This document shows positions 1 through 64,000 of a DNA stretch of 64,000 nt, in pieces (position 1 is the stretch's first letter; each line of letters begins with the position of its first letter). The stretch comes from Lytechinus pictus. Lineage: Eukaryota. The notes beneath the pieces are model-generated. The model was not told the DNA's origin. It saw nothing but the letters and a program-made list of their open reading frames with translations, and did not search any database. The DNA is taken from assembly GCF_037042905.1 (NCBI RefSeq), contig NC_087251.1, positions 43,092,001-43,156,000 of the forward strand, given 5' to 3'. A program made the translations under genes and the position numbers.

Positions 1-452
1 TCCCTTTAATCGTTGAACGCCAAACACCAAATAAGTGCCTGATAAACCATAATTGGTTAAAAATATGATTTCCTCTACAATAAAAATCATGTTTTTAGCC
101 AAACTTCATAAAATGTATGATTATTTCTACTTTTAGTCATTAAACTTAACTAATTTCATATTGTTTACTATCAGAATAAAGATAATTTCCACTGAAAAAA
201 AGCACAAAAAAAGTATTCAAAAAAAGAAAATTAAAGTAAAACGTTTTTTTGCCCAAAGTGCATTTGATCACAATTCTTAAGTCTGTAACAAAGAAATAGC
301 AATAAATGCAGTATTAGGGCTGTAAAAAGATAATTAGAGTATACTGTTAATTTCATGCATAAATCAGCATAAACAATTATTCATTAGATTATGGGGAAAA
401 TTTTACTACACAGATTTAATCACTTTAATGGCACCTACATGTATAGACTTAC

Positions 453-3400
453 TTCATTTCCATCTCTGCATATTTCAACCAGATTGTGACATTTCTGTGC
501 TCCACATCCAAAGCTCTTTCCCAAATTGATCTTGCTCTGTGGAAAAAGAAAATGTATAAACAAACAAGTGGAAACTTTATATATTGAATTCTATGCGATC
601 ATAAACATAACATTTGATTTTGAAGGGATCTTAATATCAGTGCTGTGAACACAAATACAAAGAACTGAATAAAATGAAAAGCTTTTTCACAGAGGAAATT
701 ATGCAAAAAGAATAGGAAAATAATGGGATAATCACAAACAAAAAAGCTTTAAAAAATGAACTCTCACATCCATGTAATATAAAAGATTTATTCAAATATT
801 AAGAGTTAAGTCAGATCAACCCCTATTCCTATTTCTCCAGTATTGATTTGCCATCAATATCAAGTTGAGATTTATTTTTGTTTTCTAAATCAATTAAGGT
901 GTTTTTTTTCTTTTCTAAGTATATATAAAAATGATACATATACAGTAAAAATATATACATGGCTTGAATAATATTAGTATATATAAAAAAATATTTTTTC
1001 CTTGTAACATCGGAAACACTGTTTATCAAATCATCCATATATCGAGTTTTTATTATGCTAACATTTTTTTGTGGAAAATATATTAAACATCTCTGGACCC
1101 TTTAAAATGAAAAAAAAAATTCAAATAAACAGTTATATATCAAATTGTAGATAAGATGACAATTTGGAGATGGTAAAGAATGATCATTTTGTATACCAAC
1201 AAGAAATATTTAAACAGATAGAGACTAAAAAAAAAATAGGAAAAGCCATAAATTCGGTAAAAGCAATTCTACATACATACATTCTCTATGCTTATAATCC
1301 TTACCGAGCAATTTCATTTTGACTCTCTTCCCACTTGGCATACTTGATCCAGTTTCCCACCATAGAACGGTTTTTGCGGATGTTATCCTCAAATTCTTTC
1401 CTCTTTCTCAGTCTGTATTCTTGCAGTTCATCTGGGTCTGTAATCTTTTGCTTTGGAGGCTGTAATTTGTTGGAAGGGATAGATAGATTATTCATGTAAT
1501 TCCATTTTATTATTCATGGGAGTGTTTCATGAAGAGTTTTGTCAGTGATTTTTCACTGGCTAACTTGCTCTTAGCCAATCAAATGCAAGGATTTCCAGTA
1601 GCTTATAACATCTAACTATTGGTGAAAACCAATGGCAAAACTCATAATGAAACATTGGCTAATTTTGCTCTCAAGCCATTCAAATGAATTTCAAGTAGCT
1701 TAAAACATCTGGCTGTAGCTGAAAATCACTGACAAAACACTTCTTCAACTATTCCCCAGAACGTCAGTTTGTATGGATTTGGATTGTCACAATAAATTCT
1801 GAATGGATCTGATATCAACGGAAACTGTCATATTTTTTTCTGATTCTGATATGTCAATGCCCATTCTATAAGATACAAAAGTATTGAAAGAGAACTATAT
1901 GGATTACATTCTGAATATTTCCATAACAATGTGGTAGTCATCAAGAATTCTAGAGAATTCGGGTCTGTTGGGTCATTAATGTTAACAAATTAAGGAATTG
2001 GGCATCTACTGTCAATGAGTTGATTCGCCAAAAAAGGTTAGTTCATGGGATGAGGACATGAAATGGGTCTACATTTTCCGAGAAATGATGATTTACACAG
2101 TAAAACATGATAATACATAATGATAATAACATAATAATACTGATTGTCATTTATATAGCGCTTTATCAATTTACGACTGCTCAAAGCGCTTCACAACTAT
2201 TATTACCCGGTCACTGGATTCATAGCATTTTAAGCAGCCTGTTAGGCGCACACTTGCTAAACCAACCACAATGACGGTTGTTTCCTACCGGTACCCAATT
2301 AGCACCTGGGTGAGAGTGGCAAAGTGTGGATTGACGCCTTGCCAAAGGATGCTGGCCATGGTGGGATTCGAACACACAGCCCTCTGATTACAAGGCGAGA
2401 GTCAGAACCGCTACACCACGGCGCTTCCACATACATGAAAATGCATGATAAGTCTAGAGAGAGATCATAAAGAATTCTTTTAATGACTGATTCATATGAG
2501 AAAAGATCAAGGGTTGTAAGAAAAGATGGGACAGAGCAAGAAAATGAATGAATGGATGAATGAATGAATGAAAAGATATATAGTCTTTGATATACTTACA
2601 GGAGGAACCAACTCAAGTTCTCTTTCCTTGGCCTCTCTGAGGATCTGTTCTGCAGTAATCTGCACCTCTGCAGGCATTTTGTTTTTAACCTGTTGGAAAA
2701 TGAATAAAAAAAAAACATACAGTAAGTATTTTTACATTAATGTAGGGGAGATTGGGGTTAGTTGGAATGCAGGGTAAGTTGAAACATTGTAATTATCTTT
2801 AACGCCTTTAAATAAATTTATGCAATACTGCCCTCAATTTATTGCCATTATCAACAGCAATCCACCATATTGGTGAAGTTAAAGGAAGTTTTTTTTTCTC
2901 ACCTTCTGAGTAATTTTTTTCTCTTTCAGAAATGTTTTATTATCTCAGAGAAGTTTATAGATCAAGTTGGCCAGTTTTGGGGTATAATGGACACTTGTAC
3001 CAAGCTACAAAACAAGGTTATTATTATGCCATGGTGAAGTCCCTTATTTGTGCTGTAAGTTTGTAAATGTCAAATGGGCCTCTGGGGTTAGTTGGAACAA
3101 AATTAAAGGGGCTTTTTGGAACATGTTCCAACTTACCCCAAACATAATTATGAATAAAAACATTGGATATGAGAAAAAAATGTATACAGTATTTCACACT
3201 CTTTTGAACATGTCTTGTAAGCCATGCTTATGTTTCTCAGTTAGGTCTGAGTGTGCATTTAAGGCCTATTATAAGCCCCTAATTCAATATCAACCCTTAT
3301 CAAACTGGGGGGGGGGTCAATTTGAGCCCCCGCCCCTCGACAAATTTTGTCACTATGCTGTCGCGCGAAATTTTTTGACCGCACCGCTCGCTGACTTTTT

Positions 3401-6400
3401 ACTTTCAAGTCTTGCGCATCATTCAAGACCAAATTAGCGATGCCCGGGTGCGCGGTTTTGTATGTGCATGTCGGAACCAAAATTGCTCAAAAAAGTGATT
3501 CCATACATGTACAAGGTCAATGCAAATTGTGTTTTTCATGGTCAATTTAGGGCAAATTTCATATGCTTATTTGCATAATTAATTTAAAATATAAACAATT
3601 ATTAAACAATTGTCATGTAAATTTGATGCAGAAGTACATGAAACTGCTGATACACTTAATTGCATGTAAAATCAAACACACACAAATACGCGGATTTCTA
3701 CTACACAGTTGGCTTGCGTGAGTGGCTGTACAATAGAAAACAAATTTTAACAAATCAGAATACACACCTTTTTATATTTTGAACTTGAAAAAAATAAAGC
3801 AAATAAGCTAAAACCATGTGATATCACAGTTGTAAATAGTTTTAGTATAATTCTTAATTGACCATGCAGTGTTCCACCAGAAATATTGCCGCCGAGATCG
3901 CACATGTTCTATCTATCGCAACGGCGGGAAATTTGACACCCTTCCAATATGGCTCGATCCCAAAAATCTGACATATCGGCAGATTGAAGACGTCTGATGC
4001 TCAGAGCCGAAAGAGGTCCGTTTGGTAAGTAAATTATCATTATTTACAGATTTCTATATCAAAATTATTGATAGCTAATAATTAAAATCGGCATTTGCAC
4101 AGATAAAATAGGGAGACCGCAAGATGTTTCTATCTCATCAACCACTTCATTAAACTGTTTGATTTTTTCAGATCTTGATGAAAATAGTGCAAAATAGAAA
4201 TTTACCAAATTTCGTAGTAATCCATGAATCGGTTTTTGGGTAATATTAATAATCAAATGAATTTCGAATGAAATTCAGCCAAATGCTCCCAATAGGCTCT
4301 GTAGAATAATCTGTCACAACAACACACACACAGCTGAAACACACAACTACACACAGAGTGCAGATATTTTGTGTGCAGTTTTGCATTGGGCTTTCTGGAG
4401 TAGTGGGGGAAGGAAAGGAAAAGTTAGACCTCTGTCGCGTTCGTTCTTGGTATCGATCGGCCATTTTGTTTTCAATATTGACAGGAAGAGAACGAACGAG
4501 ACAGAACTTTTCCTTTCTTTTGAGGGTCCAGTTTGTGCCTTGATGTCAGGATTCTGTGTCACAATAGACGTTCATCCATATAATTGAGGTAAGTGCATAA
4601 TTTATTTTCCCCCTTTTATTTGGTGTGCTATTGCGACCCCATTCTACCCCATTTTGGAGAGCATTTGTCTGCCTAGTATTACACGGACGAGTCCTGGGCT
4701 CCGGCCCGCTTTGCGGGTCGGTGAGTGCCATTCTGCCAAGATGCGGGCCGGAGCTCCCTGGGTTAGGTAGTAACCACTCATTCAATGAACAAGGTTATGA
4801 TATAACCTTGTTCTCAGTTACATCTCCATGTGTGGCAAAATAAGGGTGGCAATTTTGGCTTATTTTCTCTTTTTCTAAGGGACAAATGCTTGATTTTCTT
4901 ATACTGTCAGTTTTCAATAAAGCTATTCATCATAAAACTTGGCTCTTGTGTAAATTTGATTCTTTGAATTATTTTTTCTTAATTAAAAATAGAGATTGAA
5001 AAATGAAAATTTTCTTGCCATATTACTTTCCACCAATAGAGGGCGTACACAAAAATATGCCAAAAATACAAGTTTTTGAGTGCTCTGGTGAATACAAAAA
5101 TTACTAATGAAAAATAAATTGTAACTATGGAAATTAATAATTTTGATCACAAAAGTGATATTTTAAAGTGTGTGCTATGTACAGCATTGGCATACCATAG
5201 TCCTACCTGTAGATTCTCCACAGGCAGGATGGTTGCAAATGTAAAGTAGGTTATTTGGAGCATTTTATTTTCTTTAATTTGATACCAAAATTAGGGTGTC
5301 TTTGTGAATTTGAGGAGAAATGACATTCAGACTGACAGAAATGTAACATTTTTGAAAAAAAAATCCAATTATTGGCTGCAAAAAAGAAGAATGAAATTAG
5401 GACAATTTTCAGCATTTCTCTGCCATAGACTGTGTAGTTAAGAAATGGACACACACAATTCCAAATTTTTAGCTTCCGAGAGCTGTTATAAATTTATCAT
5501 TAATGCCAAAAACTTGTCCATAAAGAGTCCAATATAATTTTTTATGCTCTTTCTGATGGTATGATTTTTATAAAGATTTGGAAACCAGATCACAATGAAA
5601 AATTGCGACAAAGCGAAAAAAAATCGTTAGAAAACGCATGGGGAAATGGCAATCTCAACACACACACAAATAAGGGTTTGCAATTAATCTCTAAATCCTT
5701 ATTCAAAATGATCATATATATGATCATTTTGAATAAGGATTTAGAGATTAATTGCAAACCCTTATTTGTGTGTGTGTTGAGATTGCCATTTCCCCATGCG
5801 TTTTCTAACGATTTTTTTTCGCTTTGTCGCAATTTTTCATTGTGATCTGGTTCGTTTTAAACGGTGTGTTTTAAAACATGTTTTAAAACGCGTTTTAAAA
5901 CACCCGTTTTTTTTTACAAAAAAAACGTGTTTTAAAACACCGCATAGACTTGTGTGTTATAAATTTGCATGGATGTAATTTTAGATGAATGTTTTTTTTT
6001 TATACTGTTATTTCTGAAGTGGTGTATTATTTTCTTCTAACTAAAACTCTTTTTCAACACCACTCCTTTTCTCCTCTTTCTCTTTCCCCCTTCATTCTTT
6101 CTTTCTCCATTGCTTTGTCATGTTCCTCTTCTCCCTGTTCAATTGTGCACATCAATCCATATTAAGATTATTCTCATTTTAACAAACATATCTGAGTGTT
6201 GTGCTCACTTTTTGGACAGGGAAAGAAACACTTTAAAATGAGCTCAAATACATGTACATGTAATAGAAGTACTTAAATGAAATGGAAGTGTTGCACAAGC
6301 ACAATAATATTTTACAGATAGACTGTAAACCTGACATACTCTTGAGACACACCGTACACACAAAAGCAGGTAAAACTTTGTGCTTCGTAAAGATGAAGAA

Positions 6401-9400
6401 AGGTACTTTAAACAATATAAGATAATCAGCTAGCAAACCTTAACCCTAACAATTCCAGGGGACATTAATGGCCCCTAAAAAATTTGGGGATGCATGCATG
6501 GGTATGCAGTTATGATATACACCACAATTGCATATTATCAGATCCCGAATTGCTCAAAAACAAGATTTCATGTATACACCCAATGTGAGTTCTTGCCAAT
6601 ATTTGAATCTGTATCATTATTTTTACTTATTGTTAATGATTGGAAAATTATTGCCAAAAATTTATATTTGTAATAAAAAAAGTTTTAAAAATCTGCACAT
6701 AAGTTAAAAAGTAAAAAAAAAACATTACCGGTATTAACCTAGATAGACTGGGCTATTTAGTTTCCTAGAAGACTGACGGGGGCCTTATGACCTGGGCCGT
6801 CAATCGCGGGATCACAATGAAAATTGGCACATGCATTACCCATGGCATAATCTAAAAAACTATAAATCAAATTGTGCATAAATCTCATTGCTAATTTATG
6901 TGTAAAATCAAAAGTTTGCTCTAATTAACTAAATAATGCCCCTGAAAAAGTGAAATGCTCATTTTTGGTTCACAGACTCTTTATAGGAATCTGATCAAAT
7001 GTTCTTTAAAAAAAATTCAACATCACATTTATTTTCTTATGTATTTTATTTTTTCAATGGAAATAGTAAGGGGCTATATTTTGACCGTAAACAAGGTGAA
7101 ATTAATTGATTTTCATTGGTAAAAGGAAACTAATGACACATTTATGAATTTTGGCTAAAAACATTATTTGCATTGGATTTGTACAAGAATTCACGTTTTT
7201 GAGCAATTTTTGGTCTGCATGCACTTACAAAATGTTGTGTAATTTCGGAACCGCATACCAGGGGGTTGCAAAAGTTGCGTGAGACTCAAAAAAGGAAAAT
7301 CTGAGTGAGGCGGTAAAAAAATGCGCAGCAGATTTATCGCGAAAATGAAATAAAGCATATTGATTTACCGGTTATGAAATTAAGCTTTGAAACCCCATGT
7401 ACGTCAATTTCTTCCATTGTGCAAATTTATCGCGAAAAATGACAAGGGGGGCTGAATCAGCCCCTCCCAGTCTTTTTAGGGTTAAAAAAACATTCTATAG
7501 TAGGCCTATACTGATTTTTTTTTTATATGATCAGAATTCCTGAATTAAAAAATAAATAGTTCAAGGGCTTTATAATTTTATTTATAGATTTGAATAGAAT
7601 TTGTATTTCATGCACTAAAATTGGTATAATTGATTCAAATGAAATAAAGCATAACTGTAATGAAATTAAGCTTGAACCCCATGTACGTCAATTTCTTCCA
7701 TTGTGCAAACTCTTCTTGCCCCCCCCTTGACAAGACTCAATATATATCGGGAGTCGGGACTACATGTATATGTACATGTATTAGAAATAAAATATCAACT
7801 AACTTTTTTTTGTAGGCATTCAATTTCCATGAGTTAGTAATTTTTGGGGAAATATGAACTTTTCTGTTGGAAATTCATTAAAAAAATTGTGGTCATCTCT
7901 TATTTAAAACATCAAGAGCTTAAATCATACTGTATTAAGTGTATAGTTTAATTGATTTACAGAAAATTGCATCATTCGTTGAAAAAAAAACGTTTTAAAA
8001 CGATTCAAAACGTTTTAAAACAATAAAAAACGTTTTATTTGTTTTTTTTAATAAAAAACGTTTTTTATTACAACCCTGCTTACTATCAAAAGAAGCCCCT
8101 GAATTTTCTCTTTCCATACATGCCAAACACAAGTTAATAATCAATTCAGATAACATTTTTCTAGCAGCCTGAACTTCCCGAAAAAATGTGCCATATTTTC
8201 CCCTAAATCCATGAAATCAGCCTGTTTTATGCTGACACTTTTCAGTATGGCTTCAGACACCCTACCAAAATCATCTAATTTGGATAACGGGATCATATGT
8301 CAGAAATGCGTTGAACTTTGATTTTTCTCTCAAAACCATGACCATTTTTGGGTGTTGTGAATGCGGTGAAAAGGGCAAAAAATTTTGCTGTGTGCAGTAA
8401 AATTTGTACTTCCCCAACGTTACGGACGCGAGCGTCGCGTAACGTTGGGGAAGTACAATAAGAAACAAGATGGCGGCGTAAACATCGGGCAAGTCTCTTC
8501 CGTCTTTTCACAATATTTTTTCATTTTTTTGATGAATTCTTGTTTTAAAAATAACAACGAGAGTGTAGAAATGTCGGAAATGAAGTTTTATCCAATGTAT
8601 GGTAGGGGGTCCTAAAGCTACGCGGGTCCTAAAGCTATGCACCACTAATCGCGCATGCAGTTTTTAATGGCAAATGCGCACTCTGTGTGTGGAACTGTGA
8701 CTGCAGTGTGACGAACGATTCCTATTCATTTTCTTCTACAGAGGCTGCAGTAAATCTCTAAATGCAGAGAAAACCAAAAACTTTTTGGAATTTTAGAGTT
8801 ATATTCACTTAAATTTCATTTTATCCTAAAATATTATGAATATATTCTAGAAATTGAGGCACAGGAAATACTATTTTTTTGCATGATAAATCGAGTGCGT
8901 AGCTTTAGGACCCCTTCTACATCGGGTGGCGAAATCAAGGTGTTCGGAAAGGGAAATTATAAGATGGCAAATATAGCGATCTTAAACGCTTATATATAAG
9001 CGTCGAAATTTGTAGCCATCTCCTTGTATTAGTCTATATTATACGACGTGTCAAATTGTAGCGAACTAGTTCGCTATTTCCAGATCTCCTCTATATATAT
9101 ATACACGACGGGAAATTGTAGCGAACTAGTTCGCTATTTTCCAGATCTCCTCTATATACATACGACGGGAAATTGTAGCGAACTAGTTCGCTATTTCCAG
9201 ATCTCCTCTATATATATATATACACGACGGGAAATTGTAGCGAACTAGTTCGCTATTTTCCAGATCTCCTGTATATACATACGATGGGAAATTGTAGCGA
9301 ACTAGTTCGCTATTTTCCAGATCTCCTGTATATATATATACACGACGGGAAATTGTAGCGAACTAGTTCGCTATTTTCCAGATCTCCTATATATACATAC

Positions 9401-11188
9401 GATGGGAAATTGTAGCGAACTAGTTCGCTATTTTCCAGATCTCCTCTTAACGACGGGAAATTGTAGCGAACTAGTTCGCTATTTTCCAGATCTCCTCTAT
9501 ATACATACGATGGGAAATTGTAGCGAACTAGTTCGCTATTTTCCAATTCTCCTCTATGTATACGATGGGAAATTGTAGCGAACTAGTTCGCTATTTTCCA
9601 GATCTCCTCTATATATATATACACGACGGGAAATTGTAGCGAACTAGTTCGCTACAATTTCCCGTCGTATGTATATAGAGGAGATCTGGAAAATAGCGAA
9701 CTAGTTCGCTACAATTTCCCATCGTATGTATATAGAGGAGATCTGGAAAATAGCGAACTAGTTCGCTACAATTTCCCGTCGTTAAGAGGAGATCTGGAAA
9801 ATAGCGAACTAGTTCGCTACAATTTCCCATCGTATGTATATACAGGAGATCTGGAAAATAGCGAACTAGTTCGCTACAATTTCCCGTCGTGTATATATAT
9901 ATAGAGGAGATCTGGAAAATAGCGAACTAGTTCGCTACAATTTCCCATCGTATACATAGAGGAGAATTGGAAAATAGCGAACTAGTTCGCTACAATTTCC
10001 CATCGTATGTATATAGAGGAGATCTGGAAAATAGCGAACTAGTTCGCTACAATTTCCCGTCGTTAAGAGGAGATCTGGAAAATAGCGAACTAGTTCGCTA
10101 CAATTTCCCATCGTATGTATATATAGGAGATCTGGAAAATAGCGAACTAGTTCGCTACAATTTCCCGTCGTGTATATATATATAGAGGAGATCTGGAAAA
10201 TAGCGAACTAGTTCGCTACAATTTCCCATCGTATGTATATACAGGAGATCTGGAAAATAGCGAACTAGTTCGCTACACGCTACAATTTCCCGTCGTGTAT
10301 ATATATATAGAGGAGATCTGGAAATAGCGAACTAGTTCGCTACAATTTGACACGTCGTATAATATAGACTAATACAAGGAGATGGCTACAAATTTCGACG
10401 CTTATATATAAGCGTTGAAGATCGCTATATTTGCCATCTATAAAATACCGGTTCGGAAAACACGGCGGGATTTTCGTATTAGTGAGTTTTGCGATATTTT
10501 CTTCTTGGTTAATGATCTTTAGAATGTTTGCCACAAATTAGTGAAAGATATTTGTTGAAATATTAAAATTGGGATAGTTTTTATTGTTTGAAAACAAAGT
10601 GCGTAGCTTTTAGGTCCCCCCATCATACATGATTTAGAATTAGAGCTAGGCCTAGAAGGCTAGATCTTTTAGAAGGAAAGTAGAAATCTCGGGGGTGAAA
10701 GTTTCAGGTTTTGGCTTCCATTGTGTGGGTCTATGGGATAGAAGGCCTGGCTTCGTACGAGAGTGACCTTACGTTAGTAAATGATTTTTACTCTCTAACT
10801 TTGAAGCCGCCTGGCTACCCCATCCTAAATAATTATGCAATTCTGTTAACCATCATCATTTTTTCAATTTGCATTTTTATTTTTTAATGGAAATATTCAA
10901 CATTTATACTAAGGAAATAAACACGATTTTTATTTGATTCAATTATTTTTTGTTGTTGGCCACTTTACTCTAACGTTACATGTAAATTAAAGAAAAACAT
11001 CAATGACGATACGAGTTTACCCTAACTTTATCCTGACCGGAATAACAACTGATCTTTGTTCACATTCATAGCGTGTTATATTTTTTGGAGAAATTGCAAT
11101 CAATTATTTAGTTATTATTGAATGAAGCAATTTAAAGGAAACTTACCTTCGCAACTTTGGGAACTTTACTTTTGCTAGAAGAAGCCAT
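453..11188 (-). CDS. CRNKL1: Crooked neck-like pre-mRNA splicing factor (SYF3/Clf1, HAT repeats); first four coding exons, gene continues beyond the left edge
   Basis: GT-AG exons with consistent phases: 11188-11147 ([14 protein letters not shown]), 2689-2600 ([30 protein letters not shown]), 1459-1305 ([52 protein letters not shown]), 536-453 ([28 protein letters not shown]). This is the conserved crooked-neck N-terminus. Confidence 0.96.
2110..2428 (-). mobile_element. tRNA-derived SINE
   Basis: Reverse strand shows A box GTGGTGTAGCGG, B box GTTCGAATCC, core CCCAGGTGCTAATTGGGTACC and a (TAT)n tail. Confidence 0.85.
5583..5852. repeat. Perfect 270-bp palindrome with no spacer
   Basis: Arms AACCAGATCACAATG...ATGATCATAT|ATATGATCAT...CATTGTGATCTGGTT, centre 5717/5718. 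The ORF track gives the same peptide on both strands (5561..5845+ and 5590..5832-). Confidence 0.93.
6738..7481. mobile_element. piggyBac-like MITE (TTAA-flanked)
   Basis: TTAA|CCT...AGGG|TTAA. Reverse complement of the copy at 39197-39895. Confidence 0.7.
8605..10620. mobile_element. MITE-like host element into which the foldback element inserted
   Basis: GGGGTCCTAAAGCTACGC (about 8606, repeated at about 8624), with inverted copies GCGTAGCTTTAGGACCCC (about 8897) and GCGTAGCTTTTAGGTCCCCC (about 10601). Confidence 0.55.
8962..10439. mobile_element. Foldback-type element: long inverted termini plus inverted tandem arrays of about 51-62-bp units, each with an 18-bp palindrome
   Basis: About 95-bp unique inverted ends (AGATGGCAAATATAGCGATC... 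/ ...GATCGCTATATTTGCCATCT, one mismatch seen). 23 copies of TAGCGAACTAGTTCGCTA. Array polarity switches at 9645/9646. Flanked by ATA on both sides (possible 3-bp TSD). Confidence 0.85.
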
Positions 11189-12627
11189 GTTTATGATAGT
11201 ATGAGCGTCAAGACCATGAAAATCGTCGATTAGTTTCAAGTTTTTTCAGTTTTTTTTCCTCGGAAGCGAATCTACAAAAAGCAGTTAGACGGAGATGGCG
11301 CTTTGAAATATGGCTTGTTCGAGTAAATAAAAAACTAAAAAGGTATTAAAATATTCATAACTCTTACATGCATTCATAACCTCTAAATCGTAGCCATAAA
11401 AATATTAAAAAAGATAAATTTAATTTTTTGTACAAGATTTTATTATTTTTTAAATATGTAGTTGTATTTTTTTAGTCACATAATTAAGAGTTTTGTTGCC
11501 ATAGAGCTACCGCCGCTAAAAATATGCTAGATCTCACCCTTTAATTTTTTTTCACGGATCGAACACAATTTTGTAGAAGTTAAGAATAAGGGTGTGTATG
11601 TTATTTCATATAATGAATTCAATATAATGTCCTTGTGTATTGATTTCTGTTTGTGTATGCGTGATTTTGAATATTAATAAATGTGAATAAAAACCTTGTG
11701 AAAGAATGGAATGTTTGAATTAACCGACCGTGGACGTCGCGTCGACAGTCTCAGAGAGTGCCAGTCGGGGCCCGTGACCGCGCGTGTGCTTGCTTCCCGC
11801 CGCTGCTGGTGTCTGGACTGTCTATGCCATTGGAGTGTCGTGATCGTGCGACTCCCACCCAGGCCAAGGACCTAACTTGAGAAGGCCGCAGAGCTCAACC
11901 AAGTTAAGATCCCTTAAACCGGTCAAGAAGAGCGACTGGGGGCGGGGCAGGGGAGCCGGGAGGGGAGGTTCAAAATCATGAAATTATCATCAGTTAAACT
12001 TTAATGTTGAGAAAGTTCTTTTCAAAAAAAAAAAATCCCCCAATTTGGCCAATATTGGCAAAAAACATTGGCATCCGTCAGCCGTCAACCGTCAACTGTC
12101 TAGATCTACCTCGGGCGATGGTTCGTGTAGGCTCCACTAAGTTGCACTTCAGTCTTCACTACCGCTACCCTCCGCTACACCTAACAGTTACATGTACCTG
12201 AACCTTCAGGTAATATAGCGGAGGGTAGCAGTAGCTAGTGAAGCGTAGTGGAGCCTATATACGAACTATCGCCTGAAGTAGCATCCATCATGATCCAGTA
12301 CGTAAGCAGCTCATGTCGGAGTCGATGTTATATTTATTCAGATCCAAATTATGTTCTTTGACTTGGTTGGCGTGATCATGCCCTGTTTCGGTGGGTCAGC
12401 ATCGAAGTTTAATTTCACTCGTTCGTATCTCTAATATTTAACTTTTTTTGTTAGTAAATTCTTGAAGCTGTGGACAACGTGTGTTCACTAAAAATAACGA
12501 TGGGTTTCCTCATTCTCATAATAGACTAGAATTATTTCTAAGACTTATGTTCCTTTCTCAGTGACACATAGAATAGGCCTACACAGCTATCACCTGGTAA
12601 TCAATCTGAATCTCTTTAGTCTTGCAG
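11189..12627. promoter_or_regulatory. Bidirectional promoter / 5'UTR region between CRNKL1 and CFAP61
   Basis: Divergent ATGs about 1.45 kb apart; CpG-rich patch 11725-11970; YY1-like AGATGGCG at about 11294; X-box-like GTTGCCATAGAGCT at 11495-11508. Confidence 0.6.
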
Positions 12628-12639
12628 GAAAAAGTAAAA

Positions 12640-15600
12640 ATGGCTACTGTTGTCCAGTCAGCAGATGGACCGACCGAAGTGATCAATGCTAGACGAACAG
12701 AATCACTTGATGCTCCAAATATCCTGAAGCTGGTTACCAAATCAACTCAGCCACAGTTCGGATTGGTGGATGTTGTGAATATCATGTAAGCATTTCACAT
12801 TTATGAATGTAATAATAAAAATAATAACAATGATGATGTATGTTTTTGTATAGTGCTATCACATTGTATCATGTTAAATAAATTCAGTGATTTTTTTATT
12901 TTGTTCATTCAGTTTCGATCGGTAGGTTTACATGTTTGTTTACTTTCTTCCAAGGTGCTGACACTCAAAGTGCTACAAGGAATAAAGCTTTATTACAATG
13001 CATTGGGTTTTATTAGAAGCCACACACAATAACTAAGAAATATCATCAGTCATGGCTTTTCTTGGGAATCAATATCAATATTGAAACTGATAGCCTTGAT
13101 GGGGAAAGTCTGAGAATGTCAATGTTGATAAAGAATTCTACAGAAAGACAATTATCTGTTTACTACTACCTATTATATGTACAGTAAAATATCCGATCAT
13201 TGAGCTCATTGATCTATTGCTCCATAATAGTCTTCAACAGACCAAGCTTTGAATGTGTTATCTTGTACATGTACCAGTACCTGAAGTCCATTAAAATAAA
13301 AGAAATTATAAAATATGGTGTAAAATTTCATGGCCTTGAAAAGAATGGGAATAATCTGAGAGAAAATGGAACAAAATGAATGAAATCTTGTATACATTTG
13401 AATTTCTGAACACAACTTGCATTCACATATTTCATTATTTTGTGAAGATGTCAGACAGGAATTATACTTTATTTACTTACATTCTTGTTTCACATTACAT
13501 TTTTGCTTCACATACAGTGAAAAAGCAGTCCTGGCAGTGACCCTCAACAATGAAAGAGAAGACATCCTTGCCCATGCTGCGTTCTTTGACTATCCTAACG
13601 TGGATTCTGTAGATCACGGGGAATGGCAACAATGGCTCAATACATACTATGATACAGAAGCATGCACAGTAAGTTCATCATACGTGGTGTAAAATGGAGA
13701 AAATTACACGGGGGCTTGAGGCGATTTTGCCACCAAAAAGCTCAAAAGAGGCCTAGAAACTCAGAAAAGAGCCTTGGAAATCTCCATTCATTGCAATAAT
13801 AAAGCTAATCCAAGGTTGCAGAATTAGAAATTCATTAAAAAAAGTAGCCCCCAAAATAAAACAAAATTGCCTGATGTAGAATGGTTCATTAAGCATCTGT
13901 TTTATCTCATTATACCAGTGCCTACTTCAAGCAAATTTATCTCACAAAAAAAATTCTTCACTATTTGGTTTATGTGTGCTTACAGTTATATACATGTATT
14001 GATGATGATGTGAATGATGGATATCCAGATCTTTCTCAAAGAAATGAAACCATTTATATATTAGATATATATATTGGGAATGTGTCTGAAATGTGTATGT
14101 GCTTTGAATTGATGATCATATTCGTGAAATGTCCAAGTGCCAGTGGTTAACAGAAGCATTATGTTTCGAGTCATTTGCCAATAATCCTTTTTTTTTATAA
14201 TAAAGTTAAATGTGAAATATGTCCAGTTATCTGCAAGACATGATGATACTTCATTAGGGAAGTGTGTGTGTTATTTTGTTCACAGCCCTTGAACACACTG
14301 TTTCTACATTACTTTGTGGCCAAACCTGCATTTGCCCATGGGAGTGCTAAAGAGATCATTAGGTAAGTTCATCATTTTAAAGCATTTAGCCTCTCTTGTA
14401 AAATACCTGTTATTGAGGATACTTTAACTTGTTTAACCTAGCATTTTCCAAATTATGTGGACATATGTTTCACCTTTAAAGAGTTGTGATATATATCAGT
14501 ATTCTTTTCACTTTGATTTTTTTCTGATACATTACCTAATACATCCTTCTATCATTTAATGAAGAATGCATGTAAATCAAGGAGCTGTAGTGAAAGAATG
14601 GAAGATGTGGGGGCGTGGTACTCTAGTGGTTACGAATCTCGTCTTTCAATCTGAGGGACGTGGGTTCGAATCCCAATCAAGGTGTGTTTTCTTTCAGCAA
14701 GAAATTTGCCCTCATTGTGCTGCACTCAACCCAGGTGAGGTGACTGGGCACCCAGTAGAATCAATACCTTGAATGTACTGAGCGCTGAAAGGCAGCTCAA
14801 GCTAAAGCTGGGGGTAATAATAATTATACATAATGCACCCCGGAACAGATTATTTGTAGATAGCTGGCGCTATTTAAATGCCTATTATTATTATTATCAT
14901 CATTATTATTGAGGATAGATGTATAATGAAACCCTGTTATTCGTAAAGTTTCATTTTTTTCAGCAAAGCCATTAAACACAGCTGCCATAGGTTTACTACC
15001 TATCTTTTCAAAAGAAAAAAATACATATATACAGTATATTCCATTCTTAGCAATGCAAAATTATATTATTATATTAAAGCCAGTTCAAACCAGCATGCTT
15101 GTATAGCGCCACATCAAGTCCTCAACTACTCAAATCAATGCTTTAAAGTTTACCCACACTGCAACATTCTGAGAAGCTTAGTCTTCTGATATCGTCTCAC
15201 TTGAATAATAACGCACTATTACATTCACTACCTGGGTCCCGTTGCATGAAAGTTACCATCCAATGGTAATTACCATGATGACGCTGATCAACAGCCAATC
15301 AAAATCAAGGATTTCAGCAAAGTTCCCATTGAATGGTACCATAATAGTAACTTTTTATGCAACAAGACACTGTTGCATTGTTACCAAGTAGCCAAATAAA
15401 TACATTTCCGTCAAAACATTTTGTTTCTCTTTACAAGTGAAATTCCAGGCTGATTTAATCTCTATTATTTCTAGGTTTTTGAAAAGGTAAATTTTGAGAC
15501 ACAAACTCAATGAGGGGCCACATTTACAGCGGTATTTCAGTCTGCTCTCACTTTAACAAAGATTGAACCATATCTATAGTATTAAACAATGCTAATTCCA

Positions 15601-18600
15601 CATGTTTAGGGAGGAATTAGTCTTTTTTTCACTTGACAATAAGGAGAAAATTAGAATATTTCATATAATGAAATACCAAAGAAATAGTGAGTGATTGAAA
15701 TCATAGTCTCCTCATTTGCATACCAGCCAGGATGTGCATATAACTGTTATGTGAAATTAAGCGAAACTTTAAAAAGTCATAACTTACATTACATCCAATT
15801 TCGATGAAATTTTCAGTGTTATGCTTGCTGGATTTTTCTCTTTTTATTCAAATCAACTTTTTGTTGGGATGGACTTGTCCTTTAAGTTTCATCACTTCGT
15901 TGACTATATATGCCTTTGTATTGCTCCAGGACTGTATTCAATGCCGTGCCAGACATCCACTTCCTGTATGTAGTGTTACCTACTGGTGTAGCTCCGGAGT
16001 CTGCTTTAGGAGATAACTTCAGTCCTATGGTCCTCAAGGATGAGAACAAACCCCTCGAGGGATACACTGTCTATGTTTGCCATCGACATGATCACTGTCC
16101 GGAGCTCTTTGTGAGAAAAGCAAGGTAATATATCACTTTTCATTAAAAAGTATATTTCATTTACACATCTAATGCGTTCCCAAAATTTGAGAGGAAAAGT
16201 TAAAAATGAGAATCGGTTAAGTTTTACATTTAAGAAGTTGCATTCAATATGACCTCAACTGGAAACTCTGCTACATGAGTAGCAAGCTTCCACCCATATT
16301 TTAATCAAAAACTTTAGTCAGTACAGTCGTGATATTGCCCCTGTTTTTGAATACCTCTTTCAGATTTTCAAAGTAAAGAAACTGAAGTGAACGTGGCAGG
16401 AAAAAGGGGCCAGGGTGGACTTCACCTTATAGCCATGTCAAGACTGATTGAGACTTCAGAAGTTCATTTTGATTGTTCTATTAAAGATGAATAGATTATA
16501 ATCAGTCTCATTTGAGCATCTGAATGTTAAATTGTATGTTCAAATATTTCTCACACCCTTTGTCAACAAATTACAAGTTGCATCTCTGTCTGTAATTACA
16601 TCAATCTCTTTTATTTTAGCATCATTGTATTTAAATCCCTTTTACGTCATGTTTTTACATACTTTGCATATCTTGATGCAAGCAAAACTAGCATTGTGAC
16701 AAAGCTGTCTATCTCTTTTTCCTATTATTTCAGAGTTGAAGACCATGATGACTTGACGCCAATCTTCAACCGTCAGAGTGATATGCTGAATACAACCTAT
16801 GGAAGCTACTTCTTGGCTGAATTAATAGAATCTCAAGATGAGAATAACCAAGCAATAATTGTAGAGGTATGCATTTATCCCATTTGCATATTCCCCAAAA
16901 ATATTTGAATGGCTCTATTACTTATACGTTCCTGCGGTCATGGTCTAGTGGTTTTGAATCTTGTCTTTCAATTAGAGGGTTGTGGGTTCGAATCCTAGCC
17001 ATTGCATACTTTCCTCCAGCAAGAAATTTACCCCCATCGTGCAGCGCTCAACCCAGGTGAGATGAATGAGTACCAGACAGGATTAAATTCCTTGAATGCA
17101 CTAAGCGCTGGTACGGCAGCTGGAGCAGGGTAACAATAAAAGTTTATAAAGTTAAAAGATTATATCTAGATAGATGGTACTATACAAATGCCTATGGGCA
17201 ATTCCACAGGTTGGTGGACATGAGCTTAAAAATTCAAATTCAATATTTTCTTGAATTCTTTAATACTTTAAGTCCTTCATGCATGATAGTTTCAGGAACA
17301 AGAAATAAAAAGTTTATTTTCATATGTATACTTTGGAAAAAAATGGTCAAAATTTGTGTCTTCCATTCTGTACCAAAATACAAGAAAAATAGTGAAAAAT
17401 GAAATATGCCTTATTACCATTTTGTTATTGCAACAACATACCACTTTATATATTTCTGAAGTTTAGAAGAGTCAAATTACCTAAAATACACAACAGCTTT
17501 TCAAGTAAATTTGTAGTACTCATTCAAAAAATGAATATTGCAACCTGCTCAGGTGATGTAACGTGAGTAACCGAAAAAACTGACTTTGTTTGCTGAGAGA
17601 AAAATTCTTCACAGTTAATTGGTGGGATTTTAAATTCTCTTCCTTCAAACAATCTTTGACACTGATGACTATCAAAATCATTAAAAAGTACAATTTTTTA
17701 TAAAAATGATGAAGAAAAACTGTAACGTGAGTAACTTTGTAACGTGAGTAACCAGTAAAAATTATGCAGTTAGGTAACATTTTCTGTGGGATGTCAAGTT
17801 TTAAGTCTCATGGTGAGTTGTGAAGTTATTTTTGATTAATTAAAAGCAAAATGAGGGTACACCTCTTTGATGTTACTCTTTGTTCATCAAAATATCAGTG
17901 GTCATACAATCACACAAAAAATTGAATATTAGTAGAAGTATTCACAATGTGAGAGTGCATTAGTAAGACTTGGTTTCAATTAACCAAACTTTAAAGAGTG
18001 TTCGAACAACACATTGAATGTCCTTACCTGTAACCCTATCTACATGTAGGCTGGGGTATTTTGGGAGTTAATATGGCCCGGGGGGGGGGGGGGGTGGGGC
18101 CTCCCAGGCCCCCCTTGAGATCTCGGCCATTGGCCACACGATCACGCCGAAAATTTGCACGCAGGTTGTCTTGGACATAATCTACAATACTATACAGTAA
18201 TTTATGCAAATTGGTATTAAGCAATTATGCTAATTTATGCATAATTAGTAAGCAAAATCATACTTTTCCCTCTTACATGTACTCCCTAATAAAGCTCCAA
18301 TTGTTCCAATTTTTTGTATAAAATCTCTTTTTGATGTTCCTAGCAATGAATTTTACACACATTATTGAATTTCTAATGACATTTGTGTTGTTAACCATAC
18401 ATGGACAAAATGTAACGTGAGTAACTGTAACGTGAGTAACCATATTATCTGCACCCCAAGTAAAAACCATGTGTTCTTTATTTTTTTAATTATGTACAAA
18501 GTTTGTCTCCCTAATATACTTCTTAGAAATGGATATAATCAACTTTCATAAAAGCCTTGTATGAGGAGACTTTTCACTTATGTCGACTTTTCATTTTATG

Positions 18601-19640
18601 CATGTCCAAATCATGTAACGTGAGTAACCGACACATTCCAAAGATTTGCCAGGAGCATAATAAAATTTCCCAAGTTTTGTTTTTATACAAAGGATAGTCA
18701 GACTGTGTACTTTGTTGTGATAAGGAGATGTTTAGTTCCTATCAATAATAATGGAGTTACAGCTCCAAGTATGAGTCAAGGTGTCTCCAAATGTAACGTG
18801 AGTAACCGTGGAATAGCCCCTATTCTTATTATCATTTGTTTTTTAATTCCAGAAACTATAGCATATAGAACTTACCTATGTTTATAATGTCTTCATTGAC
18901 CATTTTAGCACACGTTTTCAAATGATACACTTGTTTAATTCCAGTTATGTTTGATACCTTGACTTGTTTAGAATGAAGGAACTGCTGTTGGATTCATGAG
19001 TCTGTCAACGGATGTTGATGTTGATCTCCTAAATACATGTTTTGAGTTGGGTCCATTCCATGGTCTGAAGAAACCACATCCAGACGATATCCTCAAGGCC
19101 CCAACACCTCCCCCACCAGGTAGGTACCAATGATAGATGGATAGATAGATAGGATAGATAAGATAGATAAGATAGATAGATAGGATAGATAGATAAATAG
19201 ACAGACAGACAGACAGACAGATAAGATTAAACAAATTAAAAATAAAAACTTTACAAAAACATTTCATATTTGTGCTAGATACTTCTCAACACAAACATTT
19301 TAGATTACACTTTTTTGTTCAGTGGTGACATATCATGATAGAAAATGTAATATAAATCATAGATTTGACATTTATGTATTTCTATGAAACAATGTTTGAA
19401 AATATAATAACAAACAATAGAATACATTTGGCATGAATATTACCTTTTTCCTTCAAAGAAAATTCCACCTGAAATATACCTTAATCCCAACGGCATCCCA
19501 ATCATGTGAAAGAGCTTAATACGCTCTTTCATTTGATACCAAATTCGTCATGGTAGTATTTATATTTCTGAAGATATATTAAAATTTTCAATGGGTGTAT
19601 GTAAACTTTTGGACTCAACTGTAGATAGATAGGATAGATG

Positions 19641-19671
<31 letters not shown>

Positions 19672-22600
19672 TAGATAGATAGATAGGATAGATAGTTGAC
19701 AAGATGAGTAGATATGTAGAGGAATAGTTAGAAAGATATATTAAGTAATGAATGAATGATGATGAAAGTTGGCTTATATTGAAAATGGTATGTTTAAAAA
19801 GATGCAAAATCCATAAATCAGCTATGCATGAGATTTTCCATGAAGTGGCATGGGATCACAGGCAATGTGTATAATGTAAGTATATGGGGATAGGCTCTGA
19901 TGCATGCGTGAGAAAGAGATTTGAGGGGATGAGCAAGAGTCTTAATGCATGAGACTTGGCATGTCTGATGTAAGTTTTTTATTTCATAGTAGATCAGATG
20001 AATAGAAATTCATAAAATAATAGGACATTTCTTTTGAAAAAAAAACAAAAAAAACAGACAGGTATATCTTCTTTGCTAAAAATTCAATCCTTCCTCTTTT
20101 CTCATTTCTTCAGAAGAGACAGCTGTTGACGATGAGATGGTTTCTGGCAGCCAAGCAGGGAGTGAAAAACCTCTTTCGAGAACAAGCTCAGTTTCGTCAA
20201 TCAAAAAAGGTAATTATGAAATTGAGATTTTGACAAATTTGCCCTTAGTTTGGGCCCCCCCCCAAAAAAAGTCTTGATGGGCACTGATTAGTTTTCACCT
20301 GAAATATATGCTCTTTTGTATGAGTAACATGAGTTTCATTACCCTGATTTTCTTCTTCAGATTGTGTTTATTTGTAAACTAAATTTCATGATTTAGAAAT
20401 TATATTCCTATGCAAGTTTTTGCCCTTTCTCGATTTAATTTACCCCAACTTGTCTGTATACCTATGACTGTACTGTCGTGCTGTCATTTATAACAGTGTA
20501 TGTCACTTTTGGTAACACATTTTTTTTTCACATTAATGATTGGACTATGTTTTAACTTTAAGCTGAAGATTGAAGATATTTAAAAATATCATAAGATCAT
20601 GTTTAACTTTGAATCATTCACACAGGAGATACTGGAACAGCAGATAGACCTTCTAGTGGTTCCAAGCCCACTCCCTCAACCCAACCCCCTACTCAGACCC
20701 CCCAGCAGGCAAAAGCTACTCCCGTACCAGCTAAGACAGCCACACCCGTGACAGCCAAGAGCACCCCTCTACCAGCGAAGGGTACCCCTAAGCCAGCTGC
20801 CACGCCCCTCAACAAACCCCCAACAGCTACTGGTTAGTTTTTCTTCATCATCATCTCACTTTTGTTTGTAGACATTACAGAGCATGAAAATTAGTCATTC
20901 TTTTATTTGGCTTTAATTGATCATGAGAGTGCATATGCTAATGGGGGAAAAAATAGACATTTTTGAAATACATACCATAAATTGAATATCAAGAGTATAT
21001 ATTTATGTATATTCATGTTTTGAATCCTGTAGATTTATGAATGCCTTTTAATGTGTAAATAGTCCTGGGCTGCCGGTTCAATTAAAGATTGATCGATCAT
21101 TCATATTTTCATATATTCATATGTGGAGCGTTGTGGCCCAGAGGATTAGTCTTCGGACTTTGAAACAGAGGGTCGTGGGTTCGAATCCAAGCCATGGCGT
21201 AATTTCCTTCGGCAAGAAACTGATCCACAATGTGCTGCACTCAACCCAGGTGAGGTAAATGGGTACCGGTAGGAAGTAATTCCTTAAAAAGCTGTGTGCG
21301 CTATGAACGCCTAGCTTAGCCGGGTAATATAGGAGCGCCTTGAGCACCTAACAAGGTGGATATGTGCGCAATATAAATACCCTATATTATTATTATTTTA
21401 GATAATCTACTGTGAAAGACTAATATAATAGTTCTTATAGAGGATGATAGTAAGAAATATTTATGGGGATGTTTTGGTTTTCACAGGGAGTATCACAGAA
21501 TCAGAGCTACATATTGAGAGGAAACTGAGTGATTCCCATATGAAAAGGTAAGTTTCAGATTTGAAATATATGTACGAGTCCGGATTCATTTCTAATGGAT
21601 AGGATTCATAGATAGATAGCATACTGTTCGGTAGCATACTGTTCTTTTCAATATTTTTTTACATGTAGTCAATTAAATATTTGAACTGAAACAATCTTTT
21701 AGCAGCAATTATTGCCCCCTTGTTTCATGTTAACCCTAATTTTTGTTGCTTGAATTCGAATGTACCGCTAATAGCAATGAATATTTATAAGCACCATATT
21801 TCAAAAAGTACCGTACATTACATGAGTACATTAACGATCAGTGGTTCAAAGAAATATAGAGAAATAGATTATAGAGGAAAAAATTCTTGCTGAAGGAAAA
21901 AAGAATAGAATAGTAATGGTTTATTTGCAATGCATGATTGGCAGCCAGTCGCTGAATATACATGTTTACAAAATATAAGAACATACAAACAGTAGATAAA
22001 TTAACCAAAAAAAAATAAGAGCAATAGCATTCCCAGTCTTAAAAGCTGTTACAGCTAAACATTTTCGGCCAGAATAAAAAAAAAATGAATGAATGAATGT
22101 CTATTTAGGGGGAATATACACCTCATTTCTTAAAGATATATTTTGCCAGATTTCTTTACAAGTTTATTTTGTTTGTAGTCAAGTATTAAAGAAATGACTA
22201 ACTTGTAAAATTTATTTTTGTCAACAGTTCTGCATCAGTGATGAGTGACAGAGATGAAAGGGAATCTGTCAAATCAGGAGTGTCAAAGGTAGGTAATTGC
22301 TCCGGAAATAGTAAACAAAGTGATTGATTTTGTTTTAATGCTGAAATATTTGAACTTGAACTATCAAACTGGAGTTTTGCAGGCTTGCTTTTGTACACTA
22401 CTGTGGATTCTCTCAACCCATGGGAGCACATGCATGTTTTCCTTTTCATTCCGTCATTCTTTCAATAACTGGATTAATGATAGGTTCTGTATTTTTCCCC
22501 TTTTTTTAAGGAGAGTTGTGTACTTTTTTCCTACAAGAGCACTCATTTTCATCACATTTTGGTACTAGACCATATAAATGAACTGAAAATACAGAAAAAA

Positions 22601-25600
22601 TCCCTCTTGCTATTGGATAACAAAAAAACAAAGCTAAAATTCACAGGTTATGTGGTTTGAATTGTCAAAATACAGTACAATTTTCTGTCCATGGTCTCTT
22701 TTCACATAAGTGTGACAGGATGCAGAACCCAGGGCAAAGACATGGTGACACTACGTGCTTCTGCTATTAAAATGATTAGACATCAGTTTCATTCGTGGAG
22801 CGTTGTGGCCCAGTGGATTAGTCTTCGGACTTTGAAACAGAGGGTCGTTGGTTCGAATCCCAGCCATGGCGTAATTTCCTTCGGCAGGAAATTTATCCAC
22901 ATTGTGCCGCACTCGACCCAGGTGAGGTGAATGGGTACCCGGTAGGATTTATTCCTTGAACGCTTTAGCGCTTATTAACATGGCGGCTCAGCTACAGCCG
23001 GGGTCATAATATGATACCAAGTATCAAAGCGCAGCTGAGTATATGCACATAGTAACTGCGCTATATAAATGGACATATTATTATTATTATTAATTTTCCT
23101 AGAAGTGTAAAAAAAAGCATTCTGGAAATTGATGAGTGTATGTGTGCATGTGGGCTGTGCTACTGTGTCTGTTATTGCTCAGCACAGAATTTATCTACTA
23201 TCTGAATTGATCTCTTTAACCAACTACTGTCTTCTAACTCAGAGGTCAGGATCCATAGTATCTAATCATGACATCGCTGAAGAAGCATTTCCGTCTGAGC
23301 TGAGCGTGACCCCTGAACCCTCGCTTCCTGAGCCTCGCTTTGAGCCGACCTACTGTGGACCAGCGAATGCTTTCTCGATTCAGCTCTTTTGCGTTGATGA
23401 ACGATATGAAATGAGGTGATTAAACATACGCTTTCAATTTGTAGAGAATAAATATGTGATGGATTTAAAAAAAAGACTGATACAAGAAACTGGTTTAGTC
23501 CTGGAGGTTTTGTCTGTATAAGTCTTCATCGGAAATGTCTAAAACATACAAGATGTATCACTCAAATTATGGCAAATAATCCTGAAATAGTTTGCATTAA
23601 TGATTTACTAAATTAAAAAGTTGTAATTTTCAAGTCTTGATTGTCAAAGAGAGTAATATCAAACGTTTCAAGAGAAATGCATTGAAAATGTAAAAATTGA
23701 AATAAAATGACATGAAATATATAAATCAATAATAAAGAAGATATACCTGTAAAACTACTACATTTAGTTTCTGTTGTTAAATAGACATTTAGGTTGCTAT
23801 GATACAGATAATTGTGGTGGTAGATGGGTGTAGTATATCAGTAGTGCATATGCATGTGATGTTGCAGGTGATACAAATATCTGTGAAAATAGCACAGAAC
23901 TAAAATAATTACATTTGTACTAGGAATATGTTGAGTCTTTAGTTTATTTTTATTTTTTTAACTTCAAATTTATATGAAATAATCTTTTCGTTCAATTTTT
24001 TTTTCAGGTCTCAAGACTTCCTTCCCATGGCATTCTCCCTGTTTCCTGATAAAGACTTCTGTGTTCTCACCGTGCCTCACCTGGTCCCAGAATTCCCTCT
24101 ACTTCAAAACTTTGTGGTGAGTGTTAAGATTATGATACCCATCCCTATTCCACCATTTTTTTTCCCCTTTTGGTTGAACAAACCAAAGTTGCCTGTTTTA
24201 TTAAATACCTTATAAGCCAACATGTAGACCATCTGACTTCAGATCGCTAAAATTGATCAATAAACTTGTCTACATTTTTTTTCATTTTATCCCTCAACAC
24301 CCCCCCCCCCTTAGGAAGACATTTGTTTATAATTGTCTGATTGCATGTCAAGAAATTTGCAGATGGTTCTGTCAATATTTAATCTGTTTCTTTTGTTGTG
24401 AGCATTAAATATTGAATATTACTGTTCTTTTGTTTGGCATAATCAGCAAACATACAAAATAATAAATACTAGCGATGGGATAGGAGAGTCATATAGATGC
24501 TGAGAAAGGAAAACGATAAAAAAAAATAACTATAACCTGAAGATCTTCCTTCCCAGATCATTATTAAGAAGCTTGATATGTGGAAGAGCCGTGGTGTAGT
24601 GGTTCTGACTCTCGCCTTGTAAACAGAGGGTCATGTGTTCGAATCCCACCGCGGTCTAGCGTCCTTTGGCAAGACGTTAATCCACACTTTGCCACTCTTG
24701 ACCCAGGTGCTAAATGGGTACCTGGTAGGATGCGAAAGATATTGTATGTTTGATTTTGCCAGCGCCATAATGAGGCTGCGATGAATGCAAGGAATACTCC
24801 CCAGGGAGTGGAGATTGTGCACTTTTCGTGCGGGATTGAAATGAATCCAATGACCGGGGTAATAATATGCTGTAAAGTGCTTTGAGCCATTCTGGGAAAA
24901 CCGCTATATAAAAATTGGCTATTATTATTATTATTATTATATGTTGTTTTGTTTTCACACAGCGTGTAACCCCCAAATGCCCCAGTGTTCTATCCCAGGA
25001 GCTGTACCTCTTCCATCGGGCGGGGCTGCTCCAGTCCTTTGCGGTGCGCCCTGCTTGTACCTCTGACGTACCGGCCGTCACCACCCTGGTGGATGGAATC
25101 TTCAATCAGGAGATCCTGCTCTCTGATCTTGATCGCTTTAACAAAGCCAGGAGGGATGAAGTAAGTAGCCGATTAAGAACTTGTTGATTAAAGGGGGAGT
25201 GAACTGCGTGTGGTTTCTCATTGACTGTATGTTATAAATACATAGTCTAAAAATGTATGTTTTCAGATATCTACTAATACAACAGAGAATAGATTGACCT
25301 ATAATTGTATTTGTATAGAGAAACTAAAATGTTTTGAGAGGAAAAGTAATTGATACTTGGTAACATAATTATTGCAGTATAAATGCATTGAGTAGTTAAT
25401 AAGCATGTTATCATTCAAGTGGGTCTATATTACTAGACTACACTAGCATTATGGGTCAGGAAACTGGCCAAGTATGAGTAGTTAAGGGCTTGAGATGGCA
25501 CTTTTGGTTCGTATCTGCTTTAATACCCTCAAGATAATTCAAGGCCTTTTTTCCCCATGCTCAATATCTTCTATCATTTACGAACGATAAGCATCAAAAT

Positions 25601-28600
25601 ACATAATCACAATACATACACAAAAGAGATAAAAAGGAAATGACTAATTCGAAAAAAAAGAGGTATGTTTTTTTCAAAAATGTCTGAAATTGATCTGTAG
25701 AGTTTGATGATTTAACGAAAGTGGGGATATTGTTCCATTCTTTAGATGAGGTAACAGCAAATGTACAATCACCTGTTTTTGTATGGGTCTTTGGAATGGC
25801 AAGCAAAAATTGGTCTGGACGAACAGAGATGCGAGATGCTCTATGGGAAGCAAGGCTATCTTTGATATGTTTTGGCACCTGGTTATGAAGGGCTATGAAA
25901 TCAAAAAGTAGTGATATAAAGACAATTCTCTTCTTCTTTACTTCTAGGATGGCACCCCAATCAAGGCCTTCGTGGCCACCTGTCACAACCAGGTGGTGGG
26001 TGTGGCCTTGACACGAGCGGAAGAAGACATCGAGTTCATCCTGTAGCAAGATTTTTAGCATGTTGAATATAATACAAGAAATGATTGATCTGTAAATGCA
26101 TGCGGCAGATAATGCACCTTGCCCCATCTTGTTCATTTTTATCCAGGATGGCACCCCAATCAAGGCCTTCGTGGCCACCTGTCACAACCAGGTGGTGGGG
26201 GTGGCCTTGACGCGAGCGGAGGAAGACATCGAGTTCATCCGCTCCCATTACAACATAGAGGACTTCATCTACTTCAACCACCATCGACGAGATGAGCACG
26301 GTCACCTCCATCACTTCGCCATGAACCCCATCTTTCAGCATCGCTCCAAGCATTTCATGAAAGAGATCCTACGACAGAGTCACCATACGTGTCTCTACTA
26401 TCCCGTCTTTCCTGCCTATTCAGTATGTATCTATAATGCTCGTTTAAATGTTATAACACTTGTGTAAATGTTATAACGCTTGTTTAAATGTTGAAATGAT
26501 GAATGTTTTATCAGATTCTCAACCCTTATGGCTAGTATTCTGAAATTAGGTTTAACTTAAACCATGGTTTAAATTTGAGGATTAACTTTGGATAGCCAGG
26601 TGTGATGCAAATCTCCATAACTTGGATGATCAGTAAATCACCATATTTGTCACTTAAAGCATTACAAACCAACTTGAAATGATAAATGCTATAGTTGTAT
26701 TTAGCATTAAAACATGGGAAAGGTCTCAATAAACTCACAAGAAGCATATGGTAAACAAATGTTTGACACTTGCAGTATCCCATATTCTTAGCTTAGACTT
26801 ACATGTAGACCGTAACCTTAGTTAAACTGGACTCAGAATATGGACCAATTTGTTTTATTATGCAAATCCACCAAATATTCCAAACTGTCCATGCATACAT
26901 TTTGTATTGACTAGGAGCAGAGGTCAAAAGGTCAAGGTCACCGTGGCATGTTTTCATCTTACCCTTCTGCAGTCCTTCTAAACACGATAACTTCAGTTTA
27001 ACTTAACCTAGGCTCATATAATTTGATGTGTATGATACTAGCATGGATCCCAGGAAGCCTTTCGATTTTGAGGTCAAAAGGTGAAAGGTTAAGGTCACAG
27101 TGACAGGGTTTCATCTTACCCTTCTGAAGTCCTTGTAAATGCGATAACTTCAGTTTAACTTAACCTAGGCTCATATAATTTGGTGTCATGATTCTAGCAC
27201 GAATCCCAGGAAGCCTATTGATTTTGAGGTCCAAAGGTCAAGGTCACAGTGACATGTTTTCATCTTAATAATAATAATAATAATGGGTATTTAGAGGCGC
27301 TAAAAACAAAAAGTACCATAGCGCGTACAATGTAGGAATAACAATTTAACATTTGCAATAATTACTACAATATTCAAGATAAAAAGGGAAATTAATTATT
27401 GAGGAAAAAGGTATGTCTTAAGGGAAGATTTGAAGCCAAGAACACTGGAAGCATTTCTTATTGAAAGAGGGATAGTATTCGCAAGTCTTGGCAGCTGCTA
27501 CAGCAAACCGTTTTTCGGCAGAGGAGAGTTTTGACAAGGGAATGCAAAGTCTGAATGTGTCAGTGATTGAACAAAGATCACGAGAGGGTGTGTATAATTT
27601 GATGGTATCATTAAGATATTCAGGTGCTAGATGATTTAGAGTTTTGTATACATATAAACAGACTTTAAACTGAATACGTTGGAAAAGAGGTAGCCAGTGG
27701 AGTTCCTTAAGTAGGGGTGTAGTGTGAGTTCGGGATCCAAAGCCAAAAATTAATCGAGCGGCACGATTCTGAATAACCTCAAGTTTTCGTCTTTCTCTAG
27801 CTGACAAAACAGTATATAAACTATTACAGTAATCTAACCGAGAAAGAATAAGTGCTCGCACAGCATGGTGACATGTCTTAAGATCAATGAATCTACGAAT
27901 CCTCCACAAATTGCTGAGATAATAATTACAATTACGGACAACATGATTTACTTGAGCAGACAGTGTGAAAATGTTATCAATGCATACTCCAAGAACAGTA
28001 GTTTTAGTGGAGAAGGGGATGCATTGACCATTCACATTAAGCTGAATATGTGATATTGATTGCAGATGGCGGGCAGAAGAACAGAGAGCTTTGAATTCAG
28101 TTTTGCTATTATTCAGCTGGAGATAATTAGATCTTACCCTTCTGCAGTCCTTTTAAACGCGATAACTTCAGTTGAACTTAACCTAGGCTCATATAATTTG
28201 GTGTGTATGATACTAGCATGGATCCTAGGAATTCTATTGATTTTGAGGTCAGAAGGTCAAAGGTGAAGTTGCCACCTTCCATTTTTCTTGCTTGACCAAT
28301 AACTCAATTTTCTGCGTTACAGGCGGGCGTATTATGTGCTTGCCTTAGCGACACTTTTCTTATCATTTTCATTACTCTTTATACCGAAAGTATGAATTTG
28401 GGGAAAAGTATATGATTTCTGATTGTTTCTTTTAGTTAATTGTGGAACGTTAATTGTCTTTATACATTTTTATTTTATTTTTGCTGTTTTATCAGAATGG
28501 ATAGAGGATCATTTTTGTTGTGTCATTGGTTTTCTAAAGCACATTTGATATTTGAATGGTTATCCTTTCTTATCAGGATGACATGAAGCACTCTCTGGTC

Positions 28601-31600
28601 ACATGTCTCAACTTCATGGTACCAGTCCGAGCTAGAAGACAGATCATGTACCCACTTAAGGAGCTAGGTCAGAACGCTCCTTCAAAACGAGTTATCAAAG
28701 AACAGGTCAGTCAGAATTCAACTTTCTTCAAAATTTGCAGAAAAATATGGGAATTCTCGCTACCCCAAATAGCGATTTCGCCGAGATCCGGGAAAATCCC
28801 TGTAACGTGCATTGCATTATGGGATAGCTTTTTCGGTATTACAACTTCCTTTTCGGAAGTCCAACGCACTGCATTTGCCATTTAGATCAACAGTGCCGTC
28901 ATGCTCAACAACACAACGTAGCTTTCGCTCGGAAAGTTCGTGATCACAACCCTCTCTTTCACTAACAGTTTTACAGCCTTTTCTGCTAAAGTCACTAATT
29001 CTGCCTGACGCTTTCCATTGCATGGTATTCATCTGTCAGTTAAGATTTTTTTAAGTTCCGAAACTGATTTTTATCCATTTTGTGGTCGACGAAAAATTGA
29101 ACGAAATGAATGCTGAATATACGGTATTTAGTGTCTAGTTGAATACGATCGTGATGTCAGGCCGGTCGCTAAATGCAAAATTTTAAGATATTATTTGTTT
29201 GATTTTTTTATAACCAAATAAAAGCATGAATAAAAATTATTCTCACGTGAAATATATATTTTTTTTTATTTATAATTCAAATGGAATAAAAACTGACCAA
29301 ATGTAATAAAAAGTATTATACTCTGTACATATTACGATTGGCATCGATTTCAGCGTGGTGGAAAACTCAGTATCGCGAACCTCGCGCGAGCATGACTCTA
29401 AACCGGAAGTGGTGATGACGACCCGACGGGGTGAAAATTATCTCGTCTCGCGCATTATGAGATTTTTGTTCCTATTTGGGGTAGCGAGAATTGATCGTAG
29501 ACTGCATTCTTCTTTAGTGCCTGTCACATTGTTCCGTGCAAGCCTTGCACGTAACTATTTCTGCGACCTTCTGGTCACCCGCAGGTCGCCCGCATTGACA
29601 GTATCTCGCATGCATCTCACACGCTGTTGTCCATGAAAGCCCACGCAAGTCTGATTTGAAAAGTTTTGAACATGTTAAAACCTTTGTTGTGGGTGAGTTG
29701 GTGGTGATTGCTGCGGATGAGTTGCTGGTGATTGCCTGCAACTCACCTGCAAGACTTGCATGGAACGATTTGACAGGGCCTTCAAGGTTATTTTCCTGTT
29801 TCCATAATCAATGATAGTGTTTTACAATTATTTGATGATGAATATTGTAATGCCCTTACCTGATGTTCATTAACCCTTATTAAACTGGGGGGGTCAATTT
29901 GACCCCCCCCCTCAACAAATTTGTCACTACGCCGTCGCACGAATTTTTTTGACTGCGCCGCTCACTGACTTTTTACTTTCAAGTCTTGCGCATCTTTTGA
30001 GACAAAATTTGCAACGCTGGGGTAAGCGGCTCCAAAATTACGCAACGTTTTGTAAGTGCATGTCAGACCAGAAATTGCTCAAAAACGTGATTCCGTGTAA
30101 AAAGTCAATGCAAATTGTGTTTTTCTCAACCAAAAATCATAAATTTTTAGTTTTGTTGGTTTCAATGGATTTATTTTATTTTTTTTTTTTTTGAAAATTT
30201 TACTATACACTCCTGTAGTTTAAATCCGGCTCTACGCGCTTGCAAATTTGTCGTGGCGATTGCGCAATCAGCGGCCGAGATCTGAGGGGGGGGTCAAATT
30301 GACCCCCCCCCCCCAGTATATACTGGTCCAAAATAGCCCAGTTAAGATAGGGTTAATCTGTAGCTTGTCTATCACAATATTTGAGTTTCACAGAGTGCTA
30401 GGATAAGACATATTTTTTTTTGGGGGGGGGGGCGGGTGATAGAGAAGGTATTTTTGGAAGGACTTGTGACAAGTGTTTACTTGAAGACTTGAATAATTTA
30501 TGCTCTCTATAGCTATCATGACTTAGGATTTTTAACCTCTTCTTCTTTAGTGTGCTTAATGAAAAGATTCTGGAGTAATGTGAGTTTATGACTAAATATT
30601 GGCGAACATGTTAAAAATATGGTCTTTCATGTACTAGTATCCATATAATTTTCAAAACAATACTTTTTGATGATATCATAATGTAAAACATCTACTTTCC
30701 ATTGATTATTTATATTTTTTTAATCATAGGAGATGTATGCGTTGAGTCACATCAACAGGAAGTTGACCTTAGAACCAAAGGTCACGATCAATGCCCGCAT
30801 CGTTGTGGTTGGAGCATCGGATACAGGCATCGCTTTCCTTGAAACACTCGCATTCTGGTAAATATATTTATTGTGTATCTCTGACCTCTGCATGTCTACT
30901 GATAATGAAAGAAAGGTAGAAAGCAATGTTGTTATACCCTTCCTGTTTTATTAATGGAGGGAAATTAATCTATTTTTGAGATTAGCAAACATGTGAACTA
31001 AATAAAGAAAATCTAAATACGGTATCGAATCATCTTTTTCTTTTTTAATCGAATTATTATGAAAGCATAAGTATAGGTACATCACAGTGATGGAAAATGA
31101 ATAAATTCTCTGGCCCGTTCTCTGAACTCAGGTTGAAAATAAACCCTGGTTTAAAGTTGTGGTTTAACTATGAAGAGCCAGTCGGGGCACAAATCTATTA
31201 GTACACATTCAATTTAATAACTCACATGACACTCAATTCATTCATAACTGCTGGGAATGATAAGTGAAGTATTTTTCTTCATTATGCAAGCAATAGTAAA
31301 CATAAGGAATATACAATGTAAACAGATTTTTAAAAAGTTTTTGGCTCCCATAATTTTAGCACAGACTTAGACCGGAGTCTAAGTTAAACCTGACTTCAGA
31401 ATGCAGGCCTCTGGTTTTAATATTTTTGGCATTAATTTGTATATTCTTAAATGTTCTTGTATTTTCGATGAATGTCATATTTAGATAAATGATTATCCTC
31501 TTTTGGAATTTATCATGTGTGAATCATTCTGTAAATGTTTTATAATATATGTGTTGCCATGCTGTCTTTTTTCTCCCAGCCCCCACTTGAGGTTCAACAA

Positions 31601-34600
31601 TCTGTGTCTCGTCTCCCCCAACGGTCTGCCGGGTCACATGTCATACGATGAGAACAGATCTCGGTTCCTTTCTACCAGTCACTGCTACACGCATGATGAG
31701 CTCTCTCAGATCTCTCTCAGGTCATGGGTCAATGTGGTCTCGTCCAAGATGACCGGCATCAATAGGTTGGTATTTCTCACTAATGCCCCCCTTTCTCAAC
31801 ACCAATGAATTAAAGAAAAAAAAAAACATGGGCCCATATTCTGAATTCTGGTTTAACTTAGACCATGGTCCAACTCTGTGCTAAAATTAAGGGAGGCTAA
31901 AAATGTCACAATTTTATTGACATGGTATACTTCTTATGTTTAGTGTGACCTTTCCAAACCTTTGATGATGAAGACATCTATCTAAGAATGACTTGAGAGT
32001 CAAATGAGCTGATACATTGAACCTCTACTGTTAAAGATTTATGTCACCATTGGCTAACCATAGTTAAACCACAACTTTAAACCAGATTTTGAATTAAACC
32101 CTAGTGTTGTGTTGGGATCGGATCTGTGATTATTGAAGGGAAGCGTAATAAGGAAACTTTGGAGAAAGTTATACGTTCAAAATCACATGAGTATTTAATC
32201 ATCAATATTCAGCTACAGTTCAAAGTACATGAAGATTCAGAGTATATCAGGAGACGATGAATATAAAATAATTTAGAAGTATCAGGTTGAGATTCAAAGT
32301 GAACTTAAATTAATACTGGATGGACATCTAAGTCTTGAAGTCAGTCAGTCTATCTGGATGAGTGTTCGTCTAGTATTCTACAGTATATTCTCTCTTGTAT
32401 ATATCATTAGTTTTGGGGGTGTAACAATTTAAGGTGGGAGTGATCTCTAAACTCGATCTGATTGGTCTACAGGTAACTGTCTATCAAACTTTCTCTGGTA
32501 TAAGGGGTGTGGTGATGCTCTGTGCAAGTGACTAGGGCTGGAAGAGTGAGTCATACTTCTTCCTTGAAGTTAGCTGACGTCACTGAGGGTTGGTCCTATA
32601 ATGGTCAAGGTTTAGGAGTTAAATGGTATTGGGGGTTTGGGAATTCTTAGATGACATTGGGGGAGTTTGTAAACAAGTGAGGGTGAATGACTGAAAGGAT
32701 AAACAGGAAGTTAAATACATACTACATAACATCCCCTTTCTTTGAAAAATGAGGCTCCTCTCCTCATTAGGGAAAAAATGTATACAATTAGATTACAAAA
32801 GTTATTTTGAAAAGTGAGTGAAACCAGAATAGTGTATCTCAATTGTCCACTGTACTTTCACTCTCGCTCTCATACTCATTATTTACCTTAAAAGGATTAA
32901 AGTTATTCTACATCTTAACTAATTTCAACTAAAAGATATAACTAACACATCGAACACATTCACTTAATATATTGAAATAAAGTAACACACAAGCAAATTA
33001 ATCAACTAATCAACCAATAATGATACTACAGTATATACATTAACTCGTGCAGACTCATGCACTTTGAAATCACTGAAAAGCTAAACTAGTTTAATTAATA
33101 ACAGTAATAACAAGAAAATTATGTATGCTATATAAATCTTAGCATCTGATCAACATGATAATTAGCGGAAAGTTAAACAGGTGCGCTCTAGAAATGACAG
33201 TTTCTCTATGTTAGGAAGGCCTAATATGTACTTCAAATGAAGCAATCAACATAGAACTCAATTATTACTATCACTCCTATCCTGTTGCATACCTGCCAAC
33301 CATTCCGATTTTGGCGGAATTATACCGATTTTTTAGCCTCCATTCCGAATTCCGAATTTTTAAACCGAAATTCTGATTTTTGGGTCAATCAATATAGTGT
33401 TGAAATTATTGAAACGGCTGTATGATGCGACTAACGCATAAGCGGCTGTAACATACGACTAACGCATAAACAACTGGAGCGCACGGCTAAGTGCTAAGTG
33501 CACAGTTCCATTGCAATTGCATGTGAAAATTACGAGCAGCGCGCGGCCGATATTAGCGTTGACTTCCGGAACAAAATGGCGGCTGACATCGGCTCGCGAA
33601 AGTGCCAGTTTTCAGTGAGGACACGTTTTCAAAATCCACGAACATCGGAAAAACCGTGAAAAATTCACTTTTTTAGACCCCTTGTTTCCTAACTACGATG
33701 TATAGAATTAACGATGGTGATATTTTTGACGCGAAATATGGTGATTTAGTAAGAAAATTTCACTTTTTATTCGAGGTTTTGCCCTTTTCGCCGGATGATT
33801 TTGTATTGTGGAATGAGTTAGTGAATGAGTCGTGTTTTGGTGTCTAGAGTGTGTTGGTAATATCATTGATGAGTCTGCTGACCGGCTGCTTAAATTACCC
33901 GGCCGCTCGGCCGGCCGCACCGTGCACATGGGGAGGCTCTGCTGCAGTTACTCAAGTTAGATCTATCCCTACGCAATGTTGAAATTGATCTGTACTTTAT
34001 TTTTTCGAATAATTGTCAAATTTGTGAGAAAGAAAGGAAATTATCAACTTTCGAGTCAAGTTGAGCCATCGGAGCTGAACGCCAAATCTACTTGCTTCGC
34101 TTGCCTAAACTCCCGGCGCCCGAGTTGCTGCGCCTCAGCCTCCCAGTCTCACCGGCGCACCGCAAGTGCAGTGGTGGTTGCGGGTCGGGCGTATGCCGCC
34201 GTAAGCTTCGGCTCCGTTTTTGTCATGGCTGAAAATCTGCTTTCTTATGCCAACAAGCACTTATCTAATAAAATTTATGATATAACCTTGTCCTCAGTCA
34301 CTACTCCTGTGTGGTGAAATATAAACATGAATAAGATGACAATGTTTGGCTTATTTTGATGCATATGATAGACTTGATATAAATGATAAATAAATGTTAG
34401 ATTTTTTTGCACTCAGTTTTTAATACAGTAGGCCAACTTGAATCTGAATTAATGATACAAAATATCCCTTGGCCCAAAACTCAATTGTATTCTTGAAATT
34501 ATTTTTTTTCTGATTAAAAAGAGAATCTTTCCAGAAACTTTCCAACAATAGAGGGCATCACAATTTATTAAAAAATTAAATTATTCCTAAGTCTATATAG

Positions 34601-37600
34601 ATTTCAATGAAAACAAATCACACCTGAATGAAACTGGGTGTATTTTTTTGTCACAAACGTGATATCTTCAAGACCTTTGTTTTAATGTTTAATTGACAAA
34701 TGATATTATATTACATATAAGTAGACTAACGTTACATGTAGGTCATCCTGTGGTATGGTAAATAGGGTAAATTTGCTTTAAAAGGGGTAGAGAAATGCTA
34801 ATTTTACATGCAGAAAATGCAGAGTCCCTACCATGGGAGGGGGAAACCATCTCGCGCGCGACCCGTTCGGGGCCCTCGTGGCTTTGATACTGATTTTTTA
34901 TTATCAAAGGTTGGCAGGTATGCTGTTGGAGAATATCTTTCCTTATTCATGTTATAAAAGAACAAAATAAACAAGTACTTTCAAACTTGTTAGATATCAT
35001 CATTATGACAAGTATAAATTCAAACTTATCTTGGTAATCAACCTTGCGATGATAAATATTTGTTCAATAAAATGTATATTATCCTAAACTTTAATAATTA
35101 AACACATTGTCAACAATTACTACTAAGTTCTAATTCAATCACATACATATCACACATTTAGCAAAACATTAATCAATCACTTTTTTACATCAAATACAAT
35201 CGTCTGAAAAATCTCTGTCTGATAAGTTGGTCAGTATGTCACAGTAAACTTTAATGGTCTCGATGGGATTTGGAGGTTTCAGGGCAATTCTCTGTAATGG
35301 TCATTTATGTCATTAATGTTATTGTACCTGTCAACTAGTATGGATATTGTAATAAAACAGGTGGATTGGGGTACAGCTTGCCTTGTGTTGAGGATTAGTT
35401 TTTCTTAGGGTCTGTTCACACTTGAAAGATTTCAGACAATGGTGATGTTACCAAAGTAGTTTCTATACACTCCACAACAAAATTAAATTAATCAATAAAT
35501 TTGTGAGCGGTGGGCGTCCTCATCATAGGGAAATGTGCTTCTATTTTCACTTCTATTTCCGAAGTATATTTATGTCATAGGATTACGCACCAAATCTTCT
35601 ATATGAGTTTCACTCCTAATTTGCTCCGATAATATTTAATGGTTATTTTCAAGTACATTCAAACTTGATTTGAACTCATGCTATACACAAAGCGGCGAAA
35701 TACTAAAAGAAAATAATAAAAACCAAAATAAAATCGTATTTCTTGACACATCTGGCCTATGTGTAGTCCAGTATCATTCATCACTGGAAAATTCTTTGCT
35801 TTACATGTTAATGTTAACCAACTACAACACCATCATGATTTTGATTGAAACATAAAACATTCTCGCTTCGTAATATCATCTCCCTTGATTACATCACATC
35901 CAAATGTTGTTTGAGAAATAATGAAATATCACATATTACATTAACTTGGTTAATCCTTATCTAGCTCGGTATTCTTTGGAATTGTCAATGTCAATGACTT
36001 CGTCTCAAGTCAAAAAGGTGGTTTAATTTTCATCATGGTAAATTTTAATAATCTGGCTAGAGACAGTGTTTGTAAAATTTTGGAATGTTGTTAATACAAA
36101 GGTCAAATCAAAAGGTTAAAGATGGTGGTATTATAACAAATTAATGAAACTGTGTACACTGAAAATACATATACACATGTACATGTTACGGACACTAAAT
36201 TAAATGTAGCCTCTCGCACTCTCTCATGCCAGTGGAACAATAAAGAAAATGGTTTCACTTACCGATCAGAGATGAAGAAGATATTAAAAATGATTAAGAT
36301 AGAGTATAATGAATAGCACAATTAAAGTAATCTCCAGTGTTCTTATACATGTATATTCAGGGAAGAGTCTAAGTCATTCATTATCTATAGTTGGGAATTT
36401 GTTGTCGCAGTGGTGGTCTGCGTCGTTGATGTTGACGATGGCGTCTTGTCATGTTTCCAGTTAGTGTCATTGTCATCTGTGTTGTCATCGATGTCCTTGT
36501 CCTATTGTCCCTCCGTCTATATCGTCCGTCTGCTCTTCCGTCTGTTCATCCGTCTGTGTGTTTCTGTAGTGCGGTAATTGTAGTCGTTGATTTTTGTCAT
36601 CCAATGTAGCTCAGGTTCTAACAGGGCCAGTGCTGACACTCGTAGGATAGATAATATCTTAACTTAACTTTCTTTTCATGAGAGCAATTCTCAGTCTTTT
36701 CTCGAAGCACATATCCATGATAAAAATTAAGTGTTTCTCAATTAGAGACCCGGGTTCTCCGCCATGTCGTGTTGGGATCGGATCGGTGATTATTGAAGGG
36801 AAGCGTAATAAGGAAACTTTGGAGAAAGTTATACGTTCAAAATCACATGAGTATTTAATCATCAATATTCAGCTACAGTTCAAAGTACATGAAGATTCAG
36901 AGTATATCAGGAGACGATGAATATAAAATAATTTAGAAGTATCAGGTTGAGATTCAAAGTGAACTTAAATTAATACTGGATGGACATCTAAGTCTTGAAG
37001 TCAGTCAGTCTATCTGGATGAGTGTTCGTCTAGTATTCTACAGTATATTCTCTCTTGTATATATCATTAGTTTTGGGGGTGTAACAATTTAAGGTGGGAG
37101 TGATCTCTAAACTCGATCTGATTGGTAACTGTCTATCAAACTTTCTCTGGTATAAGGGGTGTGGTGATGCTTTGTGCAAGTGACTAGGGCTGGAAGAGTG
37201 AGTCATACTTCTTCCTTGAAGTTAGCTGACGTCACTGAGGGTTGGTCCTATAATGGTCAAGGTTTAGGAGTTAAATGGTATTGGGGGTTTGGGAATTCTT
37301 AGATGACATTGGGGGAGTTTGTAAACAAGTGAGGGTGAATGACTGAAAGGATAAACAGGAAGTTAAATACATACTACATAACACTAGTTCAAAGTACGGG
37401 CCATTCAGACTAAAGATTGCTCAGTAGAATAGACAAAGGACAAAGTCATAGATTCTGTCCAGTCGTCGTGTGTTATCTGTCAGATCTCACTCAGGTCATG
37501 GGTCAATGTGGTATCTCTTTCTGAGATGACTTGTATCAATCGGTTGGTATTTCTCACTAATCCCCAACCACAACAACAAACGAAATACATCAAGCCCAAA

Positions 37601-40600
37601 GAATGCTAAATAAAGTGGATAGGAGACTGAATCATAGGCCAAGGTTCTGTCCACCAGTCATTGTTAGTATCTCTCAGATTTCTCTCAGGTCATGGGTCAA
37701 TACGGTATCATCCAAAATGACTGGTATCTTACTTAGTATAAATGTATGATACGTATGTGCCGCGGTTGGACCCCCATTTTCAGCCTAAATTTCTGTTCCA
37801 GAGCATCACCAAGTCAGAAAGCCATAGAAATTCTTATTTTTTTTCCCATTCCGAAAACCCTCAAATTTGTGATTTCTCATTTTAGTGCACGTCCATCGTG
37901 AACTCCCTCAGCCGGTGGGAGCGGCGAGCTCGATCAGCACATAGCCATAGCGCCAGGCCGCTGAAGCTCCAGCGCTCGTAGCTAGCATACGCTAGCCCAA
38001 TATGAATCTAGCAAGACACGAACACGTTTTTTTACATAGCCGCTACCAATTACGCCTACAATCTAATGAGCTCCGGAGACCCCCGTTTTTTATGTGGTCA
38101 GTTCCAGAGCATTGCAGTTTTAGCAATCGTCGATCTAAGAGCCGTTCCGGAGACCCCTGTTTTAAGTCAAATTATTAGTTCCAGTTCCCCTATATTTGAA
38201 TTTGGTGCGGCACATAAGTATCATGTTATAATTCAAGTACCCCCCCACCCCCCCCCCCCCCCCCCGGTATCAGTAGGTTGGTATTTCTCACTAATCCCAA
38301 CCACATCAACACCAACAAACAAAACACGTGTATGGACTAAAGAATGCTAAATGGAATAGATAGGAAACTCTAATTCATAGGTTCTGTCCACCAGTCACGA
38401 GTTATCTCTCATATCTCAGTTCATGGGTTAAGATGACTGGTATCAATAGGTTGGTATCTCTCACTAATGCCTCCCTTTCCCACAACAGTTAATTAAAAAA
38501 AAGAAAAAGGGCTGCTGGATGTAAGGAATACAATACTCATTTGCAATCTCTATCCATCAGTCATTGAGAATGTTCCTTAGATGTCACTCAGGTCATGGGT
38601 CATTGTGGTATCATCCAAGATGACTGGTATCAATAGGTTGGCGTCGCTCACTAATCCCCAACCCCCCCCCCAAAAAAAAATAGAAAAATGACTGGTATCT
38701 GCAGGTTGATACATTTCACTCAATACTCAGTGTATGTCACTGTTAAAGTTCACCCTGACGATTAAAAAGTGTTTTAATAAGAGCAAAAAGAAATATGAAG
38801 AAAAGTATTGGTGAAGGTTTGATAAATACCAATAAAAAATAGGAGAGTTATGAACATTTTAATATTTTAATTTCTGATATCATTTATGAGCGCCCTTTAT
38901 GTCATCTAATATGAATTCCATAAATTTTCCTTTTTGGAATTTATATCACACGTAACCAACATCCGTAATTCTGTTTATCTTTGATGGATTTTTTTTCAAA
39001 TCTGCACCAATATGTTTCTTTAGTTTTTCTGCTTTTATTAAAATGGACGTCATGCCAGGGTGAACTTCCCCTTTTAATAGATACTCAGATCTCACACAGA
39101 TCATGAGTCATTGTGGTAACTAAATCTAAATGACAAAATTTTACAGTCAATTAGAAATTCATAAATGGACAATTTACTCTACTTTTCGTGTTTTAACCCT
39201 AAAGAGACTTGGGGGGTGTTTCAGCCCCCCTAGACATTTTTCGCGATAAATCAGCTGCGCAAATTTTTTTTGATCGAGTTGCTCGCTGACTTTTTACTTT
39301 CAAGTCTCGCACAACGTTTGAGAATAAAATTGCAACCCCATGGTACGCAGTTCCGAAATTACGCAACATTTCTTAGAACTAAAATTGCTGAAAAGTGTTT
39401 TTAGCCAAAATTCATAAATGTTTCATTATTTTTCTTTTTACAGATTAAAATCAATTAATATCATCTTGTTCATGGTCAAAATAAAATCCCCGACAATTTC
39501 CATTGAAAAAACAATTAAAAACGAAAGTCAGAAAACAAAGAAATACATAAATTTAAAAACAATAAATTACAGAAGAAAATAAATTTGATGATGAAATTTG
39601 TTAAAAGTCTATTAGATCAGATTCCTGTAAAGAGTCTGTAAACCCAAAATTAGCATTTTAGGGGCATTATTTAGTTAATTAGAGCAAACTTTTGATTTTA
39701 TGCATAAATTAGCATAATTGATTAGCAATGAGATTTTTCGCAGAATTTAATCTTATAGATTTGTAGATTATGCCATGGGTAACTCGCGTGCCAATTTTTT
39801 GTCGCAATCGCGCAATGAATGGCCGAGATCATAAGGGGGGGCTGCCCCCCCCCCCCGGTCTTCTTAGGCGTAGAAATAGCCCAGTCTATTTAGGGTTATT
39901 AATGACAATTGTCATTGACTAATGACTAATTGCCAATTAGGCCAACTTGAAGATATTAATTTTATCATGCAGCTTATGCTTCACTTTCAGTATCGTTAAT
40001 AAGAGAAATTAATGACGAGGTCATTTGAGTGACTGCATCTCATTATTCAGTCACCAAGTTTAGGTATTAAATGTTTTTGTAAAATCTTGTGTTTGATGTA
40101 CAACTGAATTTCTAAGGAAGATGCATTCTTGACAAAATAAATATGCTAGGTTTTTAGAATCAAGAGCATGGATTTATAGATCTTTCTTTTAAAAAATTGT
40201 ATTATGCAAAATGTTCTTTGAAATAAAGAATTTTCCTAAATGAAATGTTATAAAGTAGGAATTAAGAACAAACACTTATTTTTATGATAGAAATGTGATA
40301 CCAGAAAATAAACAGTAACAAGAATGACAATAAACATAAATGAAAAAGGATATTACAGCTGAAGTTATATCATGATTATGACCCCTCTTACAAATATGCC
40401 ACAAATACAGCAAATGTACATCAGTGTGCATAGAGTATGCAAAGACCTACTGAATGCAAGAGTTAACGAAAATCAATGGCAATATGACCATAAACATAAT
40501 GTATTTTCAGTATTGGACATGAATCCAATTTAATGAGTTTCAACTTATCACGAATGAAGAAAGTTAGATAAGGCTGATATTTTAATAGGATTAAATATGC

Positions 40601-43600
40601 TTGTCAAACCGTAAAAGCTCCTGACATCTTTGGTAAATTTAGTGAGGAAGGTTTATAGAGCCTTTCTGTCTTCTTTATTTCCATCTTTCAAACTCAATAA
40701 ATATAATTTGTTTTCAATACTCATTAGAAATTTTGATGAAGGACTCTACCTCAAAGAGAGGGATATGATTTAAGTCAAGCATATTATAATGAAATATTTT
40801 AAATTCTTGCAGAAATGAAGTTTTGGGTGGGGTGGAGTGTGAGATATCTATGAAGTATCAATTTGTTATATTGGGATTCTGTTTCACCAATACATAAATA
40901 ACAAGCATTCAGTAATCACCTCTTTTGACTGCTTGGTTTCAGCTTCTACAATAGTCATGACGTAGATAATGTGTCAAGTAACTCATTTAAATTAATTGTT
41001 TATTCATGTTATCCGTTGTCTTCAATTTCAGAACAAACCTAATTTTGTGGATAACTTATTAAGAGAGTGTGGGATGTACTGGATAAAGGAGAATGCTACT
41101 GGCACTCCATAAAACATTAAAACATTGCTGTGAGAATACCAATTTTAACAATAATGATAATATTCCACTTTTATATAGCCCTTAATACATCAGAACAACT
41201 TGTCTAAGCACTTTACAGATATATTATTACCCCGGTCATCGGATTCAATCAGTCATACCCGCACACAATGTATGCACATCCTCCACTTCCTGGGGAGTAT
41301 TTCAGTCGCCGGTGAGGCGCACACTTTAATGGACAAGCTACATTGACTTTCATATCCTACCGGGTACCCATTTAGCACCTGGGTCGAGAGTGGCAAAGTG
41401 TGGATTAATCCCTTGCCAAAGGACGCCAGACCACGGTGGGATTCGAACACACGGCCCTCTGTTTGCAAGGCGAGATTCAGAACCACTACACCACGGCTCC
41501 TTTTACAGGTTCAGACATTGTCAGATACATGCCCTGCCCTTGTGTATTTAGAGAGGAATGTTATTGTTAATGGCCTTATTGGCTCTCATGCTCTTATCAA
41601 ACTGAGCCCAGAACAGCTCCTGCCCGTCCTCATCATCCGTCCACAACATGTAAGGTTTGTTCCTACTCAAGAACAACCTGACAAGGTACGGCAGGTTCTC
41701 ATCCTCGATGTCCTCAACGAAGATAAGGATGACCTTGTCTAGCTGTGTGTCATTGACATGCTCAAATGCTAAACGAAGCTTGGTCATAAACCAGGGATCA
41801 GCTATAGACTGGTTGCTTACGAGCAAGATAGTCTTGAAGCTGTTGTCAATGACATCGTTGATGGCGTCGATGTAAAACATTCCCAAGGGTAAGTCGCCGT
41901 CCCCGTAGACGACGCGCTGCAGACGTGGCAACCTCTCCTCCAGTGCAGGCTTCATAACCTGTAGGACCCACCTCTCTTCAGCCTCCTGGTACATGATGTT
42001 GAGGTGAAATTCATGTCGGTTTGCAATGAAATCCTCCTCCATTTCTTCGTAGCCGAAGATGGCTAGCTTAAGCAGGAAGAATTTGTGATTGAGCCACCAC
42101 CGTTTGTCGTATGCTGTTACCAGAGATACGATCAATGTTAAAGCCAGCAAAGACAGTCCGCTTATGAGTAAGGCATCAACGCCGCAGAAATCAGCCGGTG
42201 TGAATGATGTGATGGGCTTACCAATCATCGCTTTGAAGGATGTGTTGTAACATTTAGTTTGATCAGGTCTTATAAGGACAACGTCTTCATCTCCGAGAAA
42301 ATGGATAAACCAGCTTAATTCGCAATTGCAAGAGAACCAATTATTTGACATATCAATTCTTAACGTGTTATTTGTTGGGAAGAAAGTTTCCTTTTGTACC
42401 TCACTTATATGGTTGCCGGAAAGATAAAGATGTTTCAGATATGGAGTTGTTGCAAAGAGGCCTTTGTCAATGACTTGTAGTCGGCTGTTCCGAAAGAAGA
42501 GGGTTGTCAGATGATCTAATCCTTTGAATATCCCAGCAGAGGTGGTGATGATAACATTCTCACTGAGATACAGATTCTTTAAGGATGTCAAACCTTGAAA
42601 TACTCCCGGTTTGAGATGAGCGATTTTACATACAGACAGATCCAATGTATAGAGCTTAATAAGAGGAGTGAATATGCCAGGATCCAAGCCATTCAGGTCA
42701 TTTCCTCTTAGGTTTAGCTTTTTCAGAGAGACCAGCCCCTCAAAGAGCGATGACTGGGTTACGTTTTCCTTAAAAAGGTCATAATGGTGTAGATTATTGT
42801 AGCACATTCTTAAATCTTGCAGAGATGAAGTCTTGGTGAATTGGTCCAACGATGTCCACTCTGTTTTTGAATGTGATATATCCAGCGTATTTAGGTTTTT
42901 CATTTGACTGAAGACTCGGTCTAGATATTGATTTTGCTCCGCGATAAGGTAGAGCTCTTTGACGGATGGAATATTATTGAAAGTATCTGGTGAATAAACG
43001 CTTATTATATTGAAGGATACATCAACGACACTTATGTTGGGTAAGTTACCGCTAAAGAAACGTGGATGGAGGGTGGGGAATTGATTATTTGAAAGGTTTA
43101 GATTTCGAAGCGCCGGATTATCCCACTGTTGACGATCATCTATGCGTTTCAGAATATTATGGGATAGGTTAAGTGTGTGAAGGGCATAGAGACCTCGGAA
43201 TGAGTCAATATTCAACCTGGCGATTTCATTACGTGTGAAAATTAATTCTTGTAGTTTAGCATTACAAGAAAACATGCCAGGTATTATGGAATTGATATGG
43301 TTGTCGGATAGATCCAAGTTTATCAAAGAATCAAGACCGCAGAATGAATCTACAAACATTTTTTTTATTTTGTTCCTCTGGATCTTTAGTGTGCGAGTTT
43401 GATTAAAGCCCCGGAAGGCATACGGGGGAATATAGTGGATGATATTTCCACTCATGTCAATTGACCTTATGACTGGGAAACTGGCATTGTTGTGACTAGA
43501 GTTATCAAGTTTAACAATGTTATGTATTCTGCAGCCACACACTGACATTGAATCAATATTCATACTGCCAAGAAAAGAACTTGAGTAAAAATCATGTAAT

Positions 43601-46600
43601 GCATTCCTATCCAGAACAAGTACCCTTATGTTATTGAGATGTGAGAAAACTCTGGCTGGTAAGTTGTGCAAGTCATTGTCTTCTAAGGAAATTGATTGCA
43701 GTGAGCGGTTTTGCAGTGGTTTAAAGTCGGAAGCTTTGATTGTGGAAATCTGATTATTTGCAAAATTGATCTGAGATATTGTTCTGGAATGGGAGAATGC
43801 TGTAAAATCCGCCACACGGATGGAATTATTCCCAAGAAAGATTTTTCTGAGTAGAGGTAGTCTAGAGAGTGACGTGGTAGGGACAGATGAAAAGTTATTG
43901 CTGAAAAGCATCAGGTTTGACAATATTTGATTAGAGTTGAATAAATTGGGTTGCAGGTGGGTGAGCAAGTTGCCTGTCATGTCCAGCGAGCGCAGCTTCT
44001 TTAGAGGCAAAAATGTTCCAACTTCTAGATCAGAAATATGGTTTGCTTTCAGACTGAGTGAGTTCAGCTCCTGGAGACCTTCAAAGGAGTCATTTTGTAG
44101 AGCTCTGATTCGGTTATATGAGACATCCAGTGTGATTGTGTTCGATGGTAGCTGAGGTGGTATTGATGTCAATCCTAGATGGGAACATGTGGCTTTGATT
44201 CCTTTAGTCTTGTTCTGCAGTTTACAGCTGCTAGTGGACAGGTCTGTAGATCCAACCAAGCTTTCTGTGAGCGCAAGTTCCAGAAAAGCGCTTGCTGATG
44301 TGAAGATAAATAAAAAGATACACATGCTGCATGATGCTGCATAGAAGTGTGCCATATGAAATGGTGCCATTCTGTTCTGTGGTGTCTAAAGCTGCATTTG
44401 ATTGTTGAAAAGCAATAACACACTCAGTCAAATCAATCATTTGCCGTAGAGTCAAGAATGGCAGCAGCAAAGCACCATCTTGAGATGTAAAATGTAATAT
44501 CGCCTAAGGACCGGAACAGGGCAACGCAAAGTCCTCTTGCAGAAATGGGGCTACAGTAGGGATGGAGACACTACCTGCAACTGCAGAGAGGATCGGATGA
44601 CACGACACCTTTTGTACTGCCCCTCCTACCAGAGGAGTGCACTGCAGAAGATCTGGAGACTCTTTAACACCCAAAGCAGATCTTGTGCCCTTCAATGAAC
44701 AGGCTTGTGTAGCTACCAGAGAAGGAGGTGTAAGAAATGTCCGATGAATGAAATTCAGTTCTGCCCGGTTGATACGGTCTTGGGCAGAGATGCGCTGTCA
44801 GAACAGTCGTCAAGAAAACTAATCAAATCATGTCTTGGAATCTCAACCAGTTATTTTTGATAAACTCTCTTCCACACCTAATATAAATGACCGGAATAGA
44901 ACTGAAACTATCCACTTATGAATATATTTCTACATTTATGATCGTATGACTCTGCACAGAAGTACTAATGATTTGATCAACAAGAATTAATTGTCTTTTA
45001 AATTGGTATTGAAACTGCACATATGTCATTAGAGTGAGAGTTTATGGTGAATGACATTTATTTTTGTCATTACTAAATCTGATTCATGATCTTTTATAGC
45101 TTTACAAGTGTCGTCAATTATTAAGATATGACACTAAACTCTATACACAGCTTGAGAGTTCTCTTCTGATAGATGCATTCAATTTTATCTATATTTTGAT
45201 ACAATTGAACTCATAGATAAATATTTAATTCCCAAGTTCTAGATATTTTTATCAAAAGCAAATTGATTATAGCCACTCATTAGGGACTTGATATTTTTGT
45301 CTCGCCTGAACAAAGTTCAGTAGAGACCTCGTAATCACGTTTCCTCAGCTGTTGGTCTGTTGGAATTTTTTTTTTGTTCAACTTCCTCTCATTTCTTTAT
45401 ATCTGCATCAATTTTGATCACACTTGGTCCGAAGGATCCTTGAGTAATACCACATGTTTGTTGTTGAGGATGATGGGTCAAAAGTAATCTAGGGGACAAA
45501 AGGTCAAGTTTTTGTTCAAACTGCTCTCACTTCTTTATTTCTGCTTCAATAAGCCTGTTCACGGTTGTAAACTGCGCACGAGCAGAAAAAGGTCATTGGA
45601 GACAACCATGAAGGTGGCTTTCAAATTCACTGACATAGGCATTTGTGATTTGATGATTATTCATGTATTCCTTTCAAAATATTTATCACATCCAAGCTGA
45701 AGAGTAATAAATAGAGCCTTCATAATCACTGGTATTTGACAGTAGCCTAAACGATAGTCAAATGTGCCAAAGGCAGACAATAAAACAGATTTCCAAACTT
45801 TATCCCTGATGTACTATTCTAGTCACCTGGTTTATACAATGCCTTTTGTTCTTAGAATTTGAATACTCTACCGGTAAAGCTTACGCAACATCTACATTTG
45901 AAAATGATAGTGCTTATCCTAATGAAAAATCACAAAGGTCATTTGAGAAAAGTTGATGAGCTAACCGTGAACTGGCTTATTATGTTTACTTTTGGTACGT
46001 ATGATCCTTGGGTAATACCACAAGTGACGTCACGGCTTTAAACATGGAGGACGTGTAATTTTGGGAGCTCTCGACCCCGCTGCTTTTTTTTACTTTTTTG
46101 GAGGGACTCTTTTGTTTTGGTGAGCTCAAACATTGAATTATTTTGCTATTAGTGAATAACTGAACACATTTTTTCAGCATTCAGTACCACTTCTAATGGA
46201 AAAGTCTTATTTCTTAAGGAGTGCAACCATGTCGTCCGAGGGCCAACGCACCAAACAATCTACACCGTCAACGTCAACGGCACAAACCAGTACACCAACG
46301 CCGGAGGGCACGGGTGAACCGGAGAGTGCATTCACGCTCGCAGATGTTATGCGCTCTATACGGGAATCTGAAGTTAGAGTCTGTGCAAAATTAGATGGTT
46401 TACAACACAATTTGGATCAGATCAAGACGAAAGTGGATGACTTAGAAGCAGCAGTTGATTTTAATGCATCGAAGGTCGATATTATCGAGAAAGAGAAGCT
46501 TCCTCAGATTGAAAGCGACCTAAGGAAGGAGGTTGATCAACTTCGTACAAAGCTCATCGAATCAGAGATATACCAGAGGAAGAATAATCTCTTATTCTAC

Positions 46601-49600
46601 GGGGTCAAAATGGAGCAAGGAGAAAATGTCTATGTCGTGATTCGCCATGTTTTTACTCTACTTGGTTTGAGCAAAGAGGAAGCGGAGGCCGTTTGCCTTA
46701 TCAATGTGCATAGGCTACCCCAACGCCACTCACAAGAAGGTGTCCCCCATCCTATCATAGCCAAGTTTGTCTATATGTCACAACGTAATCGAGTCTTAGC
46801 TGCGTTCGAAGAGCGAGCTTACAAGAAGAGAGTCGCCACAGATGCTTCGACTGGAAACACCACAGGAGTCGAATGGAGATACCCACCTGTTACACAAGAA
46901 ACATCTAGGCTTACAGTGAGAACAGACTTGCCTCCAGCACTGAAGGCAACACGCAGTGAGTTGGCCAAAGTTGCATACAAGTTGAGAAAAGAAAAGAAGC
47001 TGTCTACTAAAATAACGGTTGTTAGAGCGAAAGTGGTCCTCTTCTACAGAGAAAAAGGAACCCAGAAATGGGAAATACATAAAGAATAGCGGTCTTGCAT
47101 TCTCGATCTTCATTTCGTTTACAATTACAGAGAACAAAATTCAAGTTCATTTATTTTATTGAACACAAAGTGCTATTGACATTGGAAATGAACACACAAC
47201 TTTTGATCAGTTGTTTTGATACTGATATTTATTTGCCCTATATACTGCATTGAATAGAATTTTTTATTTTTTTTTCTGCCACATTGACCATTGTGGTTTC
47301 TCCCTCCAGTAATATTCGTGAATTTTGTAAACATGTTAAAGGGTGGGTTTGTTAGCTCCTTTAAGGTTTCATGTCTTTGACATGTTCCTCATGTCTAGCA
47401 TTCGATCAGTCAGACGTGTCTTAATTTTTTCACATTTATTAATGTATTTGTTCGTGTACAAGTGTTACACATTTAAATTTTCTTTGTATATTGTTTCTAT
47501 GTACATAGTTTGCCTTTGCCAAAGATGTTCTTTTTATAGTTCTCTTGCGTCAGCTGAAAGCAAAACAAATTCCAAGTGTTGGAAAAAAACTACTGTTAGG
47601 GCAGTTGCTCAATGTACAATTTTGAAATTTACATTAGTCTTTATAGTAACGGTACTTAGGAATGGTGTTTGCAACAGTGGAAAGTTATATTTAGGCTTCT
47701 ATATGTTACAGGTGCAAGCCAAAGCAATACATCTGACACCTGTCATAAGTACATGTACATGTGGGATGCACGGTTACATGTATGTGTTTGTGGATTGGTA
47801 CATGTATATCAAAGTTACAGATATGATACCTTGCTATGGGTTTTAAAGAAACGAGCATGAAGTTTTGTCTTTGAATGTGAGAGGTCTAAGATCAGGGTTT
47901 CGGAGGCAAAAGGTATTTGGTTGGTTACGAGAAAAAGAAATCGACATTGCTCTCCTACAAGAAACATATAGTTCAGAAGACGTAGAAAGTAGTTGGTCTT
48001 CGGAATGGGGCAGTGATGTACTCTTTTGTCACGGATCTCCTCATAGTAGTGGGGTCATGATACTTATCAATTCAAAACTAGATTATAAAATCATTTCTAA
48101 ACATGTTTCAGGTAATGGTAGATATTTGGTTTTAAGAATTATTATAGACGGCAATGAATTTATAATTTGTAACGTTTATGCACCAACAGCTGATAAGAAG
48201 CGTGAACAAAAAATATTTTTTGACCATTTATTATGTACCTTAAATTCTTTTGATGATATTGGGACTACTCCTCTATTAATTGGGGGCGATTTTAATGTGA
48301 TTTTAAACATGAATGTTGACAGACAAGGTGGTCATCCAACAACCTCGCAGGCAGTAATCAGTCAACTTAAAAAATTACAGAGTGATTTAGATGTCATTGA
48401 TATATGGCGTGTACGTAACCCCATCACGCGTAAATATACTTGGAAACAATTGCGGCCTTTAATCCAAAGTAGATTAGATATTTGGTTTGTCTCCGAGACC
48501 CTGCAGGATTATATCAGCAAGGTAGATATGATACCCGGAGTGGGTTCTGATCATTTGGCTATTATTTTAGAATTTAAAGTACAAGAAGAAACAAGATGTA
48601 ATGCTATGAATTGGAAATTTAATAACACCCTATGCGAGGATGAAGTGTTTTGTTCTGAAATGACGAAAAATTTAGATCTGTGGATTAAAGATATTTCACA
48701 ATTTGATGATATGAGAATAGGTTGGGAATTTCTCAAGTATAATATTCGCCTATTTTCACGTAAATACAGTATTGAAAAGGCACGGAAAAGGAAAGAAAGG
48801 CGAAGAGAACTGGAAAACAGGCTAAAAAGGTTGCAATTTCTGTTGGATTCCGAGGGTGAAAGGCATGCTGAGGAATATAAAAAGATTGAAAGAGAATATG
48901 AGTCTTATTTAGATTATATAACACAAGGCATCATATTAAGGTCTAAAGCAAATTGGATGGAATTTGGGGAGAAAAATACTAAATTTTTTCTTAATTTAGA
49001 AAAAGGCCACAAAAATAAATCGTCAATTTTTAAACTTAAGCAAGGCGATTGTATACTTACAGATATGAAAAATATTAATTCAGAAATAAAATCATTCTAT
49101 ACACAATTATATAAAAAGCCTAATGTCGACTCGAGGCAAAACTCCTTATTCTTAGGACAAGAAAATATTCCAAAGTTATCCTCGGGCTCCAAGAGTAAAT
49201 GTGACTTGCCGTTAACGTTAGAGGAATGTACATCATCCCTATTACTTATGTCAAAAAATAAGTCACCGGGAAACGACGGTCTAACGGTTGAGTTCTATCG
49301 CAAGTTCTGGGGTAAAATTGGACAGCTTTTGGTAGATAATCTTAACTACAGTTTTCAACAAGGTCAACTTTCTAGTTCACAAAGACAAGGTTTAATTACA
49401 CTCATATCAAAGAAAGGGAAAGACAAAATGTTAATCGAAAATTACCGACCCATCACTCTAGTGAATGTTGATTTGAAAATTGGTTCTAAAGCTCTTGCAG
49501 AAAGATTAAAGAAAGTTCTGCCTGATTTGATTCACCCCGATCAGGTAGCATTTATAAAGGACAGATTTATTGGAGAAGCTGTCAGGACAGTTAAAGATGC

Positions 49601-52600
49601 TCTTTTCTTTTCCGACTTGAAAAATATTCCCGGAATATTATTAAGTTTGGATTTCCAAAAGGCATTCGATTCACTAGACCATTCTTTTTTGTTGAACGTC
49701 CTCCGATCATTCAATTTTGGAGAAGGATTTTGTAACTTTATTAAAGTTTTATATACCAATTTAGAAAGCGCGGTAATGAATCGGGGTCTGTCATCGGGTT
49801 ATTTTCCCGTTGAAAGAGGTGTTAGGCAGGGAGACCCATTGAGTCCTTATTTATTTGTTTTAGCTATAGAGACATTTGCCATAAATATTCGTGAAAACAA
49901 GACAATACATGGTTTAAAAATATCGGACAATTTAGAATTGAAATTGTCGCTGTATGCAGACGACATAACAGTTTTCCTTTCAGACAATATTTCATTTAGA
50001 CACCTTTTGAATACACTTCAGAATTTCCGAAAGGAATCATCACTCTCTATCAATATTTTCAAAACAAAGGCAATGTGGATAGGAGCCTGTAAAGATAATC
50101 AACATTCACTAGAGAATATCCAGTTTGATAAGTCTTTGACAATTCTTGGGGTAGATATAGCTTATTCACCCAATGTTTTTTCTTTACAATTGCAAAGAAC
50201 ACTTGATAAAATTAGAGTACAGTTGAATTTATGGAAATCTCGTCATTTATCTTTAATAGGCAAAATACAAATTGTCAAAACCTTTGCCTTTTCGCAATTA
50301 CTTTACCTTGCAAGTTTGTCAAAAATCCCAGATTATTATATAAAAGAAGTTAATAAGTTAGTTTTTGGGTTCATTTGGAACGGCCCTGACAGGATCAAAA
50401 GGGAGATACTTGTTAAGCAGTATGAAGATGGGGGGCTCAAAATGATATGCTTAAAATCTCTTCTACAAGTGCAAAAAGTCAAGTGGATACAAAGAGTTTT
50501 TACATCCAATTCAAAGGGATGGAAGATTATCCTGTTAACACTGCTTCAAAATGTAGGTGGTGACTTTATATTCCATTGTAATTATGATCTTAATATTTTA
50601 AACCTGACAATTCCTGAATGGTATAAAGATGTCATGCTTAGTTGGAGCACAGTATTTCAAAAAAACATAAAAATATGTAACCAAATGCTATGGAATAATA
50701 GATGCATATTACAAAATGGAAAATCTTTTTATAAGCCAGAGATAAAAAACAAAGGTTTTGTTAAAGTGTCACATATGTTGGATGAGTATGGCAGACCATT
50801 AAGATGGAAAGATGCCAAAAATAAAGGCTTAACATTTGTTGAATACTTTTTGCTTCTTGATTGTTACAAGTTTATGCCATCAAAATGGAAAGTATTTTTT
50901 CTATCTCAAAACTTTCATCCCATTGTCGACAACATTTCATTGATTCCAACTTTAACTATTGATGGCATCACTAGAGAAGTAACGGGTGTACCAAAGTATA
51001 TTTTTTACACATTTTTTATGAATGAAAATAACCCATCAATTTCGAATATATTTACACGTTTAAAAGACACTTATGGGTTTCAACAAGAAGAAGTAAGAGA
51101 ACTCTTAAAACTACCTCTACGTACTACTATAGATACGAGACTTCGAGCTTTACATTTCAAGATTATTAATAATTTGATTCCTACTAAGGTTTGGTTATTC
51201 CGTATTAACAAGGTAACTGATACACTTTGTACATTTTGTAAAGTATCACCAGAAACTCTAGTGCATCTTTTTTATTCTTGCCATGTTGTTAACCAATTTT
51301 GGAATAATGTTGGTACACTTTTTGCTTCACTAGATCTTCCTGATTTCCTCTCAGAAAGATATGTTCTTTTTGGTATCTGTAAGCCCCAAATTCCCAGATA
51401 TATATTTATATTGAACTTTCTGCTCCTGTCAGGTAAACAATATATTTTTAGATGTCGATGTGACGAAACAAAACCTACTCTCCCCCATTTTTGTAACTTT
51501 CTTTTATCATTTGAAACTGTTGAACATACCATAGCACAAAGGAAATGCAAATTAGAAAAACATGATGGCAAGTGGGCTATCATTCTGAATACTTTAAAGA
51601 GGCGATAAAGCAGAAGGCTGTTTTTGTTATGTTTATTTATTTTTTTATATAGGCCAAGTGCCTGATTTTTTTTGTGTTGTTGTATACAAACATATGTTTT
51701 TTTTTATTATATACTATTCTGTATGTTAGACATGTTATTTTATATGCCAACGTCATCTGAACTTTTATATGTGATCCATTATATCATGTATGTTTTGTTA
51801 TGTATATTTTGATGAAAAGGATCAATAAAACATGAATTACAAAAAAAACAAGTGTGTTCATGAGGAGAAGGGGTTCAAGGTCATCTAGGGGTCAAAAGAT
51901 CATTTTGCAAATTTTATTGATCGCAAAATCAGTCGAGACTTGTTTAATTAAGGATTTACTCCAAAATGCATAGGCCTATGTAATTCAACAAGCTTGTGAT
52001 TAGCTCTGTTTGAGACATCTCATTTTACTTTCGATAAAATAATGAATTAACGGACACAACTATGCATTCTTTCAGCCATATTTTAACATGCAACCACCAT
52101 TGGTTAAGCGTGTGTCATGAAATAATGTTTTATTTGTAAATTCAGGGCTTAGCTGTAAACATTTTTAGGGCAAGACCACTTTTCCAGAGGGCAGTTTTTC
52201 TATATTAATTTAAAAAGGACAAATGGAAAAACATAAGAATGGGTACAACAACTCTCCATGGACGATGAGAGAGAGATATCAATACCAGTGAACAGGAAAT
52301 CCTGGGCCATTGCTTACTATTAATTTTCAGGTATAATGTTGAGCATATAAAATATAACGTAAAAAATCTCTTTTCTACCTACTCAGATTAAGCAAGTATG
52401 TGAAGATAGCCAATGGATCCAAGGTACCTTATGATCATCTAATCATCACAACAGGTCAACAATACCAGGTAAGAATATCCCTCACGTTCTTTCTCTATTC
52501 CTCCATTTCTAAGAACCCTTTCTGGCAAACTTGACATCAATCGCAAGTAACTTGTTGGTGTCCAAATCAATCAAGTCTTGCATCAGCAGCTATAAATTTG

Positions 52601-55275
52601 GTTTGCGTCACTTGATAATGATCTATTGCTTGTATATTTGTAACTGATGTTTACGATCAATTACAAATGTTTATAACACCCCCCATGACATTGTACCATT
52701 ACTTGTTCTATAGGTGAGCTGTCCTACAGGAGCCGACGTTGGCAAACTGGTCACTAACAAGGAGGTACCCAACAATCCTGATCGCAGATACGTTGGTCCC
52801 AAACCCAAGAACGTCTTCACCATCAACGATGAGAGCAATGCTGGAAATGTCATCAAGTGGCTCAACAAGAGGTTCATAAACGCTGAAGGTAAACATAGTT
52901 TCTTTACTCTTTCTGTTATGGTAACTCCCGTAGGAACTCGGCACAACAGCTTTCTGCTGGTATAATACCAAGCTGGTATAACCAATTACATAGGAATCAT
53001 TTTACGTCTAAGTTAATCAGGCACAGTGGCTGACCTTATAGACAACAGAAATTACTCTCGGGTCTTTTTATCAAAGTAGAGACAATAGCAGAGCAGGGAT
53101 TCAAACTCGCAACCTTACGATTATGAGTCTAATGCTCTAACAACTAGACCGCACTACCCATTTTCTATGTGACATTTCATTGAAGACAGCTCAGAAAAAC
53201 CTTGATTTTACATTAGTGGCAACTCTTTTGCCTAGAATGAGGATCAGCAGGAATTGAAAGGACTGTTCTCAGACAATAAGAGGTTACCACTGTTCCAATG
53301 TTTCTTTAAAAAAAAAACAGCTTTATCGGAACTGTGCTAAAAAAAAATGATTTTGAGATCCATAGTTTTAGCATTCCAGTACTGCTATGACTTTTTGAAA
53401 ATAGTCTAAATCTGTTGCATGCCAAAAATATTATTTTGTACAAACCCAGTGATATATTACAGTCTGATCAATAACAATTTCTCATCAAGTGATAAACTGG
53501 AGCCAGGTTAATTTTGCTGCATATTCGTAGAGCGCTTTAGAGACTTGTGATAAAGTAGGTGTTAAGTGCTATATAAGCAAGTATAATCATCATTATTGCT
53601 GTCAATGTCTTGTATAAGTGAAGCTATTTAATATATCTTGACACCATATTACAAGTAACCCTTTTTGTGATGTATCATCTAGGCAAGGCCATCATATACG
53701 GTAGCAGCTTGGATGCCTATACTGCCATCAACACCCTCCTATCCCTGGGTATACCCGGTCACCGCATCGCGATGGTACAACCCCCTCAACGCTTCACCGT
53801 GACCTGCTTCAACAACCCCACCGTCCAAGAAGCGGTGCACAGCACCATGGCACAGGCCGGAGTAGAGCTCTATCAAGGCCACTTCCTGGCCCAGTGGAAT
53901 GATGGGAAGGGTGTGTCGGCGGACGGCGAGGTGTACTGCGCCTCGTTCACCTCCGAGACCAAGCCTCTCAAACTGGAGTGTTCGATGTTCTTCTGCTACA
54001 GCCGCAAGGCGGTCGACTATGAAGCTTTCAAAGGTTTGCCTTGTGATTTTTGTTTTCTTCATTCATTGATGATTTTGAATTAAATCATGGAATTAATTAT
54101 TTGAACTGCTAAAACCAAAATGTCAAACAGGCCATAGAGATATAATCCTAGCCATGGCGTGTTTTCCTTCAGCAAGAAATTAATCCACACTGTGCTGCAC
54201 TCGACCCAGGTGAGGTAAATGGGTACCAGCAGGAAGTAATTCCTCAAAAAGCTGTGTGCACCAGAATCGGTAGACTAGCTTAGCCGGGGTAATATAGGAG
54301 CGCCTTGAGCACCTAGCAAGGTGGATACGTGCGCTATACAAATCCTATATTATTATTAATATCTTGAGATACACACTACATACTATATTGTGCGCTAGCA
54401 ATGCTGGAAGTGAGGGAGAAAGGGTGTTGGAAAGAAGGTCGATTAAACCCTGATTCTGCAGTTACCATGATTTGCCTATGTGTTCTGAATCATGATTTAT
54501 GTTCGTGATTCAAGCTTATGAGGTCACTTAAACACAGGATATGTAGATTTTATAGTTTATGATAAGTTGATAAATCATCTATTTGACATCCAATAGCAAT
54601 CAATGACAGCTGCCTGGTTTATGATGGCCGGTTGGTCATCGATGCCCTCTTCCATACTAATGACCTCTCCATTAGGGCTGCAGGACCACTCACCAAGTTC
54701 CAGAGGAAGTACCAAGCAGAGCAATGGTCAGTAATGCTTTATCAAAGATCATCTTGATATTCAACCTCTTTCTTGATCAGCAAACAACAATGTTGAAAAA
54801 GAAGTATATAAAATTTGACCTTTAACTTTTGACCTCATGAATCCAAACAATATGTTCACAGGCCTTGCAAAGGAGTAAATTGATTTAAAGCCTTTGTCGA
54901 TATCAAAGATATTTTCTATTAAGTAACAAGAGTGTGACTAGATACCTTATTGAGAATTGAGAATTGAGAATTGAGAATTGATTTTATTCTGTCCATTTAG
55001 GAAAATATTCTTGTTGGCATTTACATATACACAGAAATATACAAAAACAAAGCGTAAAGATAAATTCTACAGAATATATATACAATCACACATATTTGAA
55101 GAAAAATACATAATACAAAATAATTTCAATCAAATCGGTAACATTTTACTCTTAATCATCGTTATTATTAATATAATTATCATTATTATTATTATCAATC
55201 TTATTATTATCATTATGATTATTATTATTAATTGTATTATTATTATTATTATTATTGTTATTGTCATTGTTATTA

Positions 55276-55309
<34 letters not shown>

Positions 55310-58300
55310 GTGTTTAACATTTAGATATTTTCATAATTTCTTTTTACAAGACGGGAGAACTCTTGAGGGCCTAAGCTCTTAAATTTTGTGAGGTTTTTGT
55401 GACTTTTAAAAGTCATCTAATGACAAGGTTACTTCCATGAAGAATGGTGTTCCAAATGACCAACAAAATGAAACACCATCCCAGTAAATGTAAGGCTATC
55501 AGTGTTGCGGGATACATTGGTATTTTAATCATATTGGTAGATTGGTCATTGTAATCAAGAATGTTGTATCTTCATCGTCTTCTCTCGTCTGATATTCCAT
55601 CTCCCGATCTTCTTCCCTCAGGACTCATGCCAACTTCAACTCCAAGGAGGTTGGCCGATCCCTGGCCTCTACCATGCTCCGTCTGTTTGACCCTACCATT
55701 GAGAATGACCTCGCCCCACCCCAAGAGCCTCATTGTCTCATACCCCTCTACCAGGGGGCCAAGGTACAGGGCGGGGTCATGCCAGGGGAGCTCCATTACC
55801 TCCATTACGGCAAACCCGGTCTTGACATGCCTCTAGAGGTCCAGATGGCACAGGCGGACTATGTAAGTACCATCCTTGAATGCTGTAGCGCCTGTATGTT
55901 CACTCAGCTACAGCTGGGCTAACGACATACGCAGTGGAGTTACATATTAACTAGTAAATTAAATTATGTAGTAATATCATTGGTATATCATTGTAGCAAC
56001 TCTGTTTAAAGGAAGGGGGGGGGGTAATATTTGTTTTCTGTTGTAGTAGGTGCTTGTAGTTTTATCATCCTCAAGAACTGTTCTGTATAATTTGCTCATT
56101 CTCCAAAAGGGATTTATTAGAGCAAATACACTTCAAACTTCAGTCTCATACTTTGGAATCACTGATCAGTGATTGGTAAAGAAAGGTTAACAGTAATTTG
56201 ATTTCAGTTAGTTTCAAGGTATTTCCATAGAGTATGCTTATCCAATCCCCTATATTTGGGGCCTTCAGAATATGAAAGTTTGTAATGCTCTCATTTCATC
56301 ATGGCTCAAGCAGTTCTTGAACTGAAGTAAGAATAGAGAAAAATTTGTGTCGGATGTACAAAAGATGTACAAAATGATTATACAAGTATATTGAACTGCT
56401 CATCAATCAAGTCTTCAAATTACATTTAGATTATGATATATGTGAAAATCATTCAACTTTGCACCCACTCTTCATGATTACAATACAGTTGATTATTAAT
56501 GCTTATCCTTAAAATAAGACCCATCGATCTAAGATCCTGTAAAGTTGACTGTCGTCAAGTACATCATAGATACAGATTTGCTTCAAATGGTATTTGGGTT
56601 ATGTGGTTGACATTCTACCTTTGTCTCAAAGTCTATATGATTCCTTGTTTGTATAATCCTAGGGTCGTGAGATCATAACAGTGGATTCTCAGCAGAATTA
56701 CTTCCGGCTTCATCTTAACCACTACTCTAACATCCAGACGGTCACATGCCTCTCCCATCAGGTAAATTACAAATGTCTTATTTGTTTGGCATCACCTGTG
56801 CCTGGGAGGTGAAAAGTGAACTGAATCACTATGACCTGCAGGTCTGTCCTCCCATTATGACTAGTTGGGGGGTGTGAAGGTGGACCACTCGATTTCGTGG
56901 GTTTCATAACGCTGGATTTTTTCCCCCCTACTCTTACACGAAAGGACCAGTAGTCAGGATTATTGCTAGTCAAGAAAACATATACACCTAAGGAAAAGTT
57001 GTCAATGTGTCTATAGGTATTTCGGATTCAATGACTGAGGTAATAATTTATATATATAACTGCAGAATATTACTATCGTTATTGAGTTTATTTCATTTGT
57101 CTCATTCCTTTAAATTCCAGCCGATCGACGTGTCCAACCTGTTGTGCCTGTACAACGTCCACGAGAGATTCTTGAACAACCTGGTATCAAGGTTCGATGA
57201 AGGACTCGTCAAAGATCTCTACTCTTACTTCCGAGAGACGTGGAGTCTAGCCATCTTCCATGATAGATTCACAGACTTCAGACAGGAGGTCAGAGAGCTC
57301 CTTGTCCAGAGACCGGTCAGTACATCACAATCAGAGATTGCACTTCTCAAGATGATTATATTTTGTAATTGTTTATTTTCCATCAAAGAACAAAATAGCT
57401 TTAGGTGGGTGTTTCATAAAGCTGTTCGTAAGATACGAATGACTTTAAGCATGACTGGTGATTCTTTCTTGTGCTATGATGACCTAAGAACATGTTCCAG
57501 CCGTGCGTAAAGTTGTGCGTAACTTTACAAACAGCTTTATGAAACACCCACCAGGAAAAGAAATTGGTTACAGCAGGAAAGGATCAGTCCGAACAGTGGC
57601 TGATCTCGGCAGGGGCGCAAGGGATGCGTCCCCTTTGCATTTTGAGAACCATCCATTGAACATCAATTATATAGTATATCAATTATCAAGTATACTGTAA
57701 TCTAAGGAGGTGGTCATCTGTGCCCCCTCTATTACCAACTTTGCTCTTTGTGCCCCATTTGTTCAGAAAGCTTGGACCCGCGACTGCTGAAGATCTCTAA
57801 GAGCATATTGTACATTCTTTGAAAAGCCCTTTTGTTTGTATTCCAGAAACAAAATACCCCTGGGGCTTCACAGAAACTGCACCGTTACCCCCCCAGCCAC
57901 AGGTTTCTGTTAGGACCTAGACCTAAAACCATTCAGCACTATGCTAACTCAGATTTATACAATTTCCTGTGGCATCAGACGCACACATCTTTGATTCGGG
58001 TTTAAGTTAAGCTACATGTGAAGTACAACATTTTCTTTAATACCCCCCCCCCACCATGCTTTGCAATGCTGCATCACATTATGTCAAAAGTATGTTTGTG
58101 CCATCCTTTATGATGAGCCATAGTAATCAGCTTTTTCTCGCACAAATGACCTAGTATTTTCCTAGGTAGCCTACATCTCAAAGTTTGCTACCCGCCAAAT
58201 TATACCAAGTCTTGACATTGAATCTCTGAATATGCCAGATTCCAAAGTAAAGAAGTTTTTTTTGGTTTGCTTTTTTTTCTCCTCAGGCCGTTGATGTGAA

Positions 58301-60820
58301 TTCACTGGAAGAAAAAGTCAGAGAGCTTATCTCACAAGATCTGTTGGTGAGTTACTTATTTTATCACATTCATATCCAAAGTACAAATAATCAAGCCTCT
58401 TGGCCACATTTTCCTAGCAGTGGGCCTCGGGCAGCATCACAAATACAAAGTCTATGGGAGGGGGTTCCTGACTCGGAAGTACCGGCCTTGACTATATCCA
58501 CGCACATTATACTTATGCCTCTTCGATACTTTCAGAGGATCAATGCCCCTTTACAGAAAAGAATATAGTGAAAATATTGCTCAACATGAAATTTTTTTTT
58601 TTTCAATTGAAAGCATACATTTCATCTCTTTTTCATTTCTTGGCCTAAACAAAATAGCCAATAATTAATTTTCATCTTTTTAGAAAATTCAGTTGTGTCA
58701 ACGTAGTAGCTCATTCAAGTAGCATTTGCATAAATTCAAATCGATTTCATCTCTGAAAGGAGCTCTTTTATCAAAGAAATTAATCATCACTTTTTACACT
58801 AGTCGCACAATTCATTCCTGCACATTCTCCCCTCCCTGGGTAGTATTCCAGCCAGTCACCAATTAGGTGAACACAATGCTGGACAAGTTGAAGCTACACT
58901 GACCTCCACATCCTAACGGGTACCCTTTATTAAGCATGGACAAAATATCTAAACAGTATCAATTTGTCAGAAAAAAAATTGTATTGATCCTTACAAGTCA
59001 ACACATGCAATACCAAGGTCAATATCGTTTCTAAAAAGTCAATACAAAGTCACTTCTGAAAATATTGAAATACAACAATCATTTCATCACTGTAAATACA
59101 TGTGAAAACTCACAGCATAAATATCATGCCTAGTTATTGACAAAACATGCAATTTTTGTTCAAAATTATAAAGACAAAATCTAGATTAAAAATCCTTATC
59201 AAAATAGCCTTTTAGATTGAGAAATCTGATTTTCAAAAGAATAAACTCACCACCATTGTGGATAGGAAAACTCCTCCAAAGTTGACTAAAACTGAGGGTC
59301 ATTTCTTGCTGGCTCCTCAGAACACAACCTCACGCAAAGAGTAATAAAATGAAAGTGAGTCCACTCTGTGCACAGCAATAAGCCAGTTCGGAGTTCCTTT
59401 CTGCGCATGATCAGAAGATGGTCATCTTTACTAAAGTGACATGGTGGTTTAATAATTAAGGAGATAAGCACCAACTTTGATGCCTTGATATTCCTTTAAA
59501 TTGTGTTTTTCATTAGACCCACAAAAAACCACAATGCGTCTACTAGCGATTGGTATTTCACAGTTGGCCAAGTACTTTGTTATAATAACATGCTAATGCA
59601 TTCAAAGTAGAAATGCAACAAATACCTTCATAGAATGTTCATTGATGTGCTATTCTAGTCACCTGGTCTATGCAATTTCTTCATCCTGCTATGTAAGGCA
59701 TGCTTACATAATATCTTGCTTTAGAATTTTCCTATAATAATGAAAGAAATGAAAGATCATTTGACCAAATTTGCCCACGAGGTAGCTCCGAACTGGTCTA
59801 TTAGGTGCACTACACAACCAATAGACCTTGTGCTGGTCTTGGAATTTTAAGTGTTTATTCCACCTGTTACTAGTATCTGGGACCTACATCAAAAGGACCT
59901 AAAAGAACTAAATACATTATAGCCATTCCTAATAGACCAGTTCGTAGTTACTTCATGGACAATTTCGGTCAAATGACCTTTCATTTCTTTCATTGTGATA
60001 GGCAGATTTCAAAGCAAGATGTTACGTAAGCATGCCTTACATAGCAGGATGAAGAAATTTAATAGACCATGTGATTAGAATAGCATATCAATGACACTCT
60101 ATGAAGGCATTTGTTGCATTTCTACTTTGAATGCATATTATAGCATGTTGTACAATGTACTTGCCAATTTGTGAAATACCAGTCGTTTGTGGAATCATTG
60201 TTGGTTTTGTGGATGTAAATGAAAAACACAATTCAAAAGAATACATGAATAATTAAGACATCAAAGTTGGTGCTTATCTCATTAAATTTGAAACCACCAT
60301 GATCAGAGGAAGGTCATTGGTACTAACCAATGACTTTCCTCTGATCATGCGCAGAATCTTCTGATCATACTCAGAGCAGAACTACGAACCGTCTTATTCA
60401 AGTAACTAAATACATAGGCATTTTGAATTACAATTTGCAATACTGCCATTACAAGTCAAACATAGAGTAATTTAACATTTTTTTTCTCTCTTTTTTCCCC
60501 CCTTTTAATCAATTATACAAAAACACTCAAAATTACACCATTTATCATAGTTTCTCTGTTAACACTTTTCTATGTAAAAAAAACAAATTCTAGGTTTTGC
60601 TTGAGGGACAAAATAAAAGAATTGCTTGTGATAGTATATTTGAATTATTGAATTTTCTTGTATTTCTTTTCATGTACAGTTGGAAAGCCATGACCGCAAA
60701 TATCTGGTCGAGGAGTTTGAAAGACAAGGTAACAAGAGGTCTGTGGAGACGAGACTACTAAGCTTCTTGAGCTATAACTACTACCACCTTCCTATGTACG
60801 CAAAACCAGGCATGGTCTAA
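12640..60820 (+). CDS. CFAP61: Cilia- and flagella-associated protein 61, 26 coding exons, about 1315 aa
   Basis: Exons (all GT-AG, phases consistent, total 3948 nt): 12640-12785, 13518-13668, 14286-14362, 15930-16124, 16734-16866, 18972-19119, 20114-20209, 20626-20832, 21487-21547, 22228-22288, 23243-23415, 24008-24116, 24963-25160, 26147-26422, 28577-28705, 30730-30857, 31580-31765, 52387-52468, 52714-52888, 53683-54033, 54597-54726, 55622-55862, 56663-56761, 57121-57315, 58287-58346, 60680-60820. Motifs recognisable from CFAP61: [57 protein letters not shown], Rossmann-like [22 protein letters not shown]-terminal [15 protein letters not shown]. An acceptor at 12627 implies an upstream non-coding exon. 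Confidence 0.95.
14609..14910 (+). mobile_element. tRNA-derived SINE
   Basis: A box-like TCTAGTGG, B box GGTTCGAATCC, core GCACTCAACCCAGGTGAGG, (TAT)n tail. Confidence 0.82.
16933..17195 (+). mobile_element. tRNA-derived SINE (tail split by the 17196-18819 transposon)
   Basis: TGGTCTAGTGG, GGTTCGAATCC, CTCAACCCAGGTGAG. The tail resumes at about 18824. Confidence 0.78.
17196..18819. mobile_element. Non-autonomous DNA transposon, Sola-like (4-bp TSD), inserted in a SINE tail
   Basis: TIRs GGGCAATTCCAC / GTGGAATAGCCC, TSD CTAT (17192-17195, 18820-18823), and seven internal copies of TGTAACGTGAGTAAC. Confidence 0.75.
19131..19222 (+). repeat. (GATA)n/(GACA)n microsatellite; a second one at about 19622-19695
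   Basis: Direct reading. Confidence 0.9.
21125..21396 (+). mobile_element. tRNA-derived SINE
   Basis: GGAGCGTTGTGGCCCAGAGG...GGTTCGAATCC...CCCAGGTGAGGTAAATGGGTACC...(TAT)n. Confidence 0.88.
22797..23090 (+). mobile_element. tRNA-derived SINE
   Basis: Same head and core as 21125-21396 with a different 3' part, (TAT)n tail. Confidence 0.88.
24582..24940 (+). mobile_element. tRNA-derived SINE ending just upstream of CFAP61 exon 13
   Basis: GTGGTGTAGTGG, GTTCGAATCC, CCCAGGTGCTAAATGGGTACC, (TAT)n. Confidence 0.86.
25600..25890 (-). mobile_element. L2/CR1-group LINE 3' fragment
   Basis: Minus-strand translation ...[49 protein letters not shown] resembles the extreme C-terminus of L2 ORF2. Confidence 0.65.
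25948..26041 (+). pseudogene. Partial duplicate of CFAP61 exon 14 (first 94 nt) with its own acceptor, ending in an in-frame stop
   Basis: Matches 26147-26240 with three differences. Preceded by TCTTCTTCTTTACTTCTAG and followed by CTG TAG. Confidence 0.85.
26915..28358 (+). repeat. Tandem about 140-bp AGGTCA-rich units ending in a stem-loop/T-run (Helentron/HINE-like element, interrupted by the L2)
   Basis: Three to four copies of GAGGTCAAAAGGTCAAGGTCAC...CATCTTACCCTTCTGCAGTCC...AACCTAGGCTCATATAATTTGGTGT; 3' end GGCGGGCGTATTATGTGCTTGCC...GACACTTTT. Family assignment is inference. Confidence 0.55.
27268..28130 (-). mobile_element. 5'-truncated L2/CR1-group LINE
   Basis: ORF 27418..28035 carries [13 protein letters not shown]...QNRAARL...[13 protein letters not shown]...RIQFK (L2-type ORF2 C-terminus). 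(TTA)n tail at 27268-27285. TSD ATCTTA (27262-27267, 28131-28136). Confidence 0.88.
29874..30352. mobile_element. piggyBac-like MITE
   Basis: TTAA|CCCT...AGGG|TTAA with subterminal GGGGGGTCAATTTGACCCCCC palindromes. Related fragments at about 3294-3540 and 18033-18400. Confidence 0.75.
31111..31409. mobile_element. MITE (GGCCC...GGCC termini); an inverted sister copy at 31830-32104 plus 37388-37402 is split by the LTR element
   Basis: Shared GGTTTAAAGTTGTGGTTTAACTATG and AATTTTAGCACAGA blocks in opposite orientation on either side of exon 17. A related copy lies at about 26531-26847. Confidence 0.7.
32105..37383 (-). mobile_element. Non-autonomous LTR retrotransposon with intact, near-identical LTRs (LARD/TRIM-like)
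   Basis: Direct repeats 32105-32731 and 36765-37383, both TG...CA, differing by about 3 substitutions plus one 8-bp indel. 4-bp TSD CTAG (32101-32104, 37384-37387). On the minus strand: PBS TGGCGGAGAACCCGGG next to the right LTR and polypurine tract AAAGAAAGGGGA next to the left LTR. No gag/pol ORF inside. Confidence 0.92.
33288..34922. mobile_element. Non-autonomous DNA transposon nested in the LTR element
   Basis: Terminal inverted repeats CATACCTGCCAACC / GGTTGGCAGGTATG, flanked by a 6-bp direct repeat CTGTTG (33282-33287, 34923-34928). No transposase ORF. Confidence 0.8.
37450..39120 (+). repeat. Degenerate tandem copies of the CFAP61 exon-17 3' end and its splice donor
   Basis: About six partial copies of CTCAGGTCATGGGTCAATGTGG...CCAAGATGACCGGCATCAATAG|GTTGGTATTTCTCACTAAT (original at 31705-31790). 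Confidence 0.85.
37730..38265. mobile_element. MITE with imperfect TIRs and a poly-C end
   Basis: TACTTAGTATAAATGTATGATACGTATGTGCCGC versus GCGGCACATAAGTATCATGTTATAATTCAAGTA. It interrupts one exon-17-derived copy at GGTATC. Confidence 0.6.
39197..39895. mobile_element. piggyBac-like MITE
   Basis: TTAA|CCCT...AGGG|TTAT. Same family as 6738-7481. Confidence 0.72.
41150..41500 (-). mobile_element. tRNA-derived SINE immediately downstream of the TLR stop codon
   Basis: Reverse complement of the 24582-type head and core; starts about 47 bp after the TLR stop. Confidence 0.86.
41548..44370 (-). CDS. Toll-like receptor, single exon, single-cysteine-cluster type (signal peptide, LRRNT, about 20+ LRRs, LRRCT, TM, TIR), nested antisense in CFAP61 intron 17
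   Basis: 940-aa uninterrupted ORF: hydrophobic N-terminus, [16 protein letters not shown] cap, repeated LxxLxLxxNxIxx[14 protein letters not shown]...[32 protein letters not shown], and a TIR domain (FHLNIMY...[11 protein letters not shown]...FKTILLVS...[18 protein letters not shown]...QELFW) of the kind typical of expanded sea-urchin TLR families. Confidence 0.95.
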   Translation of the reverse strand: MAPFHMAHFYAASCSMCIFLFIFTSASAFLELALTESLVGSTDLSTSSCKLQNKTKGIKATCSHLGLTSIPPQLPSNTITLDVSYNRIRALQNDSFEGLQELNSLSLKANHISDLEVGTFLPLKKLRSLDMTGNLLTHLQPNLFNSNQILSNLMLFSNNFSSVPTTSLSRLPLLRKIFLGNNSIRVADFTAFSHSRTISQINFANNQISTIKASDFKPLQNRSLQSISLEDNDLHNLPARVFSHLNNIRVLVLDRNALHDFYSSSFLGSMNIDSMSVCGCRIHNIVKLDNSSHNNASFPVIRSIDMSGNIIHYIPPYAFRGFNQTRTLKIQRNKIKKMFVDSFCGLDSLINLDLSDNHINSIIPGMFSCNAKLQELIFTRNEIARLNIDSFRGLYALHTLNLSHNILKRIDDRQQWDNPALRNLNLSNNQFPTLHPRFFSGNLPNISVVDVSFNIISVYSPDTFNNIPSVKELYLIAEQNQYLDRVFSQMKNLNTLDISHSKTEWTSLDQFTKTSSLQDLRMCYNNLHHYDLFKENVTQSSLFEGLVSLKKLNLRGNDLNGLDPGIFTPLIKLYTLDLSVCKIAHLKPGVFQGLTSLKNLYLSENVIITTSAGIFKGLDHLTTLFFRNSRLQVIDKGLFATTPYLKHLYLSGNHISEVQKETFFPTNNTLRIDMSNNWFSCNCELSWFIHFLGDEDVVLIRPDQTKCYNTSFKAMIGKPITSFTPADFCGVDALLISGLSLLALTLIVSLVTAYDKRWWLNHKFFLLKLAIFGYEEMEEDFIANRHEFHLNIMYQEAEERWVLQVMKPALEERLPRLQRVVYGDGDLPLGMFYIDAINDVIDNSFKTILLVSNQSIADPWFMTKLRLAFEHVNDTQLDKVILIFVEDIEDENLPYLVRLFLSRNKPYMLWTDDEDGQELFWAQFDKSMRANKAINNNIPL
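46196..47089 (+). CDS. LINE ORF1 protein (coiled coil plus RRM-like L1 ORF1 domain)
   Basis: 297 aa. Heptad-rich region followed by [10 protein letters not shown]...VHRL...PIIAKF...LTVRTDLP, typical of L1/Tx1 ORF1. Confidence 0.85.
   Translation: MEKSYFLRSATMSSEGQRTKQSTPSTSTAQTSTPTPEGTGEPESAFTLADVMRSIRESEVRVCAKLDGLQHNLDQIKTKVDDLEAAVDFNASKVDIIEKEKLPQIESDLRKEVDQLRTKLIESEIYQRKNNLLFYGVKMEQGENVYVVIRHVFTLLGLSKEEAEAVCLINVHRLPQRHSQEGVPHPIIAKFVYMSQRNRVLAAFEERAYKKRVATDASTGNTTGVEWRYPPVTQETSRLTVRTDLPPALKATRSELAKVAYKLRKEKKLSTKITVVRAKVVLFYREKGTQKWEIHKE
47865..51608 (+). CDS. LINE ORF2: APE endonuclease, reverse transcriptase, C-terminal CCHC knuckle; true start uncertain
   Basis: SLNVRGL, LLQETY, NVYAP, GGDFN, SRLD, SDH (APE); [42 protein letters not shown] (RT); CTFC...HLFYSC. 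The likely ATG start (47836/47857) is one base out of frame. Confidence 0.93.
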   Translation: MSLNVRGLRSGFRRQKVFGWLREKEIDIALLQETYSSEDVESSWSSEWGSDVLFCHGSPHSSGVMILINSKLDYKIISKHVSGNGRYLVLRIIIDGNEFIICNVYAPTADKKREQKIFFDHLLCTLNSFDDIGTTPLLIGGDFNVILNMNVDRQGGHPTTSQAVISQLKKLQSDLDVIDIWRVRNPITRKYTWKQLRPLIQSRLDIWFVSETLQDYISKVDMIPGVGSDHLAIILEFKVQEETRCNAMNWKFNNTLCEDEVFCSEMTKNLDLWIKDISQFDDMRIGWEFLKYNIRLFSRKYSIEKARKRKERRRELENRLKRLQFLLDSEGERHAEEYKKIEREYESYLDYITQGIILRSKANWMEFGEKNTKFFLNLEKGHKNKSSIFKLKQGDCILTDMKNINSEIKSFYTQLYKKPNVDSRQNSLFLGQENIPKLSSGSKSKCDLPLTLEECTSSLLLMSKNKSPGNDGLTVEFYRKFWGKIGQLLVDNLNYSFQQGQLSSSQRQGLITLISKKGKDKMLIENYRPITLVNVDLKIGSKALAERLKKVLPDLIHPDQVAFIKDRFIGEAVRTVKDALFFSDLKNIPGILLSLDFQKAFDSLDHSFLLNVLRSFNFGEGFCNFIKVLYTNLESAVMNRGLSSGYFPVERGVRQGDPLSPYLFVLAIETFAINIRENKTIHGLKISDNLELKLSLYADDITVFLSDNISFRHLLNTLQNFRKESSLSINIFKTKAMWIGACKDNQHSLENIQFDKSLTILGVDIAYSPNVFSLQLQRTLDKIRVQLNLWKSRHLSLIGKIQIVKTFAFSQLLYLASLSKIPDYYIKEVNKLVFGFIWNGPDRIKREILVKQYEDGGLKMICLKSLLQVQKVKWIQRVFTSNSKGWKIILLTLLQNVGGDFIFHCNYDLNILNLTIPEWYKDVMLSWSTVFQKNIKICNQMLWNNRCILQNGKSFYKPEIKNKGFVKVSHMLDEYGRPLRWKDAKNKGLTFVEYFLLLDCYKFMPSKWKVFFLSQNFHPIVDNISLIPTLTIDGITREVTGVPKYIFYTFFMNENNPSISNIFTRLKDTYGFQQEEVRELLKLPLRTTIDTRLRALHFKIINNLIPTKVWLFRINKVTDTLCTFCKVSPETLVHLFYSCHVVNQFWNNVGTLFASLDLPDFLSERYVLFGICKPQIPRYIFILNFLLLSGKQYIFRCRCDETKPTLPHFCNFLLSFETVEHTIAQRKCKLEKHDGKWAIILNTLKRR
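54143..54357 (+). mobile_element. 5'-truncated SINE of the 21125 subfamily
   Basis: AATCCTAGCCATGGCG...CCCAGGTGAGGTAAATGGGTACC...GGAGCGCCTTGAGCACC...(TAT)n. Confidence 0.8.
55160..55309 (+). repeat. Imperfect (ATT)n microsatellite
   Basis: Direct reading; it explains the poly-Ile ORF 54978..55382. Confidence 0.9.
59375..60395. repeat. Two diverged copies of an about 430-bp repeat in inverted orientation with an about 120-bp spacer
   Basis: For example GAACTGGTCTATTAGG (about 59790) versus CCTAATAGACCAGTTC (about 59928), and CTTCATCCTGCTATGTAAGGCATGCTTAC versus GTAAGCATGCCTTACATAGCAGGATGAAG. Confidence 0.8.
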
Positions 60821-63555
60821 GTAAGACACAAGATACATACGAAGTGAAGGGAAACGGTGAAGCGAACATGGGAATGCTAACTGAATACATTGCACATCCA
60901 GTTGATCGTGACAAGAAGTTAAGCCAGCCAACAATCTGATATCTTGGTGAAAATCAAGTTTTGCTAATCTGCGTACCCTGCATTGTCCTGAAATCTATAA
61001 ATTGTAGCAAATGTTTGCCATGCAAAATAAATGCTCATGATCCAGAAACGTTATGTTCTTTAACAGAAAAAACCCCACATTTTTAATTACTTGGAAATGC
61101 AAGATCGACCTTCATGAATCCATACCACAATGTACCTACATATCAAATGATTTAGAATTCGTCTTGGTTCATAATATAATACTGTATTCTGGTCCAGCTG
61201 ATTATATTCAAGCATTATTTACACTTAACTCTCTACTACCAATAGGTCCACTGAGAGAAAGTTTCAGATTAAGCTGTGTCCTCATTGTCCAATGAAGTTT
61301 GGGCTTTCAAAGAGTTAATAAATTTTACATTGTGAAACTTTAGATCGACTGGATGTCTTGGAAGATTTTTTTTCCATAGGTTGTGTTTGTATTCATCAGT
61401 GAAAAAAAATTCGAAATGACGGATTAAAAAAAAAATTTACTTCTACTTATGCAAAATGGACTGAAGTCAATAGAAGTATTTATTTCCCCCCTCTCGTGGA
61501 AAAGATTCATTTTTGTGGACATGAAACATGATCTCATTTCCATGTTTCATTTTAAAGAATTGTGTTAACGGAGGATTGAAATTAATACTGCTTACTTTTC
61601 TATAAAAAGGTTCTGTGACTCTTGGAGTGCTAATTTACATTTTCTTGTATCTTGGGAATGGTGAAGAATCAGATGCCTCCCAAGTCTGGAGCTCCTCTTA
61701 ATATATCAAAGCAATAATTTGACTACCGGTATCTCATTTGATTCAGCGTTTTTAGCTGCCACCCCCCCCCCCCCCCCCCCTCTCCTGAATATACAGCTTT
61801 GTAAGGTTGGCAGTGGGGTAGAAAAACAAAGTTCCAATTATCATACATTGGGCAGTGGGTAACAAAAAAAATTATTTCTCACTTTTACAGTGCTTTGAGC
61901 AGTGGGGTAAAAAAGAAAAAAGTTATAATTCTTACCATACATTTGAAATGGGGGTGCTGCCAAATTTATTACCAAATCATTAGGGGTATTGTAATCGTGA
62001 ATAAAATACAGCATTTTCAAGTGAAAGAGTGCTTTTTGCCATATCACTTTTTATTTGGTCTTGTATTCAGGTTATGTCTTCATAACCCTGATTTAAATCA
62101 TTACAAACCAGAACTGGACGTAACTGTAAAACATGAATAAATAAACAATGATAGCAGTGTTATGTCACAATATGAGTGTAAATTATAGAAGATGTTATAA
62201 CGTGAATTACAGAAGCTCTTTTAGGGTTAACGTTAGGTATGGTGTTCTAGGAAACTCACCTGTATCGCTGAAAGATGTGGAATATGGGCTTTACACAGGA
62301 AAGTTAAAAATGTACGTTGTATGTCAATGTACTAGTAGAATGCCCTATTTTGGTTAAAGCAAATACTGTATATGTTGTATAATTTCCATTGTATATTGAA
62401 AAGATGTATATATTTATACTTGATAAAGTTAAGGTATTTGTATTGAAGAATATGAAATGATATATTATACTTTAATTGGATATTGTTTGCAATTATTTGT
62501 ATCGTTAATTAATACACTGAGTGTGACTAAATTTCATTCCATCCTTGCTATGTGGCGCTTGTTCATAGTGAAATGTACTATATAAAGTATATAAATATGT
62601 ATAAATAAAGCAAGTATAAACAAATTTCTGAATGTCCATGTTTTTTTTTTATATGTATTTCAACATTATATCAAGGGTAGATTTTAGAACTTAAAATATG
62701 TTTTTACTTACAAGGGAGTGTTTCAGGAATCAAATAGTGATTTTCATTTACAAAATTATCTTTCAGCCAATCAGATTCAATTATTTTAGTAGCTTATAAC
62801 AGTATGCAGTGGAAAAACACAATTTGTTTCATGAAATGCTCCATAGATAATGAGAATTTAGTTTGGTGACACCCCCCCCCCCCCCTGAAAAAGTACATTC
62901 CATTTCATGACTAGATTACTGCATTTGCCCCGAAAAGGGTTGTGGCATGAAGGATATGTTTTATTGGAAAAATTTACCAATATTACATCAGATTTAATTT
63001 GACCGAGGCCCCATTTCATAAAAAGTTTCTGTGATTAGCAACTCTTGCTAGAATATCACCTTTCATTGGAAGAGCCAATCGAAAGCAGAATTTTCAATGT
63101 TCTCATGGTTGTTGACATTCCAGCACGAGTTGCAACTTTTTGTGAAATGGGGCCCAGGAGCCCGATCAAAATAGGAAAGCTGCATATTTTTGTTTCGTTA
63201 ATATGTAACGCATTATCAAACATGAAATGGGCTGGAAATTTACCATTTTTGCATTTCCTAACGGGGATATGCATGAAAGCAAATCATCCCCATCTCTGCC
63301 ACTATCGGTATCACTTGCAGCAGTAGGTCAATCTTCATACATTCATCACGATCACTTCCATTTTCCCCACCACTACAATCGCTATCACTACAATCATCTT
63401 CAATTCCTTCACAATCCAGTTATCAAGCTTAGAAACACAATAAACTGCATTCCCCCCAATCAGTTATATCGGGAGAGAGACCTGCGGGTCATAGTGATAT
63501 AGTTCGCTTTTCGCCTCCCAGGCACAGGTGACGCCAAAACAAAATGATAATAAAA

Positions 63556-63895
63556 TATGAAAATACTTACCATGATTTTCTTATTTACGAGATAACTGGA
63601 TATACTCATTTGATTTGCTAGTTCATTACGATTAACTTGCACGCCGAATAAAAGTACACAATTTTTCCTGCGCGCGCGCAGCATCTCCCTACGCACGCAC
63701 TATCCCAAGATCATCACGCAAAAAGGCGTCCATTTCCTCTCATGAGCCTGAACGCAAGACATGTTGCCACGTAAGGCGAGGGGTCGGTGGGAGGGTTCAA
63801 ATGAGTATATCCAGTTATCTCGTAAATAAGAAAATCATGGTAAGTATTTTCATAATTTACATCAATAACTGGGATATACTCATTTGATTTGCTAG
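63556..63895. mobile_element. Probable DIRS-like (tyrosine-recombinase retroelement) terminal ITR/ICR structure, or another element end
   Basis: Perfect 58-bp inverted repeat (63556-63613 / 63797-63854) followed by a third partial direct copy (63865-63895). No coding sequence inside the window to confirm. Confidence 0.5.
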
Positions 63896-64000
63896 ACCAA
63901 CACGGATTCAACGTGAAGGGAGGCATGTCTAGACTAAGAAAGTGCGTACAAAAATAGGGAGATGAAGACACGAAAGGCCGCTGCCTTAAGGACAGAGGAG

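What the first reader, a model, noticed from the sequence alone, without database searches (positions are those of the whole stretch)
8962..10439. Foldback element made of palindromes within a palindrome: 23 x 18-bp dyad array that flips polarity at its centre
Seen: about 95-bp inverted ends enclose 10 tandem units (ACGA[C/T]GGGAAATTG-TAGCGAACTAGTTCGCTA-TTTTCCAGATCTCC-(TA)n), one symmetric central unit (GACGGGAAATTGTAGCGAACT|AGTTCGCTACAATTTCCCGTCG) and 12 units in reverse orientation, so the whole 1.48 kb can fold back with no loop. Diagnostic unit variants (the short CTCTTAACG unit, the CAATTCTCC unit) recur in mirror image on both arms, which gives higher-order structure. The termini carry another dyad (CGCTTATATATAAGCG), and ATA flanks both ends. 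Known: foldback transposons with modular repeats exist (Drosophila FB, sea-urchin TU elements), but I do not recognise this unit. Inference: a non-autonomous element whose 18-bp dyad is a binding or recombination site for a dimeric transposase/recombinase, and whose arms meet by recombination or template switching at that dyad. It is transcribed as part of CRNKL1 intron 1 and would give about 680 bp of near-perfect dsRNA.
Basis: partly seen in the sequence, partly recalled or inferred. Interest (0 to 1): 0.78.

Follow-up and report, generated by a model that had tools for sequence, protein, structure and literature searches.

The report
Foldback transposon in sea urchin intron
This is a 1.5-kb gene-less jumping element in an intron of a sea urchin splicing gene, made of two mirror-image repeat arms joined at a shared palindrome; it is a tidy new example of a known kind of selfish DNA.

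Summary
The array is real: 23 identical 18-bp dyads, 10 forward and 12 reverse spacers, switching at 9637-9654. The element spans 8951-10450 with a 9-bp target-site duplication (GTTCGGAAA), not ATA. Reads from uninterrupted copies of the host repeat (158 reads, 8 contigs) carry one copy of that 9-mer and break exactly there; one further contig has the same right end in a new flank. The outer 11 bp are asymmetric (5'-GGG / 5'-CGG), as in the Mutator/foldback family Tm1. The arms are not mirror images about the centre: perfect symmetry spans 46 bp and the right arm has four extra inner units. Best reading: a non-autonomous Mutator-type foldback element of Lytechinus whose interior was deleted between two dyads, the commonest long direct match between opposed arms, so no recombinase is needed. 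It lies in CRNKL1 intron 1 and is predicted to form 700 RNA base pairs; expression and editing were not shown. No transposase could be linked (no genome held). Two unchecked earlier notes describe what looks like this family elsewhere in the genome (3.6 kb, 30 kb). New member of a known kind.

The parts
8942..8950 (+). left copy of the 9-bp target-site duplication GTTCGGAAA
   Evidence: single in uninterrupted host-repeat copies, table 7
8951..8961 (+). left terminal 11 bp (5'-GGGAAATTATA), not inverted relative to the right end (5 of 11 match); 10 of 11 identical to a motif present in every array unit
8962..9058 (+). left subterminal region: three half-site variants of the dyad arm (8962, 8974, 9013), an 18-bp palindrome at about 8986-9003, and a degenerate unit; one mismatch to the right arm
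9059..9636 (+). left arm array: dyads 1-10 with 10 forward spacers of 33-44 bp
9623..9668 (.). junction: 46-bp perfect palindrome centred on dyad 11 (9637-9654), which both arms share
9655..10342 (-). right arm array: 12 reverse spacers and dyads 12-23; four extra inner units (9655-9858), a 281-bp five-unit higher-order repeat, and a 7-bp local duplication near 10278
10343..10439 (-). right subterminal region, inverse of 8962-9058
   Evidence: matched by contigs from three runs
10440..10450 (-). right terminal 11 bp (5'-CGGTATTTTAT on the minus strand)
   Evidence: an X8 contig matches to 10450 and then enters another flank
10451..10459 (+). right copy of the 9-bp target-site duplication
8600..10625 (.). 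host element: a 517-bp high-copy MITE-like repeat with about 26-bp inverted ends, flanked by TA, itself inside an older repeat
   Evidence: (depth, loose ends)
2690..11146 (-). CRNKL1 intron 1 (8457 bp); the element starts 696 bp after the donor
   Evidence: exon 1 covered by RNA reads and one contig

Best explanation
A non-autonomous cut-and-paste DNA transposon of the Mutator-like (MULE) foldback type in a Lytechinus sea urchin. SHOWN: it is an insertion of 8951-10450 that duplicated 9 bp of a high-copy repeat; it has long modular inverted arms, short asymmetric G/C-starting termini and no coding sequence. INFERRED: (a) a parent had two near-identical arms of tandem units of about 57 bp around an interior; (b) the dyad reads the same on both strands, so it is a direct repeat between the opposed arms, and slippage or break repair between left dyad 11 and right dyad 13 (counted from their ends) removed the interior and left one shared dyad; (c) unit gains and losses made the arms unequal; (d) the half-site of the dyad, which also occurs three times near each terminus, is the binding site of a transposase supplied in trans, and the array raises its loading; (e) the intron hairpin is a by-product. 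My odds: transposon with these ends 0.97; Mutator superfamily 0.8; junction by ordinary homology 0.75; dyad as transposase site 0.65.
For: 9-bp repeat exactly 11 bp outside both symmetric arms (chance 0.0005). 158 reads of X18, 6 contigs of X1 and 2 of X8 have loose ends directly before 10451. The X18 consensus matches the window's left flank 8914-8941 at 27 of 28 bases plus a 2-base gap; X1 and X8 match only its last dozen or so bases. One X8 contig follows 10327-10450 with 2 differences and then a new flank. One X1 contig stops matching at 10439, where the two ends stop being symmetric. Tm1 has 9-bp TSDs, tandem motifs in the arms and asymmetric ends CGGTTAA / CCTACCC-3' (PMC3169594); this element read on the minus strand starts CGGT and ends CCC. 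MULE TSDs are 8-11 bp, and most MULE ends start with G/C bases. Muta1 subterminal repeats raise transposase binding and excision. 120 of 163 direct matches between the arms are the dyad. Dyads are 23 of 23 invariant while the 22 spacers fall into 11 types. A unit seen in X10 keeps the 57-bp period with 8 of 39 spacer bases changed (table 5c; my hand count).
Against: No transposase is linked: none in the window, and no genome is held. The second insertion site rests on one contig of depth 3.4. The empty sites are paralogous copies of the host repeat, not an allele of this locus. The junction was not tested with reads. Units of 57 bp with a palindromic core differ from the 12-15-bp non-palindromic motifs of Tm1 and Muta1. 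Invariant dyads may reflect palindrome self-correction and young age rather than selection. Foldback structure has arisen in several superfamilies. The same junction would result from a once-symmetric centre that later lost four left units.
Confidence: 0.72

Rival explanations
1. The same anatomy, but moved by a transposase of another superfamily with long TSDs (Merlin, P/Galileo-like, a 9-bp hAT or Academ lineage) or by an unrecognised enzyme.
For: Foldback arms have evolved in several superfamilies; Galileo carries a P transposase. No enzyme is linked here.
Against: A 9-bp TSD, G/C-starting ends and asymmetric CGG/GGG termini together match Tm1 and MULEs. P, hAT and Academ ends start CA or TA (recalled, from no call), which these do not.
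Confidence: 0.12
2. The dyad is a site-specific recombination site, and a recombinase actively joins or flips the arms there.
For: The junction lies at a dyad. The sequence can be parsed as 13-bp arms around an 8-bp symmetric core, perfect at the junction and imperfect in other units, a geometry like tyrosine-recombinase sites (recalled). A symmetric core would allow both orientations. Dyads are invariant.
Against: Homology alone predicts a dyad junction (120 of 163 matches). No unit is flipped on its own: there is one switch in 22 spacers, whereas an active orientation-blind recombinase should scramble the array. A 9-bp TSD is a DDE-type footprint. No recombinase ORF is in the window.
Confidence: 0.07
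3. The element arose by fold-back copying (template switch) of one arm at the central dyad, a de novo inverted duplication.
For: The arms differ at only 2 of 581 ungapped aligned bases, and the centre is a palindrome.
Against: Copying one arm would give identical termini and symmetry at the centre. The termini differ at 6 of 11 bases, symmetry ends after 23 bp on each side, and the variant register is offset by four units.
Confidence: 0.05
4. The outer element is real but its centre is an assembly collapse of a longer copy.
For: The junction was not checked against reads; tandem arrays are error-prone.
Against: A collapse would need a jump across only 18 bp of shared sequence. The arms carry private variants, and the flanks are different and join correctly in other host copies. 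The window's TLR protein is recorded on a 49.7-Mb contig.
Confidence: 0.04

Closest known systems
Tm1, Mutator/Foldback family of Meloidogyne, Phantom subclass (Gross and Williamson 2011, PMC3169594; passages and the first half of the Discussion read)
   Same: 9-bp TSD; arms of tandem motifs with unequal counts left and right; short non-inverted terminal motifs, one end starting CGG, the other ending CCC-3'; mostly non-autonomous copies, some with inverted sequence between the arms
   Different: Terminal motifs are 11 bp here, 7 bp in Tm1; units are about 57 bp with a perfect 18-bp dyad, against about 14 bp; no interior at all here; no transposase linked here; no sequence similarity beyond the terminal bases was shown
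Muta1 of Aedes aegypti (Liu and Wessler 2017, PMC5499845 and PMC5225508; passages read)
   Same: 8-9-bp TSD, GGG start, foldback arms with subterminal repeats in unequal numbers in derivatives; supplies the tested mechanism (more repeats, more binding and excision)
   Different: Muta1 ends are symmetric with a 10-bp terminal palindrome; repeats are 12 bp; arms are 145 bp, against about 700-800 bp here
Tetris of Drosophila virilis (PMC4079207) and Galileo two-TIR copies (PMC3573991); passages read
   Same: Non-coding foldbacks made almost wholly of long arms with internal tandem repeats; Tetris has 8-10-bp TSDs and is placed in Mutator on that basis; its repeat shares sequence with the outer part of the arm, as the unit does here
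   Different: Tetris has 220-bp units and a middle domain; Galileo belongs to the P superfamily
Sea urchin TU elements (Liebermann 1983; only the citation in PMC4079207 was seen, details recalled)
   Same: Modular foldback elements in a sea urchin
   Different: As recalled: 8-bp TSD, about 15-bp outer repeats, a non-repetitive inner domain.

Membership tests
Mutator-like elements (MULE), foldback type | 8-11-bp target-site duplication | tested here: met
   9 bp, perfect; single copy in uninterrupted host repeats; range from PMC6446971
Mutator-like elements (MULE), foldback type | long terminal inverted repeats (over 100 bp) | tested here: met
   161 of 162 and 418 of 419 bases match between the arms
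Mutator-like elements (MULE), foldback type | tandem subterminal repeats within the arms, unequal in number | tested here: met
   10 and 12 spacers
Mutator-like elements (MULE), foldback type | G/C bases in the first three positions of each end | tested here: met
   GGG and CGG; PMC13359780 passage
Mutator-like elements (MULE), foldback type | dispersed copies with the same ends in other flanks | tested here: inconclusive
   One X8 contig (depth 3.4) has the same right end and a new flank; X10 summed depth is 417-776 on the terminus against 21 at exon 1, which the tool says is no copy number. No second TSD was read. Two earlier notes are unchecked
Mutator-like elements (MULE), foldback type | MULE DDE transposase between the same ends in an autonomous partner | not testable with these tools
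   No genome held; none recognised among 38 ORFs of 100 aa or more in the window, judged by eye
Tm1 / Phantom sub-TIR elements | short asymmetric terminal motifs outside the inverted repeat | tested here: met
   11 bp, 5 of 11 matching; Tm1 motifs
Tm1 / Phantom sub-TIR elements | FLYWCH plus MULE transposase | not testable with these tools
   No partner reachable; the Phantom paper is not held
P superfamily foldbacks (Galileo) | 7-8-bp TSD and CA termini (recalled) | tested here: not met
   9-bp TSD, GGG/CGG termini
Sea urchin TU elements | sequence identity of the outer-domain repeat and termini | not testable with these tools
   No TU sequence held; no paper contained the term 'TU elements' among those listed
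   Empty-site reads break at 10451, not 10440; ATA and the 8 bases after it belong to the element

The most novel reading that the evidence does not exclude
Probability: 0.08. Interest if true: 0.7.

Novelty: new member of a known kind. Interest (0 to 1): 0.27.

Why it matters
It gives exact ends, TSD and a candidate binding motif for an apparently young Lytechinus transposon family, which makes its autonomous partner findable in the genome. It shows a simple rule: when a subterminal repeat is itself palindromic, opposed arms share many direct repeats, so the element can lose its whole interior and become a near-total palindrome. As a predicted 700-bp hairpin 696 bases after the first splice donor of a core spliceosome gene, it is a natural test case for editing, small-RNA production and splicing effects if the insertion is polymorphic. 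None of this changes what is known of foldback elements unless the partner enzyme proves unusual.

Tried and rejected
Whole genome: none held, so no copy census and no transposase search. Other copies in the window: none; the best outside hits were 10-21 bp with E 0.8 or worse. Collections: the 18-mer gave 0 hits in viral contigs and 2 in metagenome contigs. Both are single dyads without unit or terminus and were rejected as family members. A 22-mer and a terminal 21-mer gave 0 hits in prokaryote genomes and viral contigs. Rfam: 0 matches in 8400-11300. Earlier findings by sequence and by relatives: nothing. Expression and editing: X18 (about 6% of the run read) had depth about 6 on exon 1 and 0 over 10913-11143. 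The A>G rows at 10303 and 10345 lie in reads with 5 or more other differences, and 10345 also occurs in DNA contigs, so they were rejected as editing; 76 of 116 difference rows and 278 of 302 loose-end rows were not shown. ORFs across the array (90-105 aa) are translations of the repeat. ATA as TSD: rejected. Literature: no description of this unit found in searches (literal 11-mer, 0 papers), 48 and 58; Repbase and Dfam could not be searched, so it may be catalogued there. The Phantom paper is not held. No supplements were opened.
Full report
Observation. The window holds 23 exact copies of the 18-bp palindrome TAGCGAACTAGTTCGCTA, all between 9059 and 10342. The first 10 spacers read forward, the last 12 in reverse, and dyad 11 (9637-9654) is shared. 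Tandem Repeats Finder gives a 57-bp period for both arms. The 1.5 kb contain 26 perfect palindromes of 16 bp or more; the rest of the window has 10.

Ends. A scan of all boundary pairs found a perfect 9-bp direct repeat, GTTCGGAAA, at 8942-8950 and 10451-10459, 11 bp outside each symmetric end. A symmetric 9-bp match occurs at 0.05% of random position pairs, a 3-bp match at 2%. The right flank is a high-copy repeat, which gives natural empty sites. I laid 4 of 20 listed runs on 10286-11275. In X18, 158 reads have loose ends directly before 10451, and their consensus matches the window's left flank (8914-8941) at 27 of 28 bases with a 2-base gap. Six X1 contigs and two X8 contigs break at the same place and agree with the last dozen or so bases. 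Uninterrupted copies therefore hold one 9-mer and lack all of 8951-10450. One X8 contig follows 10327-10450 with two differences and then enters an unrelated flank, so the right terminal 11 bp belong to the element; this rests on one contig of depth 3.4. One X1 contig stops matching at 10439 and carries the right-arm base at the one subterminal position where the window's arms differ. I read it as the left-type end of another copy, but its loose letters were not shown. These empty sites are paralogues, not alleles of this locus.

Arms. The two termini match at 5 of 11 bases (5'-GGGAAATTATA and, on the minus strand, 5'-CGGTATTTTAT). Inside them the arms match at 161 of 162 and 418 of 419 bases. 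They are not mirror images about the centre. Perfect symmetry there spans 46 bp. Left spacers 3-10 correspond to right spacers 22-15; the left arm has two extra outer units and the right arm four extra inner ones. The half-site of the dyad recurs in variant form three times in each subterminal region, and the left terminus is a 10-of-11 match to a motif in every unit. All 23 dyads are identical, whereas the 22 spacers fall into 11 types. A unit read from X10 contigs has the same period with 8 of 39 spacer bases changed, and X1 shows a related variant (table 5c; hand count). This fits constraint on the dyad, but palindrome self-correction and young age could give the same.

Context. An exon at 1304-1459 matches crooked neck-like protein 1 (E 2e-19). 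Exon 1 ends at 11147 before GTAAGT and exon 2 starts at 2689, so the element lies in an 8457-bp first intron, 696 bp after the donor. It is nested in a 517-bp TA-flanked MITE-like repeat (8600-10625), itself in an older repeat. The window's TLR-like protein clusters with Lytechinus records, 96-98% identical to two from L. pictus and 93% to the cluster representative, so the host is Lytechinus, most likely L. pictus. The minus-strand RNA is predicted to pair 1400 of 1500 bases (-1206 kcal/mol) in a branched fold whose longest perfect helix is 132 bp. X18 covered exon 1 at depth about 6 and the unique intron at 0, so dsRNA and editing were not tested.

Mechanism. Insertion with a 9-bp duplication is shown; the rest is inferred. 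In opposed arms only palindromic words form direct repeats. Of 163 maximal direct matches of 10 bp or more between the arms, 120 are the dyad, 1 is the subterminal palindrome and 42 are TA tracts of 10-14 bp. A deletion of the interior by slippage or break repair would therefore most often join two dyads, and would produce the observed junction: left-arm sequence before the dyad, right-arm sequence after it. The offset register fits a join of non-equivalent dyads. A centre that was once symmetric and later lost four left units would look the same. Fold-back copying of one arm is unlikely because the termini differ. A recombinase is not excluded, since the site can be parsed as 13-8-13 (geometry recalled), but there is one polarity switch in 22 spacers and no singly flipped unit. 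By analogy with Muta1, where more subterminal repeats gave more binding and excision (PMC5499845, passages), the units are most likely transposase-loading sites. No partner could be sought: no genome is held, and I recognised no transposase among the window's 38 long ORFs.

Known kinds. MULEs have 8-11-bp TSDs and long arms (PMC6446971, passages), and most start with G/C bases (PMC13359780, passages). The closest description is Tm1: 9-bp TSD, tandem motifs in unequal number, and asymmetric ends CGGTTAA and CCTACCC-3' outside the inverted repeat (PMC3169594, passages and half of the Discussion). The present element, on the minus strand, begins CGGT and ends CCC. Tetris (PMC4079207, passages) and Galileo two-arm copies (PMC3573991, passages) show the same overall design, and Galileo shows that the design alone does not fix the superfamily. 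PMC5225508 was read in passages. The defining transposase is untested, so membership of Mutator is likely (about 0.8), not shown. TU elements could not be compared.

Novelty. I found no description of this unit in searches; Repbase and Dfam were out of reach. The scan itself holds two unchecked notes from this genome that read like the same family: a 3.6-kb foldback with 18-bp palindromes (e1-7787428) and a 30-kb element with 57-bp palindrome-cored arrays (e1-7880695). I could not see their sequences, and look-ups by sequence returned nothing, so identity is not established. What sets this copy apart is the long unit with a perfect dyad and the complete loss of an interior.

Verdict. A real, young-looking, non-autonomous foldback transposon with corrected ends 8951-10450 and a 9-bp TSD, probably Mutator-like. 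New member of a known kind; interest 0.27. The open lead is the enzyme in full-length copies.

Noticed in passing
window 5583-5852: A 270-bp perfect palindrome with no loop and no mismatch, also in CRNKL1 intron 1; no clear TSD found.
   Followed up: partly
window 32105-32731 and 36765-37383: Two 98% identical direct repeats of about 620 bp, TGT...ACA, with CTAG on both outer sides: an LTR element; the 4-kb interior has no ORF over 118 aa, so probably non-autonomous.
   Followed up: partly
window 11188 (minus) and 12640 (plus): CRNKL1 lies head to head with a multi-exon gene that I take for CFAP61 (name and the same arrangement in vertebrates recalled, not tested).
   Followed up: no
window 41548-44385 (minus): Single-exon Toll-like receptor-type ORF of 940 aa, clustering with Lytechinus proteins.
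   Followed up: partly
window 46160-51608 (plus): Two long ORFs (309 and 1253 aa) that look like an intact L1/Tx1-type LINE, judged by eye.
   Followed up: no
window 59399-60356, 57404-57552, 12106-12281, 63797-63887, 8404-8458: Further imperfect palindromes, 72-93% self-complementary, probably old MITEs.
   Followed up: no
L001 1140-1275: The same 18-mer sits once in an unrelated eukaryote-like contig, inside an element ending in TACTGTA with repeated TATAACGAAC / TATAGCGAAC motifs, like pogo-type ends (recalled). No similarity beyond 19 bp; chance or convergence of a binding motif.
   Followed up: partly
window 8940-8950 with 10460-10463: The target site is itself a small imperfect palindrome: GTGTT before and AACAC after its centre.
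   Followed up: no
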